DNA of 64,000 nucleotides, from contig JBJEUH010000077.1 of the NCBI GenBank assembly GCA_051883735.1, positions 2,043 through 66,042 on the forward strand. The letters run 5' to 3'. This DNA is from Candidatus Ventricola sp. (GTDB taxonomy: Bacteria > Bacillota > Clostridia > Christensenellales > Aristaeellaceae). The notes under the pieces are model-generated. The model saw only the letters and a list, made by a program, of their open reading frames with translations, was not told the DNA's origin and ran no database searches. Positions within the stretch are counted from its first letter, which is position 1. Each line of letters opens with the position of its first letter. The translations under genes were made by a program, and so were the position numbers. Positions 1 through 64,000 of this stretch are shown here, piece after piece.

Positions 1-13
1 GATATTCTCTGTT

Positions 14-1756
14 TCACAGGCGATAGGCTTCCCGCAGCGTCTTCTTGCGCGCGTCGGCCTCATCGAGCATCGTCATCGCGTGGCGGATGCTGCTCTCGCT
101 CTCGCAGTCCGCGCCGCCGACCATGCGCGCGATCTCCTGCGCGCGGCCAAGCCGGTCAAGATGGAGCACCGACGTGCGCGTCACGCCGTTCTCGTCGCTC
201 TTGCTCACCAGGAACTGCTCGTCCGCCATCGCGGCGATCTGCGGCAGATGCGTCACGCAGATGACCTGGTGATGATCGCCGATCTGCGACATCTTCTCCG
301 AAACCACCTGCGCCATGCGGCCGCTGATGCCGGTGTCGATCTCGTCAAACACCATGCTGCGCGGAATGCCCGGCTTCTGCGCCGAGAGGTTCTTGAGCGC
401 CAGCATGATGCGCGAGAGCTCGCCGCCGGAGGCCACGCGCGCCAGCGGCTTCATCGGCTGGCCGAGGTTCGCGCAGAACATCATCTCGATGCGGTCCACG
501 CCCTGCGCGCTGAAGCGGTCGCTCGGGCGCTCGCCCTCCCCCAGCGGCGCAAAGGCCATCGACAGCCGCGCGTTCTTCATGCCCAGATCGTGCAGCTGCG
601 CCTCGATGCTCGTCTCAAAGCGCCGGGCCGCCTCCTGTCTGGCGTGCGTCAGCTGCGTGCAGATCTCCTGCAGGGCGCGGGTGCTGCTCCGGAATTCCTT
701 CTCCAGGCGCTCCATGGCCTCGTCGGAGTCCTCCAGCTCGCCCAGCTCCGCCTCGATTTTGTCGCGGTACCGGATCATCTCGCGCGTCGTCGCGCCGTAT
801 TTGCGGTTGAGCCTGTGCAGCAGATCGAGACGGCTCTCCACGCGCTCGGCTTCCCGTTCGTCGTAGTCCATCTCCTCGCGCAGCGCGCACAGCTCGCCCA
901 CCGCATCCTCGACCTCGTAGCACAGGCCGTCCAGCCGCGCATACACCGCCTCATAGCGGTTGTCGAGCGTCGCCACCGGCGTGAGCGCGCGCACGCCCTC
1001 GCGCAGCAGCTCCACCGCGGAGGACTCCCGCCCGTCCCCGGAATCCAGCAGGCCGCAGGCCTCGTCAAACGCCGCCATGATCTTGCCGGCGTTGCGGTAG
1101 AAGACCTTCTGCCGCTCCAGCTCCTCCTCCTCGTCCGCGACGAGCCGCGCGCTTTTGAGCTCCTCGAGCTGGAAGCGCAGCATGTCGATGCGCTGCTCGC
1201 GCTCGGCCACGCTTTTGCGAAGCCGCGAGAGCTTCTGCGCGCAGGCGCGCCACGCCGCGTACGCCGCGCCGCAGCGCTCCAGCAGCGGATGGATTTCGTC
1301 CGCCGCGTACTCGTCCAGATAGCCGACGTGGTTCCTGCTGTCCAGCAGCAGCTGATGCTCGTGCTGGCCATGGATGTCCAGCAGCTGCGCGGAGACCTGC
1401 CTGAGCGTCTGCAGCGGCACCACCGTGCCGTTGATGCGGCAGATGTTTTTGCCCGCGCTGGTCAGCTCGCGGGAGATCGACGCGGTATCCTCGTCGCCCT
1501 CCAGCTCCAGCCCTGCGAGCATGGCCTTCACCTTCTCGTTGTCGGCGATATCGAACACCGCCTCCACGCGCGCCTTCTGCTTGCCGTTTGCAATCAGGTC
1601 GCGGTCCGCGCGCTCGCCCAGCACCAGGTTGACCGCGTCCACGACGATGGACTTGCCCGCGCCGGTCTCGCCCGTCATCACGTTCATGCCGGGCGCAAAG
1701 TCGATGCTCATGGCGTCAATCAGCGCCAGATTGGAAATGCTCAGCTGCAGCAGCAT
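14..1756 (-). CDS. recN: DNA repair protein RecN
   Basis: Walker A GETGAGKS near the N-terminus, long coiled-coil middle, C-terminal GGELSRIMLA / VFDEIDTGISG ABC-type signature. AGGAGG lies 5 nt upstream of the internal ATG (MLLQLSI), so the start was moved from the TTG at 1783. Confidence 0.95.
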   Translation of the reverse strand: MLLQLSISNLALIDAMSIDFAPGMNVMTGETGAGKSIVVDAVNLVLGERADRDLIANGKQKARVEAVFDIADNEKVKAMLAGLELEGDEDTASISRELTSAGKNICRINGTVVPLQTLRQVSAQLLDIHGQHEHQLLLDSRNHVGYLDEYAADEIHPLLERCGAAYAAWRACAQKLSRLRKSVAEREQRIDMLRFQLEELKSARLVADEEEELERQKVFYRNAGKIMAAFDEACGLLDSGDGRESSAVELLREGVRALTPVATLDNRYEAVYARLDGLCYEVEDAVGELCALREEMDYDEREAERVESRLDLLHRLNRKYGATTREMIRYRDKIEAELGELEDSDEAMERLEKEFRSSTRALQEICTQLTHARQEAARRFETSIEAQLHDLGMKNARLSMAFAPLGEGERPSDRFSAQGVDRIEMMFCANLGQPMKPLARVASGGELSRIMLALKNLSAQKPGIPRSMVFDEIDTGISGRMAQVVSEKMSQIGDHHQVICVTHLPQIAAMADEQFLVSKSDENGVTRTSVLHLDRLGRAQEIARMVGGADCESESSIRHAMTMLDEADARKKTLREAYRL

Positions 1757-1789
1757 AGCCGTCCTCCTGCCCGTTTCCTCCAAGGGAGC

Positions 1790-2239
1790 TCATTTGATGA
1801 CGCCGCGGAAGCGCTTCATCACCGTATCCACTTCTTCATTCGAGCGCACGATCACCAGGATCGTGTTGTCGCCCGCAATCGTGCCGATCGCCTCCGGCCA
1901 CTTGAGGCTGTCGATCGCCTCGGCCGCCACATGCGCGCTGCCCGGCAGCGTGTGGATGACGATCAGGTTGCCCGCGCTGTTGATCTCCACGACGGACTCG
2001 GAGAGCATGCGGATCAGCCTGTCGTTCATGCCGGCGTCGCTCTTTTCCATCGTCGCGTAGCGATAGCTTCCGTCCTCGGCAAGCACCTTGAGCAGATGCA
2101 TTTCGCGGATATCGCGCGAAACGGTGGCCTGCGTGACCACCATGCCGTGCGCGCGCAGCGCCTCGGCCAGCTCCTCCTGAGTCTGAATGCTCTGCGCTTC
2201 CACGATTTCGCGGATCAGCGCCTGACGTTTTGCCTTCAT
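1790..2239 (-). CDS. argR: Arginine repressor ArgR/AhrC
   Basis: 149 aa. Winged-helix N-terminus (QEELAEALRAHGMVVTQATVSRDIREM) and C-terminal oligomerisation/arginine-binding domain (GTIAGDNTILV). Adjacent to recN as in Bacillus. Confidence 0.9.
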   Translation of the reverse strand: MKAKRQALIREIVEAQSIQTQEELAEALRAHGMVVTQATVSRDIREMHLLKVLAEDGSYRYATMEKSDAGMNDRLIRMLSESVVEINSAGNLIVIHTLPGSAHVAAEAIDSLKWPEAIGTIAGDNTILVIVRSNEEVDTVMKRFRGVIK

Positions 2240-2263
2240 AGCGGCCTCCTTTGGTCCCTCGTC

Positions 2264-3148
2264 TCACAAGCTCCACTGCGAAAGCTTGTCCTTCAGCAGC
2301 GAGAAATAATTCTTATTTTCATCAAAGCGGATCAGCAGCGCGTCGTGCGGCGAGCGGATGACGCTGATCTCCTCGTGGTTGCGCATCTCGCAGACCGCCT
2401 GGCCGTCCACCGAGAGCCGGATGCCCTCGCGCATTTCCTTCATGTTGATTTTCAGGCGCACGCGCTCACTCGCGGAGAAAACGATCGGCCGCGAGGTCAG
2501 CGAGTGCGGACAGATCGGACTGAGCACAAAGCATTGCACGTCCGGCGAGACGATCGGGCCGCCGGCGGAGAGCGAATAGGCCGTGGAGCCCGTAGGGCTT
2601 GACAGCACCAGGCCGTCGGCGATGTAGTGATCCACCAGCATGTCGCCCACGAACGCGTCCAGCGCGATCATCCGCTGGGACAGGCCGCGCGACACGGAAA
2701 CCTCGTTGGTCGCGTAGGCCAGGATGCTCTGCCCGCCGCACGTTCCCTCCACGCGCAGCATCATGCGCCGCTCGATGCGGTATTGGCCCGCCCTGAGCAG
2801 GTCCAGCGCCCTGTCCATCTCCTGCGGCTGCGTTTCCAGCAGAAAGCCCATCCGTCCCAGGTTCACGCCCAGCATCGGGATGTTGCAGCACACATAGGAA
2901 TCCAGCGCGCGCAGCACCGTGCCGTCCCCGCCAAAGACCAGGATCAGGTCCGTCTCGCCCGGAACCGGGCGCTCCAGCAGCGTGCTGCCCTGCGTGACGC
3001 CCGGCGCATGCGCCTCAAGCCATGCCTCGTCCTCCCGGAAAAAGCACATCTCCAGGCCGCGCGCGCGGCACAGCTGCGCGCAGCTGCACACCGCCTCCAC
3101 CGCGGAATCCTTGCCCCTGTTGAAGTAAAAGAGAATCCGTCTGATCAA
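2264..3148 (-). CDS. nadK: NAD kinase
   Basis: 294 aa with the GGDGT motif (LILVFGGDGTVLRA) and NAD-kinase C-terminal beta domain. TTG start with an AAGGAGA SD. Confidence 0.9.
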   Translation of the reverse strand: MIRRILFYFNRGKDSAVEAVCSCAQLCRARGLEMCFFREDEAWLEAHAPGVTQGSTLLERPVPGETDLILVFGGDGTVLRALDSYVCCNIPMLGVNLGRMGFLLETQPQEMDRALDLLRAGQYRIERRMMLRVEGTCGGQSILAYATNEVSVSRGLSQRMIALDAFVGDMLVDHYIADGLVLSSPTGSTAYSLSAGGPIVSPDVQCFVLSPICPHSLTSRPIVFSASERVRLKINMKEMREGIRLSVDGQAVCEMRNHEEISVIRSPHDALLIRFDENKNYFSLLKDKLSQWSL

Positions 3149-3165
3149 ATCAGTCGTCTCCTTCT

Positions 3166-3255
3166 GTGATGCAAATCTTTCAGCAAGGCTCCGGCCCGGG
3201 CATCAAGCAGCAAGATTTACATGGTTTGTCGGTGATGCCGCCGGCAGCATGCCGG
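3166..3255 (+). repeat. Intergenic repeat element, copy A (GTGATGCAAATCTTT ... GTGATGCCGCCGGCAGCATGCCGG)
   Basis: About 90 nt in the tlyA-nadK spacer. Both ends match the reverse complement of 38963-39054. The 24-nt end is identical in both copies and contains the hairpin CCGGCA-GCA-TGCCGG. Confidence 0.5.
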
Positions 3256-3270
3256 CTTTGACGGCCGTCC

Positions 3271-4089
3271 TTACGCGTCGTGCAGGCTCTCGTGCGCCGC
3301 TGCGACGACCGCGTCGATCTCCTCCTGCGTCACGCTGTGCGTCGCGCGGGATTTCGGCAGAATGTGCACGAGGAACTCGATGTTGCCCTCCGGCCCCTTG
3401 ATGGGCGAAAAGGACAGCGCCTGCGCCGCCCAGCCTAGGTCGTTTTCGATGAAGGCGAGCACCTCGGCAATCACGTCGCGGTGCACCTGCGCGTCGCGCA
3501 CGACGCCCTTCTTGCCCACGCGGTCGCGCCCCGCCTCAAACTGCGGCTTGATGAGCGAGATGAACGCGCCGTCCTCGCCCATGATGTCCGCCGCCGCCGG
3601 CAGTATCTTGGTGATGGAGATGAAGGACACGTCCATCACGCCCAGCGTCGGGTGCAGCGGCAGATCCTCGCGCTTCAGGTAGCGCGCGTTGGTGCGCTCC
3701 ATCACCGTCACGCGCGGATCGTTGCGCAGCTTCCAATCGAGCTGCCCATAGCCCACGTCGATGGCGTACACATGCGCCGCGCCGTTTTTGAGCAGCACGT
3801 CGGTAAAGCCGCCCGTGGATGCGCCCAGATCCATCGCCACCACGCCGGCGGGGTCCACGCCAAACACGCGGAGGCCCTTCTCCAGCTTCAGCGCGCCGCG
3901 GCTCACATAGCCCGTGCCCGTCTGGCGGACGATCAGCTCGTCCGCTTCCGTCACGGCCACGGAGGCCTTGGTCACCTTGTTCTCTCCGATATAGACCACG
4001 CCGGACATCACCAGCGCCTGCGCCTTCTCGCGGCTCGCGGCCAGGCCGCGCTCCACCAGCGCCACATCCACTCTCTTCTTGTCAGCCAT
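3271..4089 (-). CDS. tlyA: TlyA-family 16S/23S rRNA (cytidine-2'-O)-methyltransferase
   Basis: S4-like N-terminus (KKRVDVALVERGLAASREKAQALV) and FtsJ-type SAM fold (DLGASTGGFTDVLL). The ATG overlaps the dxs stop (ATGGCTGA), so the start was moved to M14 of the ORF. Confidence 0.85.
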   Translation of the reverse strand: MADKKRVDVALVERGLAASREKAQALVMSGVVYIGENKVTKASVAVTEADELIVRQTGTGYVSRGALKLEKGLRVFGVDPAGVVAMDLGASTGGFTDVLLKNGAAHVYAIDVGYGQLDWKLRNDPRVTVMERTNARYLKREDLPLHPTLGVMDVSFISITKILPAAADIMGEDGAFISLIKPQFEAGRDRVGKKGVVRDAQVHRDVIAEVLAFIENDLGWAAQALSFSPIKGPEGNIEFLVHILPKSRATHSVTQEEIDAVVAAAHESLHDA

Positions 4090-5965
4090 CGTTCTTCTCC
4101 GCAAGCGCAAGCTTGATCCTCTGGGCAATCTGCTCCGGCTTCAGGCCGCATTCCTCCAGCAGCTGATCGACCGAGCCATGCGCAATAAAGCGGTTGGGCA
4201 GGCCGAGGATCGCTGCCGGCTCCTGCGCGCCGTGCTGAGCACACAGCCGCGCGATCTCAGCGCCGAAGCCGCCGATCAGCTCGCCCTCCTCGATCGTGAT
4301 GATCCTCGTTTTCCTTTCAAACAGCGTGTGCAGGCACTGCATGTCCATGGGCCGCAGGCTCCAGGCGTCGATCACGCCGATCTGCACGCCCTCCTGCTCC
4401 AGCAGCTGCGCCGCCTGCATCGCGTGCCTCGTCATTCGTCCATAGGCCAGAACCGTCGCGTCCGCGCCCTCGCGCAGCGTCTGCCAGCGCCCCACCTCGG
4501 GCGCCTTGCCGTCAAGCGGCTTGGCATACGGCTCGATGCCATCCTTGGGGTACACGATCACGCACGGGCCGTCGACATAAAGCGAGGCGCGCACCGCAGC
4601 GCGGATATCGTCCGTGTCCCGGGGTGCAAGCAGCGTCAGGTTCGGGATGCTCAGCAGCATCGGCACGCTCAGCACGCCGTGATGCGTCTTGCCGTCGTCG
4701 CCCACCAGCGCCGCATGGTCTGCCAGGATCGTCACCGGCAGGTTCTGCAGGCAGACGTCATGCACAATCTGATCGTATGCGCGCTGCAAAAACGTCGCAT
4801 ACACCGCGAAATACGGCCGCATGCCCGCGCGGGCGAGGCCGGCCGCCATGCTGACGGCATGCTGCTCCGCGATGCCCACGTCAAAGAAGCGATCCGGATA
4901 CTGCCCGGCGAACCCGGCAAGGCCCGTGCCGCCCGCCATCGCGGCGGTGATGGCCACCACGCGCTCATCCTGCGCCGCCATCGCGGTCAGCGCCTTGCCG
5001 GCGGCCTGCGCCGCGCTCTCCCCGGAGGACTGGTTGCGTTTGAGACCGTTCTCCACGCAGAACGGCGCCACGCCGTGGAATTTCTCCGGTTGGCGCTCGG
5101 CCAGATCGTAGCCGTGTCCCTTTTGGGTGATCACATGGATGAGCAGCGGCGTGTCGTCGACCTGCTTGGCCTCCTCGAACACGCGCGTCATCTCGTCGAT
5201 ATTGTGCCCGTCGAACGGGCCCAGATACCGGAAGCCCAGCGCCTCGAACAGCTCGCCCTCCGTCACGACGGACTTGACCATGTCCTTGGCCTTCTCCATC
5301 AGGCTGGCAATCGAAGGACCGATCAGCGGGATGCGCTGCAGGTGATGCTTGATGCGCTTCTTGCCGCCGTACCAGGACGCGCTGGCGCGCAGATGCTTGA
5401 AATACTCCGAGAGCGCGCCGACGTTTTTGGAGATGGACATCTCGTTGTCGTTGAGGATGACGATCAGGCGGTTCTTGCCGTTGCCCGCGTCGTTCATCGC
5501 CTCATAGCACATGCCGCCGGTCAGCGCGCCGTCGCCGACGACCGCCACGACGTGATAGTCCTCGTGCCTGAGATCCCTTGCGCGGGCCAGCCCCAGCGCC
5601 ATGGAGATCGCCGTGGAGGAATGGCCGGTGTCAAACAGATCGTGCTCGCTCTCCGCGCGGCAGGGGAAGCCGCTCATGCCCTTGTAGGAGCGCAGGGTGG
5701 AGAACATCTCCTGCCTGCCGGTGAGCAGCTTGTGCGTGTAAATCTGATGGCCCACGTCAAAGATGATCTTGTCCGTAGGGCTGGAGAATGCGCGGTGCAG
5801 CGCAATGGTCAGCTCCACGTCGCCCAGGTTGGAGGCCAGGTGGCCGCCCTGGCGGGAAACCGTATCGATGATCGTCTGCCTGATCTCCGTAGCGAGCGCC
5901 TCGCACTCGGACACGGACAGCCTTTTGACGTCCTCAGGCCCATGAATTCCGGGCAGAATCGCCAT
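4082..5965 (-). CDS. dxs: 1-deoxy-D-xylulose-5-phosphate synthase
   Basis: About 627 aa. Thiamine-diphosphate motif region (GDGALTGGMCYEAMNDAG ... NDNEMSI) and transketolase-like middle and C-terminal domains. The start is either ATG at 5965 or GTG at 5971, downstream of a GGAGG. Confidence 0.95.
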   Translation of the reverse strand: MAILPGIHGPEDVKRLSVSECEALATEIRQTIIDTVSRQGGHLASNLGDVELTIALHRAFSSPTDKIIFDVGHQIYTHKLLTGRQEMFSTLRSYKGMSGFPCRAESEHDLFDTGHSSTAISMALGLARARDLRHEDYHVVAVVGDGALTGGMCYEAMNDAGNGKNRLIVILNDNEMSISKNVGALSEYFKHLRASASWYGGKKRIKHHLQRIPLIGPSIASLMEKAKDMVKSVVTEGELFEALGFRYLGPFDGHNIDEMTRVFEEAKQVDDTPLLIHVITQKGHGYDLAERQPEKFHGVAPFCVENGLKRNQSSGESAAQAAGKALTAMAAQDERVVAITAAMAGGTGLAGFAGQYPDRFFDVGIAEQHAVSMAAGLARAGMRPYFAVYATFLQRAYDQIVHDVCLQNLPVTILADHAALVGDDGKTHHGVLSVPMLLSIPNLTLLAPRDTDDIRAAVRASLYVDGPCVIVYPKDGIEPYAKPLDGKAPEVGRWQTLREGADATVLAYGRMTRHAMQAAQLLEQEGVQIGVIDAWSLRPMDMQCLHTLFERKTRIITIEEGELIGGFGAEIARLCAQHGAQEPAAILGLPNRFIAHGSVDQLLEECGLKPEQIAQRIKLALAEKNDG

Positions 5966-5967
5966 AT

Positions 5968-6549
5968 TCACAGCGCCTCCTTACGCGTTTTCTTCTTTTG
6001 CTTCGTCTTGTTCTTCTTTTCAAAGACAGCCATGACCCTGCCGACCGTCAGCACAATTTTGTCGCTTTTGGCGATGGCGACACCCTTTCCGTAGGCCTTG
6101 CCGCCGATCATGAACGCGGACGTGAACGCCGTAATCAGCATGGACGCAATCGCGCTTTTCATGCCCAGCGAGACCAGGTACACCGCGATGACCGAGCCGG
6201 CGGAGCCGGAAATGATGCCCACGATGTCGCCCACCACGTCGTTGAGGATGCTCGAGACGCGCTCCGCCTTGCGGATGAGCTGCAGCGCCTGCTTCGCGCC
6301 GAGGATCCGCTTGGAGGCCATGGCGATAAACGGCTGCTCGTCCGCCGAGGTCACCGCCGTGCCGATCACATCGGAGATGATGCCGATCATCACCAGCACA
6401 ATCAGCGAGAGCAGCGCGACCAGCAGCCCCGCAGATTCCACAAACAGGCTCGTCACAAAGGACATCACCACAGAAAGACCAAAGGACAGACAGACGACCG
6501 TCAGGACCCACTTCTGCTTGCTTTGCCTGGTCTTTTCTTTTTTACTCAC
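5968..6549 (-). CDS. oapA: Small 4-TM membrane protein, OLE-associated protein A candidate
   Basis: 193 aa. Lys-rich N- and C-termini and four hydrophobic helices (WVLTVVCLSFGLSVV.., LLVALLSLIVLVMIGI.., GDIVGIISGSAGSVIAVYLV, IASMLITAFTSAFMIGG). It lies immediately downstream of the large non-coding gap and overlaps the dxs start region, the position described for oapA. Confidence 0.65.
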   Translation of the reverse strand: MSKKEKTRQSKQKWVLTVVCLSFGLSVVMSFVTSLFVESAGLLVALLSLIVLVMIGIISDVIGTAVTSADEQPFIAMASKRILGAKQALQLIRKAERVSSILNDVVGDIVGIISGSAGSVIAVYLVSLGMKSAIASMLITAFTSAFMIGGKAYGKGVAIAKSDKIVLTVGRVMAVFEKKNKTKQKKKTRKEAL

Positions 6550-6588
6550 TCAACCTTCACTCCGAAACAGATTTCATTTCGACATTCC

Positions 6589-6614
6589 AAAAAAGCCCAC
6601 GGACATGCGTGGGC
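6589..6614 (-). terminator. Intrinsic terminator at the 3' end of the large ncRNA
   Basis: Minus-strand GCCCACG-CATGTC-CGTGGGC followed by TTTTTT. Confidence 0.55.
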
Positions 6615-7190
6615 GTTTCAATCGATAAATAGGTGGTGATACGACAAATAAACCTTGCGGCATAGGTTCGGTAGGATTTCCCCGCCCGTTACTCCCTGTC
6701 GCCATAGGAGCGGTTTCCCTTGAAAACGGACGTTGCGCCGTTTCCGCGCGCACGACCGAATTACCACTGAGTCCACACTGTAATCTCTGTCATATCCTCA
6801 TCGACAGTCTAGGAGCTTTCCTCGGCAGCGTCGGCTGCCTCCTAGCCTCTTTTGCAGCCGTGGTTTCACACAGCGATCGCGGCGGTTTCCGTGAGCCTTT
6901 GGTCACCGCGCGTTGTTCCATGATCCGCCACAACCACTCAAGGCAGGCTACACTGCAGGCAGCTTGTGTACCACCATGCAGGTTTTCATGATGCCGGTGC
7001 ATCATGCCTCCACGAAAAATGGGTCGAACTCCATCATGCCATTGACGGCCGCCCATAATTCTTACTTCCAGCACCGACCCCCGACTGGGCGTCAGCAGCC
7101 GGTACCAGAAACTTCATCGATATGCCCTTTAACGGATTTTTAGCCCCGTCTTCAGAGGCAACTCTGCTGACTAGAATACTGCACCACCTG
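6595..7190 (-). ncRNA. OLE (ornate large extremophilic) RNA candidate, about 600 nt
   Basis: Only long ORF-free stretch in the window, with lower G+C than its flanks and many local helices. It is delimited by an extended -10 promoter and a terminator. It sits between ispA (+PAP2) and oapA-dxs in the nusB-folD-xseAB-ispA...dxs-tlyA-nadK-argR-recN operon, the published OLE context. No covariance-model search was run. Confidence 0.7.
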
Positions 7191-7196
7191 CATGGT

Positions 7197-7225
7197 ATTA
7201 TACCACACCTGTCAAGTCCGCGCAA
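7197..7225 (-). promoter_or_regulatory. Sigma-A-type promoter for the OLE candidate
   Basis: Minus strand reads TTGCGC-17 nt-(TGg)TATAAT. The -10 is perfect and extended; the -35 is weak. Confidence 0.45.
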
Positions 7226-7256
7226 GCGCTTGTCCCGCCGGTCAATTGGGGCGGCA

Positions 7257-7703
7257 TCATGCCATCAGCGTGCCAATCAGCGTGCCCAGCAGCGCGCCGG
7301 CCAGCACCTGAATCGGCGTATGGCCCACCAGCTCCTTGAGGCGCTTCTCGTCAAACGTATAGCCGTTGCCCGAGAGCATGTCCATCAGCTGATTGATCAC
7401 CGCCGCGTTTTTGCCGGCCGAACGGCGCACGCCCGCCGCGTCGTACATCACGACGCCAGAAAAGCAGAACGCGAGCGCGAAGATCGAGGACGAGAAGCCC
7501 TCATGGAATCCGATCGTCATGAGCATCGCGCAGGTCATGGCCGAATGCGAGCTGGGCATGCCGCCGGAGCCGAGCACGCGCGATTTGTCAAACCGCCTGC
7601 TGATCGCCAGCGTCAGCAGCACCTTCAGCACCTGCGCCGCGGCCCAGCCCACCGCCGCCGCCTGGATCACCCGGTTGCCCAGAATTTCAAGGATTACATC
7701 CAC
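7257..7703 (-). CDS. Divergent PAP2 / acid-phosphatase-related membrane protein (YuiD-like)
   Basis: 148 aa, multi-TM, with the GMPSSHSA and YDAAGVRR motifs typical of the divergent PAP2 family. GTG start with a GGGAGGAA SD. Confidence 0.75.
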   Translation of the reverse strand: MDVILEILGNRVIQAAAVGWAAAQVLKVLLTLAISRRFDKSRVLGSGGMPSSHSAMTCAMLMTIGFHEGFSSSIFALAFCFSGVVMYDAAGVRRSAGKNAAVINQLMDMLSGNGYTFDEKRLKELVGHTPIQVLAGALLGTLIGTLMA

Positions 7704-7754
7704 AGAATGTTCCTCCCGTTTCCCCTCATGGTGTCGTCATATTCCCTTCGCGCG

Positions 7755-8669
7755 TCAGCTCTTGCGCGTGCGCATCTGGGCGGCGAAGCCGTGCATGAAC
7801 GCCGCACGCTCGCCAAAGACGCCGATCGCTTCCTCCGCCTCGTCCCACAGCCGTGCGGAGCGCTCCTTCGCCGCCGCCACGCCCACCAGAGCCGGCCAGG
7901 TCATCTTGCCCCGCTGCGCGTCCATGCCGGTCTGCTTGCCCAGCAGTGCCGCGTCGCCCTCCACGTCCAGCAGATCGTCGTCGATCTGGAACGCGACGCC
8001 CACGCAGGAGCCGAAGCGGCGCAGCGCATCGATCTGCTCCTCGCTCGCGCCCGCGATGTACGCGGCCGCCAGCAGCGGTGCGGTCAGCAGGTCCGCCGTC
8101 TTGTGCATGTGGATGTAGAGCAGGCGCTCCGCGTCCGGCTCCATGTGCTCGCTGAGCAGATCCAGGCTCTGGCCCGCGATCATGCCGCACACGCCCGCGC
8201 GGTTTGCAATCGCCTTTGCCGCGAGCATGTGTCCCCGCAGGTTTTCCGGGTACATAGCCGCGTTGGCGAGCAGGCACTCGTACGCGTAGTTGAGCAGGCC
8301 GTCGCCTGCCAGGATCGCGTGGCCCACGCCGTAGACCTTGTGGTTCGTCAGGCGGCCGCGGCGATAGTCGTCGTTGTCCATGCCCGGCAGGTCGTCGTGG
8401 ATCAGCGAATAGGTGTGAATCATCTCCAGCGCCGCCGCCGGCGTCTTTGCCTGCTCGATGTCGCCGCCCAGCATCTCGCACGCGGCCAGCAGCAGCACCG
8501 GGCGGATGCGCTTGCCGCCCGCCAGCAGGCTGTATCGCATGGATTCGCACAGGTGCTTGGGAATCACGCCCGCCTGCGTCGGGCAAACCGCGTCCGTCAT
8601 GGGCAGGAGCCTTTCAAGCGTCTCCTCCACCATGCCGGCATAGCGGCTGTACTGCTCATGATACGCCAT
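7755..8669 (-). CDS. ispA: Farnesyl diphosphate synthase (polyprenyl synthetase)
   Basis: First and second Asp-rich motifs (LIHDDLPGMDNDDYRRG; FQIDDDLLD). Start placed at the ATG (MAYHEQ) 7 nt after GAGGAG, inside the xseB 3' end. Confidence 0.9.
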   Translation of the reverse strand: MAYHEQYSRYAGMVEETLERLLPMTDAVCPTQAGVIPKHLCESMRYSLLAGGKRIRPVLLLAACEMLGGDIEQAKTPAAALEMIHTYSLIHDDLPGMDNDDYRRGRLTNHKVYGVGHAILAGDGLLNYAYECLLANAAMYPENLRGHMLAAKAIANRAGVCGMIAGQSLDLLSEHMEPDAERLLYIHMHKTADLLTAPLLAAAYIAGASEEQIDALRRFGSCVGVAFQIDDDLLDVEGDAALLGKQTGMDAQRGKMTWPALVGVAAAKERSARLWDEAEEAIGVFGERAAFMHGFAAQMRTRKS

Positions 8670-8901
8670 GTTCATTCTCCTCAAACGTTTCAATTTCTGC
8701 CGTGTCCGGGTCGATCGTCTCGATGCGCTTCCTCTGCTGCGCAAGCAGCCCCTCGAGCTGCGCGTGCAGCTTCACACCCTGCTCGTAGAGCGCAATGGCC
8801 TCCTCGAGCGCCAGCTCGCTCCCGCTGAGCTTCTCCACCAGGGCGGTCAACTCCTGCATGCCCTCCTCAAAGGAGAGCGGCTTTTTCTTCTTAACGGCCA
8901 C
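8656..8901 (-). CDS. xseB: Exodeoxyribonuclease VII small subunit
   Basis: 81 aa. Helical XseB signature (SFEEGMQELTALVEKLSGSELALEEAIALYEQGVKL). GTG start after GGAGGG. Confidence 0.9.
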   Translation of the reverse strand: MAVKKKKPLSFEEGMQELTALVEKLSGSELALEEAIALYEQGVKLHAQLEGLLAQQRKRIETIDPDTAEIETFEENEHGVS

Positions 8902-8903
8902 GT

Positions 8904-10104
8904 TCAGCCCTCCTCGACGCTTCTATTCAGGATCTGCGCGTCCGCCATGCCGCTGGCAAAGCGGATCGCCACCACGTCGCCGCCGGCAACCTGCTCCGAC
9001 GACCGGACCGCCGCGCCGCCCTTGGTCACGATGGCATAGCCGCGCGAGAGCACGCGGTACGGGCTGAGCATGTCCAATTCGCGCCGGCGCTGGCTAAGCG
9101 CAGCCCCTTCAAGGGAAAGCCGCCCGTCCATCGCCCGGCGAAGCTGCACCTTAATCTGCGCGAGCCGCTCCGCCTCCGCGTCCAGCCGCCTGCGCGGCCT
9201 GCATGCGCAGAGCCTCGCCTCCAGCAGGCGAAGCGACGCTTCCTTCTGCCCCATCTGCCATTCGAGCGCGCCGCTCAGCGCATCGCGCATCGCCGCCATC
9301 TGCGCAAGCGTCTCGCTGCGCAGCGGGGTCACGCACTCCGCCGCCGCAGATGGCGTCGGCGCGCGCAGGTCCGCCGCCAGGTCGCACAGCGTCACATCGG
9401 TCTCATGGCCGACCGCCGAAACGACCGGCTTTGCGCAGGCCGCCACCGCGCGCACGACGCTTTCCTCGTTGAAGGTCCACAAATCCTCCATCGAGCCGCC
9501 GCCGCGCGCCACGATGATCACGCTCACGCTGTCGATCCTTTCAAGCAGGCGGATCGCCTGCACCACCTCGTCCGCCGCGCCAACGCCCTGCACCCTCACC
9601 GGGCACAGCAGAATCCGCGTCTGGGGGTCCCGCCGCAGCGACACGTTCATGATGTCGTGAATCACCGCGCCGGTCGGCGAGGTGACCACGCCGATCGTAT
9701 CCGGATACGGCGGCAGCGGCCGCTTGCGCTGCGCTTCAAACAGGCCCTCCTGCGAGAGCCTGGCCTTGAGCGCCAGCAGCCGTTCATAGAGCACGCCCAC
9801 GCCCTCCGGGTGCAGGCTCCGCGCATAGAACTGCATCTGTCCGCCCTTGACGTACAGGCCCACGCTGCCGGAGGCCACCGCGCGCATGCCCTCAAACGGC
9901 GCAGCCTGAAGCCTCACAGCATCGGAGGCGTACATCACGCAGCCGATCGCCGCGTTCTCGTCCTTGAGCGTGAAGAAGATCGTGCCCGTCTGATGGAATT
10001 TCAGGTTGCTGATCTCGCCCTTCAGCTCCACGCCGTGCAGCATCGGATCGAGCTGCAGCATGCGCCGGATGTATTCGCACAGCTGAGAGACAGTCAGCGT
10101 CAGT

Positions 10105-10115
<11 letters not shown>
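8904..10115 (-). CDS. xseA: Exodeoxyribonuclease VII large subunit
   Basis: 403 aa. N-terminal OB fold ([24 protein letters not shown]) and catalytic core ([17 protein letters not shown]). Overlaps the folD stop. Confidence 0.92.
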
Positions 10116-10953
<838 letters not shown>

Positions 10954-10956
10954 CGG

Positions 10957-11922
10957 TTATTCCTCCTTGTCGTTTTTGAACATCTCCGCGCCCAGCAGCG
11001 CCACGCCGACCGCGTTGTCGCCAGAGAGCTCCGGCCTGGCAAAGCAGAGGCGGCAGTTCAGCCTGCGCTTTTTCGCGCGCACAGTCAGCATCTCGCGCAG
11101 CAGCAGCGACGAAGCCACGCCGCCCGCCAGCAGCGCCTGACGGCATCCCGTCCGCTCGCACGCCGCCTCAATCTGCCGCTCGATCGTCCTTGACAGGAAG
11201 TCAAAGACCTCGGCGGCGATCTGCGCACGGCTCATTTCGCCCTCGTCCAGCCAGCGCGCGACCTTGTTTTCCGCGCCAGCCATGCAGCAATCGACGCCCC
11301 TGACCGATACGCCGATCAGGCCCTGCGTCTTCCCCTGCCGCGCGCCCTCCATCGCCAGCTTCTCCAGAGACGGCCCCGCCGGGAACGGCAGATCCATCCT
11401 CACGCCCGTGCGGTCCACCAGCTGGCCCGCATGCAGGTCGAGGCTGCCGCCCAACAGCGAGAGATTGCCCGCCTCGCACAGCAGGATCTCCGTCGTGCCG
11501 CCGGACAGGTGCAGCGCCAGAAACGGCTGCGCCGGATCGATTCCCGAATCCACCATCGCCGCGCGCACGTGTCCCTCTTGATGGCTGACAGGATAAAAAG
11601 GCACGCGCAGCAATGCTGCCGCTGCGCGCGCCTGGCTCTCTCCTGCCCGGAACACGGGCATATACGACTCCTGTGCCGGTCTGGGCCGCGTGCTCGCGCT
11701 CACAGCGACGATTTCCGCCTGCGGCGCCTTGCGCATCACGTCCGAAATCATGTCCGGCAGGTTCTTCACATGCTGAAACAGCCCCTGGGACTGCATCAGC
11801 CCGCGCTCGCCCGCTTCAACCGTCAGAAGGCGGCGGGAGGAGGCGACAATCCTGCCCGACACGGCCGCCAGCGCAGCGGAGGTCGTGTAGCAGCTGGTGT
11901 CCATGCCCAGCACGACTTTCAT
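10957..11922 (-). CDS. Kae1/TsaD-family (peptidase M22) protein
   Basis: 321 aa. ASKHA-fold N-terminus (LGMDTSCYTTSAAL) and an H-x3-H metal motif (SHQEGHVRA). ATGA overlap with the nusB stop. Confidence 0.7.
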   Translation of the reverse strand: MKVVLGMDTSCYTTSAALAAVSGRIVASSRRLLTVEAGERGLMQSQGLFQHVKNLPDMISDVMRKAPQAEIVAVSASTRPRPAQESYMPVFRAGESQARAAAALLRVPFYPVSHQEGHVRAAMVDSGIDPAQPFLALHLSGGTTEILLCEAGNLSLLGGSLDLHAGQLVDRTGVRMDLPFPAGPSLEKLAMEGARQGKTQGLIGVSVRGVDCCMAGAENKVARWLDEGEMSRAQIAAEVFDFLSRTIERQIEAACERTGCRQALLAGGVASSLLLREMLTVRAKKRRLNCRLCFARPELSGDNAVGVALLGAEMFKNDKEE

Positions 11923-12323
11923 GCCTTCGCCGCCAGCTTTCTGCTGATCGTGCCCAGCACGCCGTTGACGAAGGGACAGGAGGACTCGCTTGAATACTTG
12001 CGGGTCAGCTCCACCGCCTCGTTGATGGAAACGGCCGCCGGCAGGGACGCATACTTCATCTCATACGCGGACAGGCGGAGGATCGCCAGATCCACGCGGG
12101 ACAGACGCGCGAGCGTCCAACCCCGCAGGCAGGCGGCAATCTCCGCATCCAGATCGGCCGCGTGCTCCTTCACGCCCGCGACCACCATGTCGATGTACGC
12201 GCGGTCGTTCTCGCCCGGCTCGTAGTCGATCAGATCGACGAGGGCCTGCGTTTCGCCCTCGCCGCCAAAGAGTTGTTCAAAGATCAGCTGCATCGCAGCC
12301 TCACGTGCAATAGGACGCGCCAT
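11919..12323 (-). CDS. nusB: Transcription antitermination factor NusB
   Basis: MARPIAREAAMQLIFEQ..., with a C-terminal SINEAVELTRKYSSESSCPFVNGVLG. ATG at 12323 preferred over the upstream TTG. Confidence 0.9.
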   Translation of the reverse strand: MARPIAREAAMQLIFEQLFGGEGETQALVDLIDYEPGENDRAYIDMVVAGVKEHAADLDAEIAACLRGWTLARLSRVDLAILRLSAYEMKYASLPAAVSINEAVELTRKYSSESSCPFVNGVLGTISRKLAAKA

Positions 12324-12372
12324 GTTTCTTTTGCTCCGATCCAAGTTGATGATTTGTCCGCGCCGGGAGAGT

Positions 12373-12606
12373 TCAATCCTCCTCGCGGCGGAAGAACAGA
12401 ATGATCCTGCGCACGAAGGCGGCCTTGTCCTTCACGCCGCCGATAAACGCGCCGACCAGACAGAACAGCCCGATGATCAGCGTCTTGCCCACGCCGATGG
12501 TCAGCAGCAGCAGCGCAAAGATCAGCCCGACCGCGATGCCGAAGACCGTGCACGGCACGGTGCCGGGAGTCAGCATCTGGGAAAGGAAGGTCTTCTTGTC
12601 CATCAT
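12373..12606 (-). CDS. Small integral membrane protein (DUF2273-like) of the Asp23 operon
   Basis: 77 aa with two TM helices. ATGA-coupled to the upstream amaP-like gene. Usual third member of asp23-amaP operons. Confidence 0.7.
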   Translation of the reverse strand: MMDKKTFLSQMLTPGTVPCTVFGIAVGLIFALLLLTIGVGKTLIIGLFCLVGAFIGGVKDKAAFVRRIILFFRREED

Positions 12607-13391
12607 GCGTCCTCACCCGCTTCTTCCTGCACAGCCGCTTCTCCGGCTTCGCTTTCCTCCTGCGCCGGCTCCCCGTCCGCCGCGGCGGCGGGCTCTTCGG
12701 CCTTCTCCACGATCTCCTCGACGGGCGCAGCCTGCGAGGGCACCTCGTCCACGGCCACCAGCAGCGGCTCGTTTTCCTTCGTGCCCACGAGCGGCTCCTG
12801 GCCCAGCAGGGACGCCGGAATCGCAAACGGAGACTCCGCGGTGTGCTCGTTGGCCGGAAGCGCGCCGTCCACAAACACGCGCACCTCCTCCACCTTCACG
12901 CCGGAGCAGGCCTCCAGATACCGCTTGATCTGCTTCTGCAGGGAAGAGATCGCCAGCGGCATGCTGATGTCGGACTGCAGGGCGACGTGCACGTCCACGC
13001 GCACGCTCTCCTCGTCGCTGGAGAGCGAAGAGGAGACGACCTTGATCTCCGGATGCTGGCCCAGGCAGCGCTGCACCAGCGCCTCCAGCGCCTTGACGGA
13101 GATGCGGACCATGCCGTTCTCGTTCTGCTGGAGCGCAAAATTGCTGGAGCGCTTCTTGGTCGGCGGCAGGGTCACATGAATCAGGCGGAGCGCGAGGATC
13201 GCCAGCACCACAGCGGCGGCGATCAGGGCGATCTTCACCTTGAAGGACATATTGGAAATGCGGCCCAGCAACAGCACGACCGGGTCAACGGTGATTTTTC
13301 CCAGCACCAGCGCAATCGCCGCCGCGGCGCCGCACAGCGCGACCAGCGCGCAGAACAATACCCAGAAACGATCTCTTACGGGATGCTTCAT
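12603..13391 (-). CDS. amaP: Alkaline shock response membrane anchor protein AmaP-like
   Basis: 262 aa. Two N-terminal TM helices, then an Asp23-like soluble region (VRISVKALEALVQRCL...VRVDVHVALQSD) and an acidic tail. Confidence 0.7.
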   Translation of the reverse strand: MKHPVRDRFWVLFCALVALCGAAAAIALVLGKITVDPVVLLLGRISNMSFKVKIALIAAAVVLAILALRLIHVTLPPTKKRSSNFALQQNENGMVRISVKALEALVQRCLGQHPEIKVVSSSLSSDEESVRVDVHVALQSDISMPLAISSLQKQIKRYLEACSGVKVEEVRVFVDGALPANEHTAESPFAIPASLLGQEPLVGTKENEPLLVAVDEVPSQAAPVEEIVEKAEEPAAAADGEPAQEESEAGEAAVQEEAGEDA

Positions 13392-13440
13392 CGCGTATTC
13401 CTCCTTGTGTTTTTCACTCGGCAGTCAGGCGCGCAGGGAT

Positions 13441-13986
13441 TCACTCCTGCTCGTCCTGCTCATCCTCGTCCGGCTCCTCCTGGGTGTCCACGAGCTCGAC
13501 CGTCACCGCCTGCTCCTCGGCATCCTCAGCGTCCTCGGCCTCGCTCTCGGCGGCGGCATGCTCCTCCTCTTCCTCCGCGCTGGTCAGCGCGGCCCTCTGG
13601 CTGAGCTGCATCTCCTGGTTTTCCTTTTCGAAGCTCACGCCCACGACATGCAGATCGACCTTTTCCACATGCAGGCCGGTCATGGACTCGATGGACTTGC
13701 GCACGTTCTCCTGCGCGTCGCGGCCAACCTTCTGGATCGGCATGCCGTAATCGACGGTCACGCTGACGTCGACGTTGACATCCTGGCCGTCCATGTCCAC
13801 GCGAACGCCGCGCGGCGGCTTGCTCTTGCCGATGAGGCCGGAAATCGAGCCCGCGCCCACGATGCCGGAAATGCCCTCCACCTCCGTGGTCGCGACGCTC
13901 ACGATGGTCGAAATGACTTCGTTGGCGTATGTGATCTGACCGTTGTCCTGATCCTTTTCCATATCAATGGTCATGTTTTCGCTCAT
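13441..13986 (-). CDS. Asp23/Gls24 family envelope stress protein
   Basis: 181 aa. Typical ITYANEVISTIVSVATTEVEGISG ... VDVSVTVDYGMPI, followed by a 45-aa Glu/Asp-rich tail. Confidence 0.85.
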   Translation of the reverse strand: MSENMTIDMEKDQDNGQITYANEVISTIVSVATTEVEGISGIVGAGSISGLIGKSKPPRGVRVDMDGQDVNVDVSVTVDYGMPIQKVGRDAQENVRKSIESMTGLHVEKVDLHVVGVSFEKENQEMQLSQRAALTSAEEEEEHAAAESEAEDAEDAEEQAVTVELVDTQEEPDEDEQDEQE

Positions 13987-14013
13987 AAAAGCACCTCCCT
14001 ATGGTTATTCATT

Positions 14014-14042
14014 AGTATAGCAGATTTTTGTCCGGTGCACAA
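14014..14042 (-). promoter_or_regulatory. Sigma-A-type promoter of the asp23-nusB operon
   Basis: Minus strand reads TTGTGC-17 nt-TATACT, about 25 nt upstream of the asp23 SD. Confidence 0.45.
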
Positions 14043-14051
14043 TCTTCTCAT

Positions 14052-14564
14052 TCATTTTTTTGAAAGAATGATTTTCACGCATTCCGGCGCCAGTCCCGTC
14101 TGCGTCGCTGCCGCGTCGATGATTTGCACGCGGCTGCGCTCGTTTTCCGCCGCCTGCCAGGGGATGATCACCGCCGCGCTGTCCTCGCCGAGCACCACGG
14201 CCGCGTCGCCGAAGCCCATGTGCGCCAGCAGCGCCGTCAGCGCCGCCTCCTGCTCCATCCGTTTGGCCAGCGCCGTCTTTTCCTTCAGGGCCTCGTCCCT
14301 TGCGCCCGCGCCCGCGCTTGGATCGTCGATCACGCTCTGCACGAGCGCGAGCGCCTGTTCCCGTTCCTGCCGCAGCCTGTCCTGCGTCTCCTCAAGCGAG
14401 GAGGCGCCAAGCGCGCTCTCGCTGATCGTCTCCACCGCCACCGGCACGCTCACCGCCGAGGCCGGCGGCTGCTTCGCGCCCCAATAGCTGCACGCCGCCA
14501 GCAGCGCGACCAGCGCCGCGCAGCCCGCCGTGCGCATGCGGCGCGCCGCCTGTTCCCTGCTCAT
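14052..14564 (-). CDS. spoIIIAH: Stage III sporulation protein AH
   Basis: 170 aa. N-terminal signal/anchor, coiled region, C-terminal YscJ/FliF-like domain (AVVLGEDSAAVIIP...). Last gene of the spoIIIA operon. Confidence 0.75.
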   Translation of the reverse strand: MSREQAARRMRTAGCAALVALLAACSYWGAKQPPASAVSVPVAVETISESALGASSLEETQDRLRQEREQALALVQSVIDDPSAGAGARDEALKEKTALAKRMEQEAALTALLAHMGFGDAAVVLGEDSAAVIIPWQAAENERSRVQIIDAAATQTGLAPECVKIILSKK

Positions 14565-14568
14565 CCGC

Positions 14569-14955
14569 TCATCTTCCTCCCGTCACAACGCTCACCGACG
14601 AAGCCGGCAGCCCCAGCAGCGCGCAGACCGCCTGCCTCAGCTCCATCTCCACCAGCGGATCGTCCGCGCCCTGCGCCACGACAACCGCCCCGCAGGGCAC
14701 GCTCTCGCTGGCGGCTGCGCCGAACGCGCCGCCGGATGCTGTGACCTCGCGGGTGCGGATCGTCACCTCCACCTGCCCCGCGCCCTCCATGCATGAGAGC
14801 GTTTGGGCCAGGCGTGTTTCCAGCGGCGAGGCGCCCGTCCGCCGTCCGGCCGCCGCCAGCCAGGCGAGCAGCAGCGCCGCCGCAAGCAGCGCTGCCGCCT
14901 GCGGCGTAAGCGCCGCGCGCAGCCTCGAAAGGACGTCCTTCAAGCGCCTCACCAT
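14569..14955 (-). CDS. spoIIIAG: Stage III sporulation protein AG (compact)
   Basis: 128 aa. One TM helix, then GAGQVEVTIR ... GAVVVAQGADDPLVEMELRQAVCALLGLPASSVSV, which matches the AG C-terminal ring-forming motif. Chosen over the overlapping Gly/Arg-rich frame 14561..14959. Confidence 0.7.
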   Translation of the reverse strand: MVRRLKDVLSRLRAALTPQAAALLAAALLLAWLAAAGRRTGASPLETRLAQTLSCMEGAGQVEVTIRTREVTASGGAFGAAASESVPCGAVVVAQGADDPLVEMELRQAVCALLGLPASSVSVVTGGR

Positions 14956-14962
14956 CCATCCC

Positions 14963-15172
14963 TTATTTCACCAGAATCCCGAATATGCGCATCAGGTCGT
15001 TCTGCGCGGCCAGCTGCTCCGCCAGCTCGTGCGCGCCGGAGAGCACCAGATGCAGCATCAGCAGCCCGCCGAGCATCCTGAGTCCGCCCTGCCCGTCCGT
15101 CTCCCCGATCGCCATCTGCATGAGCGCACAGACCGCGCACAGCGCGCAAAGCCGCGCAATCAGCGTCATCAA
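14963..15172 (-). CDS. spoIIIAF: SpoIIIAF-position small membrane protein
   Basis: 69 aa with two hydrophobic helices, located between spoIIIAE and spoIIIAG. The assignment is positional only. It is far shorter than Bacillus SpoIIIAF (about 200 aa). Confidence 0.45.
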   Translation of the reverse strand: MMTLIARLCALCAVCALMQMAIGETDGQGGLRMLGGLLMLHLVLSGAHELAEQLAAQNDLMRIFGILVK

Positions 15173-15191
15173 TTTGCTTCCCCCTCCCTCG

Positions 15192-16352
15192 CTATCTCAG
15201 CATCACCGTCAGGTTGCCCACCAGCAAAAGCTGCACGATCAGCAGAAAGTACATCGTGCCCACGCACAGCATCGTGATCAGAAACAGCACGATCGTCCGC
15301 GAGAAATCCCCGATCGCGCGCACGATCTCCCCGTCGGCCACCGGCTCGAGCAGCGCCGCGCTCAGCTTCATCACGAACACCACCGCCAGCGTGCGCATGA
15401 GCGGCCCCAGGATGGCGCCCAGAAGCGCCAGCACCGCCGCCACGCCCAGCGCGTTCTTGACGATCAGCGTGCAGCCCACGAGCGTGTCCATCGTGTCGGA
15501 GAACATGCCGCCCACCACCGGCACAAAGTTGTCCACCGCATATTTGGCCGCGCGGATCACCACGCCGTCAATCGACGCGCTGCACACGCCTTGAAGCGAC
15601 ATCGCGCCCAGAAACACCGTGAAGCTCACGCCCAGCAGCCAGCACACGACGCTGCGCAGCAGCTGCGCCATGCGCGTCAGGTGCGCCCTGTCGGACAGAT
15701 GGTTGACGGCCGTCACCGCGCAGGTGCACATCACCAGCCGCAGGATCACCTCCCTCGCCAGGAACACCATGCTGCCCGAGGCCGCCACGACCATCGGATG
15801 CAGGAACGCCGAGGACGCGTTGCCGCCCAGCGCCGTGAGCAGCGTGAGCAGCAGCGGCAAGAGCTTGTCCATCCGCTCCGTCATCGCCGTGATCGTCTCG
15901 CGCGTGTGCTCAAGCTCCGAGAACACGAGCAGCATCACCGGAATCAGGATCAGCATGAAGCACACGCTGCGCGAGAGCGAGGACAGCGCGTCCCTCTGCG
16001 CGCCGAGCGTGTGCAGCAGGATGCTGGAGAGCAGCACCGGCAGCATGAGCGAGAGCATCAACGCCCCGAGGCCGTGCAGCGCCTCGCCGAACGCGCCGAG
16101 CACCCCGGCGAGCATCTCCTCCGGCGAGATCGTCTCGCCCGAGGCGAGCGCGAGGACCGCGTCCTTCACGCCCATGCGCCCAGGGAAGCCGGGAATCTCC
16201 ATCTCCTCAAGGGGCGAAAAATTAAGCCCCGCGACCACCTCGCCGATCGTCTCCTGCACGCGCTGCGCTGCAGCGTCCGCCTCCTGCGCCCGCACGGCGC
16301 ACGGCGGCAGGCACAAAAGCGCCGCCGCGCAAATCAGGATCCATCGTCTCAC
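15192..16352 (-). CDS. spoIIIAE: Stage III sporulation protein AE
   Basis: 387 aa. Signal peptide (WILICAAALLCLPPCAVRA) then a polytopic membrane domain. GTG start overlaps the spoIIIAD stop (GTGA). The N-terminal 125 aa of the ORF-track entry are out-of-gene read-through. Confidence 0.85.
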   Translation of the reverse strand: MRRWILICAAALLCLPPCAVRAQEADAAAQRVQETIGEVVAGLNFSPLEEMEIPGFPGRMGVKDAVLALASGETISPEEMLAGVLGAFGEALHGLGALMLSLMLPVLLSSILLHTLGAQRDALSSLSRSVCFMLILIPVMLLVFSELEHTRETITAMTERMDKLLPLLLTLLTALGGNASSAFLHPMVVAASGSMVFLAREVILRLVMCTCAVTAVNHLSDRAHLTRMAQLLRSVVCWLLGVSFTVFLGAMSLQGVCSASIDGVVIRAAKYAVDNFVPVVGGMFSDTMDTLVGCTLIVKNALGVAAVLALLGAILGPLMRTLAVVFVMKLSAALLEPVADGEIVRAIGDFSRTIVLFLITMLCVGTMYFLLIVQLLLVGNLTVMLR

Positions 16353-16741
16353 CTGAGCACATCCACCGCCATCTGCGTCAGCTCCATGAACACCGGCACC
16401 GCCACGCCCAGCAGCGCGATGCGCCCGCAGAACGCCGCCCGCCGCGCGATCGACGGTGCGTCCATGTCCTGACAGGCCTGCACGGCCAGCTGCGTCACCA
16501 GCACGATGCCCATCGCCTTGAGCATGATCCGGTAATACTGCGCGTCCAGCCCCAGCGACTGGAGAAACGCGCGGATCGTCTCGACAACCCCGCTGATGCC
16601 CGGCAGCACGAGCCCCATCACCAGCACGCCGAAGGCGATCGACAGCAGCCCCGCCATCTGCGGGTGCATCTGCCGCAGCACCATCACCATCGAGGCAGCC
16701 AGCAGACAAAAGCCGATCAGCCGAAGCCATTCCATGCGCAT
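16349..16741 (-). CDS. spoIIIAD: Stage III sporulation protein AD
   Basis: 130 aa, 4 TM, conserved KAMGIVLVTQLAVQACQD. The start may instead be the second ATG at 16735. Confidence 0.85.
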   Translation of the reverse strand: MRMEWLRLIGFCLLAASMVMVLRQMHPQMAGLLSIAFGVLVMGLVLPGISGVVETIRAFLQSLGLDAQYYRIMLKAMGIVLVTQLAVQACQDMDAPSIARRAAFCGRIALLGVAVPVFMELTQMAVDVLR

Positions 16742-16755
16742 CCCCCGCTTTCCGT

Positions 16756-16953
16756 TCAGTACAGGCCGAAGATGCTCTTGACGTTGTTGAGCAGCTGCGC
16801 GATGAGATCGACCACCAGAAACAGGACCACCACCAGCCCCGCCACGGAGGAGAGCACCGCGATGTCGTCCCTGCCCGCCTTTTGGAGCACCTGGTTGACG
16901 GCGAAGATGAGGATGCCCACGCCGGCGATCTGGAACAGCAGATCGATGTTCAT
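16756..16953 (-). CDS. spoIIIAC: Stage III sporulation protein AC
   Basis: 65 aa. MNIDLLFQIAGVGILIFAVNQVLQKAGRDD... is the highly conserved AC sequence. Confidence 0.9.
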   Translation of the reverse strand: MNIDLLFQIAGVGILIFAVNQVLQKAGRDDIAVLSSVAGLVVVLFLVVDLIAQLLNNVKSIFGLY

Positions 16954-16967
16954 CTCTTTCCCTCCCG

Positions 16968-17495
16968 CTAAATCAGAATCAGGAATGCCGCCGCGCCCAG
17001 CGAGACGCCCAGCGTGCGGATGAGCTGGGCGCGCCGCCCGCTCTCCCGCTCCAGCTCCTCCTCGCGCGCGCGCAGCCGTTCGTCCGCGCTGTCGATCAGG
17101 CGGATCTGCTCCGGCAGGCGCGTGCGCCCCAGCTCGGCGATCACGCCCTCAAACGCCGCGCGGTCCTCCTCGCTGAGCACGCCGTATCCCGGCAGGCGCG
17201 CCGTCTCCCCGGCAAAGAGCAGCATGAGCTGCGGGCTGCTGCATGTGCGCAGGCGGGCCGCGCAGCTGTGAAGAAGGCGCGTCAGCTCCCGCTCCTGCGG
17301 CGTGGCGCGCAGGTCGATGCGCTCCAGCAGCGCGGGCAGCTCCGGCTGCTCGTAGCGGATGATCCCGTTCATCCGAAGCAGACAGCGCCGCATCGCGCGG
17401 ATCCAGCGCACGCGCCGCTTCTCACCGTCCGAGAGCAAAAAGCCGATCGCGCTGATTCCGATCATCGCCATCACGGCCACATCCCAGCTGACCAT
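16968..17495 (-). CDS. spoIIIAB: Stage III sporulation protein AB
   Basis: 176 aa. N-terminal TM helix then a helical GspF-like domain. ATG with a GGAGGGA SD 7 nt upstream. Confidence 0.8.
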   Translation of the reverse strand: MVSWDVAVMAMIGISAIGFLLSDGEKRRVRWIRAMRRCLLRMNGIIRYEQPELPALLERIDLRATPQERELTRLLHSCAARLRTCSSPQLMLLFAGETARLPGYGVLSEEDRAAFEGVIAELGRTRLPEQIRLIDSADERLRAREEELERESGRRAQLIRTLGVSLGAAAFLILI

Positions 17496-18372
17496 GTTGA
17501 TCTCCCTCCATCTCTTTGCCCGCTTCATCGTACGCCGCAAGCACGCTGCCATGGTGTCCCAGCAGGATGTAGCGGTCAAACGCCCGCTCCCGCATCAGCC
17601 GCCGCAGAGCCGGCCGCCCCTTTGCGTCCTCCATGCCGCCTGCGTGTGCGGAGGCGAGCACGCCCACGCCGCAGCGCGCCGCATCAAGCAGCGCGTCCGC
17701 GTCCTCCTGCCGGCCGATCTCGTCCGTCACGATCACCTGCGGCGCCATGCTGCGCAGCAGCATCCCAAACGCGCGCGCCTTGTCCGCGCCGCAGAGCACA
17801 TGCAGCCTCAGCCCCTGCCGCGCGCCGAACAGCTCCTCCCGCTCGTCCGCCACGGCGACGCGCAGTCCCTTTTCCTCCGCCAGCCAGAGCGACGCGTCGC
17901 GCAGCACCGTCGTCTTGCCGCAGCCGGGCGGGCCCAGCAGCAGCACGCGCCGCGCCAGATCGCCCGACCCCAGCAGATACGGCCTGACCGCCCGGCTCGC
18001 GCCCGGCACGTCGCGGCTGATGCGGATGCACACGGAGGAAACCCCGCTCATCCGCCACACGCCGTCCTCCTGCGTCATTCTCCCGCACACGCCCGCCCGG
18101 TGGCCGCCCGCAATCGGGATGTATCCCTGCGCCATCTGGTGCTCGCAGCTGTACAGCGCGTAGCCGCACAGCGCGGCGAGCAGGCTGTCCATCTGCGCCG
18201 GGTCGATACAGACATCCGTGACCCGGCATTCGCCGCCGAGCGACAGCTCCGCCGCCCTTCCCGCGTAGATGCGGATCTCCTCCAGCCGCGCCGCCTCCCG
18301 CGCGCCCAGCGCATGAAGCGCGGCGGCCAGCGGCGGCGGCAGACGCGGGCAAAGCTGCTCCCTAAAGGGCAT
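17422..18372 (-). CDS. spoIIIAA: Stage III sporulation protein AA (secretion-type ATPase)
   Basis: 317 aa. Walker A LLGPPGCGKTT, Walker B VIVTDEIG. Start moved to MPFREQL, which has a GGAGGA SD. Confidence 0.85.
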   Translation of the reverse strand: MPFREQLCPRLPPPLAAALHALGAREAARLEEIRIYAGRAAELSLGGECRVTDVCIDPAQMDSLLAALCGYALYSCEHQMAQGYIPIAGGHRAGVCGRMTQEDGVWRMSGVSSVCIRISRDVPGASRAVRPYLLGSGDLARRVLLLGPPGCGKTTVLRDASLWLAEEKGLRVAVADEREELFGARQGLRLHVLCGADKARAFGMLLRSMAPQVIVTDEIGRQEDADALLDAARCGVGVLASAHAGGMEDAKGRPALRRLMRERAFDRYILLGHHGSVLAAYDEAGKEMEGDQHGQLGCGRDGDDRNQRDRLFALGR

Positions 18373-18410
18373 GGCATCTCCTCCAAACCTGGGCGCGCCA
18401 TTTCCGCCCA

Positions 18411-18441
18411 AACAGAAAACGCAGAGCGCCGTGCTCTGCGT
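18411..18441 (-). terminator. Intrinsic terminator after thiI
   Basis: Minus-strand ACGCAGAGC-ACGGC-GCTCTGCGT followed by TTTTCTGTTT. Confidence 0.55.
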
Positions 18442-18476
18442 CTATCCTATGACGGGTTTTTCCCTTTTAGGCCCGC

Positions 18477-19625
18477 TCAGCCAACTTCCACAATCTCCGT
18501 CCCCTCAATCGCCGCGTCGATGAGCGCCTGCGCATCGAGCTTTTCCTCGGCCCTGCGCACCAGCTCCTTGCGCGGGTGCGTCGCCGGGTGCTTGGGCGTA
18601 AAGACGGTGCAGCAGTCCTCATACGGCAGGGACGAGGTTTCCATCGTGCCGATCTTCTCGGCACGCTCGATGATCTCGCTCTTGTCCATGCCCACGCACG
18701 GCCTGAAGACCGGCATGCTCACCACCTCGTCCGTACAGCCCAGCGCCTCCATCGTCTGGCTGGCCACCTGGCCGATGGACTCGCCGGTGATCAGCGCCTG
18801 CGCGCCGTCCTTGCGGGCCAGGATTTCGGCGATGCGCATCATGTAGCGGCGCATGATCAGCGTCGTGAAGTTCTCCGGGCACTTCTCGTGGATCTGCATC
18901 TGGATCTCGGTAAACGGCACGACGTACACGCGCATTTTGCCGCAGTACTCGCTCAGAATTCTCGCCAGCTCGAGCACCTTTTCCTTCGCGCGCTCGCTGG
19001 TGTACGGGAAGGAGTGATAGTGCACGCAGCACAGCTCCACGCCGCGCTTGGCGATCATGAAGCCCGCCACCGGGCTGTCGATGCCGCCGGAGAGGAGCAG
19101 GCAGGCCTTGCCGTTGGTGCCCATCGGCATGCCGCTGACCGCCATCGTGCGGTCCACGGACAGGTACGCCAGCTTGCGGATCTCGATGGTGATCTCGTGG
19201 TCCGGATGATTCACATCCACCTGCAGATGGGGCACATGATCGAGAATGTAGCCGCCGGCCTCGCGCATGATCGTCGGGGAATCCATCGGATACTGCTTGT
19301 CCGAGCGCTTGGCCAGCACCTTGAAGGTGCCGGTCTTCTTCTCCATCATCTTCGCCGCCTGCGCGCAGATGGCCTCGAAGCTGTCCTTCTCCATCTCGAT
19401 CGCCGGACTCACGGAATGCACGCCGAACACGCGGCTCACGCGGCGGATCGCCTCGTCCTGATCGGTGTAGTCGGACACATAGATGCGACCTTCGCTCAGC
19501 CAGACATGGCCGTGCACCTCCTGCACCGCCGCCTTCACATGATCGACCAGCTTGCGCAGAAAGAACGGGCGGTTCTGGCCCTTGAGGAACACCTCGCCGT
19601 AGCGAACCAGCAAAACCTCTCTCAC
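18477..19625 (-). CDS. thiI: tRNA 4-thiouridine synthase ThiI (short form, no rhodanese domain)
   Basis: 382 aa. THUMP domain and PP-loop SGGIDSPVAGF. GTG start after AGGAGGAG. Confidence 0.9.
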   Translation of the reverse strand: MREVLLVRYGEVFLKGQNRPFFLRKLVDHVKAAVQEVHGHVWLSEGRIYVSDYTDQDEAIRRVSRVFGVHSVSPAIEMEKDSFEAICAQAAKMMEKKTGTFKVLAKRSDKQYPMDSPTIMREAGGYILDHVPHLQVDVNHPDHEITIEIRKLAYLSVDRTMAVSGMPMGTNGKACLLLSGGIDSPVAGFMIAKRGVELCCVHYHSFPYTSERAKEKVLELARILSEYCGKMRVYVVPFTEIQMQIHEKCPENFTTLIMRRYMMRIAEILARKDGAQALITGESIGQVASQTMEALGCTDEVVSMPVFRPCVGMDKSEIIERAEKIGTMETSSLPYEDCCTVFTPKHPATHPRKELVRRAEEKLDAQALIDAAIEGTEIVEVG

Positions 19626-19628
19626 GGT

Positions 19629-20783
19629 TTATCTCCTCCTGTATCGGGCGAGCAGCGCCGCGATGGTGGCCATCTGCGCCGCCGCCTCGTCCATCTCGTC
19701 CATCGTGTTGAGCAGGCCCAGGCTGATGCGGATCGTGCCGTCCGCCTGCTCGCCCGTCAGGCCCATCGCCCGGAGCGTCCCGCTCACCTTCTGCTTGTGC
19801 GAGGCGCACGCAGAGCCGGTGGACACCAGCACGCCCGCGCCCTCCAGGGCATTGCGCATCACCTCGCCGCGCACGCCGTCAAAGGATACGCTGAGGATGT
19901 GCGGCGCGGCGTCCGCCTCGTCCGGCATCGGGCCGTTCACCCGCGCGCCCTCGATCTGCGACAGCCGCTGCCACAGCCGCGCCTTCATGGCGCGCATCCG
20001 TTCAATCCCGTCCCGGCTCTCCGCCATCTGCGCGACCGCCTGCCCAAGGCCCAGGATAGCCGGCGCGTTGTAGGTGCCTGAGCGCAGGTTCTTCTCCTGC
20101 CCGCCGCCCGTCAGCTGCGGCGCGAGGCGCACGCCCTTGCGCACGGCCAGCGCGCCCACGCCCTTCGGGCCGTGAATCTTGTGGCCGCTGAGCGCATACA
20201 TGTCCACGCCCATTTTGCCCATGTGCATCGGCACGCGCATGAAGCCCTGCACGCCGTCCACATGCACGCGCACCTTCGGGCTGATCGCGTGCGCGAGCGC
20301 CGACAGCGCCTCGATGGGCTGGATGGCGCCGGTCTCGTTGCTCACCTGCATGCAGGAGACGAGCGCCGTGTTTTCGTCGATCACGTCCCTCGCGGCCTCC
20401 AGGTCCACCAGGCCCCGGCGGTCAATCGGCAGCACGCGCACCTCGATGCCCAGGCGCTCCACGCGGCGGATCGTCTCGCTCACCGCCGGATGCTCGATCG
20501 CGCTGCACACGAAGTTCGCCCCGCTCCCGTGCAGCGTCCCGGCATAGCCCAGGATCGCCAGGTTGTCGCTCTCCGTGCCGCCGGAGGTAAAGAGAATCTC
20601 ATCCTCCTGCGCGCCCAGCTGGGCGGCGATGAGCCTGCGGCAGACGCGCATCCGGCGATCCACATCCACCGCGGGCTTGTACGCGGCGGACGGGTTGAAA
20701 TACGCCTCGCGCATGCAGGCGTCCATCGCGTCGATCACGCTGTCAAACGGGCGCGTCGTCGCGCTGTTGTCCAGATAAATCAA
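19629..20783 (-). CDS. nifS: Cysteine desulfurase (NifS/NifZ type)
   Basis: 384 aa. PLP-lysine motif SGHKIHGPKG and active-site loop STGSACAS. Paired with thiI as in Bacillus nifZ-thiI. Confidence 0.9.
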   Translation of the reverse strand: MIYLDNSATTRPFDSVIDAMDACMREAYFNPSAAYKPAVDVDRRMRVCRRLIAAQLGAQEDEILFTSGGTESDNLAILGYAGTLHGSGANFVCSAIEHPAVSETIRRVERLGIEVRVLPIDRRGLVDLEAARDVIDENTALVSCMQVSNETGAIQPIEALSALAHAISPKVRVHVDGVQGFMRVPMHMGKMGVDMYALSGHKIHGPKGVGALAVRKGVRLAPQLTGGGQEKNLRSGTYNAPAILGLGQAVAQMAESRDGIERMRAMKARLWQRLSQIEGARVNGPMPDEADAAPHILSVSFDGVRGEVMRNALEGAGVLVSTGSACASHKQKVSGTLRAMGLTGEQADGTIRISLGLLNTMDEMDEAAAQMATIAALLARYRRR

Positions 20784-20929
20784 AGCGTTCCCCTCTTTAA
20801 CCAGATCTCAAACCGTCAAAGCGCCGTCAGCCCCGCGGCTTTTCGCCCGAGGCCGACGCTTTGCAAATCGAACGACATAACAAATCTCCAGTACGGCCAG
20901 GCCATGCTGGAGACTCGGGTTTCATCCGT

Positions 20930-21460
20930 TCAGCCCTGATACACGCCGGCCGGTAGATAACGGCGGATCATCCCCACCATCTCCTCGCTCGGCTCGATGA
21001 TGATCATGTTCTTCTGGTTCTCCTTCACATAGTAGAAGTAGAACAGATTGCCGTCCCGGTTGAGGAACCAGTTGCGGCGCTTCACATCCTTCATCGCCAG
21101 GAATTTGCGGAAGCTGTCGTGCGCCACATGGCCGCAGGCGGAGACGTTCGCCACGTTCATGCTGCCCAGCTCCTTGCGCTTGGCGCCGTGCATGACCTTG
21201 GCAAAGTCGAGCGAGCCGTTGGTGAAGGCGTACTCATACTCGATCTTGAAGTTGTCCTTGACAAAGAACATCAGCACCGCCGCGCCAATGCTCAGAAGCG
21301 TCATGAGCACCGTTCCCACATTGAAGGAAACGATCAGCACCTGCAGCATCAGCAGGCCGTACAGGCCAAAGACCACCAGAAACACCCAGCACAGCACATA
21401 CAGCACATTGCCCAGCAGATTATTGCGGCTGACGACGACGTCCTCCTTAAAGCAATCCAT
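20930..21460 (-). CDS. Hypothetical two-TM membrane protein
   Basis: 177 aa from MDCFKEDV, which has a GGAGGAA SD 9 nt upstream. Two TM helices then a beta-rich cytoplasmic domain. No family recognised with confidence. Confidence 0.55.
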   Translation of the reverse strand: MDCFKEDVVVSRNNLLGNVLYVLCWVFLVVFGLYGLLMLQVLIVSFNVGTVLMTLLSIGAAVLMFFVKDNFKIEYEYAFTNGSLDFAKVMHGAKRKELGSMNVANVSACGHVAHDSFRKFLAMKDVKRRNWFLNRDGNLFYFYYVKENQKNMIIIEPSEEMVGMIRRYLPAGVYQG

Positions 21461-21632
21461 CACAGAAAATTCCTCCATCATCAGGGTGGCTTCATTATAC
21501 CACCAAAGCCCTGCAGAGGACAAGACCCTACGCGCGACTTCGGCCTTCTTTTGCGCCGGTCAAAAGCAGGACTTTGGGCGAAACAGCGCGAATAGAGTGA
21601 TGTTACACTATGCTTCGGAGGTTGTTCAGGAA

Positions 21633-23657
21633 ATGAAATGTCCCAAGTGCGGCGCATGGAACGCGGCGTATCTGCCCAAGTGCACCCGCTGCGGCGCGCC
21701 GCTTGAAGAGAATATACAGAAGCAGCAGCTCCCCTGGGAGGAGGCCATGCACAAAAAGAAGCCCTCGCTTCAGGTCGTGCAGTTTGATCCCGAGGACGAC
21801 ACGCCCGTGCTCCCCACGGCCAGCGGGGACGAAGCGTTTGATCCGGACGATCTCGACCGCGCCGGTCTCGCCGACGAGATCGAGGCGCTCAAGGCCCGAC
21901 GCGAGGAGGGCAGCCGCCGCCTCGCCCAGATGAAGGATCAGGCAGGCCGCGTGCGCCGCTCCATCCAGGAGGCGCAGATCGTCCGCCCCGTGCCGGAGGC
22001 CAGCGACCGCCCGGCCTACGACGGCGACAGCGTGGTCATCCGCCGCCGCCAGCAGGCGCGTCAGGCGCAGTATGCCGAGAACCTGCGTGAGGACGAACCG
22101 CAGCAGGAGGAGGCCGCCGCCGCGCCGGGCGGCTACGAGAGCTACGGCTACTTTGGCGATTCCGCCGAGCCCCCGCTGACCTATGTGGACGACGACGCCG
22201 ACGCGCCCATCTATTACGACGGCTACACGCCGGACTCCGGCGATCAGGGCGCGCTGACGGACAAGGAATACATGCCCCGCCGCATCCAGACCCGCACCGC
22301 ACGCGAGGACGCCTACGAGGTGCTGGGCACGGGCAAGCGCAAAAAGAACCGCGCCGCAAGGCTCGTGCTGACGCTGCTCGTCGTGCTCGTGTGCTGCGCG
22401 CTGGTCGGCGCGGGCGGCGTTCTGGCGGCGCGCCACTTCGTGCTCTCCCAGGGCATGCAGGTTCGCAGGGACAACGAGACGAATATCGTCGTCAGCGAGA
22501 CCACGGTCGACGGCATGCCCGCCCACACGCTGACCATCTACGGCAAGGAGAACGCGACCGTCTACCTGCGCGAGATGCAGTCCACCTACGTCATCGCGGA
22601 CGGCAAGGTCGAGGTGACCGTGCCGGACTACATGTGGTACGACACGGAGTCCTCCACCTATGCCACGCCGGTGGAGACCGACACGATGGACGTGACCATC
22701 ACCCCGTTCATCCGCTATTCTCAGGAGGGCGACCAGTACCAGCTCGATCCCATCGAGTTCACCGTCGACGTGCCGCTCTCCCCGATCTATCTGCTCAAGC
22801 CGACGACCATGCACGCGGAGGTCGGCGTATCCATCTATGAGGTGAGCATCAACGTGCAGAAGGGCTCCACCGTCATCATCGACGGCACGAATGTCTCCAC
22901 CCTCATCCGCGAGACCGGCAACGTCTCCAAAAACGTGCAGGTGCTGCCCGTGGGCGACAACACCATCTCCATCTCCGTCAAGAGCAAATACTGCCGGGAG
23001 AACAAGATGGAGGTGACGCTCTACCGCGCGCCGCAGGAAATCCCGCTGGAGCTGGACGCGACGGTTCTGGTCGAGTGGAACTACGAGCCCATCACCAACG
23101 AAAAATATGAGGCGGCGACCGAGGAGGAGCGCGCCGCGATGCAGCGCCCGTCCATCAGCGGCTCCACGCTGCCGGGCGCGACCATCACCGTCGAATTCCC
23201 GCACGAAAACCTCAAGGTCGATCCCGCGACCGGCAGCTTCAGCTTCACCCCGCTGTTCTCCAAGCTGGGCAACAACGACGTGGTCATCCGCGCCTCCTAT
23301 GAGGGCAAGGCGGATTCCGTCATCACCCACACGGTCTACTACATGCCCAACGCGGACATCTACACCCGCCGCGCGTGGGATCTGGATTCCCAGTACACTG
23401 ACCTGATCAACTACATCAACATCCGCAAGGGCACGATCTACACCGGCACGGGCACGGTCGAGCGCATCATCAGCACCACGCCGCAGATGGCCATCATGAA
23501 CATCGGCTCGGAGACGTTTGAAAAGCTGGTCATGATCGAAAACAGCTCAAAGACGACCTGGGAAGTCGGCACAAAGTACAAGATTTACGGCGACGCCTAC
23601 GGCCTGTACGACAACATGCCGCGCCTCACCGTCCGCTACACCTATCTCGCCGAATAA
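21633..23657 (+). CDS. Zinc-ribbon / single-TM / beta-rich extracytoplasmic protein, function unknown
   Basis: 674 aa. N-terminal CPKCGAWN...CTRCGAP zinc ribbon, about 200 aa acidic/Arg-rich disordered linker, TM helice LVLTLLVVLVCCALVGAGGVLAA, about 420 aa beta-rich C-terminus. GGAGG SD. The upstream 195 codons of the track ORF are antisense to the neighbouring gene. Confidence 0.7.
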   Translation: MKCPKCGAWNAAYLPKCTRCGAPLEENIQKQQLPWEEAMHKKKPSLQVVQFDPEDDTPVLPTASGDEAFDPDDLDRAGLADEIEALKARREEGSRRLAQMKDQAGRVRRSIQEAQIVRPVPEASDRPAYDGDSVVIRRRQQARQAQYAENLREDEPQQEEAAAAPGGYESYGYFGDSAEPPLTYVDDDADAPIYYDGYTPDSGDQGALTDKEYMPRRIQTRTAREDAYEVLGTGKRKKNRAARLVLTLLVVLVCCALVGAGGVLAARHFVLSQGMQVRRDNETNIVVSETTVDGMPAHTLTIYGKENATVYLREMQSTYVIADGKVEVTVPDYMWYDTESSTYATPVETDTMDVTITPFIRYSQEGDQYQLDPIEFTVDVPLSPIYLLKPTTMHAEVGVSIYEVSINVQKGSTVIIDGTNVSTLIRETGNVSKNVQVLPVGDNTISISVKSKYCRENKMEVTLYRAPQEIPLELDATVLVEWNYEPITNEKYEAATEEERAAMQRPSISGSTLPGATITVEFPHENLKVDPATGSFSFTPLFSKLGNNDVVIRASYEGKADSVITHTVYYMPNADIYTRRAWDLDSQYTDLINYINIRKGTIYTGTGTVERIISTTPQMAIMNIGSETFEKLVMIENSSKTTWEVGTKYKIYGDAYGLYDNMPRLTVRYTYLAE

Positions 23658-23665
23658 TCAGTCAA

Positions 23666-23696
23666 AAACAGCTTCCGAGTCCCGGAAGCTGTTTTC
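23666..23696 (+). terminator. Intrinsic terminator
   Basis: AACAGCTTCCG-AGTCC-CGGAAGCTGTT followed by TTTCCC, just after the stop at 23657. Confidence 0.65.
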
Positions 23697-23725
23697 CCAT
23701 GGAGAACCTGTACGGAGAAACATGT

Positions 23726-24949
23726 ATGCAGCATCTTCTTGACAGCATGCGCTTCCTGTGCGACGAAACGCGCATGCTTTCCGGCCTCACCGTCGTCTAC
23801 GGCACCAGCCGGGAGAGCGAGTCGGCGCTCTATGGCCGCGCGCAGGAGGCCGCGCTTGAAAACGGGCAGTTCGTCCCCTGCGAGCGCCCGCTCGAGGCGC
23901 GCAGCATCTTCGACCTCGCGTCGCTGACCAAGCTCTTCACCTCGGTGATGACGATGATCCTCGTGGAGCGCGGAGCGCTCCGCCTAGACGAGTATGTCGG
24001 CGAAATCGACGCACGCTTTGCGCATCTGAGCGGTGTAACCGTCTTTGATACGCTGTGCTACCGCGTCTGCCTGCAGACGCCCGGCCGGATTGACGGCGCG
24101 CCCAGCCGCGACGAGGGGCTGCGCCGCCTCTTTGACGTGCGCGTCGCGCCCTCGCCCGCCGTGCGCATCTATTCGGACATCAACGCCATGGTGATCAAAT
24201 ATGTGATCGAGGCCAAAACCGGCCTGCCGTTTTACGATGCGATCAGGACATTCATCCTTGCGCCCGCCGGAATGCGCGAGACGTATGCCGCCGTGCCGGA
24301 GGAGGAAAAGCCACGCTGCGTCTGCTACAATTACGAGCACCGCATCGCGGGCGACCGCTACATCCTGCGCACGGACACGCCGCCGGGCACGCCGCACGAT
24401 CCCAAGGCGCTGCTGCTGTCGGAGGGCGGCCAGGATCTCTGCGGCCACGCGGGGCTGTTCTCCACCCGGCAGGACATGGCGCGCTTTGCGCAGGCGCTGC
24501 TGTGCGGCGAGCTCATTTCGCGCGCGTCGCTCGAGGCGATCGCCACGGACCGCACGCTGCGCCGAAACGCGGACGGCACCTACCGCCAGCCGCTGGGCTT
24601 TCTGTGCTTCACCAAGCATCCCGAGCAGCGTCTCAGTGAGGTGCCCGCGTACATGGGCGCGCACGCGCTGGGCATCAGCGGCTTCACCGGCAATCATCTG
24701 GCGCTCGATCCGGAGCTGGATTGCTTCGAGGTGTTTCTGGGCAACCGCTGTCACGCCCGCGTCTCGCACATCACGCCGCCGGACGGCGTGGCGCTCTCCC
24801 ATTACGGGCTTGACGAAAAAGGCGCGGGCCTCGTTCCCTGGCCGGACGGCCGGAAGGTGCCCACGTCTGCAAAATATGTGTATTTGAAGGACGCATGCCT
24901 GCACGAACCCATCGCGCAGCGCATGCGCCGCCTGGGATGGCTCGCGTAA
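23726..24949 (+). CDS. Serine hydrolase, beta-lactamase/transpeptidase-like family
   Basis: 407 aa with the SxxK motif (ASLTKLFT) about 70 aa from the N-terminus. Start at MQHLL after GGAGAA. Confidence 0.8.
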   Translation: MQHLLDSMRFLCDETRMLSGLTVVYGTSRESESALYGRAQEAALENGQFVPCERPLEARSIFDLASLTKLFTSVMTMILVERGALRLDEYVGEIDARFAHLSGVTVFDTLCYRVCLQTPGRIDGAPSRDEGLRRLFDVRVAPSPAVRIYSDINAMVIKYVIEAKTGLPFYDAIRTFILAPAGMRETYAAVPEEEKPRCVCYNYEHRIAGDRYILRTDTPPGTPHDPKALLLSEGGQDLCGHAGLFSTRQDMARFAQALLCGELISRASLEAIATDRTLRRNADGTYRQPLGFLCFTKHPEQRLSEVPAYMGAHALGISGFTGNHLALDPELDCFEVFLGNRCHARVSHITPPDGVALSHYGLDEKGAGLVPWPDGRKVPTSAKYVYLKDACLHEPIAQRMRRLGWLA

Positions 24950-24965
24950 GACGCGGGCCTTTTTT
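24939..24965 (+). terminator. Intrinsic terminator overlapping the stop codon
   Basis: GGCTCGCG-TAAGA-CGCGGGCC followed by TTTTTT. Confidence 0.55.
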
Positions 24966-24989
24966 GGGCTGCCGCCTAAATCTGTTCTC

Positions 24990-25066
24990 GGGGACGCCGT
25001 CCCCGAACCCCTGCTGGGGATTTCATCCCCAGACCCCTTCTTCGCTCCGCGGCGCTCAGCCGAAGC
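24990..25066 (+). repeat. Hairpin repeat family R, copy 1
   Basis: CCCCGAACCCC, hairpin CTGGGGA-TTTCA-TCCCCAG, ACCCCTTCTTCGCTCCGC...CCGAAG. Aligns with 46432-46504. Confidence 0.5.
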
Positions 25067-25072
25067 ATTGCG

Positions 25073-26335
25073 TCAGAACTTGAAATCCGTGAAATCGAAC
25101 GTCGCGAAATAGTCCGCGGGCGTTTCCGCGCGGCGGATCAGCTTCGCGCTGCCGTCCTCCTGAAGGAGGATTTCCGCGCTGCGCAGCTTGCCGTTGTAGT
25201 TGTAGCCCATGGAGAAGCCGTGCGCGCCGGTGTCGTGGATGTAGAGCAGGTCGCCGCGGTCGATCTTCGGCAGTCTGCGGTCGATGGCAAACTTGTCGTT
25301 GTTCTCGCACAGGCTGCCCACCACGTCGTAGACGTGATCGCAGGGCGCATGCTCCTTGCCCAGCACGGTGATGTGATGGTATGCGCCGTACATCGCCGGG
25401 CGCATGAGGTTGCAGGCGCAGGCGTCCACGCCGATGTACTCCTTGTAGGTGTGCTTCTCGTGGCGGGCGGTCGTCACCAGCGCGCCGTTGGAGGCGAGCA
25501 TGAAGCGGCCCAGCTCCGTGCACAGGCGCACGTCGCCCATGCCCGCCGGCACGAGCACCTCCTCATACGCCTTGCGCACGCCCTCGCCGATCGCTGCGAT
25601 GTCGTTCTCCTCCTCCTCCGGGCGGTACGCGATGCCCACGCCGCCGGAGAGGTTGATCAGCGCGATATGCGCGCCGGTCTCGCGGTGCAGCTCCACCGCC
25701 GTCTCAAACAGAATGCGCGCCAGCATCGGATAGTAGGCGTTGGTCAGCGTGTTGGACGCCAGGAACGCGTGCAGGCCAAAGTGCTTTGCGCCCTTCTGCA
25801 TCAGCGTCCGGTAGGCCTGCGCGAGCTGCGCGCGGGTCATGCCGTACTTGGCGTCCTTGGGCTGATCCATGATCCTGTTGCCGATGGCAAACTCTCCGCC
25901 AGGATTGAAGCGGCAGGACACCAGCTCCGGGACGCCGCCGCAGCCCTCCTCCAGCGTCTCAATCAGCGTGTAATCGTCCAGATTGATGATGCCCTCCAGG
26001 CTGTCCGCCAGCGCGAATTCGCTCGCCTCCGTCTCGTTGGAGGAGAACATGATCTCCTCGCCGTGAAAGCCGCAGGCGCGAGCAAGCATCAGCTCGGTGT
26101 CCGAGGAGCAGTCCACGCCGCAGCCTTCCTCGCGCAGGATGCTCAGGATGAACGGGTTGGGCGTCGCCTTCACGGCGAAGTATTCCCTAAAGCCCCTGTT
26201 CCAGGCGAACGCCTTGTTCAGCGCGCGGGCCGTGCGGCGGATGCCCGCCTCGTCATAGATATGAAACGGCGTGGGAAATTCTCCGGCAATCTCCTTCGCC
26301 TGTTCAAGCGTGATAAACGGTTTCTTCTCGCTCAT
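25073..26335 (-). CDS. Type III PLP-dependent decarboxylase, diaminopimelate-decarboxylase-like
   Basis: 420 aa. PLP-lysine context YFAVKATPNP, TIM-barrel plus beta-sandwich layout, and C-terminal ...GAHGFSMGYNYNG. Assigning lysA versus a polyamine-pathway decarboxylase needs a search. Confidence 0.8.
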   Translation of the reverse strand: MSEKKPFITLEQAKEIAGEFPTPFHIYDEAGIRRTARALNKAFAWNRGFREYFAVKATPNPFILSILREEGCGVDCSSDTELMLARACGFHGEEIMFSSNETEASEFALADSLEGIINLDDYTLIETLEEGCGGVPELVSCRFNPGGEFAIGNRIMDQPKDAKYGMTRAQLAQAYRTLMQKGAKHFGLHAFLASNTLTNAYYPMLARILFETAVELHRETGAHIALINLSGGVGIAYRPEEEENDIAAIGEGVRKAYEEVLVPAGMGDVRLCTELGRFMLASNGALVTTARHEKHTYKEYIGVDACACNLMRPAMYGAYHHITVLGKEHAPCDHVYDVVGSLCENNDKFAIDRRLPKIDRGDLLYIHDTGAHGFSMGYNYNGKLRSAEILLQEDGSAKLIRRAETPADYFATFDFTDFKF

Positions 26336-26390
26336 ATGTACGCCTCTTTCCCCCGCCGGGCGGGCAGGGATATGAAAAATTACATTCCCC

Positions 26391-26419
26391 ACTATACAGA
26401 TGCATCGTTCCCTTGTCAA
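26391..26419 (-). promoter_or_regulatory. Sigma-A-type promoter of the decarboxylase gene
   Basis: Minus strand reads TTGACA-17 nt-TATAGT, about 55 nt upstream of the ATG. Confidence 0.6.
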
Positions 26420-26451
26420 GATCAAAGATCAGGAAAATAAGGAGAGGCGCG

Positions 26452-26898
26452 TCATCCGCGTCTCTCCTCAAAAAAGCCGTCAAGGATTTCCTGGCATTCG
26501 TCCTCGAGCAGGCCGCCCATGCACGCAATCCGTCTGCCGAACGCCGGGTCCTCCGGAATGGCATAGACGCTGCCCGCGCAGCCGGCCGTCCCGTCCGCCG
26601 CGCCGTAGTAGACGCCGCCCAGCTCCGCCATCACGATCGCACCCGCGCACATGGGACACGGCTCCAGCGTCACATACAGCGTGCAGTCTGTCAGCCGCCG
26701 GCGGCCGAGCCGCTTCGCCGCGCGCCGGATGGCCAGCACCTCGGCGTGCGCCGTGGGATCGCCCGTCGCCTCGCGCTCGTTGTGTGCCGAGGCGACCGCC
26801 TCGCCGTCGCAGACCACGACCGCGCCGACCGGCACCTCGCCCAGCTCAAGCGCCCGCTTCGCCTCCTCCAGCGCCAGGCGCATGTACTGCGCGCGCAC
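26452..26898 (-). CDS. tadA: tRNA adenosine(34) deaminase
   Basis: 148 aa. Zinc motifs HAEVLAIR and PCPMCAGA. Confidence 0.9.
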   Translation of the reverse strand: MRAQYMRLALEEAKRALELGEVPVGAVVVCDGEAVASAHNEREATGDPTAHAEVLAIRRAAKRLGRRRLTDCTLYVTLEPCPMCAGAIVMAELGGVYYGAADGTAGCAGSVYAIPEDPAFGRRIACMGGLLEDECQEILDGFFEERRG

Positions 26899-26899
26899 C

Positions 26900-27772
26900 T
26901 CAGCCCCTGTCCTTCCCTCTGAAGAATACCGCTACCGTGCCCGGGCCGGAATGGCTGCCGATGACCGGGCCGACCTGGCTGAGCACGATCTTCTCCGGAT
27001 CGCAGCCGACCATCTCCACCAGCTTCTGCTTGACGAACAGCGCGTCCTCCTCGCAGTCGCCGTGGCTGATGAAGACCATCTGATCCTTCGCGCCCTCCAG
27101 CTCGATCATCTTCTGCACCATGGCCTTGAGCGCCTGATGGCGTCCGCGCACCTTGCTGCGCGCGATCAGCTTGCCCTCCTCGTTCACATGCAGCACCGGC
27201 TTGATGCTGAGCATGGAGCCGAAGAACGCCGCGGACGGCGAGCAGCGACCGCCGCGCTTCAGGAAATTCAGATCGTCCACCGTGAACCAGGACGCGTAAT
27301 TCTGGATGCGCGCGCTGATCCACGCCGCGTTCTCATGAATGTCCATGCCCGCGTCCCGGTTGCAAAGCGCGTCGCAGACCATCATGCCCTGGCCCGCGCT
27401 GGCATTGAGCGTGTCGATCACCTCGATCACCGCGTCCGGGATCTCCTCCAGCACCATATCGCGCGCCAGGCAGGCGGAGGCGTATGTGCCGGAGAGACCG
27501 GAGGAGAAGACCAGGCACAGCACCTGTTCCCCGTTTTTCACATGCTTCAAAAAGACCTCCTGCCACTGCGCCGGCGGAACCTGCGAGGTCGTGCTCGTCT
27601 CGCCCGCGCGCAGGCGGTCGTAATACGCGTGCACCGCCGCCTCGTCGTCGATGGGCTGCGGCTTCGTCTCGCCGCCCATGGTGTAGCACAGTGGCACAAT
27701 TTCAAACTGCTCGTACGCCTTGATGAACTTCGGATTCAGGTCGCAGCAGGAATCCGTGATGATCGTATACAT
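26900..27772 (-). CDS. DegV family fatty-acid-binding protein
   Basis: 290 aa beginning MYTIITDSCCDL, with SSGLSGTY and a typical DegV C-terminal half. Confidence 0.85.
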   Translation of the reverse strand: MYTIITDSCCDLNPKFIKAYEQFEIVPLCYTMGGETKPQPIDDEAAVHAYYDRLRAGETSTTSQVPPAQWQEVFLKHVKNGEQVLCLVFSSGLSGTYASACLARDMVLEEIPDAVIEVIDTLNASAGQGMMVCDALCNRDAGMDIHENAAWISARIQNYASWFTVDDLNFLKRGGRCSPSAAFFGSMLSIKPVLHVNEEGKLIARSKVRGRHQALKAMVQKMIELEGAKDQMVFISHGDCEEDALFVKQKLVEMVGCDPEKIVLSQVGPVIGSHSGPGTVAVFFRGKDRG

Positions 27773-27839
27773 GAATATTCCTCCCCTGTCATACGCTGCG
27801 TATCGTATCGAATGGTGTTTGCGCCGCAGGTATGCTGTT

Positions 27840-28670
27840 TCAGCTATTTCTCCCTTTTTTTTCAAAATCCTGCTGATCGCTCCGTTTTTCTGCATGCCCG
27901 AACAGAAGCTGCACGCACATGCCGCCCTCCTGGGAATGCACCGAAACGCTCGCCTCCACGCCCTGCGCGCGCAGTCTGCGTGCCAGCGCGCCCACCTCCT
28001 CCAGCGCGGCGCGCACGGTTCTGCGCCTGGCGCTCTGCGCTCTGCCCTTCTGCGGGCCGAAGACGAGCCGCCTCGCCTGCGCGGGCGTGAGCGACCGCTC
28101 CGCGATGATGAGCGCCGCCTCCGTCTGCCGCTCCTCCCCGGAGGCGGAAAGCAGCGGCTGCGCCTGCTCCATGGAGAGCCTCCGCTGCCGCGCGATCTCC
28201 TGCACGCGCAGGGGAAGCGCCAGCAGGCCGAGCCTCTGCTCGATCGCCTGACGCCCCAGCGCCGTGCTTAAGAGCAGCGCGTCCTTGTCCACCGCGCACA
28301 GCGCCAGCGCCTCCTCCATGGCGCAGGGCGCGCGGCGCAGGCAGTGCTCCTCCATGAAGCAGGCCGCCGCAGCCGCATCATCGAGCTCCAGGCACAGCGC
28401 GTCGATCTCCTTGAGCCCCAGCAGCCGGCAGGCCGCCAGCCGCCGCGCGCCGCAGACCAGCGCAAAGCGTCCCGCCTGCGCGTTCCTGCGCACGACGATC
28501 GGCTGCAAAAGCCCGTGGCGCGCAATCGACGCAGCCAGCGGTGCGAGCGTCTCGTCTTCCAGATCCCGTCCGGCGACCATGCCGCCGTACACGTCCTTCA
28601 CCTGCACGCGCATCATCGTTCGTCCGCTGCCCGCCGTCTGAGCCGCGTCTCCCGCCGCCCGCCTCTTCAT
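27840..28670 (-). CDS. ParB/Spo0J-like N-terminal domain protein (orphan)
   Basis: 276 aa. ParB box LLQPIVVR...FALVCGARRLAACRLLG, followed by a helical HTH-like region. No parA is nearby. An alternative start is at 28616. Confidence 0.7.
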   Translation of the reverse strand: MKRRAAGDAAQTAGSGRTMMRVQVKDVYGGMVAGRDLEDETLAPLAASIARHGLLQPIVVRRNAQAGRFALVCGARRLAACRLLGLKEIDALCLELDDAAAAACFMEEHCLRRAPCAMEEALALCAVDKDALLLSTALGRQAIEQRLGLLALPLRVQEIARQRRLSMEQAQPLLSASGEERQTEAALIIAERSLTPAQARRLVFGPQKGRAQSARRRTVRAALEEVGALARRLRAQGVEASVSVHSQEGGMCVQLLFGHAEKRSDQQDFEKKGRNS

Positions 28671-28737
28671 TCCGCCTCACCCCCGGCACTGCCAACTCGT
28701 GACAATATATGCGCCGGGTTATCCGCGTATGCTGCAT

Positions 28738-31062
28738 CTACTGCGCCGCCTGAAGACAGGTCTCGATGCGGTATCCGCCGCGGCGCAGCCACAATGTGAC
28801 GCTGCCGTTTTCGTCCGTGCGCAGCACCTGCGCGCCGACGCGCGACAGCGACTTAAGCACGCGCTCGGTCGGATGGCCGTAGCGGTTGTTTGCGCCGACG
28901 CTGATGAGCGCCAGCTTCGGCCCGGCCTTGTCAAGAAACGCGTCGCTCGTCGAGCCCTTGCTGCCATGGTGCGCTACCTTGAGCACGTCGGCCGCCGGCA
29001 CGGCGTCCGGCTCGCTCTCCTGCGGAAGATCGCCCGTCAGCAGGAACGTCACGTCCTCCAGCCGGGCATGCAGCAGCAGGGAGCGCTCATTGCTGCCCGA
29101 GAGCGTATCGTCCGGCGAGAGCACATCCAGCGTCGCGCCGCACGCCGCAATCCGGTCGCCGCGCTGCACCTCAAGCAGCGGGATGTCCTCCCGCGCCATG
29201 TGCTCAAGGGCCGCCTGCACCGCCAGCGGGCATTCCTCCTGCGCAGCGCGCGCCGACGTGATCACCGTCGGGATCTCCACCTCGGAAGAAAGCAGCGTCT
29301 CGAGCGCGCCCGCGTGATCCTCGTCGAGGTGCGACAGGATCACCGCCTCGACGGACAACCCCTCGCGGCGCAGATACCGCAACATTTCGTAGCTGTCCGC
29401 CGGGCCGACGTCCACCAGCACAGCCCGCCGTCCGCTCGCCAGGAGCGCCGCATCGCCCTGCCCCACGTCCAGCTGCACATACCGCGCCTGCGGATTCAGC
29501 CGCGGCGCATAGCTCAGCAGGATCGCACAGGCCAGCAGACAGGCCGCCTGCTTTCTCCACCGGCCATAGCGGATCCGGCTGCTCAGCAGCAGCAGCAGCG
29601 CCAGCAGGAGCAGCACGCATGCGCCGCGCGGCGCGGGCAGGCGCACGATCGCATGGTCAAGCGATGCAGCCCACAGGCTCAGCCGCTCAAAGCCGGAGGC
29701 CGCAGCCGAGAGCAGCCCCGCCGGCAGCGCGGCCATCGCGGGCCAAAGCAGGCCCGCCAGCGTGACGCACCAGCCGCCCAGCAAAAGCGCCGGCATCAGC
29801 GCGCTGCACAGCAGGTTCATCGGCAGGGCCAGCAGCGGCACATAGCCGTAGAGCAGCAGCTGCATCGGAAGGGAGGCGAGCTGCGCGCTCACGCACAGCG
29901 CCGTCATGCCAAGAAGCCTTTCCGGCAGCGCGCCCAGGTGCCGCCTGGCCAAGTCCGTCAGGCTGCGCGAGAAGAGCTGAATGCCCAGCACGACGAAAAA
30001 CGAGAATTGGAACGACGCATTGAGCGCCCACAGGGGCACAGCCAGCGTCATCAGCAGCGCCGCGCAGGCCAGCCCCGTCAGCGGCTCATACCGCCTGCCG
30101 CGCACCGCGGCGTATTCCCGCAGCATCGCCATGATGCACGCGCGGACCGTGCCGGGCGCGGCCCCCGTCAGCCCGGTGAAGAACACGAGGAAGGCGCTCA
30201 GCACGGCAAAGCGGGTCTTTCGCCCCACCGGCGCGCGCCCAAGCAGCATGCTGACCACGCCCGCGATCATGCTCAGGTGCAGGCCGGATACCGTCAGGAT
30301 GTGCGCCGTGCCCGTCAGCCGCATGGCCGCTGAAATCTCGCTGTCCAGGGCGGATTTGTCGCCGAGCATCACGCCCTGAAACAGCGCCGCCTGCCCGCCA
30401 AAGAGTGCTTCCACGCACGCGGCAATCCGCCCGCGAAGCCATCGGAGCTGCTCGCCCGGCGAGAACCGCTCCCCGCCCTGCGCCATCCATCCCGGCAGCA
30501 GATAGCCGGAGAGCTCGTATCCCTCGCAGATCGCCCGAACTCTCCAGTTCATGCCGCCCGGGTTGCGCGGCTCCTCCGGCGCAAAGAGCCGTCCCGTGCC
30601 CTGCACGCGCTGGCCGATCAGCGGCTCCTCGGGCGGCGCCGTGGGCTCCTCCTCCCGCATCAGCGTGACGACCACGGGCCGCGAGGACGCCGCCTCGCCG
30701 TCCACCGTCACGTCCTCCAGCATCACGCGGTACGGCTTCAGGATCTTCTTCACCGTGCCTTCGATGCGCACGCCGGGCGCCGTCGGCAGATCGCGGCGGC
30801 GCAGCGCGCTGCCTGCCCGCAGGTTGCCCAGCAGCAGCATGAAGGCCAGAAGACAAAAAAGCGCGCGCTTTCGCTGCAAAAGCCGCACAGCGGCCCACGC
30901 AAGCAAAAGCGCGCAAAGAATCAACAGATATGCAGCCGGCAGCAGGATGACGTTCGTGAGAAAAATGCCCAGGAGATACGCGGCGGTCGCCGCCATCAGC
31001 CTGCGCCGCACGGGCAGCACCACGGGCGGCTTATTAGCGGCATTCTTCTTCACAGCTTTCAC
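28738..31062 (-). CDS. comEC: DNA internalisation competence protein ComEC/Rec2
   Basis: 774 aa. N-terminal OB/DUF4131-like region, polytopic competence domain, C-terminal metallo-beta-lactamase domain (VGQGDAALL ... SHLDEDHAGAL ... VAHHGSKGS). Confidence 0.9.
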   Translation of the reverse strand: MKAVKKNAANKPPVVLPVRRRLMAATAAYLLGIFLTNVILLPAAYLLILCALLLAWAAVRLLQRKRALFCLLAFMLLLGNLRAGSALRRRDLPTAPGVRIEGTVKKILKPYRVMLEDVTVDGEAASSRPVVVTLMREEEPTAPPEEPLIGQRVQGTGRLFAPEEPRNPGGMNWRVRAICEGYELSGYLLPGWMAQGGERFSPGEQLRWLRGRIAACVEALFGGQAALFQGVMLGDKSALDSEISAAMRLTGTAHILTVSGLHLSMIAGVVSMLLGRAPVGRKTRFAVLSAFLVFFTGLTGAAPGTVRACIMAMLREYAAVRGRRYEPLTGLACAALLMTLAVPLWALNASFQFSFFVVLGIQLFSRSLTDLARRHLGALPERLLGMTALCVSAQLASLPMQLLLYGYVPLLALPMNLLCSALMPALLLGGWCVTLAGLLWPAMAALPAGLLSAAASGFERLSLWAASLDHAIVRLPAPRGACVLLLLALLLLLSSRIRYGRWRKQAACLLACAILLSYAPRLNPQARYVQLDVGQGDAALLASGRRAVLVDVGPADSYEMLRYLRREGLSVEAVILSHLDEDHAGALETLLSSEVEIPTVITSARAAQEECPLAVQAALEHMAREDIPLLEVQRGDRIAACGATLDVLSPDDTLSGSNERSLLLHARLEDVTFLLTGDLPQESEPDAVPAADVLKVAHHGSKGSTSDAFLDKAGPKLALISVGANNRYGHPTERVLKSLSRVGAQVLRTDENGSVTLWLRRGGYRIETCLQAAQ

Positions 31063-32438
31063 ACGCTCCCCTGCCTGGCGATGCAGCGGTCAAGCCACCT
31101 GCCGCGCAGATAATAGACGACAAACATGGCCGAGGTGATGACCCAGGTGATCGGATAGCTGAGCAGCAGCACCGGCAGGCGATGCATCCTGGGCACGACG
31201 ACCGTCACCCAGAACACGCGCATCAGGCACACGCCCGTGAGCGTCATCAGCGTGGGCATCAGCGAATCGCCCGCGCCGCGCATCGCGCTGGAGAGGATCT
31301 CGATGCACAGATAGGCGATCCACGTCGGCACGATCAGGCGGATGATGGACATGCCGGTCTCCACGACGTGCGCGTCGTCCGTGAACATGCCCAGCATCGG
31401 GCGGCCAACCGTCAGAATCAGCGCGCTCATGAAGACCGTCACGCCGGCGGCAAGACCCAGGCACACGCGCACGCTGCGGCGCATTCTGTCGTAGCGCCGC
31501 GCGCCGAAGTTCTGGCCCGCGAACGTGGTGATCGATACGCCGAACGCGCTGATCATCATCCAGTACAGGCCGTCGATCTTGCCGTACGCCGTCCAGGCCG
31601 CCATCACGTCCGTGCCGAAGCCGTTGACGCTGGCCTGGATGATGATGTTGGACAGCGAATACATGACAGACTGCAGCCCCGCAGGCAGACCGATTCTCAC
31701 GATGCGGGCCAGCATGTCGCCGTGAAAGCGAATCCTGCTGAACCGCAGGCGGTACACCGGCTGCGCATGGCACAGGCTGACCAGGATCAGCACCGCGCTG
31801 ACGACCTGCGAGAGCACCGTGGCGATCGCCGCGCCGCGCACGCCCATTTCAAGGCCCAGCACCAGGAGAATATCCAGCACGATGTTGGTCAGCGCGGCGC
31901 AGATGAGAAACAGCATCGGCCGGCGCGAATCGCCCACCGCGCGCAGCACGCCGGAGCCGATGTTGTACACCAGCTGCGGAATCATGCCCACAAAATAGAT
32001 CTTGAGATACGGCACCGCGTAGGCCATGACCTCCTGCGGCGTGCCCATCCATCGAAGGACAGTGCTGGAAAACAGCAGGCCCACCGCCGTCAGCAGCGCG
32101 CCGCTTGAAAGCGCCAGCGCGATCGTGGTGTGCACGGCGCGGGAGACGTCCTGCGCCTTTCGCGCGCCATAGAGCTGCGCGATGATGACCGACGCGCCGG
32201 AGGCCAGACCCACGAAGAAGCCGACCAGCAGGCTGATCAGCGTGCCCGTCGAGCCGCCGACGGCCGCCAGAGCCTCCTTGCCGACGACCTTGCCGACGAT
32301 GATCGCATCCGCCGTGTTGTACAGCTGCTGAAAAAACGTGCCCAGCACGATCGGAAAAAAGAACAGAAGCAGCTGCTTCCAGATCACGCCCTCGGTGATG
32401 CCGTTGATGTCCGGACGCTGCCTGATGAGTCTTCTCAT
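31059..32438 (-). CDS. MATE family efflux transporter
   Basis: 459 aa, 12 TM. N-terminal signature PIVLGTFFQQLYNTADAIIVGK. Confidence 0.85.
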   Translation of the reverse strand: MRRLIRQRPDINGITEGVIWKQLLLFFFPIVLGTFFQQLYNTADAIIVGKVVGKEALAAVGGSTGTLISLLVGFFVGLASGASVIIAQLYGARKAQDVSRAVHTTIALALSSGALLTAVGLLFSSTVLRWMGTPQEVMAYAVPYLKIYFVGMIPQLVYNIGSGVLRAVGDSRRPMLFLICAALTNIVLDILLVLGLEMGVRGAAIATVLSQVVSAVLILVSLCHAQPVYRLRFSRIRFHGDMLARIVRIGLPAGLQSVMYSLSNIIIQASVNGFGTDVMAAWTAYGKIDGLYWMMISAFGVSITTFAGQNFGARRYDRMRRSVRVCLGLAAGVTVFMSALILTVGRPMLGMFTDDAHVVETGMSIIRLIVPTWIAYLCIEILSSAMRGAGDSLMPTLMTLTGVCLMRVFWVTVVVPRMHRLPVLLLSYPITWVITSAMFVVYYLRGRWLDRCIARQGSV

Positions 32439-32486
32439 AAACCCTTTCCTTGAGGCGCGCCGCCATGCACCGCAGCGGCGCCCAAT

Positions 32487-33680
32487 TCACTTTCTCCTTA
32501 GCAAGGCGCGGATGCGCCGCATCAGGCCGCGGGGCAGATGCGCGATGCGCGCAGCGGCGCGCTCAAGCCTCCCCGGGCCGGCGAGCAGCTTCATCACATA
32601 CGCGCTGTCAAAGCCCTTTTTCTTGTAATATCTGAAAAATGCCTCGCGCTTTTTGTGCGGCTTCACCGCGTGCGCGATGCTTGGGTTATAGCGCAGCAGC
32701 CGCTGCATGTCCCCCACCGGGAAAACCGCAAGCTGCGAACGGCAGGCCTCAAACGCCTGCCTGCCCCGCTTCGTATTCAGGAACACGAGCGACGCGCCCG
32801 TGTCGTCATCCGCATCGGGCGCGACTTCCTGCATGCCCCACAGGTCCGCGATGGTGATGTCGGCAGGATGGCGCACCCCGCGCATCGTCTCGCACTGCAC
32901 GCACGACGGGCGCAGATACAGGTTCTGCAAAAAGCCGTAAAGGAACGGCTCCGTCGTCTGCTGGCCGACATGCTCCGTGCCGTCCTCAAACGTCGCCACG
33001 GCGGAGAAATCCTTCCAGCCCTTTCGTTTGTCGCGGAAGGTATAGCGCACGACCCGCTGGCCGCGCCCGGCCTCCAGTTCGCGCAGGTACGACGCGAACA
33101 CGCCGGGCGACGGCACGCCGTGACAGACGAAATCGACCGTCAGCAGCAGGTCGCTCTCCTTCTTTCCCACGCGCGCCTTGAGCCCGCTGATCTGGCAGGG
33201 CGTGCCGGAAAAGAGCACCGGAATGCCGCGCTCCAGCAGCACCGCCGCATGGGCGATCGCGTCCGATGCGTCGCTCTGCACATACTTGCTGCCGCGCATG
33301 CCGTCCAGCTCCGTCTCGTCAAACGCGCCGATGTGCTCCACGCGCAGCGCCTCGTCAAACGCGGCGCCGAAGACCACGCCGCCCTTCTTCAGCCAGGTCC
33401 TCGCCAGCGCGGTGAACACGCCGCCGGAGGAGGACGCACGGCGCAGCTGCGCATCCCGGATCTGCGCGCCGAGAACCTGCGGCTTTTGCTCCTCCTGCTC
33501 CCTGCCCGCCGGGCAGCGCTTTTCGCAAAGGTCGCATTCCACGCACCGGCTGCCGTCGACGGCCGGATACAGGAAGCCCTCCTCGTCCGGCTGCATCGTG
33601 ATCGCGCCCTTGGGGCAGATGCCTGCGCACGCGCCGCAGCCCGAGCACTCCGCCTTGCTTTTCCTGACCGTCTGTCTCAT
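32487..33680 (-). CDS. FrhB/FdhB-like (coenzyme F420 hydrogenase beta C-terminal domain) protein with 2x[4Fe-4S] ferredoxin domain
   Basis: 397 aa. CSGCGACAGICP and CVECDLCEKRCP clusters, then an FrhB-type domain. Commonly partnered with polysaccharide pyruvyl transferases. Confidence 0.7.
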   Translation of the reverse strand: MRQTVRKSKAECSGCGACAGICPKGAITMQPDEEGFLYPAVDGSRCVECDLCEKRCPAGREQEEQKPQVLGAQIRDAQLRRASSSGGVFTALARTWLKKGGVVFGAAFDEALRVEHIGAFDETELDGMRGSKYVQSDASDAIAHAAVLLERGIPVLFSGTPCQISGLKARVGKKESDLLLTVDFVCHGVPSPGVFASYLRELEAGRGQRVVRYTFRDKRKGWKDFSAVATFEDGTEHVGQQTTEPFLYGFLQNLYLRPSCVQCETMRGVRHPADITIADLWGMQEVAPDADDDTGASLVFLNTKRGRQAFEACRSQLAVFPVGDMQRLLRYNPSIAHAVKPHKKREAFFRYYKKKGFDSAYVMKLLAGPGRLERAAARIAHLPRGLMRRIRALLRRK

Positions 33681-33693
33681 CGTCTCTCTCCCG

Positions 33694-34860
33694 TCACTTC
33701 GCCAGCCGCATCACCGCGCCGACGATCTCCTCGCGGCCCGCCGTATAGTCCGGCATGCGCGCTGTGAGAAACGCCCGCTCCTCGTCCGCGCGCGTCATCA
33801 TCGCCTCGTACGCGGCGATCAGCTCCGTTTCGCCGCTCAGCTCCTGCACCGGAATCAGGTGTCCGGCTTCCTCGCCGAACAGATCGCGCGCGATGCCCCT
33901 GGCCTTGACCGAATAGCCGATCACCAGCGTCGGCACGGCGGTCGAGTAGCCCGCCACCGAGGCGTGCGTGCGCGCCGTCACCAGTGCGGCAAGGCGCGCG
34001 ATGTAGCCCTTGATCTGCGGCGCGGTCAGCGTTTCGGCCTGCGGCAGCAGGAACACGCGCGGCTCGTCTTCAAACTGCGCCTTGATCCTGCCCAGCGCGT
34101 CCATGTCGTTGTCGTGCGCCCAGAACACATGCGGGATCAGCGCCACGGCGCAGTCGCTGGTATCAAGAATGTGGCGCACCAGCCCCACAAACGCATGAAG
34201 CGTCTTGTCGCCGTCCTTTGCCCGGCTCAGAATCAGCGGGCTCACGTTGAGGCCCACCGTCCTCCCCTCGCGCCAGCCGCCTGGCAGCGGCAGCTCCTCG
34301 CGCGCCATGGTGAACGCCGGATCGCACCAGCGAACCACCGGCAGACCGGCCCTTCGCATCGCTTCCTCCGTGATCGACTCGCGCGCGACGATCAGGTCGT
34401 AGGCGCGCAGGTCCTCAAGCGTCTCGCCCTTGATGATGTCCGGCTCCACCGAGCAGCCCCACAGCACGAGCGGCTTGTTTGCGCGGCGCAGCCTTCCGTT
34501 GATCACCTGCAGATGCTCCTGATGGCCGTAGCAGTAGGTGTCGCCGCCGATGGACAGGCACACGTCGCTCCGCTTGCCCAGATCGGTGACCGTGGCATGC
34601 TTGCGGGCGACCTCCTGCTCGCGCGGGATGCCCAGGCGAAAGCCGATGGAATTGACAAACCGGCGCACGCTGTACGGCGCAATCTCGCTGTGCACGAGCT
34701 TCCTGACGCACTCGAGCCGCTGCGCGCGGTCCTCCTGCGGCGCGTCGGAGGCCAGCGAGACCGCCGCCAGGCCATCAAAGAGCGCCGCCGTCGAGCGCAC
34801 AATCGCCTCGCAGCCGCGGTTGCCGCAGCCGCCGTGGTTGTAGAGCATGATCTTCTTCAT
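33694..34860 (-). CDS. Polysaccharide pyruvyl transferase family protein
   Basis: 388 aa from MKKIMLYNHGGCGNRGCEAI, the typical PS_pyruv_trans N-terminus. ATGA overlap with the upstream GT2 stop. Confidence 0.8.
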   Translation of the reverse strand: MKKIMLYNHGGCGNRGCEAIVRSTAALFDGLAAVSLASDAPQEDRAQRLECVRKLVHSEIAPYSVRRFVNSIGFRLGIPREQEVARKHATVTDLGKRSDVCLSIGGDTYCYGHQEHLQVINGRLRRANKPLVLWGCSVEPDIIKGETLEDLRAYDLIVARESITEEAMRRAGLPVVRWCDPAFTMAREELPLPGGWREGRTVGLNVSPLILSRAKDGDKTLHAFVGLVRHILDTSDCAVALIPHVFWAHDNDMDALGRIKAQFEDEPRVFLLPQAETLTAPQIKGYIARLAALVTARTHASVAGYSTAVPTLVIGYSVKARGIARDLFGEEAGHLIPVQELSGETELIAAYEAMMTRADEERAFLTARMPDYTAGREEIVGAVMRLAK

Positions 34861-35840
34861 CGGCGGATTCCCCATTTCCTTCCCGTCAGCTTCTCCCCGA
34901 CGCGCATGAGCGTGTAAAATGCCGGGAAGCCGCCCTGTCTGACCAGCCGGTACAGCCGCCGGTCCTGCGGCGAAAGCCTTTCCTCCTGCACGCCGTCCAG
35001 CGCAAGCGGGCGAACCCGCCCGTCAAACGTCCGCATGCACGCGCGGATGCCGCGCTCCTTCTCGTCGATCCAGACGCAGCTCTGCAAAAAGTCCCTGAAA
35101 TACCGCTCCTTCACGCCATGCGCCAGCAGAATCGCGCTCATGCTGCGCAGCATCGGCTGATGCGCCTCGCTGTGACCGCGGACATTGGCCATCGCCGACT
35201 GGCCGTGCACGCGATAGACATAGGTGTAATCCGGCAGATGCGTCACCCTCTGCGCGCGCAGGAAGAGCTGCAGATTGAGCAGCGCATCCTCGCCGATGCG
35301 CACGCTCTCGTCCAGCCGCAGATCGCTAAACAGCGTGCGCTCATAGAGCTTGTTCCAGAGGTTGTTGTAGATGCGGTGCATATGGATGATCTCCCGGACG
35401 ATTTCATCTGGCTGCTGCACCACCGGCGCAATGTCCACCGGCACGCGCTGCCCCTTCTCCATGTCAAAGAGCGTATGGTTGGCCGAAACGATCTGCGCGC
35501 CGGTGCGCGCCGCGCACTGAAACAGCGTGCGCAGGCTGTTCTCCTCCAGCGCGTCGTCCGCGTCCACGAACGCGATATACCGGCCCGTCGCCAGCGCAAG
35601 TCCCCGGTTGCGCGCGGCGGACACGCCGCCGTTTTCCGTATGGATCACCCTCGCCCGGGGCTCGATGCGCGCGAAATCATCGAGCATCGCGCCCGTCCCG
35701 TCGGTCGAGCCGTCGTCGATGAGGATCATCTGAATCTCCGGCTCCTTCTGCGCCTTGAGGCTTTCCAGGCACACGCTCAGATAGCGCCCTGCGTTGTAGC
35801 ACGGCACGATGACGCTGATATCGGCCTGTGATTCGCTCAT
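34857..35840 (-). CDS. Family 2 glycosyltransferase (copy 4 of tandem array)
   Basis: 327 aa. ISVIVPCYNAGRYL ... LIDDGSTDGT ... FVDADD GT-A motifs. Confidence 0.85.
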   Translation of the reverse strand: MSESQADISVIVPCYNAGRYLSVCLESLKAQKEPEIQMILIDDGSTDGTGAMLDDFARIEPRARVIHTENGGVSAARNRGLALATGRYIAFVDADDALEENSLRTLFQCAARTGAQIVSANHTLFDMEKGQRVPVDIAPVVQQPDEIVREIIHMHRIYNNLWNKLYERTLFSDLRLDESVRIGEDALLNLQLFLRAQRVTHLPDYTYVYRVHGQSAMANVRGHSEAHQPMLRSMSAILLAHGVKERYFRDFLQSCVWIDEKERGIRACMRTFDGRVRPLALDGVQEERLSPQDRRLYRLVRQGGFPAFYTLMRVGEKLTGRKWGIRR

Positions 35841-35860
35841 GTATACCCCTTCCTTCCGGC

Positions 35861-36793
35861 TTACGGCAGCAGATAGCTGGACGCCGGCAGCACGCGAAGC
35901 GCCAGATAATACAGCTTCTGCTTGGCGGGCAGCCTGCCGAACGCCACGTCCTTGGTGATGCGCGCCACCATGGCGCGGGTGAGTGCGCACGCCGCCTTCG
36001 CCCGCCCACGGTCCGCCCGCAGCGTGCGGACGTAGAGATCGATGTGCGCGCGGAACAGCTGCGTCGCCAGGCCGTGCGCATCGATAAAGCGGCCGATGCC
36101 CTCGATCATCGGCATGCTGCGCGCGTAAAAGTCGTTGTGGGCCCGCGTCATCGCGGAATCCCCGCCGAATTCGTAGATGTAGACGGTCTCCCCGCTCATG
36201 CGCCAGGCGCGCGCGGCGATAAACGCTTCGAGGTTGAACAGCACGTCCTCGCCCACCTTCACACCCTCGGGCGCGCGCACGCCTTGCTCACGGATCAGCT
36301 GCGTGCGATACAGCCGGGCGCACATGCTGTTGAGCGCGCTGTCCCCGCGCAGAAGGCTCTCCAGCACGGTCTGCAGATCGCCGTCCGCGCAGGCGTGGTA
36401 CTCCTCCCGGCCGCCCTCGTCGCGAAAGCGCATCACATACGCGCCGCAGGCGATATCGGTTTCCTCGTCGGTCAGCGAGAGCAGGTGCGCCAGCGCGTGC
36501 GGCAGAAGATGGTCGTCCGCGTCCACGAACGACAGCCACGTCCCCTGCGCCGCGTCGATGCCCGCGTTGCGCGCGGCGGACACGCCCCCGTTCTCCTGAT
36601 GGATGACGCGCATGCGCGGCTCGTCCTGCGCGAGCTGCGTGAGGACATCCAAGGTGTCGTCCCGCGAGCCGTCGTCCACGGCGATCAATTCCCAGCTTTC
36701 CTCCGTCTGCGCCTGAATGCTGCGCACGGTGCGCGCAAGCGTCTGTCCGCTTTGGTAGCACGGCATGACGATGGACACAAGCGGCCTGTTCAT
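35861..36793 (-). CDS. Family 2 glycosyltransferase (copy 3)
   Basis: 310 aa. VSIVMPCYQSGQTL ... AVDDGSRDDT ... FVDADD. Confidence 0.85.
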   Translation of the reverse strand: MNRPLVSIVMPCYQSGQTLARTVRSIQAQTEESWELIAVDDGSRDDTLDVLTQLAQDEPRMRVIHQENGGVSAARNAGIDAAQGTWLSFVDADDHLLPHALAHLLSLTDEETDIACGAYVMRFRDEGGREEYHACADGDLQTVLESLLRGDSALNSMCARLYRTQLIREQGVRAPEGVKVGEDVLFNLEAFIAARAWRMSGETVYIYEFGGDSAMTRAHNDFYARSMPMIEGIGRFIDAHGLATQLFRAHIDLYVRTLRADRGRAKAACALTRAMVARITKDVAFGRLPAKQKLYYLALRVLPASSYLLP

Positions 36794-37812
36794 TGCGGCA
36801 TCTCCTTCTTTTTGCGCAGGGCAAACGCGGCCTCGCCGAGCTTGCGGCGCAGCACCTGCACGGGGTAGATCAGCGGATAGACGCGCGGGTAGGCGCCGCT
36901 GCGGCACAGCCGCAGAAGCAGGCGAGCGCCGCGCGTCAGCCTGCTTTCGTCAAGATCATCAAGCGGCAGGAGCGGCAGAACGTCCGCATTAAACCGCCGG
37001 ACCACGCCGGGCACGCCGCCGTCCTTGTACAGCCGCAGCGCCGCGCTGTCCACATAGGCGGCAAAGTAGGTTTCCATCTGCCCACGCCTAAGGAGCATGT
37101 CCCGCATCGCGAGCAGCCACAGCCTGTGCCGCTCCATCTCGCCCGCCGTCTGCGCGTGCATCGCGGAAGCGCCGTGCATGCGATAGCGGTAGGCCACGCG
37201 GTTCACATATGCAATGGCGCGCCCGCAGAGCACGGCCTCCAGGTTGAACAGCGCGTCCTCCGCGATCCTCACGCCCGCCTGGAGCCGCAGGCCCTCGCGC
37301 TCGATCAGGGCGCGCCGGTGCAGCTTGCAGCACATGATGTTGAGCACGCTGTCACCCTCGATCAGCCGCAGCGCCGCCGCACGGCGCTGGGCCTCGCCCC
37401 GTCTGTCCATCCAGCGCGTCTGCGGGATGACCGTCTCCAGGCTTCCGCTTCCGTCAAACGTATCGTGCGCGCAGACCACCATGTCCACGTCCTCGCCCGC
37501 GCCGGAGAGCATCGTATGGAGCGCGTCTTCTGGCAGCAGGTCGTCGCTGTCCACGAATGTGATCCACTCGCCCCGCGCGCGCTCTAGCCCCAGGTTGCGC
37601 GCGGCGGCCACGCCGCGGTTCTCCTGCGCCAGCACGCGCACGCGCGCGTCCTTTTGGGCATACGCCTGCGCCACGGCGAGCGTATCGTCCACCGATCCAT
37701 CGTCAATCAGGATCGCTTCAAAGTCCTCCATCGTCTGCGCGAGCACGGAATCCATGCACGCGCGAAGAAACCCGGCGCTGTTGTAGCACGGGATGATGAT
37801 GCTGACCTTCAC
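36790..37812 (-). CDS. Family 2 glycosyltransferase (copy 2)
   Basis: 340 aa. GTG start (GTGA overlap, GGGAGGA SD). VSIIIPCYNSAGFL ... LIDDGSVDDT ... FVDSDD. Confidence 0.85.
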   Translation of the reverse strand: MKVSIIIPCYNSAGFLRACMDSVLAQTMEDFEAILIDDGSVDDTLAVAQAYAQKDARVRVLAQENRGVAAARNLGLERARGEWITFVDSDDLLPEDALHTMLSGAGEDVDMVVCAHDTFDGSGSLETVIPQTRWMDRRGEAQRRAAALRLIEGDSVLNIMCCKLHRRALIEREGLRLQAGVRIAEDALFNLEAVLCGRAIAYVNRVAYRYRMHGASAMHAQTAGEMERHRLWLLAMRDMLLRRGQMETYFAAYVDSAALRLYKDGGVPGVVRRFNADVLPLLPLDDLDESRLTRGARLLLRLCRSGAYPRVYPLIYPVQVLRRKLGEAAFALRKKKEMPQ

Positions 37813-38852
37813 GGCGTATCCTCCCGTCCCTGCACAAGGCGTGCCGCGCCCTTCACATCGCCGCGCAGCCAGCGCAGGGCAAACGCGCGCGCGCGAATCT
37901 GCGTGCGCACGCCCTTGTGCGTCTTGAGCGTATACATCAGCAGCGGCATGGGCGAAATCAGCGCGCGCAGCAGGCTCTGCATCGTCCCGTTTTCCCGGTA
38001 TTCCTCCATCGCGCGATACACATCGGAAAGCTCCGGGTCCAGCCGGATGCCCTTGGTGATCAGCTTGTCGTAGCACAGCACCGGCAGCACGTCTTTGATC
38101 TCGTCAAACCGACCGCAAACCTTCGCGTATTCCCACAGCCGCACGGACAGCGTCATCAGCCGCCAGGCCAGCCTCGGCTTCTTCATGCCCATCAGCGAAT
38201 CGCCGCGCTGGACATAGTACACATACGGCGTATTCAGCGCCGCAATCGTGTGCGTATGCATCAGATACTGCGCGGAAAACAGCGTATCCTCCGCGAAAAT
38301 CTCGTCGTTCGGCGCAAAGCGCAGGCCGTTTTCCTCGATCACGCTGCGGCGGTAGAGCTTGCTCCACGCCTCCTGGCCGTGCCGATACGGCATCCAGTAC
38401 CGGTAAAAGTAGTTGGCGAGGCCCAGCCGGTCGACGTCGATCGTCTCGCGCTCAAAGCACAGGTACGGCCCCTGCTCCTGCCCGTCCACGACCAGCGCAT
38501 AGTTGTAGAGCACCTGCTGCGCGCCGGTTTCGTCCGCCGCGCGCACGGTTTCCTCCAGCCATCGCGGCGCGACATAATCGTCCGCATCGACAAATGCGAT
38601 GTACTCGCCCCGCGCAACTTCCAGGCCCGCGTTGCGCGCGGAGGACAGGCCGCCGTTTGGCTTGTGGATCTGGCGGATGCGGCTGTCGCGCTGTGCATAG
38701 GCCTGCATGATCGCCGGACAGCCGTCCTTCGTGCCGTCATCGACCAGGATCAGCTCGTAATCCTGAAACGTCTGCGCGAGGATGCTGTCTATGCACCTGG
38801 GCAGATACGCCTCCACCTGGTAGACCGGCACAATCACGCTCACACGGCACAT
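37809..38852 (-). CDS. Family 2 glycosyltransferase (copy 1)
   Basis: 347 aa. VSVIVPVYQVEAYL ... LVDDGTKDGC ... FVDADD. GAGGAGGG SD. Confidence 0.85.
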   Translation of the reverse strand: MCRVSVIVPVYQVEAYLPRCIDSILAQTFQDYELILVDDGTKDGCPAIMQAYAQRDSRIRQIHKPNGGLSSARNAGLEVARGEYIAFVDADDYVAPRWLEETVRAADETGAQQVLYNYALVVDGQEQGPYLCFERETIDVDRLGLANYFYRYWMPYRHGQEAWSKLYRRSVIEENGLRFAPNDEIFAEDTLFSAQYLMHTHTIAALNTPYVYYVQRGDSLMGMKKPRLAWRLMTLSVRLWEYAKVCGRFDEIKDVLPVLCYDKLITKGIRLDPELSDVYRAMEEYRENGTMQSLLRALISPMPLLMYTLKTHKGVRTQIRARAFALRWLRGDVKGAARLVQGREDTP

Positions 38853-38895
38853 CCGCTTTCCCTCCTCACACGCAGTTGCACAACCATACAGATTG

Positions 38896-38925
38896 ATTAT
38901 ACCATATGATACAAGGCCATGACAA
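38896..38925 (-). promoter_or_regulatory. Sigma-A-type promoter of the GT2/pyruvyl-transferase operon
   Basis: Minus strand reads TTGTCA-18 nt-(TGg)TATAAT, about 40 nt upstream of the first GT2 start. Confidence 0.55.
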
Positions 38926-38962
38926 GGGCCTCCCCCGGCCGGGAAGGCCGCTGCATACAAAA

Positions 38963-39054
38963 CCGGCATGCTGCCGGCGGCATCACGGACAAAGCTCCGT
39001 CAATCATGAAGCTCTGTGCCCGGCAACGGCACTGTACGGAAAGATTTACATAAC
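38963..39054 (-). repeat. Intergenic repeat element, copy B
   Basis: Its reverse complement aligns with 3166-3255: identical 24-mer GTGATGCCGCCGGCAGCATGCCGG, a 13/15 match at the other end, and a diverged middle. On the minus strand the hairpin is followed by TTTTGT. Confidence 0.5.
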
Positions 39055-39093
39055 AAACGGACACACCGCTGAGATGCCCTCAGGACGGTGTGT
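39050..39093 (-). terminator. Terminator hairpin downstream of rnpB
   Basis: Minus-strand ACACACCG-(17 nt)-CGGTGTGT followed by CCGTTTGTTATG. Confidence 0.5.
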
Positions 39094-39115
39094 CCGGCTG
39101 CTGTCAAAAATGTCT

Positions 39116-39452
39116 GTGAGCGTTGCCTGTAAGCCGAGTTCTGTAATCGGCGGTCATCTATCTAGACCCGCTGTTGCCAGCGGGTTCAAGCGAAATCCTG
39201 AGAGCTCGACGGGCCGTCTCAAACGCTCTTTCGTTTCTTGCTGCGAGTGGGGTTTACATCGCGGACGAGTCGCCAGGCCGCGGGTGAGCTCTTACCTCAC
39301 CTTTCCACCCTTACACGCCTTGCGGCATGCGGTATCTCTCTGTTGCACTTTCCCTGGGGTCGCCCCCGCCGGGCGTTACCCGGCACCCTGCCCTATGCAG
39401 CTCGGACTTTCCTCACACCTTCCGGCGCGCGGCCGCCCGGCAGCCTCACAAA
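39116..39452 (-). ncRNA. rnpB: RNase P RNA (bacterial type A-like)
   Basis: The minus strand contains the universally conserved GAGGAAAGTCCGAGC near the 5' end, GGGTAACGCC, and ACAGAACTCGGCTTACAGG near the 3' end. The 5' GTGAGGC and 3' ...GCTCAC can form P1. A consensus promoter lies immediately upstream. Confidence 0.85.
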
Positions 39453-39459
39453 CGTTCAG

Positions 39460-39488
39460 ATTATATCACATTCTACCGCGCTTGTCAA
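39460..39488 (-). promoter_or_regulatory. Consensus sigma-A promoter of rnpB
   Basis: Minus strand reads TTGACA-17 nt-TATAAT exactly. The -35 overlaps the stop codon of the upstream CDS. Confidence 0.75.
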
Positions 39489-39838
39489 CGGCGGGACAGC
39501 GCGATGAGCGAGAGCAGCTCCTCGTCGATCGCCTGCGCGTCCGGAAGATGGATGTGCGCGGTATAACGCGTCCTCGATACGGGCACCACCATGGCAAACC
39601 GCGGATGCTCCGCCGCCTCCCGCAGGCTGATGCTCAGCCACAGCCCCTCCATGCGCTTTCTGGGCGGAAAGGAGACGTACAGATACGGCCTGGGATCGTC
39701 AAAGGCCACGCACGTCTTCATCACGCGCAGGCGCGTATCCGGCCAGCGCGCGAGCACCCGCCCCCTCAGCGCCTCAAACAGTGCCCACTGCAGGGGCTTG
39801 CCCGCAAAAAACGCGTCAGTCTGCGCGATGACGTCCAT
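39485..39838 (-). CDS. Hypothetical protein (117 aa)
   Basis: Intact ORF with a GGGAGGGGG SD and non-repetitive composition. No family recognised with confidence. Confidence 0.55.
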   Translation of the reverse strand: MDVIAQTDAFFAGKPLQWALFEALRGRVLARWPDTRLRVMKTCVAFDDPRPYLYVSFPPRKRMEGLWLSISLREAAEHPRFAMVVPVSRTRYTAHIHLPDAQAIDEELLSLIALSRR

Positions 39839-39869
39839 ACGATTCCCCCTCCCTGCGGCGCCGCGAACA

Positions 39870-39893
39870 GAAAAAGCGGACCGAAGCCCGCTT
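39870..39893 (-). terminator. Intrinsic terminator after the COG1579 gene
   Basis: Minus-strand AAGCGG-GCTTCGGT-CCGCTT followed by TTTTCT. Confidence 0.55.
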
Positions 39894-39925
39894 CTCTTGA
39901 CTCATGGGAAACTGCAAAAACCGTG

Positions 39926-39985
39926 CAGCGGGCACCGAACAGCTTGCTTTTCAAAAGCCGTTCGGAAGCGGGCACAGTCCGCTTA
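39926..39985. repeat. Hairpin repeat family C, inverted double copy
   Basis: CCGAACAGCTTG (39935-39946) and, inverted, AAGCCGTTCGGAAGCGGGCACAGTCCGCTT (39955-39984). Related to 42192-42226. Confidence 0.45.
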
Positions 39986-40690
39986 CTTGACCAGGATGAT
40001 GCGGCCGCAGTTCTCGCACTCCACATACGGCTGGCCGCTGCGCACCTTGTCCTTGTCCGCGGCGGAGAGCTGCATGTTGCAGCCGCCGCAGCGGTCGTCA
40101 TGCAGGCGCGTGATGGGCATCGCCGCGTGGCGCTTGATCGATTTGTACTTCTCAATCAGCGCCGGATCGATGCCCTCCGCCTCCTTTGCCACTTTCTTCT
40201 TGAGCTCCTCGAGCTTGACGGAGGCCGTCTTGAACTCCTCGTCGTAGAGGACCTTGATGCGGTCAAACTCCGCGCGGGCCTTGGCGGCGCGCACGCGCAC
40301 CTCGCGCTGCTGGCGGTCGCGCGCCTCGCTGTCCTTGCGCATCTTGGCCAGCTCCGACTCATAGCGGGAGATGGTGGTCAGCAGCTTCTGGATGGACGCG
40401 ATCTGCTTCTTCGCCTCCTCGAGATCCTGCGGACGGTTCGCCTCAAAGTTCGCCGTCGCCTCGGCCACGGAGCCGCTCAGGCGCGTGATCTCATCCGCCA
40501 GCGCTTCCATCCGGTCGCTCATGATCTCCACGTCCGACTCAATCTTCTTGAGGACGCTCTGCTGCTCCAGCAGGAATTCGCGGTGCTTGAGCAGCTCCTT
40601 GCGGTTGCTGCTCGCGCGCATCTCCTTCTCATACTGATCCAGCTCCATATCGACCTGCTGGTACTGCCACAAAAGTTCGTACTGCTGCAA
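39983..40690 (-). CDS. C4-type zinc-ribbon coiled-coil protein (COG1579 family)
   Basis: About 235 aa. Long coiled coil then CGGCNMQL...CENCGRIL. Start set at the TTG 7 nt after AAGGAGG. Usual neighbour of NIF3 genes. Confidence 0.8.
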   Translation of the reverse strand: MQQYELLWQYQQVDMELDQYEKEMRASSNRKELLKHREFLLEQQSVLKKIESDVEIMSDRMEALADEITRLSGSVAEATANFEANRPQDLEEAKKQIASIQKLLTTISRYESELAKMRKDSEARDRQQREVRVRAAKARAEFDRIKVLYDEEFKTASVKLEELKKKVAKEAEGIDPALIEKYKSIKRHAAMPITRLHDDRCGGCNMQLSAADKDKVRSGQPYVECENCGRIILVK

Positions 40691-40709
40691 AATAAGGCCC
40701 TCCTTATCA

Positions 40710-42173
40710 TCAACGCCCAAAGGGATTTCCCTTGGAGCAAAAAACCGTTACATTATATTTTAGCGCATCGCAGGCATTTTGTAAAGCGTTGGCCATCACT
40801 TCGCAGGCAGGATTTTCCGTTTCAAAGTGCCCCGCCTCGATAACGCACACGCCGCTGTCCATCGCCTCCAGCGCGACATGATGCTTGATCTCGCCGGTGA
40901 TGAAGCAGTCCGCGCCCAGCGCAACGGCCTCCGGGAAGAGGCTTCCGCCCGCGCCGGAGCAGCAGCCCAGCCTCGTGACCGGCGTGTCTGCCGCGCCGTA
41001 TGCGCGCACCGTCGCGCGCAGCTTTCTCTGCGCCCGCGCGCACAGCGCGCCGAAGGTCATGCCCTCCTCCAGCTCGCCCACGCGGACGCAGCCCTCACCC
41101 TGCACGTTCTTTGCGCCCATCAGCGCCATCAGCGTGTCGTTCACGCCGCCCGGCGCGCTGTCGAAGTTCGTGTGCGCGGCGATGTGCGCGATGCCGTTTT
41201 CCGCCAGCGCGAGCAGCAGCCTGCCCTCGCGGTCGCCGTCCGTCATGCGCCTGCGCGCATCCATCATGATCGGGTGATGCGTGACGATCGCCTGCACGCC
41301 CAGCGCCCTGGCCTCCTTAATCACGCCGTCCGTCAGATCCAGCGCCGTCAGCACGCGCGTGACGCGCCTGTCCGCGAATCCCACGAGCAGCCCGACGTTG
41401 TCCCAATCCTCCGCCAGCTCGTATGGCGCGATTTCGCCGACGAGCCGCTCAAGCTCCTTCACCGTGCATGCATTCACATTCATCGCCTCCGCCATCCACT
41501 GCAGCTCCCGGCTGCTGATCTCCATGCGCGCACGCGCCTTGTCGGAATCAAGCGCCGCCGTCTGCTCCATCTCGCGCACGCGCACGCTCCGCTGCCAGGC
41601 AAAGTATGCCCGCTGCCCCTCGTCCTGCATGCCGCCTGCCGCCGTGCCCAGCAGCGCCCCGCGCTCAGAAAGGGCTTGAACCCCGCCAGCTCGGGCCAGC
41701 ATCGTCACATAGTGCCTGCCCGCCGCGCGGGAGAAGACCTCCCGCTCCACGCAAAAGCCCATCGCGGCCAGCTCGCGGCGCAGCAGCGGCAGATCGACGT
41801 TCGCCTGCAGGATCAGCGATGCGCTGCCGATCCGCTCCCGGCCCTCGCGGAGAATCCGGAGGATCGTCTCCGCGCCCATGCCCGCGATCACGATGGCCTG
41901 CACCGGCCGGTCGATGCCCGCCAGCCCGTCTGCGCAGACGACCTGCGCGCGCCCCATAAGGCCCCTGGCCGCCAGCAGCCGCCGCGCCTTGTCAAGGGAG
42001 GGGCCGCTCACGTCGCTGGCGATCATGAAAAGCCGGCCGCAGCGCTCCAGCAGATGCGCCGTCAGCTGCCCGTGATCGCAGCCGATATCCGCCGCGCAGG
42101 GGCTTTCGCAGCCGTCTACGGCCTCCAGCACCAGGTCCGCCATCGCGCCGAGCCGATCGTCCAGCTGAACCAT
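40710..42173 (-). CDS. Fusion protein: tRNA (adenine22-N1)-methyltransferase TrmK domain + NIF3-family (YqfO-like) domain
   Basis: 487 aa single ORF. Residues about 1-225 are TrmK-like (AADIGCDHGQLTAHLL ... IASDVSGPSL ... IAGMGAETI). Residues about 245-487 are NIF3-like (LAEDWDNVGLLVGF ... IVTHHP ... HTNFD ... AGHFETE). Confidence 0.8.
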   Translation of the reverse strand: MVQLDDRLGAMADLVLEAVDGCESPCAADIGCDHGQLTAHLLERCGRLFMIASDVSGPSLDKARRLLAARGLMGRAQVVCADGLAGIDRPVQAIVIAGMGAETILRILREGRERIGSASLILQANVDLPLLRRELAAMGFCVEREVFSRAAGRHYVTMLARAGGVQALSERGALLGTAAGGMQDEGQRAYFAWQRSVRVREMEQTAALDSDKARARMEISSRELQWMAEAMNVNACTVKELERLVGEIAPYELAEDWDNVGLLVGFADRRVTRVLTALDLTDGVIKEARALGVQAIVTHHPIMMDARRRMTDGDREGRLLLALAENGIAHIAAHTNFDSAPGGVNDTLMALMGAKNVQGEGCVRVGELEEGMTFGALCARAQRKLRATVRAYGAADTPVTRLGCCSGAGGSLFPEAVALGADCFITGEIKHHVALEAMDSGVCVIEAGHFETENPACEVMANALQNACDALKYNVTVFCSKGNPFGR

Positions 42174-42191
42174 ACGTCCTCTCCTTTACAG

Positions 42192-42226
42192 GCGGGCTGT
42201 GCCCGCTCCCACTTCCGAACAGCTTG
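42192..42226 (+). repeat. Hairpin repeat family C, single copy
   Basis: GCGGGCTGTGCCCGCTCCCACTTCCGAACAGCTTG. Contains the hairpin GCGGGC-TGT-GCCCGC and the shared CCGAACAGCTTG 12-mer. Confidence 0.45.
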
Positions 42227-42282
42227 ACAGGTCGAGATGCCCAGTGCTCGCTGCACGATTCTTTACGCAGTTCCTTACAGTG

Positions 42283-42308
42283 AAAAAACGAGGGACTTTC
42301 GCCCCTCG
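42283..42308 (-). terminator. Intrinsic terminator after sigA
   Basis: Minus-strand CGAGGG-GCGAAAGT-CCCTCG followed by TTTTTT. Confidence 0.7.
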
Positions 42309-42316
42309 GAAGTCGA

Positions 42317-43414
42317 TTATTCGAGATAGTCCTTGAGCTTCTTGCTGCGGCTCGGGTGACGCAGCTTGCGCAGCGCCTTCGCCTCGATCTGGCGGATGCG
42401 CTCGCGCGTGACGTTGAACTGCTGGCCGACCTCTTCAAGCGTCCTCTGGCGTCCGTCCTCCAGGCCAAAGCGCAGGGACAGCACCTTCTTCTCGCGCGGG
42501 GTCAGGGTATCGAGCACGCTCATGAGCTGCTCCTTCATCAGGGTGAAGGAGGCGGCCTCCGCAGGCGGCGGCGCGTCGTCGTCCTGGATGAAGTCGCCCA
42601 GGTGGGAGTCCTCCTCCTCGCCGATCGGCGTCTCCAGGGAGACCGGCTCCTGCGCGATCTTGATGATCTCGCGGACCTTCTCCACCGAGATGCCCATCGC
42701 CTCGGCGATCTCCTCCGGCTGCGGCTCACGGCCCTTCTCCTGCAGGAGCTGGCGGCTGACGCGGATCAGCTTGTTGATCGTCTCGACCATGTGCACCGGG
42801 ATGCGGATCGTGCGCGCCTGATCGGCGATCGCGCGGGTGATCGCCTGGCGGATCCACCAGGTCGCATAGGTGGAGAACTTGAAGCCCTTGGTGTAGTCAA
42901 ACTTTTCCACGGCTTTGATCAGGCCCAGGTTGCCCTCCTGAATCAGATCCAGGAACAGCATGCCGCGGCCGACATAGCGCTTGGCGATGGAGACGACCAG
43001 GCGCAGGTTCGCCTCGGCCAGCTTCTTCTTCGCCGCCTCAGCCTCCGGGCCGCCCTCGAGCATCTTCTTGGCGATCTCGATCTCCTCGTCCGCGGTGAGC
43101 AGCGGCACCTTGCCGATCTCCTTGAGGTACATGCGCACCGGGTCGTCGATGCTGATGCCCTCCGGCACAGACAGGTCAAGCTCCGGCTCCGCGACCTCCT
43201 GGACGGCAGCGACCGCCTCGTCCTCGGAGCTGCTCACGATGCTGACGCCCTCCGCTTCCAGCGTCTCAAAGACCGCATCAATCGCATCCGCGTCGATATC
43301 CAGCTCGCTGAGCTTGTTCATCACTTCCTGATAAGAGATCGTCTTCTTCTCGTTGCGCGCGAGATCGAGAATCTCCTTGACCTTCTGCTGCGCCTGTTCA
43401 CGTGTCAGTGCCAT
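42317..43414 (-). CDS. sigA: RNA polymerase primary sigma factor
   Basis: 365 aa. Regions 1.2-4.2 include [27 protein letters not shown] and a C-terminal 4.2 HTH ([30 protein letters not shown]). Confidence 0.95.
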
Positions 43415-43420
43415 AAGAAG

Positions 43421-45175
43421 TCATTCCTTTCTTCCGGCCGTCTGTCTTTCCTTCGTCAGTTCCTGTATCTTCAAAAGCGTTTTGCGCTTATCTTCGCCCG
43501 TCTGATGTTCGAGCTCCTTCTGAAGCGCCGCGATCTTCTCCTCGATGCGCTTCCTGTGCAGGATGCGCAGACAGTCGCCTGCCATGCGCAGCTGCCCGTC
43601 CTCGCCCGCGCCGCTGTCCTTCTCAAGCAGTCTGGCTGTGCGCGCGCGTTCGTTTTCGTCCTCAATCTCCTCGAGGATCGCGCCCGGCGTCATGCCCGCG
43701 ATGAGCTTCTGCGCCAGCGCTCGCCGCTCCCCGGAGATAAAATCGTCCGCCGTCACCGTGCCCGGCTCCATGCGGTTTTCCGCCAGCAGCAGCAGCAGCT
43801 GGCGCTCCGCGGCGGCCGTCTCGGTATCCACGCCCTCGTTCATTTCCTCCAGCGGACGGGCCGCGTGGCGGTACGTCCTCTGCTGCTCCCGGCTGAGCAT
43901 CTCCGTGCGGCCGATCTGCGCCAGCAGCACGTCGCGCGGGAAGCCGGTGGCCAGCATGAGCTCCTTCACATAGTTTTCCAGCTCGACGGGCTCCTTCACT
44001 TTCGCCAGGTATTTGGCGCAGGCGATGGCATAGGCGGTGCGGCCCTCCTGGGTGGAGAGGTCGTGATGCTGCGCCTCCTGCTTCATGCGGTAGCTCGTCG
44101 CGTCCATCGGGTTCAGGCTGTCCATCGCCTGCGGCCCGAATGCCCGGATATACTCGTCCGGGTCCATGCCGTCGGGAAAGACGAGCACGCGCGCCTTCAC
44201 GTTTTCCTCGTCAAAGATCTCCAGCGCGCGCATGATCGCCTTCTGGCCCGCGGCGTCGCCGTCGTAGGATACCCAGATTTCCGGCGCGTAGCGCTTAAGC
44301 AGCCTCGCCTGCTCGATCGTCAGCGCCGTGCCCAGCGTCGCGCACACGCCCGGCACGCCCGCCTGCGTCAGCGCGATCACGTCCATGTAGCCCTCGACCA
44401 GGATCACGCGCTTGAGACCCCGCTGCTTCTTGAGCAGGTTTGCCGCAAACACGCCCAGCCGCTTGTTGAACACCGGCGTATCGCCCGTGTTGAGGTATTT
44501 CGGTTTGATATCGCCCAGCGCGCGCCCGCCGAAGCCCAGCACGCGCCCCTGCGCGTCGATGATCGGGAAGATCGCGCGCTGGCGGAACATGTCGTAGACC
44601 CGCCCGTCGCGCCGGGCCGAAATGCCCGCACGAACGAGCTCATCGTCCGTAAAGCCCAGCGCACGCATGGCCTGCGTCGCGCCGTCAGACCTTGCGGGCG
44701 TGGAGCCCAGGCCAAACATGCGGATCGTCTGGTCATCCAGCCCCCGGTCATACAGATACGAGAGAATCTGCGCGTTTTCCTTCTTCCAGAGCTCGCCGTG
44801 GAAAAAGCGCGCGCACTGTCTGTTCGCCTCAAAGAGCCGCTCCTTCTCGCTGCGGCTCACCGCGTCCTCGCGGCCGGCGACCATCTCCGGCAGCTCCATG
44901 TGGTTCTGCTCGGCCAGCAGCTTCACCGCGTCGGCAAACTCCAGATGCTCCATCTCCATCACGAAGGTGATGGCGCTGCCGCCCGCGTGGCAGCCGAAGC
45001 AGTAGTACATCTGGCGCTGCGGATTGACGGTAAAGGAGGGCGTCTTCTCCCCGTGGAAGGGGCACAGTCCCCAGTAGCGCCCGCCCTTGGGGGTGAGGTG
45101 CACATACCTGGAGACCACCTGAACGATGTCGGAGCGTTCGCGCAGCTCGTCAAGCCACACCTGCGGAAACCTCAA
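43421..45175 (-). CDS. dnaG: DNA primase
   Basis: 584 aa. Zinc-binding CPFHGEKTPSFTV...CFGCHAGG, a TOPRIM domain (ILVEGYMDVI), and a C-terminal helicase-interaction domain. Confidence 0.95.
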   Translation of the reverse strand: MRFPQVWLDELRERSDIVQVVSRYVHLTPKGGRYWGLCPFHGEKTPSFTVNPQRQMYYCFGCHAGGSAITFVMEMEHLEFADAVKLLAEQNHMELPEMVAGREDAVSRSEKERLFEANRQCARFFHGELWKKENAQILSYLYDRGLDDQTIRMFGLGSTPARSDGATQAMRALGFTDDELVRAGISARRDGRVYDMFRQRAIFPIIDAQGRVLGFGGRALGDIKPKYLNTGDTPVFNKRLGVFAANLLKKQRGLKRVILVEGYMDVIALTQAGVPGVCATLGTALTIEQARLLKRYAPEIWVSYDGDAAGQKAIMRALEIFDEENVKARVLVFPDGMDPDEYIRAFGPQAMDSLNPMDATSYRMKQEAQHHDLSTQEGRTAYAIACAKYLAKVKEPVELENYVKELMLATGFPRDVLLAQIGRTEMLSREQQRTYRHAARPLEEMNEGVDTETAAAERQLLLLLAENRMEPGTVTADDFISGERRALAQKLIAGMTPGAILEEIEDENERARTARLLEKDSGAGEDGQLRMAGDCLRILHRKRIEEKIAALQKELEHQTGEDKRKTLLKIQELTKERQTAGRKE

Positions 45176-45299
45176 CGTCCTTCACCGCCCTCTCCTTTCG
45201 CCAGGGCCAAGCAGCCCAAATGCCGTCCTATCTTTTTCGCCGCAGGGCGGCGCATTCCTGCAAGGGATCTGCACTTTTTTCGGGAAAAAGTCCTTGTTT

Positions 45300-46307
45300 T
45301 CATCCAATTCCGTCAAAAAACGGCGGAATAAACAGCTTCTGATAGGTTTTGACCGCATACGCGTCGGTCATGCAGGCGACGAAATCGCACACGCCGCGCT
45401 GGAGTCCCTCGCGATAGACGATCTCCATGTACTCGTTGGGCATCTGCCCCGGATGCTCCATATAGTAGCCCACCAGCTCGGTGACGATGTGGTGCGTTTT
45501 CCGGCACTCGTTGTTCGCCCAGTCGCGGGAATACACGCGCTCAAACATGAAAGCGCGCAATTCCAGCAGCGCGTCCCAGATATCCGGCTCCATCGCCGTC
45601 TCGTTCCTGCCCTCGCTGTAGCGCACCACGCTGCGGATCATCGTGTCAATGCGCTCGCCGTGGGTCTGTCCCAGCGTGCGGATCGCATGCTTGGGCAGAT
45701 CCTCCACGCACAGCAGGCCGGCGCGCACCGCGTCGTCGATGTCGTGGTTGATGTAGGCGATGCGGTCCGCCAGATGCACGCAGCAGCCCTCCAGCGTCTG
45801 GGGCTTCACCTTGCCGGAGTGATGCTCGATGCCGTCGCGCACCTCCCAGGTGAGGTTGAGGCCGCGGCCCCCGTTTTCCAGCACCTCCACCACGCGCCGG
45901 CTCTGCTCCCTGTGCTCAAAGCCGCCCTCGATGATCTTGTCGAGCGCGTCCTCGCCCGCGTGGCCAAAGGGCGTGTGGCCCAGGTCGTGCCCCATGGCGA
46001 TCGCCTCGGCGAGGTCCTCGTTCAGCCGCAGCGCCCGCGCCAGCGTGCGCGCCACCTGCGTAACCTCCAGCGTATGCGTCAGGCGCGTCCTATAATGATC
46101 GCCCTGCGGGGAAAGAAACACCTGCGTCTTGCCCTTCAGGCGCCTGAAGGACTTGCAGTGCAGAATCCTGTCCCGGTCGCGCTGGAACTCCGTGCGCATG
46201 TCGTCCGCCGACACGGGCCTCTCCCGGCCGCGGCTCTCACACGAGAGCGTCGCATACGGGCTGAGCGTATCGCGCTCCCGCTGCTCAAGCATCGCCTTGA
46301 TGGTCAT
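45300..46307 (-). CDS. dGTP triphosphohydrolase-like HD-domain protein
   Basis: 335 aa from MTIKAMLEQ (GGGAGG SD). FQRDRDRILHCKSFRRLKGKTQVF, and HD motif RLTHTLEV...MGHDLGHTPFGH. Confidence 0.85.
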   Translation of the reverse strand: MTIKAMLEQRERDTLSPYATLSCESRGRERPVSADDMRTEFQRDRDRILHCKSFRRLKGKTQVFLSPQGDHYRTRLTHTLEVTQVARTLARALRLNEDLAEAIAMGHDLGHTPFGHAGEDALDKIIEGGFEHREQSRRVVEVLENGGRGLNLTWEVRDGIEHHSGKVKPQTLEGCCVHLADRIAYINHDIDDAVRAGLLCVEDLPKHAIRTLGQTHGERIDTMIRSVVRYSEGRNETAMEPDIWDALLELRAFMFERVYSRDWANNECRKTHHIVTELVGYYMEHPGQMPNEYMEIVYREGLQRGVCDFVACMTDAYAVKTYQKLFIPPFFDGIG

Positions 46308-46431
46308 CTGCGCCGCCTCCCTTCTCAGGGCCGCTGATCCAGGGAACTCGCATAGTCGCGCCATTGGGCGCTCCTTGCGATTCCCGGCGTTCCGCCTGCC
46401 TGTTTCCGCCACCGGCGGCGGCAGGCTCCAG

Positions 46432-46504
46432 CCCCTGAAACCAACCTGAGGGACATTGTCCCTCAGACTCCCTTCTTCGCTTCGCACTTTGATCCGAAGT
46501 GCGG
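46432..46504 (+). repeat. Hairpin repeat family R, copy 2
   Basis: CCCCTGAAACC, hairpin CTGAGGGAC-ATT-GTCCCTCAG, ACTCCCTTCTTCGCTTCGC...CCGAAG. Aligns with 24990-25066. Confidence 0.5.
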
Positions 46505-46554
46505 ATATATAGAAGCATAATTCGACACCGACGGACAAAAACCTATCGCGGCGC

Positions 46555-46591
46555 AAAAAATCCCCGCTTCAACTTTTTGGGTCAAAGCGGG
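46555..46591 (-). terminator. Intrinsic terminator after thiN
   Basis: Minus-strand CCCGCTT-(13 nt)-AAGCGGG followed by GATTTTTT. Confidence 0.55.
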
Positions 46592-46614
46592 TTGTATGCT
46601 TTTTGCAGGCCGGC

Positions 46615-47253
46615 TCAGATGCCGCCGTAATGATGAAACAGCAGCAGGTCGCCCTCCTTCACGGTGATCTTCGCCTCGGCCTGTATCACCACGTTGCTCA
46701 CGCCCAGCGGATGCACGAAGTCAAAGGACAGCGCCTCCAGCGAGTGATAGTAGCAGCCCGTGAGCGTCACGCCGCGCGCCTCGCCGATGGGGATCAGGGA
46801 AATCGTGTCGCCCTTTGCGCCGCGCAGCGTGATCTCGCCGTCGATGCGCACGATGCGCACGCGCTCGTCGAGAATCTGCGCAAACGCGCCGCCCTCGTGC
46901 GCCCGATTGAGCAGCATGAGGTTTGCCAGCGCGTGATCCATGCGCCCGCCCAGCGCGCCGAGAATCGTGATCTCCGTCGCGCCGCGCGACAGCGCGACCT
47001 CCATGGCATGTCCGCCGTCGGTGTCGTCCTTCTCGCAGGGCAGGCGCTCCATCTCGGTGCTGCCCTCCCTGCGCGCAAGCGTCCCGGCGCTGACGGAGTC
47101 CATGTCCCCCAGCAGCAGATCCGGCAGCGCGTCCGCCGCCTCAAAGGCCTCAAGGCCCCTGTCCGCCGCGATGGTCAGCTCCGCCTCGGCCGCGCAGCGG
47201 CGCAGCAGCGGCGCACCCGGCAGGTCGCCGCCCAGCACGATCAGCGCGCGCAT
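46615..47253 (-). CDS. thiN: Thiamine diphosphokinase
   Basis: 212 aa. MRALIVLGGDLP ... GDMDS ... EKDDTD ... ILGALGGRMDH motifs. Start is 13 nt inside the rpe 3' end, after GGAGGA. Confidence 0.85.
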   Translation of the reverse strand: MRALIVLGGDLPGAPLLRRCAAEAELTIAADRGLEAFEAADALPDLLLGDMDSVSAGTLARREGSTEMERLPCEKDDTDGGHAMEVALSRGATEITILGALGGRMDHALANLMLLNRAHEGGAFAQILDERVRIVRIDGEITLRGAKGDTISLIPIGEARGVTLTGCYYHSLEALSFDFVHPLGVSNVVIQAEAKITVKEGDLLLFHHYGGI

Positions 47254-47912
47254 CGCTTGTCCTCCGCGCACCCGCGCAGGGCCGCCACAAACGCCGCCGG
47301 GTCCTCCGCGCGGAACAGGCCCGTGCCGGTGACCAGCACGTTGGCGCCCGCCTCGACCACCCGGTGCGCGTTGTCCATCTTGATGCCGCCGTCCACCTCC
47401 AGGAAGATATCGCGTCCGGACGCTTCGATCATCCTTCTGAGCACCGGCAGCTTCCTTATGCAGTCCTCGCGCAGGCTCTGGCCGCCGAAGCCCGGCTCCA
47501 CGGTCATCACCAGCACCAGGTCGCACAGCGGCAGCAGGCGGCGGATGGCCTCCGGGCTGGTGCCCGGTTTGATGGAGACGCCGGTCTTCACGCCCTGTGC
47601 CGCGATCGTGCGCAGCAGATCCTCCACGTCATCCTCGATCTCGGCATGCACGGTGATCAGATCCGCGCCCGCCCGGACGTACTCGTCGATATACCTGCGC
47701 GGATCGGAGAGCATCAGGTGCACGTCCAGGAACAGCTTCGTCTTCCTGCGGATGGCGGCGACGAAGCTCGGGCCGAAGCTGATGTTGGGCACAAAATGGC
47801 CGTCCATGTTGTCAAGGTGAAGCCATCCAAGACCCAGCCTCTCCACCAGCTCGATCTCCTCGCCCAGGCGCAGCAGATCCGCGCCCAGCACGGAAGGTGA
47901 AATTCTGATCAT
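47241..47912 (-). CDS. rpe: Ribulose-phosphate 3-epimerase
   Basis: 223 aa. ISPSVLGADL, HLDNMDGHFVPN, MTVEPGFGGQ, VDGGI. ATGA overlap with the rsgA stop. The other 350 codons of the track ORF are spurious. Confidence 0.95.
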   Translation of the reverse strand: MIRISPSVLGADLLRLGEEIELVERLGLGWLHLDNMDGHFVPNISFGPSFVAAIRRKTKLFLDVHLMLSDPRRYIDEYVRAGADLITVHAEIEDDVEDLLRTIAAQGVKTGVSIKPGTSPEAIRRLLPLCDLVLVMTVEPGFGGQSLREDCIRKLPVLRRMIEASGRDIFLEVDGGIKMDNAHRVVEAGANVLVTGTGLFRAEDPAAFVAALRGCAEDKRCAR

Positions 47913-48787
47913 TCGTATCGCCCCTTCCAATTCTCCTTGACCTGCGCAAGCAGCTCGCGGTATCTCGCCCAGCGTACGGCGCTCAGCCTGCCCTCGCGAA
48001 CCGCCGCCTGTACGGCGCAGCCCGGCTCCCGGTCGTGCAGGCAGGGCTGAAAGCGGCATTCGCCCGCAAGCTCGTTGTACTCCGGATAGAGCTGCGCGAA
48101 TTCCTGCGGCTCGATGCCGTCCTCCAGCTCCAGCAGGCTGAAGCCCGGGGTATCCAGCACCAGCATGCCGTCCGCCGCCAGCATCTCCGAGCGGCGCGTC
48201 GTGTGCCGTCCGCGCTCGGTCTTGCGGCTCAGGCCGCCGGTCTCCAGCTGAAGGCCCAGCAGCGCGTTGATCAGCGAGCTCTTGCCCACGGCGCTCTGGC
48301 CCGCCAGGCAGGTCACCTTGCCGCGCATCGCCTCGCGAAGCGCCTCCACGCCCTCGCCCGTCATCGCGCTGGCCGCGAACACGCGCAGCTGCGTGCCGGC
48401 GTATTCCTCGCGGATGGACCGCTCCAGCGCATCGCCCAGATCGATCTTGTTGACGCAGATTGCCGGGGTCATGCCGCCCCGCGCCGCGCGCAGAATCAGC
48501 TTGTCGATGAGCAGCATGTCCGGGTGCGGCACGCTGGCCACGACCAGCATGAGCATGTCGCAGTTGGCCACGCTGGGCCGCAGCATGACGCTCCTTCTGG
48601 GGAGAATCTCCTCCAGCCAGCCGTTGTCCTCGCCCTCGCTCGGCGTAAAGCGCACGCGGTCGCCGACCATCGGCGTGAGCTTCTGATGGCGCAGCTTCTT
48701 CTGCGCGCGCAGGGTGTATTCCTGCCCGTCCTCGTCGCAGAGCACGGTGTAAAAGCTGCCGATGCCCCGCATGATGCTTCCAACCAT
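47909..48787 (-). CDS. rsgA: Ribosome small-subunit-dependent GTPase A
   Basis: 292 aa. OB fold, circularly permuted GTPase (NKIDL ... GQSAVGKSSLINAL), C-terminal Zn finger CRFQPCLHDREPGC. Confidence 0.9.
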   Translation of the reverse strand: MVGSIMRGIGSFYTVLCDEDGQEYTLRAQKKLRHQKLTPMVGDRVRFTPSEGEDNGWLEEILPRRSVMLRPSVANCDMLMLVVASVPHPDMLLIDKLILRAARGGMTPAICVNKIDLGDALERSIREEYAGTQLRVFAASAMTGEGVEALREAMRGKVTCLAGQSAVGKSSLINALLGLQLETGGLSRKTERGRHTTRRSEMLAADGMLVLDTPGFSLLELEDGIEPQEFAQLYPEYNELAGECRFQPCLHDREPGCAVQAAVREGRLSAVRWARYRELLAQVKENWKGRYE

Positions 48788-48870
48788 GGACTTCCTTTCG
48801 TGGGGCTTCGCCCCCGTTCCTGCCAAAGAACGCGCCAAGCGCCGTCCTCCGGCGCCGGCCTGCCCGCCGC

Positions 48871-50709
48871 TTACTGAAGAACCGCCGTCGCCTCGCTCCG
48901 GAAGCCGCCGTCCAGATACACGCGCCAGGTCTGCACGCCGCTTTTCTCGCTGCGCAGCAGCACGTCAAGCGTCACCTCGCCGGGCTCCGTGTGCGTCGCG
49001 GCGTACATGTCGCTCTCCTTGCCGTCCTCGCCCACCAGCGTCACGCGCACGCTCACGCCCTCGCGCGGCACCTGCACCGTCACCTTGACCGTCGCGGTGT
49101 ACCTGCGCTTGTCGTAATAGCCCACGTTCAGCTCCACCGCGCTGCCCGGCAGCACCTCGGTGAAGCGCTCCAGGGACTGCGAGAGCACCACGCCGTCCTG
49201 TCTGGCGTCCGAGACGTTCTCATAGGTGATCAGCCCGCTGGCCAGCCCCAGCGATTCGATGCGGGAGAGCGCCTCCTCCTCGCGCTGGCCCACCAGCTCC
49301 GGCACGACCACGCGCCCGCCGGAGACCGTCAGGTTCACCGCGCTGCCGATCTTCGCGCTCACGCCCGCCTCCGGCTGCTGGGCGATGACCGTGCCCGCGA
49401 GCTGATCGCTCGGCGCGAGCGTGATCTCGCCGACCGTAAAGCCATGCGCCGTGATCGCCGCGACGGCATTGTCCTGCGTCAGGCCGGTCACGCGCTGAAC
49501 GGCGAGCATGTCGCTGCCGCGGGAGATGGTCACATACACCGTCTCGCCCCGGCCCACCTGGTCGCCCGCCTTGGGAATCTGCGCGCTGACATAGCCCTCC
49601 ATCACGTCGCTGTACGCGTAATCCAGCTGAACCTCAAGGTTCGCGCTGGTGATGAGCCGCTCCGCCGTCGCCGCGTCCACGCCGGTCAGATCCGGCATGC
49701 GGGTGAAGACGAACACGGACCGGTACAGCGTCACCGCCGCAAACGCGATCATGCTCAGCATGACGACGATGACCGCCGCCATCACCGCGCGCACGCGCGC
49801 ATCGTTCGGGCTCGGCGTGTGCAGCGGATGCTTTCCGTGCGGCCCGTCGTGCTCGATGCGCTGAACCATGAATTCGCCGTCCGGATGCCGCAGCGCGCGG
49901 CGCAGGTCGCGGATCATGCTCTCCGCGTTCTGGTAGCGGTCGCGCGGCTCCTTCTCCAGCGCCTTTTTGACGATGAGCTCCACCGCGCGGCTGACGTCGG
50001 CCTCCTCCTCCACGGGTTTGGGCGTCTCCATCAGGTGCATCATGGCCACGGAGACCGCCGTCTCGCCCTCGAAGGGGACGTGGCCGGTGAGCATCTCATA
50101 GAGGATCACGCCCACGGAATACAGGTCGCTGGCGCTGGTGGCACGCATGCCCTTGGCCTGCTCGGGCGAGAAATAGTGCACCGAGCCCATGACGTTGCCG
50201 TCGGAGGTCAGCGTCTTGGTATCGGCCAGGCCGGCGATGCCGAAATCGCCGATCTTCACCTGGCCGCTTCGGGTGATCATCACGTTCTGGGGCTTCACGT
50301 CCCTGTGGATGATGCCGCGCTGGTGCGCGTGCGAGAGCGCTGCGAGGATGCACAGCGCGCAGTGCACGGCCTCCTCCTGCTCCATTTTGCCCTTTTCGGC
50401 GATGACATCCTTGAGCGTTTCGCCATCGACGTATTCAAGGGCGATGTACGAAACGCCGCCTGCCTCACCCGCGTCGATCGAGTTGACGACGTTGGGGTGG
50501 TTCAGCTTGCGGTTGACCGCCGCCTCGCGCTTGAAGCGCTCCTTGTACTCCGGATCGTCCTCGTATTCCTCGCGCAGCACCTTGAGCGCCACCGTCTGGT
50601 GCGTCTTCAGATCAAACGCCCGGTAGACGATCGCCATGCCGCCGCGGCCGATCACGTCCTCCACGCGGAACCGGCGGCTGACGATCTTGCCAATCAGTCT
50701 CGATTCCAC
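48871..50709 (-). CDS. pknB: Ser/Thr protein kinase with PASTA repeats (PrkC/PknB type)
   Basis: About 612 aa. GRGGMAIVYRA...ALK, HRDVKPQN, DFG. One TM helix, then three PASTA-like repeats and a C-terminal beta domain. GTG start after GAGGAGG, just past the stp stop. Confidence 0.9.
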   Translation of the reverse strand: MESRLIGKIVSRRFRVEDVIGRGGMAIVYRAFDLKTHQTVALKVLREEYEDDPEYKERFKREAAVNRKLNHPNVVNSIDAGEAGGVSYIALEYVDGETLKDVIAEKGKMEQEEAVHCALCILAALSHAHQRGIIHRDVKPQNVMITRSGQVKIGDFGIAGLADTKTLTSDGNVMGSVHYFSPEQAKGMRATSASDLYSVGVILYEMLTGHVPFEGETAVSVAMMHLMETPKPVEEEADVSRAVELIVKKALEKEPRDRYQNAESMIRDLRRALRHPDGEFMVQRIEHDGPHGKHPLHTPSPNDARVRAVMAAVIVVMLSMIAFAAVTLYRSVFVFTRMPDLTGVDAATAERLITSANLEVQLDYAYSDVMEGYVSAQIPKAGDQVGRGETVYVTISRGSDMLAVQRVTGLTQDNAVAAITAHGFTVGEITLAPSDQLAGTVIAQQPEAGVSAKIGSAVNLTVSGGRVVVPELVGQREEEALSRIESLGLASGLITYENVSDARQDGVVLSQSLERFTEVLPGSAVELNVGYYDKRRYTATVKVTVQVPREGVSVRVTLVGEDGKESDMYAATHTEPGEVTLDVLLRSEKSGVQTWRVYLDGGFRSEATAVLQ

Positions 50710-50711
50710 GC

Positions 50712-51425
50712 TCAGCCCTCCTCGTCGCACCAGAGAATCAGCGTGATATTGTCGCGCCCGCCGGCGAGAAGCGCCTGCTCAAGCAGGCTGTCCGCCGCCG
50801 TGTCGAGATTCTCCTCCTGTTTGAGCGTGCGCGCGATGTCCTCATCGGCAACCATACCGGTCAGCCCGTCCGAGCACAGCAGCCACAAATCGCCCTTCCT
50901 CCTGTCCGCCGCCAGCAGATCGGGCGCGTTGTCGCCCTGGGTGCCCAGCGCGCGGGTAATGATGTTGCGCCGCGGATGCCTGCGCGCCTCCTCCCGGGTG
51001 ATGATGCGCGCGCGCACCAGCTCCTCCACCAGGGAGTGATCCTGCGTGATCTGCTCCAGCTCGCCGCCGCGCAGGCGGTAGATGCGGCTGTCGCCGACGT
51101 GCGCGATGTACATGTAATGCCCGCCGCGCCACATTGCTGAGAGCGTCGTGCCCATGCCCGCGCAGGCCGGATTCTCCTTCGCGTGCGCCAGAATCGCCTC
51201 ATGCGCGTCCCTGACCGCGTCGCGCATCACGGAAATGCTGGCGATATCGTGCGAGGCCGCCATGCGCTTCACCGCGTCGATCGCCATGCTGCTGGCCACC
51301 TCGCCCGCGAGATGACCGCCCATGCCGTCCGCCACGGCGAAGATGCCCCGGCTTTCATCAAACCAGGCGGCGTCCTCGTTCTGCCTGCGCGCCTTGCCGA
51401 CGTCTGTTCTCAGCGTTGCCGTCAC
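50712..51425 (-). CDS. stp: PP2C-family Ser/Thr phosphatase
   Basis: 237 aa. RRQNEDA, ADGMGGHLAGEVAS, LLCSDGLT, GGRDNITL. Confidence 0.9.
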   Translation of the reverse strand: MTATLRTDVGKARRQNEDAAWFDESRGIFAVADGMGGHLAGEVASSMAIDAVKRMAASHDIASISVMRDAVRDAHEAILAHAKENPACAGMGTTLSAMWRGGHYMYIAHVGDSRIYRLRGGELEQITQDHSLVEELVRARIITREEARRHPRRNIITRALGTQGDNAPDLLAADRRKGDLWLLCSDGLTGMVADEDIARTLKQEENLDTAADSLLEQALLAGGRDNITLILWCDEEG

Positions 51426-51482
51426 GTTCGTGCCCCTTTCCTTTGCCCTGCCGCGCGCTCCGCCCTCTCCGGGGAAAAGCGT

Positions 51483-52550
51483 TTACGCTTTGGCGTTGTC
51501 CCTGATGTATCTGCGGCGCAGCTGGCCGCATGCGCCCTCGATGTCGTCGCCCATCTCGCGCCGTCTGGTGACGGAGATGTTCTTCTGCTCCAGCACCTTC
51601 TTGAACGCGTCCACCTCGCACTCGGAAACGCCCTGAAGCCCGCGCTCGGGCACGGCGTTGAGCGGGATGAGGTTCACATGGCACTGCATGCCGCGAAGGC
51701 GCGAGGCCAGCTCGGCCGCATGCTCCGGCGAGGCGTTCACGCCGTGCACCAGCGCGTATTCAAAGATCACGCGGCGGCCCGTCTTTTCGATGTAGTACCG
51801 GCACGCGGAGAGAATCTCGTCCATGGAATACCGGTTGGCGATGGGCATGGTCTGGCGTCGGATCTCGTCGTTGGGCGCGTGCAGCGACAGCGACAGCGTC
51901 ACCGGCAGATCCTCCTCCGCGAAGCGGCGCATGTTCTCCACCAGGCCGCAGGTGGACAGCGACACGCTGCGCATGCCGATGCACAGCCCGCCCTCCATGC
52001 GCAGAAGCCGCAGGAACTTGACCACGTTGTCGTAGTTGTCAAACGGTTCGCCGCTGCCCATGAGCACGATGTTGCCCACCTTCTGCCCCTCGCCCTGGAG
52101 GGCCAGCACGCCGTTGGCGCAGACGATCTGGCCGAGCATCTCCGCCGGGGTCAGGCTGCGGGCGCAGCCGTCCAGCGTGCTCGCACAGAACTTGCAGCCC
52201 ATGCGGCAGCCCACCTGCGTGGACAGGCACAGCGTGTTGCCGTACTTGTAGCGCATGAGCACGCCCTCGATGACGTGATCGTCCGGCAGGCGGTAGAGCA
52301 GCTTGATCGTGCCGTCGAGCTTCGACTGAATGGTCTCGATGACGGACACCGGGTTGTCGATGCAGGTTTCATGAAGCGTCTCGCGCAGCGCCTTGGGCAG
52401 GTTGCTCATGCGCTCAAACGGCACGCCCTGATGCAGCCACGCAAACACCTGCTTCGCCCGGAAGGCCGGCTGGCCCTGCGCCTTGAAAAAAGCGCCAAGC
52501 TCCTCGGGGGTGAGCCCGAGAAGCTGCGTCTTGTCGTTCTTGCTTTCCAT
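51483..52550 (-). CDS. rlmN: 23S rRNA/tRNA (adenine-C2)-methyltransferase, radical SAM
   Basis: 355 aa. CRMGCKFCAS radical-SAM cluster, GEPFDN, C-terminal catalytic Cys (GACGQL). Confidence 0.95.
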   Translation of the reverse strand: MESKNDKTQLLGLTPEELGAFFKAQGQPAFRAKQVFAWLHQGVPFERMSNLPKALRETLHETCIDNPVSVIETIQSKLDGTIKLLYRLPDDHVIEGVLMRYKYGNTLCLSTQVGCRMGCKFCASTLDGCARSLTPAEMLGQIVCANGVLALQGEGQKVGNIVLMGSGEPFDNYDNVVKFLRLLRMEGGLCIGMRSVSLSTCGLVENMRRFAEEDLPVTLSLSLHAPNDEIRRQTMPIANRYSMDEILSACRYYIEKTGRRVIFEYALVHGVNASPEHAAELASRLRGMQCHVNLIPLNAVPERGLQGVSECEVDAFKKVLEQKNISVTRRREMGDDIEGACGQLRRRYIRDNAKA

Positions 52551-52556
52551 CTTCTT

Positions 52557-54176
52557 TTACGCTCTCGCTCTGCGCAGGCGGCAGATGTAGAAGCCGTCCG
52601 TTCCGTCGCGGTGGGGCAGCATCTGCAGTCCGGTTTGGGTCTCGTGCTGCGCAAGCGCCTGCGGCAGCTCCGCGCCCATCGGGAAGACCTCGTACTCCGG
52701 ATGACGCGCGAGGAAGGCCTCGATCTGCTGCGCGTTCTCCTGCGGGAGAATGGAGCAGGTGGAATACACCAGCGTGCCGCCGACCTTGACCATCGGCGCG
52801 ACCGCATCGAGGATCTCGCTCTGCGTGCGGCAGAGGGAGGCGACGCCCTCGCGGCTCACGCGGTACTTGACGTCCGGCTTCTCGAGCATCACGCCCGTGC
52901 CGGAGCACGGCGCGTCGATGAGCGCCGCGTCGAGCGTCATCGCCATGTCCGGGCGCGGCGCGGAGGCGTCCTTCACCGCCGGGCGGACGTTCTCCAGCTT
53001 CAGGCGGTTCGCGGTGCCGCGGATCAGCTCCACGCGGTGCGCGTGGGTGTCCCAGGCGTAGACGCGGCCGGTGTCGTTCATCATCTCGCTGAGCACGGCG
53101 GTCTTTCCGCCCGGCGCAGCGCACGCGTCCAGCACCGTCTGGCCCGGCTTCGCGCCGACCACGCGGGCCGCGATCACGGAGCTCTCGCCCTGGATGGTGA
53201 ACAGGCCGTTCTGGAACGCGCGCATGCGGGTCATGTCGCCCGCGTTCCTCACCTTGTAGGTGCCCGGCACGATGCCCGGGGAAAACTCCAGCTCGTCGTC
53301 CGCAAACAGCGCGCGCAGGCGCGCGTCGTCGCAGCGCAGGTAGTTCACGCGCACGGTGATGTCGCGGTCCTTCGGACGGTAGCGCAGAATTTCCAGCGCG
53401 CCGTGCTCGCCGTAGGCCTCGATGAGCAGCTGCGCCAGATCCATCGGCGCGGAGAACAAAATCGACAGATACTTCGCCGGGTCGTCCTGCGGCTTGGGCC
53501 ACACGACGCCGTCCTTGCCGCGGATCATGTTGCGCAGCACGGCGTTCACCAGGCCCGTAAAGCCCTCAAAGCCCATCGCGCGGGTCAGGCTGACGCTCTC
53601 GTCCACCGCCGCCATGTCCGGCACGCGGTCGAGGTAGAACAGCTGGTACGCGCCCATGCGCAGAATCTCGCGCACGGCGGGCTCGATCTCCTTTTCGCCC
53701 TCCAGGAACTGGTCGATGCGCCAGTCGAGCGCGATCCGGTTTTCCAGCGTGCCGTAAACCAGCTGTGTGGTGAACGCGCGGTCGCGGCGGCCAAAGGCGG
53801 CCTGCGCCAAGCGCTTGTCCAGCGCCAGGGACGCATACGCGTCGCTGCGGCTCACGTCCAGCAGCGTTTCCAGCGCCACGCGGCGCGGCGCGAGGTTCAT
53901 CGGCTTCGGCTTTGCCGGACGCTCCGGACGCTCCGGACGCTCCGGACGCTCCGGACGATCCGGACGGTTCGGTCGGTCCGCGCGCATCTTGTACCCGCGC
54001 TGCCCGTCAGGGGCCGGCCTGCCGCCGCGCGGGGAAAAGCCCTTCTTCTCGCCAAACGACGGCTTCTCGCCGCGCGGCGCAAAGTCCTTCTTCCCGCCAA
54101 AGCCCGGCTTCCGGTCCGTCTTCTCAAGCTTCCTGCCGCCGCGGAACCCGCCGTCGCGGCCTCTGTTGTCTGCCAT
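52557..54176 (-). CDS. rsmB: 16S rRNA (cytosine967-C5)-methyltransferase with Arg/Gly/Lys/Pro-rich N-terminal extension
   Basis: 539 aa. NusB-like domain then the NOL1/NOP2/Sun fold (DACAAPGGKT ... DAPCSGTG ... YSTCS). The first about 105 aa are low-complexity. Confidence 0.9.
   Translation of the reverse strand: MADNRGRDGGFRGGRKLEKTDRKPGFGGKKDFAPRGEKPSFGEKKGFSPRGGRPAPDGQRGYKMRADRPNRPDRPERPERPERPERPAKPKPMNLAPRRVALETLLDVSRSDAYASLALDKRLAQAAFGRRDRAFTTQLVYGTLENRIALDWRIDQFLEGEKEIEPAVREILRMGAYQLFYLDRVPDMAAVDESVSLTRAMGFEGFTGLVNAVLRNMIRGKDGVVWPKPQDDPAKYLSILFSAPMDLAQLLIEAYGEHGALEILRYRPKDRDITVRVNYLRCDDARLRALFADDELEFSPGIVPGTYKVRNAGDMTRMRAFQNGLFTIQGESSVIAARVVGAKPGQTVLDACAAPGGKTAVLSEMMNDTGRVYAWDTHAHRVELIRGTANRLKLENVRPAVKDASAPRPDMAMTLDAALIDAPCSGTGVMLEKPDVKYRVSREGVASLCRTQSEILDAVAPMVKVGGTLVYSTCSILPQENAQQIEAFLARHPEYEVFPMGAELPQALAQHETQTGLQMLPHRDGTDGFYICRLRRARA
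53915..53968 (-). repeat. 9-bp coding tandem repeat (4 perfect + 2 degenerate units)
   Basis: Plus-strand CCGGACGCT x4, then CCGGACGAT and CCGGACGGT. Encodes RPNRPDRPERPERPERPERP in rsmB. Confidence 0.85.
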
Positions 54177-54179
54177 GCT

Positions 54180-55118
54180 TTACGCCTTTCCCAGGCAAAC
54201 GCCTGTCTCCATGGTGTGCCCGCGCAGGTAGTCCTTCGCGTTCATGCGCTTCGCGCCGGGCATCTGAATCTGCGCGAGGATCACATCGTGATCGCCGCAG
54301 GAGACGACCAGTCCCTGCCTGGCGTCCGCCGCGATGATCTCGCCGGGCGCGCCGCTTGCCGCGCCGTCCAGCGCGGTAAGCTCAAAGACCTTGATCGTCT
54401 GATCGCCGAGCGTCGTGAACGCGCCCGGCCACGGGGTCGTGCCGCGCACCAGAGCGTCAAGCTCCTGCGCTGGCCGGCTCCAGTCGATGCGCCCCAGCTC
54501 CTTGTCCATCTTTGGCTCGTAGGTCGCCGCGCTGTGATCCTGCGGAATGCGGCGGAGCGTGCCCGCCGTGAGCGCCTTGAGCGTCTCGATGAGCAGCTCA
54601 GCCCCCATCACCGCCAGGCGGTCGCTCAGCTCGCCCGCGTTTTCCGTGGGGCCGATCGGCGTCTCACGCATGAGCAGGATGTCGCCGGTGTCCATGCCCT
54701 TGTCGGTGAACATGGTCGTCACGCCGGTCACCTGATCGCCCTTGATCACGCTCCAGTTGATCGGCGCGCTGCCGCGATGCCTGGGCAGCAGCGAGGAATG
54801 CACGTTGATCGTGCCCAGCGGCGGGATATCCAGAATCTCCTGGGAGAGCAGCTGGCCAAACGCCGCCGTGACGCACAGATCCGGCGCGCAGGACTTGAGC
54901 ATGGCCACGCCCTCCTCGCGCTTGATGCGCTCCGGCTGGAAGACCGGGATGCCCGCGCTTTGGGCCAGCTCCTTCACCGGACAGGCGGCAAGCTTATGGC
55001 CGCGGCCCTTCGGGCGGTCCGGCTGGCAGAAGACGCCGACGACCTCATAGCCCTCATCAAGCAGCGCCCTGAGCGACGGCACGGCGAAATCCGGCGTGCC
55101 CATGAATACGATTCTCAC
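54180..55118 (-). CDS. fmt: Methionyl-tRNA formyltransferase
   Basis: 312 aa. MRIVFMGTPDFAV, INVHSSLLPRHRGSAPI. Confidence 0.95.
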   Translation of the reverse strand: MRIVFMGTPDFAVPSLRALLDEGYEVVGVFCQPDRPKGRGHKLAACPVKELAQSAGIPVFQPERIKREEGVAMLKSCAPDLCVTAAFGQLLSQEILDIPPLGTINVHSSLLPRHRGSAPINWSVIKGDQVTGVTTMFTDKGMDTGDILLMRETPIGPTENAGELSDRLAVMGAELLIETLKALTAGTLRRIPQDHSAATYEPKMDKELGRIDWSRPAQELDALVRGTTPWPGAFTTLGDQTIKVFELTALDGAASGAPGEIIAADARQGLVVSCGDHDVILAQIQMPGAKRMNAKDYLRGHTMETGVCLGKA

Positions 55119-55600
55119 GCTTCCCCGCCCTCTTCTTCCTCTTCTTCGTTGTCAAAGATTTCGCGGTACATCTTGTCCACATACAGCACGCCGTCCAGAT
55201 GATCGGTCTCGTGCATGATGCAGCGCGCCAGCAGGTCCTCGGCCTCGATCTCGTACCACTCGCCGTTGCGGTCCTGGAAGCGCGCGCGCACGACCATCGG
55301 GCGCTTGACCATGCCGCGGCGGCCGGGCACGGAGAGGCAGCCCTCCGGGCCGTCCTGCTCGCCCTCGACGGAGACGATCTCCGGGTTCACCATCTCGATC
55401 AGGCCGTCGCCGCAGTCCATCACGACCACGCGGCGCAGCACCGCCACCTGCGGGGCGGCCAGGCCCACGCCGTTGGCATGGTACATGGTCTCGGCCATGT
55501 CATTAAGCAGCCTGTGCAGCCGCTCGTCAAACTTCTCCACCGGGCGGCTCTTCTTGCGCAGCAGCTCGTCCTCGATATACACCATTTTGCGAAGCGCCAT
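55115..55600 (-). CDS. def: Peptide deformylase
   Basis: 161 aa. GVGLAAPQV, EGCLSVPG, HETDHLDG. Unusual acidic tail DNEEEEEEGGEA. Confidence 0.95.
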   Translation of the reverse strand: MALRKMVYIEDELLRKKSRPVEKFDERLHRLLNDMAETMYHANGVGLAAPQVAVLRRVVVMDCGDGLIEMVNPEIVSVEGEQDGPEGCLSVPGRRGMVKRPMVVRARFQDRNGEWYEIEAEDLLARCIMHETDHLDGVLYVDKMYREIFDNEEEEEEGGEA

Positions 55601-55723
55601 GATTCTCTCTCCTTTATATCCAGGGCAGGTCCGGCTGCGCTATCCGCGCAGTCAGGCATAATACTCCATCATCCAGATCATTATAGAACAATTTCTGTCA
55701 AAAGGGAAGGGACAAATATACAG

Positions 55724-55750
55724 AAAAAGCATGCCGCTGCTCCGGCACGC
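55724..55750 (-). terminator. Intrinsic terminator-like hairpin in the def upstream region
   Basis: Minus-strand GCGTGCCG-GAGCAG-CGGCATGC (7 of 8 pairs) followed by TTTTTCTG. The plus strand also has a T-rich tract after the hairpin. Confidence 0.5.
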
Positions 55751-55778
55751 TCAAAATTCTTTTCGTTTCTGTGCGCTT

Positions 55779-55807
55779 ATATTACCACAAAACGGGGAAA
55801 AAGTCAA
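55779..55807 (-). promoter_or_regulatory. Strong sigma-A-type promoter about 20 nt upstream of the hairpin
   Basis: Minus strand reads TTGACT-17 nt-(TGg)TAATAT. Confidence 0.6.
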
Positions 55808-55859
55808 GTCTGGCACTTTTTCCCGCGCGGGTGTATAGAGAATGGCGGAGGTGAATTTC

Positions 55860-56264
55860 ATGCTGTTTCCCGTTCCCCGGGTGGAAAGCGCGGCGCTCAA
55901 CAAGGCATCCGCGCCCTTTGGCCTCATCCTCTCCCCCTCGCAGATCGCCGCGCTGCAGAGGCAGGAAGCAAAGGCGCTCGAGCGCACCGGCCGCGTGTGC
56001 TTCGGCAAAAGCATTCTGCCCCGTCTGGCCGCCGCGTTCGCCGGCTCGCCGCACATCCAGGCCTGCGACTGGGCGGACACGCTGGTCGAATTGACCGACC
56101 TGTTCTATGCCCTCAAGCGCGAGACGGAGGACTCGCTCAGCGACGAGGAGCTGATCGGGCGGATGGTCCGCACATTTGACGGCCCGGCGCAGGGCTCGAC
56201 GACGCTGCTGGCCGATTTCTTTTTCATGCCGGACGAGCCGGAGGAGGACGACGATGAAGCCTGA
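55860..56264 (+). CDS. Hypothetical protein (134 aa, acidic C-terminus), first of a coupled pair
   Basis: Start at MLFPVP, 7 nt after GGAGGTG. Ordinary globular composition. The stop overlaps the next ORF by 11 nt. Confidence 0.6.
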   Translation: MLFPVPRVESAALNKASAPFGLILSPSQIAALQRQEAKALERTGRVCFGKSILPRLAAAFAGSPHIQACDWADTLVELTDLFYALKRETEDSLSDEELIGRMVRTFDGPAQGSTTLLADFFFMPDEPEEDDDEA

Positions 56265-57168
56265 CCTGACGCGCCTGCTGACCCAGGCGGAAAACGACGA
56301 CCTGCGCGCGGAGCTGCTCGCCCTTCTGCGCATGCAGGCCGTGTCCTACACGCAGGGCGACAGCGAGAGCCTGCCCGCCGAGACGGTCCTTGAGCTGCTG
56401 GCCTCGCTGCTGTACACGCTGGGCGTCGATCCCGCGCAGATGCAGACGCTTGCGCCGCTTTACGGCAGGGACCTGCGCCCGCTTTATGAGGCGGGCTATC
56501 GCGCGCTGCTTCACAAGACGGAGCAGGCCCGCTCGCTCATTCAGGCGCTCTGCCGGGAAACGCCGCCGCTGGGCTGCATTTCTCTCAATGACACCGTGCG
56601 CAGCATCCTCGCCTCGCTGGACCGCTACGACGCGCGCTTCTTCGCCCACCGCGTCCCCGGCGAGATCGACTATCAGCTGATCGACCCCGTGCCGGAGAGC
56701 GTCCAGGGCATCGACTACATCCTGCTCTACCTTTCGCGCCTGCGCGCGGAGATGCGCTTCCTCGCCCGCTTTGCGCAGCACCGGCTGCTCGCCCTGCTCG
56801 ACGGCGCAAGCCCCGGCTGGCGCGAGGAGATTGTCAGCCTCTGCCTGAGCGTCGGCGCCAATGCGCTGGGCCTCGCGCTGCTGGGCGAGGACCCCCGCCG
56901 CCTGCACATCCGCGAAGGCGAGCGGCAGGCGCTTTTGCAGCGCTTTGCGCCCCTGCACCCGCTGGAGATCGAAAGCCGGCTCTCCCGCGCATGCGGCAGC
57001 CTGCTCGATGCGCTTGAGCTTCACGAGGCGCAGGACGCACAGATGCTGCGCGCGCTGTGCCGCGATCTCGCCCCGCGCATCCGCAGCGCCGCGGACGCGG
57101 GCGATCTGTCGCATGTGTTCGGCGGGTTTGGGGTGCCGGTCAGTTCATCTGAACATCCAGCACCCTGA
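56254..57168 (+). CDS. Hypothetical helical protein (304 aa), second of a coupled pair
   Basis: ATG (MKPDLTRLL) inside the 3' end of the previous gene. Leu/Ala/Arg-rich helical protein. The 3' end overlaps the convergent gene 57140..57511 by 29 nt. Confidence 0.65.
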   Translation: MKPDLTRLLTQAENDDLRAELLALLRMQAVSYTQGDSESLPAETVLELLASLLYTLGVDPAQMQTLAPLYGRDLRPLYEAGYRALLHKTEQARSLIQALCRETPPLGCISLNDTVRSILASLDRYDARFFAHRVPGEIDYQLIDPVPESVQGIDYILLYLSRLRAEMRFLARFAQHRLLALLDGASPGWREEIVSLCLSVGANALGLALLGEDPRRLHIREGERQALLQRFAPLHPLEIESRLSRACGSLLDALELHEAQDAQMLRALCRDLAPRIRSAADAGDLSHVFGGFGVPVSSSEHPAP

Positions 57169-57511
57169 TTCTGAACACCACAAAGTGCGGTGCATCCGGC
57201 GTGGGGAAATGATTTGTGAGCGCCGGGCAAGCCTCAAGCATCTTCTGCTTGACAACTGTGTCTGTACATTCCGCCGCTGTACCGGTCACACGAATCCACG
57301 CCCTTGTGCCGGGCTTGAGTGCAACAATCTGTACGTTGGGACAATCTTTGAGCTGATGATGCACGGCCTTCATGTCGCCTGTGGAAATATACAGATCGCC
57401 CTCGTGTTCCATGATCGCGCCAAACGGACGGCCCGCCGGGAAATCGCCGTTGAGTGTCAAAACAAAAAATGCACCGCAAGATTTGATAAATTCATAAGCC
57501 TGACTCATCAT
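57140..57511 (-). CDS. Pyridoxamine-5'-phosphate-oxidase-like FMN-binding split-barrel protein
   Basis: 123 aa. FFVLTLNGDFPAGRPFGAIME..DLYISTG is typical of small PNPOx-like proteins. GGAGGAAA SD. Confidence 0.6.
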   Translation of the reverse strand: MMSQAYEFIKSCGAFFVLTLNGDFPAGRPFGAIMEHEGDLYISTGDMKAVHHQLKDCPNVQIVALKPGTRAWIRVTGTAAECTDTVVKQKMLEACPALTNHFPTPDAPHFVVFRIRVLDVQMN

Positions 57512-57611
57512 TTTCCTCCGTTCCTGGAAAAGAATTCCTGTCGGTCACAGCAGCTCCTTAGAGCCTCCCTCCTGAGAAATGTGGCACGGCGCAGCCGTGA
57601 CGGAGGGAGTT

Positions 57612-59855
57612 TCACATCATGCTCCCCGGGTTGACCTGGCACACGCACGCGCAGCGCTCCAGCGGCGTCCTGGCGATCTCGCTCATCTTGCCCACGGCCT
57701 CCTGGCAGACGGACTTGTCCACGATCTTGAGCGCGACCTGCCAGCGGCTCTTGCCCTTGATGCGCTTCACCGGGCAGGGCATCACGCGCAGGGAAACCAC
57801 GTATTTGCGCAGATAGGCGCGCCGCTCCAAAAACGCCTCCATCTGGCGCATGGCGCTTTCCGCGGCAGACTGTGCGTCCGCTTCGCGATCGGCCTCATAG
57901 AGCAGGCGGGCGATGAGCGTGTACGGCGGATAGAGCGCGCGCTTTCTGCGCACCATCTCCGCCTCGTAAAACGCGCGGTAATCCTGGCGGCTGGCCGTCT
58001 CGATCGCGTAGTGCTCCGGGTCGTAGGTCTGCAGAAAGACCTCGCCCGGCGTATCCGCGCGGCCCGCGCGCCCGGCGACCTGCGTGAGCAGCTGGAACGT
58101 CCTCTCGGCAGACCTGTAGTCCGGGAGCTTCAGCATCGCGTCGGCGGCGACGATGCCGACCATCGTCACGTTCGGGAAGTCGAGGCCCTTGGCGATCATC
58201 TGCGTGCCCACCAGGATCCGCGCCTCGCCCCGGCGGAACTGCGTAAGGAGCCGCTCATGCGCGTCCTTCTGGCGCGTGGTGTCGTTGTCCATGCGCAGCA
58301 CCGGAACCTCCGGGAAAAACCGCTTCACTTCCTCCTCCACGCGCTGCGTGCCCGTGCCGAAATACTTGATGTATTTGCTCCCGCATTCCGGGCAGACCAT
58401 CGGTACGGGCTGCTCCTGCCCGCAGTAGTGGCAGCGCAGCACGCTCCCCGCGCTGTGGTACGTCATGGAGACGTCGCACTGGGTGCAGGTGACGGTATAG
58501 CCGCAGCTGCGGCAGGAGACAAACGTCGAGTAGCCGCGCCGGTTGACGAACAGAATCGCCTGCTTGCCCGCGTCCAGGCAGCGCTTCAGGCCATCCAGCA
58601 GCGCGCCGGAGAAGACCGACCGGTTGCCCTGGGCCAGCTCCTTGCGCATATCGACGACGTGCACCTCGGGCATCGGGCGGTTGTTGACGCGCCGGGGCAT
58701 GGTGAGCAGCGTCAGGTCGCCCCGGCCCGCGAGCGCAAAGGAGCGCATGCTCGGCGTGGCGCTGGCCAGCAGCAGCACGGCCCCCTCCCGCTCACAGCGC
58801 ATGCGCGCCAGCTCGCGCGCGTCGTAGCGCGGCGTGTTGTCCGCGATGTAGCTGCCCTCGTGCTCCTCGTCGATGATGATGAGGCCCACGTTCTCCAGCG
58901 GCGCGAAGATCGCCGAGCGCGCGCCGATGACCACGCGCACGTCGCCCCGGCGGATGCGCCGCCACTCGTCGTAGCGCTCGCCCGGGGACAGGCGCGAGTG
59001 CAGCACAGCCGCGTCCTCGCCAAAGCGGGAGCGGAACCACAGGACCATCTGCGGGGTCAGCGCGATCTCCGGCACGAGCACAATCGCCGTCTTGCCCAGC
59101 TGGGCCGCGTGGCGCACGGCGCGGATGAACACCTCGGTCTTGCCGCTGCCCGTCACGCCGTAGAGCAGAAACGCGCCCTTCCCCTCCGTCACCGCGGGCA
59201 GAAGCGCGCTGAGCACATCCTGCTGCTGGCGCGTGAGCTGCGGGTCCTGCGCGGCCAGGCGCTCCATCGCGCCGTACGGGCTGCGCAGCACCTCGCGCTT
59301 CTCCAGCTTCACAAAGCCCATTTCACGCAGCGCGTGAAGGGCCGGACGGACGTCGCCCAGACGCGCGCGCAGCGTCTCGCAGGGCAGCTCGCCGTCTTCG
59401 CTCTCCATCAGCAGGCTCAGCACGGCGGCGCGCTTGGGCGCGCGCTTCTGGGCGGCGAGCACCTGCGCACGCACGGCGGGCTCCACCGTCAGCACCGCGA
59501 CCTCCTTCGTCTTCTCCGCGATGCGCTCGCCGCGCATCTGCGCCGGGAACATCAGCCGAAGCGCCTGCGCCAGCGTGCAGAACGACGTCTCCTTGATCTC
59601 CTTCGCCAGCTCGAGCAGGGCGGGCAGCACGGCGGGATAGTCCTCCAGCGTGCCTGTGACGTCCCTCACGCGGCTCTCCGGCAGGTCGCAGGACTCCTCC
59701 ATCCCCACGACCACGCCTTCCACCTGCCGCTGGCGGCCGAAGGGAACGCGCACGCGCATGCCGGGGCACAGGCTGAGCCCCTTGGGCACGCGGTAGGTGA
59801 ATACACGGTCCACATCCTCGTGCGCGATATCCACAATCACCTGACAAAACGGCAT
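57612..59855 (-). CDS. priA: Primosomal protein N' (replication restart helicase)
   Basis: 747 aa from MPFCQVIVDI. Walker A GVTGSGKTEV, DEEH box, Cys-rich zinc region CRSCGYTVTCTQC...CHYCG...CPECGS. Confidence 0.95.
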   Translation of the reverse strand: MPFCQVIVDIAHEDVDRVFTYRVPKGLSLCPGMRVRVPFGRQRQVEGVVVGMEESCDLPESRVRDVTGTLEDYPAVLPALLELAKEIKETSFCTLAQALRLMFPAQMRGERIAEKTKEVAVLTVEPAVRAQVLAAQKRAPKRAAVLSLLMESEDGELPCETLRARLGDVRPALHALREMGFVKLEKREVLRSPYGAMERLAAQDPQLTRQQQDVLSALLPAVTEGKGAFLLYGVTGSGKTEVFIRAVRHAAQLGKTAIVLVPEIALTPQMVLWFRSRFGEDAAVLHSRLSPGERYDEWRRIRRGDVRVVIGARSAIFAPLENVGLIIIDEEHEGSYIADNTPRYDARELARMRCEREGAVLLLASATPSMRSFALAGRGDLTLLTMPRRVNNRPMPEVHVVDMRKELAQGNRSVFSGALLDGLKRCLDAGKQAILFVNRRGYSTFVSCRSCGYTVTCTQCDVSMTYHSAGSVLRCHYCGQEQPVPMVCPECGSKYIKYFGTGTQRVEEEVKRFFPEVPVLRMDNDTTRQKDAHERLLTQFRRGEARILVGTQMIAKGLDFPNVTMVGIVAADAMLKLPDYRSAERTFQLLTQVAGRAGRADTPGEVFLQTYDPEHYAIETASRQDYRAFYEAEMVRRKRALYPPYTLIARLLYEADREADAQSAAESAMRQMEAFLERRAYLRKYVVSLRVMPCPVKRIKGKSRWQVALKIVDKSVCQEAVGKMSEIARTPLERCACVCQVNPGSMM

Positions 59856-59885
59856 GCGCGATTCCTCCCTGCTTTCAGTCCATTC

Positions 59886-59914
59886 ATTATAGCGTGAACG
59901 GACGCCGCTTTCAA
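59886..59914 (-). promoter_or_regulatory. Near-consensus sigma-A promoter of priA
   Basis: Minus strand reads TTGAAA-17 nt-TATAAT, about 30 nt upstream of the priA ATG. The spacer and -35 are covered by the 23-bp repeat. Confidence 0.65.
59891..59913 (+). repeat. 23-bp exact repeat, copy 1 (AGCGTGAACGGACGCCGCTTTCA)
   Basis: Identical to 61372-61394, in the same orientation. Confidence 0.9.
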
Positions 59915-59924
59915 GGCGCAAGCG

Positions 59925-61070
59925 TCACCTGAGCGCACAGCCCTCCCGATCCAGCGCTTTGAAGAATGCGCTCATGGCGGCCAGTCCGTCCTCGAGCTCC
60001 TGCGTATCGCCGGCATAGCCGATGCGCATGCTGTACGGCTCCTCAAAGCAGTCGCCCGGCGTCACAAATGCGCCGGCCTCCCTGTACATCCGCTCGCAAA
60101 ACGCATAGGACGGGAGATCGAAATCGTAATACACCAGCGCTGTGGTGCCCGCCTGCGGCTTGTAATAATGCACATGGGGCTCGCTGCGCACCCAGCGGTC
60201 CAGAATCGCCAGATTGCCGCGCACCAGCTCGCGGTTGCGCGCAAGGAGCCTGTCGCCGTGCCGCAGCGCGATATCCGCCAGCGCCTCGTCAAACAGGCCG
60301 CAGCTGACCAGATTGTAATCCCTGTGGGACAGGCATGCTCTGATCACCCCGGCGTCGTGCGTCGCAATCCAGCCAAGGCGCAGGCCGGCCAGCGAAAAGA
60401 CCTTCGACATGCTGCTGACGGAGATGCCCTTTTCATACAGATCGGCGATGGATTCGCACCATTCGTCCTGCTGCGTCAGGTGTCGGTAGACCTCGTCGCA
60501 GAGCACATAGGCATCCACGCTGCGGGCAATCTCCACAATCTCCAGCAGCATCTCCCGGCTCATCAGCGCGCCGGTCGGGTTGTTGGGGTTGTTGATGCAG
60601 ATCATCTTCGTGCCCGGGACGGCCATCCGCTTCAGCGCCGCCATGTCCGGCAGATAGCCGTTTTCCTCCGTCAGGTGCAGGGTGCTCACCTGCGCGCCAT
60701 AGCTCTCCGGAATGGAATACAGCTGCTGATAGGTCGGCATGATGCTGATGACGCGGTCGCCCGGCTCCAGCAGGGAGTAGAACACATGGTGGTTGGCGCC
60801 CGATGCGCCGTGCGTCGGAATGACCTCCTCCGGCCCGATCGTGCGGTACAGACGGCAGACGCCCGCCTTGAACGAGGGATTGCCCTCGATATAGCCATAG
60901 GTCAGCCGTTTTGCGCCAAAGTCCTGCCAGAACTGCGCCTTGTCCTCCCCGGTCAGCTCAAACAGCTCGTCAAGCGAGACGGAATCGACGCAGGTCTCCG
61001 CGATGTTGTACCTTGCGCCCGTCTCATAGGCGTTCATCCATTCCTCCACCTGAAAAGGCCTGATCTTCAT
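59925..61070 (-). CDS. Class I/II PLP-dependent aminotransferase
   Basis: 381 aa. N-terminal FQVEEWMNAYE..YNIAETCV and the PLP-lysine region SMSKVFSLAGLRLGW. Start at the second ATG, 7 nt after AAAGGAAG. Confidence 0.85.
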   Translation of the reverse strand: MKIRPFQVEEWMNAYETGARYNIAETCVDSVSLDELFELTGEDKAQFWQDFGAKRLTYGYIEGNPSFKAGVCRLYRTIGPEEVIPTHGASGANHHVFYSLLEPGDRVISIMPTYQQLYSIPESYGAQVSTLHLTEENGYLPDMAALKRMAVPGTKMICINNPNNPTGALMSREMLLEIVEIARSVDAYVLCDEVYRHLTQQDEWCESIADLYEKGISVSSMSKVFSLAGLRLGWIATHDAGVIRACLSHRDYNLVSCGLFDEALADIALRHGDRLLARNRELVRGNLAILDRWVRSEPHVHYYKPQAGTTALVYYDFDLPSYAFCERMYREAGAFVTPGDCFEEPYSMRIGYAGDTQELEDGLAAMSAFFKALDREGCALR

Positions 61071-61298
61071 ATGCATGCTTCCTTTCTCTTTTTGCCTCCG
61101 AACAGTCCGGCAAACCGAAACCCTCCGGCGCCCGCTGTACGGTTTTTTGCGCAATGCGCAGCATCGTGGAATGAAAGAAAAGGACTCAGGACTTCGCCTT
61201 ATAGCGTGCTGTGACGCACGCCGTACCTACGGCGAAATCCTGAACCCTTTTTGACCCCCACCCGGTGGTGGGGAAAGGTCGTTATGCAACTGATTGAC

Positions 61299-61327
61299 AG
61301 TATAGTACCTCGCGCACGATTTGTCAA
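61299..61327 (-). promoter_or_regulatory. Sigma-A-type promoter about 220 nt upstream of the aminotransferase
   Basis: Minus strand reads TTGACA-17 nt-TATACT. Confidence 0.6.
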
Positions 61328-61371
61328 TTCCCGGTCTTCACAGCAGGCTGCGCGCTGCGTCCATCTGCGGC

Positions 61372-61394
61372 AGCGTGAACGGACGCCGCTTTCA
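61372..61394 (+). repeat. 23-bp exact repeat, copy 2
   Basis: AGCGTGAACGGACGCCGCTTTCA, ending 3 nt before the -35 of the regulator promoter. Confidence 0.9.
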
Positions 61395-61397
61395 GGA

Positions 61398-61426
61398 TTG
61401 CAAAACGACCCGCAACGTGGTACGCT
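61398..61426 (+). promoter_or_regulatory. Candidate promoter of the WYL regulator gene
   Basis: TTGCAA-17 nt-(TGg)TACGCT, 22 nt upstream of the ATG. Confidence 0.45.
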
Positions 61427-61447
61427 ATGCCAAAGGGAGGGATCGCG

Positions 61448-62353
61448 ATGCAGGCCAGCCGGATGTTTGAAATGCTGTACATGCTCCTTGAGCGCGAGAG
61501 GATGACGGCGTCGGAACTCGCCCAAAGGCTCGAGGTCTCCGTGCGCACGGTGTACCGCGACGCGCAGGCGCTGTCCGAGGCGGGCGTGCCGGTGTATGCC
61601 GAGCGCGGCAAGGGCGGCGGCATCGCCATCCTGCCCTCCTACAAGCTCAGCAAGTCCCTGCTCAGCGAGGCGGAGCGCCGCAGCATCCTCGCCTCGCTGC
61701 AGGCGGCCACGCAGTCCGGTGCGGAGGACGGAGCCGTGCTGCGCAAGCTGCGCGCCTTCTTCGGCACAGGCGCCTGCGACTGGGTGCAGATCGACTTTGC
61801 GGACTGGAGCGGCACGCAGGACCACGACGTCGCCCTGCTCAAGGAGGCAATTCTTGAAAGCCGCGTGCTGGCGTTCGATTACTACGGCGAATCCGGCGAG
61901 AAAACCGAACGCGTGGTCTGTCCGCTGCGGCTCTGGTTCAAGGGACAGGCGTGGTATCTGCGGGCATACTGCCTCGCCCGCCGCGCCGTGCGCACGTTCA
62001 AGCTGTCCAGGCTCAAGCGGCCGCGCATCGTCCCCGGCACGTTTCCGCCGGAGGCTCTTGACGCACGGGCACAGGACAAGCCCCGCACCGACTGGCCCGA
62101 ACCGCCGTTTGTGCATCTGCGGATGCTCGCGGACGCCTGCATGGCCTACCGCGTGTTCGACGACTTCTCCGAGTCCGCCATCACAAGGCGCGGGGACGGC
62201 AGCTTTCTGATCGACGCGCGCGTCCCGCCCGGCGCATGGATCGTCTCCATCGTCCTCAGCTACGGCCCGCACGCGCAGGTGCTCGAGCCACCCGAGCTGC
62301 GCGAGGAAATCCGAAAGGCCGCAGAAAATTTGCTCGCGCGCTACAATACCTGA
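61448..62353 (+). CDS. HTH-WYL domain transcriptional regulator (YafY-like)
   Basis: 301 aa. N-terminal HTH (MTASELAQRLEVSVRTVYRDAQALSEAGVPV) and a central WYL domain with the literal motif (GQAWYLRAYC...TFKLSRL). GGGAGGG SD. Confidence 0.85.
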   Translation: MQASRMFEMLYMLLERERMTASELAQRLEVSVRTVYRDAQALSEAGVPVYAERGKGGGIAILPSYKLSKSLLSEAERRSILASLQAATQSGAEDGAVLRKLRAFFGTGACDWVQIDFADWSGTQDHDVALLKEAILESRVLAFDYYGESGEKTERVVCPLRLWFKGQAWYLRAYCLARRAVRTFKLSRLKRPRIVPGTFPPEALDARAQDKPRTDWPEPPFVHLRMLADACMAYRVFDDFSESAITRRGDGSFLIDARVPPGAWIVSIVLSYGPHAQVLEPPELREEIRKAAENLLARYNT

Positions 62354-62417
62354 CAGGTTTATGTCCACTTATCCGTGCGACAATGGGGTCACTTCAAAAC
62401 ACAAGGAGGACGAATCC

Positions 62418-62696
62418 ATGACGCGCGAAGAATATATGAAGCTCCCCATCTGCCAGAGCTGCGGCATGCCGATGCAGAGCCCCAAACAGTACGGCAGGCA
62501 CGCCGACGGCAGCGCCAACCCCGAGTACTGCATCTACTGCTGCCCTGAGGGCGAGGAAAAGATGCAGGGCACGCTCGAGGAGATGATCGAGACGTGTGCG
62601 AAGATCGAGACGAAGATGGGCCTGCACCCCGACGAGGCGGCGGCCAGGGAAAGGCTGGCCGCATATCTGCCGACGCTCAGAAGATGGAAAAAGTAA
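62418..62696 (+). CDS. Small zinc-ribbon domain protein
   Basis: 92 aa. CQSCGMPM ... CIYCC Cys pairs. AAGGAGG SD. Lies 64 nt downstream of the regulator. Confidence 0.7.
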   Translation: MTREEYMKLPICQSCGMPMQSPKQYGRHADGSANPEYCIYCCPEGEEKMQGTLEEMIETCAKIETKMGLHPDEAAARERLAAYLPTLRRWKK

Positions 62697-62706
62697 ACCG
62701 ATGACA

Positions 62707-62733
62707 AGAGCACCGGCGCAAAACCGGTGCTCT
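62707..62733. terminator. Bidirectional terminator hairpin between convergent genes
   Basis: AGAGCACCGG-CGCAAAA-CCGGTGCTCT, a 10-bp stem. Confidence 0.65.
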
Positions 62734-62745
62734 GCTTATGTTGCT

Positions 62746-63345
62746 TTACATCGGGAACGCATGGACCCCGACCGCGCCGCGCGCCCGCTCAAGCAGCTGC
62801 TGCGCGTCCGCCGTCTGCGAGAGCCACTCTCCCGCCCACTGCGCGGGCAGGAGCACCGGCATCCTGTCGTGAATGTGCGCGATGCGCTCATCCGCCTCCT
62901 GCGTGAGAATCGTGAACGACGCAAACGGCTCGCCCGCCTCCAGCCGGTACAGCCCCGCCATGTATATGAGCGGCCCGTCCGGTTTCATGGCATGCTTTAT
63001 CCGGCTTTTCCCCTGCGCCTGCCACTCAAAATAGTGCGTCGCCGGCACCAGGCACCTCCGCTCGAGCATTGAAGCCCGGAACATCGGCTTTTCATGCGCT
63101 GTCTCGCTTCTGGCGTTGATCACCGGGCGCGCATCCCGGCCTGCGGCTGAAAAGCCCCACCGCATCAGAAACGGCCGCTGCCGTCTCGCCCGGCTGTTGG
63201 CAATCACCGGCGCGATATCCGTCGGGCGAATTTCGCCGGTCTTGATGGACACGGCAGGCGCGCCGCCGGGCTTTCCGCGGTTCAGCTCCTCGACGAGCGC
63301 CTCAAAGCCCGCCAGCGAATCGTCGATATAGTAGCGTCCGCACAT
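62746..63345 (-). CDS. SOS response-associated peptidase (SRAP/YedK family, abasic-site processing)
   Basis: 199 aa beginning MCGRY (catalytic Cys2), with conserved ...PVINARSET... and HDRMPVLL. Confidence 0.9.
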   Translation of the reverse strand: MCGRYYIDDSLAGFEALVEELNRGKPGGAPAVSIKTGEIRPTDIAPVIANSRARRQRPFLMRWGFSAAGRDARPVINARSETAHEKPMFRASMLERRCLVPATHYFEWQAQGKSRIKHAMKPDGPLIYMAGLYRLEAGEPFASFTILTQEADERIAHIHDRMPVLLPAQWAGEWLSQTADAQQLLERARGAVGVHAFPM

Positions 63346-63360
63346 GCGCTTCCCTCCGTA

Positions 63361-63969
63361 TCACGGGTTTTCCGGCTGCGCCATCAGCGCCCTCAGGCTG
63401 CTGAGCACCGCCTCCCGATCGACCTTTTCAAAATCCGTCGTGTCCACGCGCAGGCACGGCCCGTCCCACGGCAGGCGATCCATTCCGCGGCCGAGCATGC
63501 CGGCTGCGAATGCCTCGTAGGGCATCGTCCTGTGCGCCGCGGCGCTGCCCGGCTTCTCGGGGTAGCAGTCGTTGACGACATGCCCGCGATGGCGCTCGGG
63601 CGACTGATCCCGCTGCGCAAAGCGCCGGTAGATCGCGCGCAGGTCGCCCGTCATCTGCACCGTGATCACATCACACGGGCACGCCGCAAACAGCGCGGCC
63701 AGCCCCTCGCGCGAGACGTCCTCAAAGTTGTTCTCCAGAATGACGCTCTGCCCGCAGGACAGGCACGCCCTCGCGCAGTCGTACAGGATCTCCATCGCGG
63801 CTACGCCGAGCTGCACCTTCTCCTCGCGCGAGGAAAAGCCCAGCTTGTCAAACAGCCGCTCCTTGATCGCGTCCTTGGAGAACATCGGGATGCCCAGCTG
63901 CCCCGACAGATACGCCGCCATCGTGCTCTTGCCCGTGGCGGGCAGGCCGGTGACCAGAATGCACACCAT
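63361..63969 (-). CDS. P-loop NTPase / kinase-like protein
   Basis: 202 aa. Walker A GLPATGKST at the N-terminus and a small-molecule-kinase-like size. Specific family not assigned. Confidence 0.65.
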   Translation of the reverse strand: MVCILVTGLPATGKSTMAAYLSGQLGIPMFSKDAIKERLFDKLGFSSREEKVQLGVAAMEILYDCARACLSCGQSVILENNFEDVSREGLAALFAACPCDVITVQMTGDLRAIYRRFAQRDQSPERHRGHVVNDCYPEKPGSAAAHRTMPYEAFAAGMLGRGMDRLPWDGPCLRVDTTDFEKVDREAVLSSLRALMAQPENP

Positions 63970-64000
63970 ACGCTTCTTCTCCTTATCAGTTCAGCCTCTC

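Follow-up and report, generated by a model that had tools for sequence, protein, structure and literature searches.

The 707-nt gap at positions 6550-7256 of the window (the whole 64-kb stretch of DNA that was analysed) almost certainly encodes an OLE (ornate, large, extremophilic) RNA, and the gene that follows it encodes OapA, the obligate membrane partner of this RNA. The gap lies between the start of a 193-aa ORF (5968-6549, minus strand) and the stop of the gene at 7257-7703. The source is a MAG of Candidatus Ventricola sp., from a gut Clostridia lineage with 65% G+C, and thus a member of the Bacillota, like the typically anaerobic or extremophilic hosts of OLE RNA; its relatives are gut MAGs of animal and human origin. 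Proteins of the window were 100% identical to those of this MAG. The spoIIIA operon was also found within the window.

The initial annotation had proposed an OLE RNA for the gap, and a search with the Rfam covariance model for this family (RF01071) was strongly positive on the predicted, minus strand. The score was 465.6 bits, for a gathering cut-off of 50 bits, with an E value of 1.8e-133, and the match ran untruncated over model positions 1-616 of 616. Both the 587-nt match and the predicted transcript (about 600 nt from promoter to terminator) agree with the size of about 600 nt of this non-coding RNA. The minimum free energy was -236 kcal/mol (z -4.72). None of the observations spoke against an OLE RNA. 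The locus is ordinary for this family, which has been counted in thousands of genomes: a published census holds 2,822 OLE matches across Bacillota, uncultured gut clades included (PMC11332333), and the initial description of an OLE RNA as unusual in a Clostridia-type genome was therefore overstated. The elements of the transcription unit are the following.

6617-7203, minus strand: OLE RNA gene, 587 nt, assigned by full-model match to RF01071, covariation and minimum free energy
7197-7225, minus strand: promoter, with -35 TTGCGC (7225-7220), a 17-nt spacer and extended -10 TGgTATAAT (7205-7197)
7210-7215, minus strand: conserved TTGACA, 7 nt upstream of the -10 box (CTTGACAG in most close relatives)
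6589-6614, minus strand: intrinsic terminator separating ole from oapA, found by scan (GCCCACG-CAUGUC-CGUGGGC, then six U)
5968-6549, minus strand: oapA, 193-aa membrane protein with about four TM helices, DxxxD (D104-D108), and K/R-rich termini and loop
4082-5971, minus strand: dxs (TIGR00204, 709 bits)

The promoter and terminator that had been placed in the gap, bracketing about 600 nt, both held up, the terminator by scan and the promoter by its conserved TGnTATAAT. This extended -10 box was kept in 24 of the 24 close relatives having upstream sequence, with TTG at -35 in nearly all of them. A strict sigma-70 consensus scan called no promoter upstream of ole, because the -35 box matches the consensus at only 3 of 6 positions; we accepted the promoter because of its extended -10 box and its conservation, and not because of the scan. 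A proximal ole promoter has been documented in H. halodurans (PMC3413148). The TTGACA at 7210-7215 was rejected as the -35 of TATAAT, the spacer being 7 nt, and no -10 box was found 17 nt downstream of it. Transcription is predicted to start at about 7190, at the foot of P1, and the primary transcript is likely to extend from there to about 6589, i.e. over roughly 600 nt. The terminator hairpin has a folding energy of -13.9 kcal/mol (z -2.8). Its stem was identical in all 24 close relatives and was found at none of 96 other metagenomic OLE loci, and we therefore rejected it as a general OLE feature. The GTG start of dxs overlaps the stop codon of oapA (GTGA), which indicates that oapA and dxs are co-transcribed.

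An intrinsic terminator about 40 nt before oapA, with a stem sequence invariant in the 24 relatives and with no separate promoter visible for oapA-dxs, could also mean that the gap is mainly a cis-acting structured leader or attenuator for oapA-dxs-tlyA, rather than a trans-acting RNP RNA. We consider this very unlikely. The family acts in trans, as was shown in H. halodurans, where ole-oap placed at a distal site of the chromosome gave rescue (PMC3413148), and the conserved nucleotides of OLE RNA (about 25% of the total), together with its protein-binding motifs, exceed by far what an attenuator needs. Furthermore, such a terminator is missing from most OLE loci, so that attenuation is not the mechanism of the family. 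In the trans-acting OLE RNA that we favour, the terminator may tune read-through as a side effect.

Further evidence for an OLE RNA was obtained by comparing the homologous gaps of related genomes, in which the initial annotation had suggested looking for structural covariation. When the Rfam structure (146 pairs) was applied to 26 homologous loci, 89.5% of the cells were paired. Double changes were found at 62 pairs, against 19.3 ± 2.7 after shuffling (0 of 500) and 12-22 in slid controls, for sequences drawn mostly from a single clade and a structure carried over from Rfam's alignment of the window sequence. P1, P2, P3 and P3.1, helices that were chosen by eye from the same alignment as was used to score them, were together 97.2% paired, with 13 double-change pairs against 5.0 ± 1.1 after shuffling. 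P1 was 99.5% paired, with double changes at 3 pairs, and P3.1 had double changes at all of its 7 pairs; according to a published proposal, P3/P3.1 is the membrane-crossing helix. These alignments indicate that related genomes have kept helices P1-P15 through compensatory changes. The helices and motifs discussed here are located as follows.

7182-7189, minus strand: 5' strand of P1, AGGUGGUG, OLE nt 15-22, partner 6631-6638 (nt 566-573)
7155-7175, minus strand: 5' strands of P2, P3 and P3.1, nt 29-33, 35-38 and 43-49, partners 6808-6812, 6826-6829 and 6835-6841
7137-7144, minus strand: A-rich loop L4, GCUAAAAA, invariant in 27 of 27 sequences
7112-7121, minus strand: k-turn strand of J4a/5, AUCGAUGAAG, includes C85, invariant in 27 of 27 sequences
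6987-7006, minus strand: P7, shortened by 25 nt relative to the Rfam consensus to a hairpin of 8 bp closed by a variable tetraloop
6894-6897, minus strand: core of loop L9, GGCU, self-complementary kissing-loop position (Rfam consensus GGCC)
6741-6744, minus strand: GAAA (GNRA) tetraloop of P13, with the 1-nt bulge C456 (window 6748)
6699-6702, minus strand: GCGA tetraloop of P14.1, in a GGCGAC that is invariant in 27 of 27 sequences

The motifs for partner binding and dimerisation (L4, L5.1, L6.1, L9, J4a/5, P13 and P14.1) were thus all present, presence being scored on sequence and the binding roles being taken from the literature. In published work, the A-rich L4 is a dimer contact (PMC12286853, PMC12265935), the J4a/5 k-turn strand is the OapC site (PMC9723947), and the GNRA tetraloop and 1-nt bulge of P13 are the recognition elements of OapB, for which the P14.1 tetraloop is a secondary site (PMC7936274). 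The outgroups have GGCC as the core of L9; the window shares GGCU with 16 relatives, and 7 relatives have AGCU. Self-pairing of L9 is weak in the window sequence, which allows just 2 G-C and 2 G.U pairs. The series found in nature (GGCC, GGCU, AGCU) fits selection for the RNA-RNA kissing contact observed by cryo-EM.

P7 was short, 4 nt taking the place of 29 model positions in the covariance-model alignment. The short P7 was common to all close relatives, and a long P7 was present in the two more distant loci L028 and L029. P8 (13 bp) and P9 (about 100 nt) were both full length. The truncation of P7 relative to the Rfam consensus and the weakening of the L9 palindrome to GGCU might be taken as signs of a decaying, non-functional OLE remnant, retained by linkage to essential isoprenoid genes alone, and rare defective ole genes have indeed been described (PMC11332333). 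Those defective genes lack oapA, which is present at the window locus, and the J6/7-P8 region is known to vary (PMC12265935). The match also covers the full model, the OLE locus shares 86-99% nucleotide identity with 24 close relatives and displays compensatory changes instead of random decay, and its promoter, terminator and oapA show no damage, each of the three being conserved. We therefore regard a remnant as extremely improbable and a maintained OLE RNA as the proper reading.

A coding reading of the gap was ruled out by its GC3 and by the absence of codon periodicity, as had been anticipated when the gap was described as holding no credible ORF, only short ones of junk composition. The ORFs inside the gap (52-94 aa, on both strands) had a GC3 of 0.50-0.60, against 0.83-0.85 for the flanking genes and 0.83-0.92 for the real genes of the window. 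Among 25 relatives, the variable columns of the gap were distributed as 56/60/58 over the three positions, to be compared with 71/43/162 over the codon positions of oapA. That the gap encodes small proteins (the 63-94-aa ORFs listed initially) has in our view practically no chance of being correct, since ORFs exist but with the wrong GC3 and with substitutions free of codon periodicity, and the strong RNA-model match explains the conservation.

The drop in G+C reported for the gap was real (0.50-0.57, against 0.60-0.70 in the flanks). The claim that it is the only long ORF-free stretch of the window was wrong: a 515-nt gap at 38970-39484 carries RNase P RNA. Elsewhere in the window, a 1339-aa plus-strand ORF (51183-55202) was rejected as an antisense artefact across def-fmt-rsmB-rlmN.

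The genes around the OLE RNA follow each other on the minus strand in the order nusB, TsaD-like, folD, xseA, xseB, ispA, DUF212, [OLE], oapA, dxs, tlyA, nadK, argR, recN, in agreement with the published ole neighbourhood (PMC12265935). The initial annotation had recognised this array from nusB to recN and had missed two of its genes, the TsaD-like gene between nusB and folD and a 148-aa DUF212 gene between ispA and the gap. Because this DUF212 gene intervenes, the neighbourhood is not strictly the canonical ispA-OLE that had been announced. The two genes concerned are:

7257-7703, minus strand: DUF212 or 'divergent PAP2 family' membrane protein gene, 148 aa (PF02681, E 3.4e-47)
7755-8744 (longest ORF), minus strand: ispA, farnesyl diphosphate synthase (NF045485 FPPsyn, 319.5 bits, cut-off 275)

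The start of ispA is probably the ATG at 8675, as the alignment of relatives begins at about residue 24.

The identification of the 193-aa, four-helix protein with charged termini as OapA, also made initially, was supported by its DxxxD motif, its approximately four TM helices, its likeness to CNNM proteins and the presence of OLE directly upstream of an oapA relative in 29 of 29 genomic loci. In metagenomic loci, oapA was immediately downstream of OLE in 74 of 81. The NCBI annotation of the gene is 'hypothetical protein', and NCBIfam contains no model for OapA and none for DUF212. Hydrophobic spans were found at about 13-38, 25-69 and 105-139, which we read as putative TM segments at about 15-37, 41-66, 104-128 and 131-150. 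Lysine and arginine account for 6 of 14 residues at the N-terminus and 9 of 22 at the C-terminus, and 6 more lie in the loop 68-100. The DxxxD motif (D104-VVG-D108, inside NDVVGDIVG) was invariant even in the 40%-identical proteins of L028 and L029; it is a published hallmark of OapA that sets it apart from CNNM domains.

All 11 OapA orthologues tested had a sub-threshold match to PF01595 (CNNM/DUF21), with E values from 0.004 to 3.1e-6; the window protein scored 17.1 bits for a cut-off of 28.4 and matched no other domain. OapA falls outside the CNNM/MpfA family, its score being below the Pfam threshold and the protein ending after the TM region. In a fold search, the top 6 PDB matches were all CorB/CorC (E 0.05-0.9, TM 0.39-0.46), the first being 7M1U, an entry also reported for H. 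halodurans OapA (PMC11332333). These matches were weak because the AF2 model was poor (pLDDT 64.6, pTM 0.43, all helical, from a shallow alignment). A profile search of PDB sequences with the OapA orthologues returned nothing, even at E 10. With the MpfA/CorB/CorC/CNNM proteins (PF01595; PDB 7M1U, 7CFF), OapA thus shares a weak sequence and fold match of its TM part, but it differs from CNNM proper in having four instead of three TM helices and a DxxxD, and no CBS or CorC/HlyC domains. None of the small ORFs of the window that were scanned encodes a KOW-motif (OapB/YbzG) or L7Ae-family (OapC/YbxF) protein; according to the published census, about 60% of OLE hosts have OapB and about 45% have OapC.

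The locus closely resembles that of H. halodurans C-125, the genetic model for OLE and OapA (PMC3413148, PMC12265935). Both have an RNA of this family over the full model, with a proximal promoter just before P1, oapA immediately downstream, and the k-turn, the P13 GNRA loop and bulge, and the P14.1 loop; they also share the larger cluster of nusB, folD, xseA, xseB, ispA, ole, oapA, dxs, tlyA, nadK, argR and recN. Unlike in H. halodurans, a DUF212 gene separates ispA from ole in the window, ole is followed by an intrinsic terminator before oapA begins, and P7 is reduced to an 8-bp hairpin. The hosts differ as well, one being a 65% G+C gut anaerobe and the other an alkaliphile. The P3-P9 architecture is that of the OLE RNAs of C. 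acetobutylicum and C. botulinum, observed as dimers by cryo-EM (PMC12286853, PMC12265935), and the sequences of the A-rich L4, L5.1 and L6.1 loops are identical to the consensus, as in Clostridium. L9 is self-complementary in both, with GGCU (two G.U pairs) in the window against GGCC in Clostridium, and the window RNA would be expected to dimerise. L7, which contacts L5/L6 in one Clostridium structure, is a short variable tetraloop in the window.

Some shortening of the P7 region is also found in OLE variants 1 (TANB77) and 2 (RF39), which likewise come from gut-associated uncultured Bacillota. Variant 2 is devoid of P7 and P8; in variant 1, P7, P8 and P9 are all short and the OapB site in P13 is often missing (PMC11332333). 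In contrast, the window RNA has P8 and the long P9 at full length and an intact P13 OapB site. We therefore placed it in the full-length class, since only P7 is short. The short P7, the ole-oapA terminator and the upstream DUF212 are clade-specific features, the last being found also in 16 of 92 metagenomic OLE loci.

A tentative scheme for this locus can be drawn from work on other OLE RNAs (PMC3413148, PMC7936274, PMC9723947, PMC12054373, PMC12286853, PMC12265935). The sigma-A-type extended -10 promoter and the intrinsic terminator set the bounds of a predicted non-coding transcript, about 600 nt long, which, by analogy with H. halodurans and the Clostridium cryo-EM structures, would be highly abundant and long-lived and would dimerise. 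OapA would hold this RNA on or within the cytoplasmic membrane, which P3/P3.1 might traverse, and OLE RNA, OapA and the small RNA-binding proteins OapB, OapC and bS21 would form an RNP. Such an RNP is expected to make the cell more tolerant of alcohol, cold, excess Mg2+ and poor carbon sources, most likely because it modulates divalent-cation transport by OapA and sequesters or organises partner proteins. The stress phenotypes of the alkaliphile may not transfer, because the present host is a mesophilic gut anaerobe. Specific to this clade, a strong promoter combined with a leaky terminator before oapA-dxs would lead to far more RNA than OapA, and oapA and the essential dxs would be supplied through read-through.

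Well-defined OLE loci each add comparative data, and the window locus adds little that is new. It does show a full-featured OLE/OapA pair in Candidatus Ventricola, an abundant high-G+C lineage of gut Clostridia, and its cleanly delimited ole unit, with extended -10 promoter and terminator, could ease tests of the 3' end and of stoichiometry.

The DUF212 protein is a putative lipid- or polyprenyl-phosphate phosphatase by family relation. Its gene was present between ispA and ole in 24 of 24 close relatives (the Ventricola clade) and absent at the L028 and L029 loci; in a homologue search, the matches listed all had at least 78% identity. Of 92 sampled metagenomic loci, 16 had DUF212 immediately before a verified OLE, and 10 of these DUF212 proteins shared only 42-49% identity with that of the window. 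A literature search, which included neither the 2006 discovery paper nor the 2023 census of ole neighbours, found no link between DUF212/yuiD and OLE. Instead of travelling with the isoprenoid cluster as a passenger, DUF212 might serve the OLE RNP as an accessory specific to some lineages, or might connect OLE with the turnover of isoprenoid-lipid phosphates, but this seems to us rather unlikely. Its recurrence beside ole gives a minor clue, open to testing, to the long-noted association of OLE with isoprenoid genes.

The gap at 6550-7256 is flanked by minus-strand ORFs of 193 aa (5968-6549) and 148 aa (7257-7703). Its G+C (0.50-0.57) was lower than that outside (0.60-0.70), as the initial annotation had stated, and the ORFs of 52-94 aa within it (those of 63-94 aa were described there as having a junk composition) showed a third-position G+C of 0.50-0.60, compared with 0.83-0.85 in the genes flanking the gap and 0.79-0.92 in the genes of the window generally. 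Among 25 closely related sequences, the variable columns of the gap were evenly spread over the three phases (56/60/58); those of oapA, the gene of the 193-aa protein, were concentrated at codon position 3 in close relatives (71/43/162 by codon position). Given the low third-position G+C of the inner ORFs and the even phase spread of the substitutions, the gap is conserved, yet non-coding.

Two matches reached the gathering threshold when the whole window was scanned against Rfam 15. One was OLE RNA (RF01071), at 7203..6617 on the minus strand, with a score of 465.6 bits (cut-off 50; E 1.8e-133) over model positions 1-616 of 616. The other was RNase P class A RNA (39113-39448, minus; 260 bits, E 1.3e-83), which lies within a second ORF-free gap (38970-39484), so that the OLE gap is not the sole long ORF-free stretch, as had been claimed. 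The OLE sequence had a minimum free energy of -236 kcal/mol (z -4.72 vs shuffles), and its fold, predicted from this sequence alone, recovered the majority of the family helices. With the 193-aa protein as query against one genome per GTDB species, we obtained 29 loci, all of them in MAGs from gut or faeces that are assigned to Clostridia, Christensenellales or 'Candidatus Ventricola'. An Rfam OLE match was found directly upstream of the gene in all 29, at full length in 25 (456-513 bits) and interrupted by the contig end in 4.

To count covariation, we aligned 27 OLE sequences and transferred the Rfam consensus structure via the window sequence. In this sample, to which one clade contributed 25 of the 27 sequences, the 146 pairs of the structure, itself derived from an alignment that contains the window sequence, were standard in 89.5% of cells, and 62 of them showed double-sided changes, as against 19.3 +/- 2.7 in column shuffles (0/500 reached 62) and only 12-22 when the 3' partners were slid by 1-3 columns. 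The Rfam structure line is without the helices closing the two domains, and these were located separately by inspection of the alignment:

P1: OLE nt 15-22/566-573
P2: OLE nt 29-33/392-396
P3: OLE nt 35-38/375-378
P3.1: OLE nt 43-49/363-369

Together, these helices, which were chosen by eye from the same alignment on which their covariation was counted, were 97.2% paired and had double changes in 13 pairs (5.0 +/- 1.1 in shuffles), with covariation in 7/7 pairs of P3.1. The full-length covariance-model match on the minus strand and the covariation among related gaps, both of which the initial annotation had named as tests, support its OLE interpretation. This OLE gene is a new, hitherto unannotated representative of a family that is well known. 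The claim that such a find is unusual was overstated, since the published census contains 2,822 OLE matches over Bacillota, gut clades among them (PMC11332333).

The elements to which the literature assigns a function in OLE were all present in the window RNA, the majority of them invariant in the 27-sequence alignment:

L4: A-rich loop GCUAAAAA, an A-A helix dimer contact (PMC12286853, PMC12265935)
L5.1: loop GACGCCCAGUC, an intermolecular contact (PMC12286853, PMC12265935)
L6.1: loop CAAUGGCAUG, likewise an intermolecular contact (same references)
J4a/5: strand AUCGAUGAAG, including C85, with UAAG opposite, the k-turn to which OapC binds (PMC9723947)
P13: GAAA tetraloop and one-nucleotide bulge, the two requirements of OapB binding (PMC7936274)
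P14.1: GCGA loop

The single clear deviation from the Rfam consensus is P7, a hairpin of 8 bp whose tetraloop is variable and which is 25 nt below model length throughout the clade; J6/7-P8 is a zone already described as variable in OLE (PMC12265935). With P8, the long P9 and the OapB site all preserved, this RNA falls into the 'full-length' class rather than among the reduced variants 1 and 2 of other gut clades (PMC11332333). The L9 loop core, which makes a symmetric kissing contact in cryo-EM dimers (PMC12286853, PMC12265935), took three forms:

GGCC: Rfam consensus and both outgroup loci (OapA about 40% identical)
GGCU: window (6894-6897, minus) and 16 relatives
AGCU: 7 relatives

From this series of the outer pair (G-C, G.U, A-U), we infer that self-complementarity has been retained, as a symmetric kissing contact predicts.

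The 193-aa product has hydrophobic segments at about 15-37, 41-66, 104-128 and 131-150, a K/R-rich N-terminus, central loop and C-terminus, and a DxxxD motif (D104-D108) inside NDVVGDIVG, which is invariant down to both 40%-identical outgroup proteins. Its sole Pfam signal was a sub-threshold match to CNNM (E 0.0044; 17 bits vs 28.4), also found in 11/11 orthologues tested (best E 3.1e-6). The protein fits exactly the published descriptors of OapA, namely four TM helices, DxxxD, distant CNNM kinship without CBS or CorC, and a position directly after ole (PMC11332333, PMC12265935), in line with the initial annotation of a four-helix OapA-like membrane protein.

The promoter (7197-7225) and terminator (6589-6614) proposed earlier were both supported by conservation:

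7225-7220, minus: ole -35 TTGCGC, 17 nt ahead of the -10 box
7205-7197, minus: ole -10 box TGgTATAAT, read from the sequence and kept in close relatives
6614-6589, minus: intrinsic terminator found by terminator scan (GCCCACG, 6-nt loop, CGUGGGC, six U)

TGnTATAAT occurred in 24/24 close relatives having upstream sequence, and the TTG of the -35 in nearly all. A strict promoter consensus scan of the window did not report the ole promoter, because its -35 matches at only 3/6 positions. The predicted transcription start is at the foot of P1, in agreement with the ole gene of H. halodurans, whose proximal promoter begins transcription at the same place (PMC3413148). A perfect TTGACA is found at 7210-7215 (minus), only 7 nt 5' of the -10 box, and is kept as CTTGACAG in most close relatives (exceptions: loci L015, L020 and L024-L027). 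Its spacing is unsuitable for a -35, and it may therefore be a regulator site or a relic.

The terminator begins ~25 nt past the P1 3' strand and folds with -13.9 kcal/mol (z -2.8). Since an identical stem was present in 24/24 close relatives and in 0/96 other metagenomic OLE loci listed, the predicted terminator is a trait of this clade, not of the OLE family; any hairpin with a T-run in the ole-oapA zone was seen in 16 of these 96. Some relatives had 100-270 additional nt between ole and oapA, either 5' of the conserved terminator, following the OLE 3' end (L002, 5837-6000; L005, 5686-6000), or 3' of the terminator (L010, L021, L024). No promoter was visible in the ~40 nt ahead of oapA. At the 3' end of this gene, its stop codon and the GTG start of dxs overlap (GTGA; 5968-5974, minus), which implies that oapA and dxs would be co-transcribed and possibly couples translation of OapA to that of the first MEP-pathway enzyme. 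The missing promoter and the overlap suggest that the majority of transcripts would end at the terminator as free OLE RNA, and that leaky read-through would supply oapA-dxs.

Judged from these signals, the locus comprises a discrete non-coding unit of ~600 nt, promoter to terminator, followed by the oapA gene, and this unit has the full predicted OLE architecture with every known partner motif. By analogy with the family literature, the RNA would dimerise, be kept at or in the membrane by OapA, and bind OapB, OapC and bS21. Under alcohol, cold, Mg2+ and carbon-source stress, the RNP would help the cell to adapt, probably by controlling the cation transport presumed for OapA. The window adds nothing to the mechanistic chemistry of the OLE class; its clade-specific traits (short P7, ole-oapA terminator, upstream DUF212, L9 GGCU core) are modest.

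The genes of the minus strand are arranged as follows:

part 1: spoIIIA operon, Asp23 (two genes), DUF2273, nusB, TsaD-like, folD, xseA, xseB
part 2, after xseB: ispA, DUF212, OLE, oapA, dxs, tlyA, nadK, argR, recN

The order from nusB to recN was identical in all 24 close relatives with contigs long enough to show it. The gene order of the initial annotation was correct, except that ispA had been placed directly at the gap, where the true upstream neighbour of ole is a DUF212 (divergent-PAP2) gene (7257-7703; PF02681, E 3.4e-47), and that the TsaD-like gene had been missed. At both outgroup loci, ispA immediately precedes ole. When metagenome contigs were searched with AAGGGCAYATCGATGAAG, the invariant motif of the k-turn, at least 120 loci were obtained. 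Among the 92 listed loci with at least 700 nt upstream of ole, a tally of OLE-bearing loci only, the gene directly upstream was DUF212 on the same strand in 16, ispA in 38, and other or unknown in 38. Six of the 16 were near-identical Ventricola-like copies and 10 had only 42-49% protein identity to the window DUF212. All 13 listed distant DUF212-bearing loci, 10 of which belong to the 16, gave a genuine Rfam OLE match (350-522 bits). Loci with DUF212 directly ahead of ole, besides the window, include L034, L037, L064, L069, L076, L094, L096, L107, L113, L125, L129, L135 and L147. The order ispA, DUF212, ole, oapA, dxs thus recurs as a variant. DUF212 may be merely another isoprenoid or lipid-phosphate gene of the cluster. 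Downstream, oapA directly followed ole in 74 of the 81 listed metagenomic loci with sufficient sequence.

The TsaD/Kae1-like protein (10957-11922, minus), encoded between nusB and folD, scored 131.9 bits against an NCBIfam equivalog cut-off of 296. Its gene was at the same position in all close relatives, with weaker matches (35-44%) at the distant OLE loci L029, L054, L066, L086 and L105, and the protein may be a divergent paralogue. Upstream of nusB, 12373-18411 (minus) carries spoIIIAH, spoIIIAE, spoIIIAC and spoIIIAA along with genes for a small DUF2273 membrane protein and two YqhY-like proteins of the Asp23 family. This content fits a spore-former and agrees with the genes already published as ole-associated (yqhY, sporulation). 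At NCBI, a Candidatus Ventricola sp. MAG has proteins with 100% identity to OapA and DUF212; its oapA is labelled 'hypothetical protein'.

The window has a G+C of 65%. A 1339-aa plus-strand ORF (51183-55202; GC1 0.88) was rejected as an artefact that high G+C produces on the antisense strand; the real genes in this region are:

51483-52550, minus: rlmN-like
52557-54176, minus: rsmB
54180-55118, minus: fmt
55115-55600, minus: def
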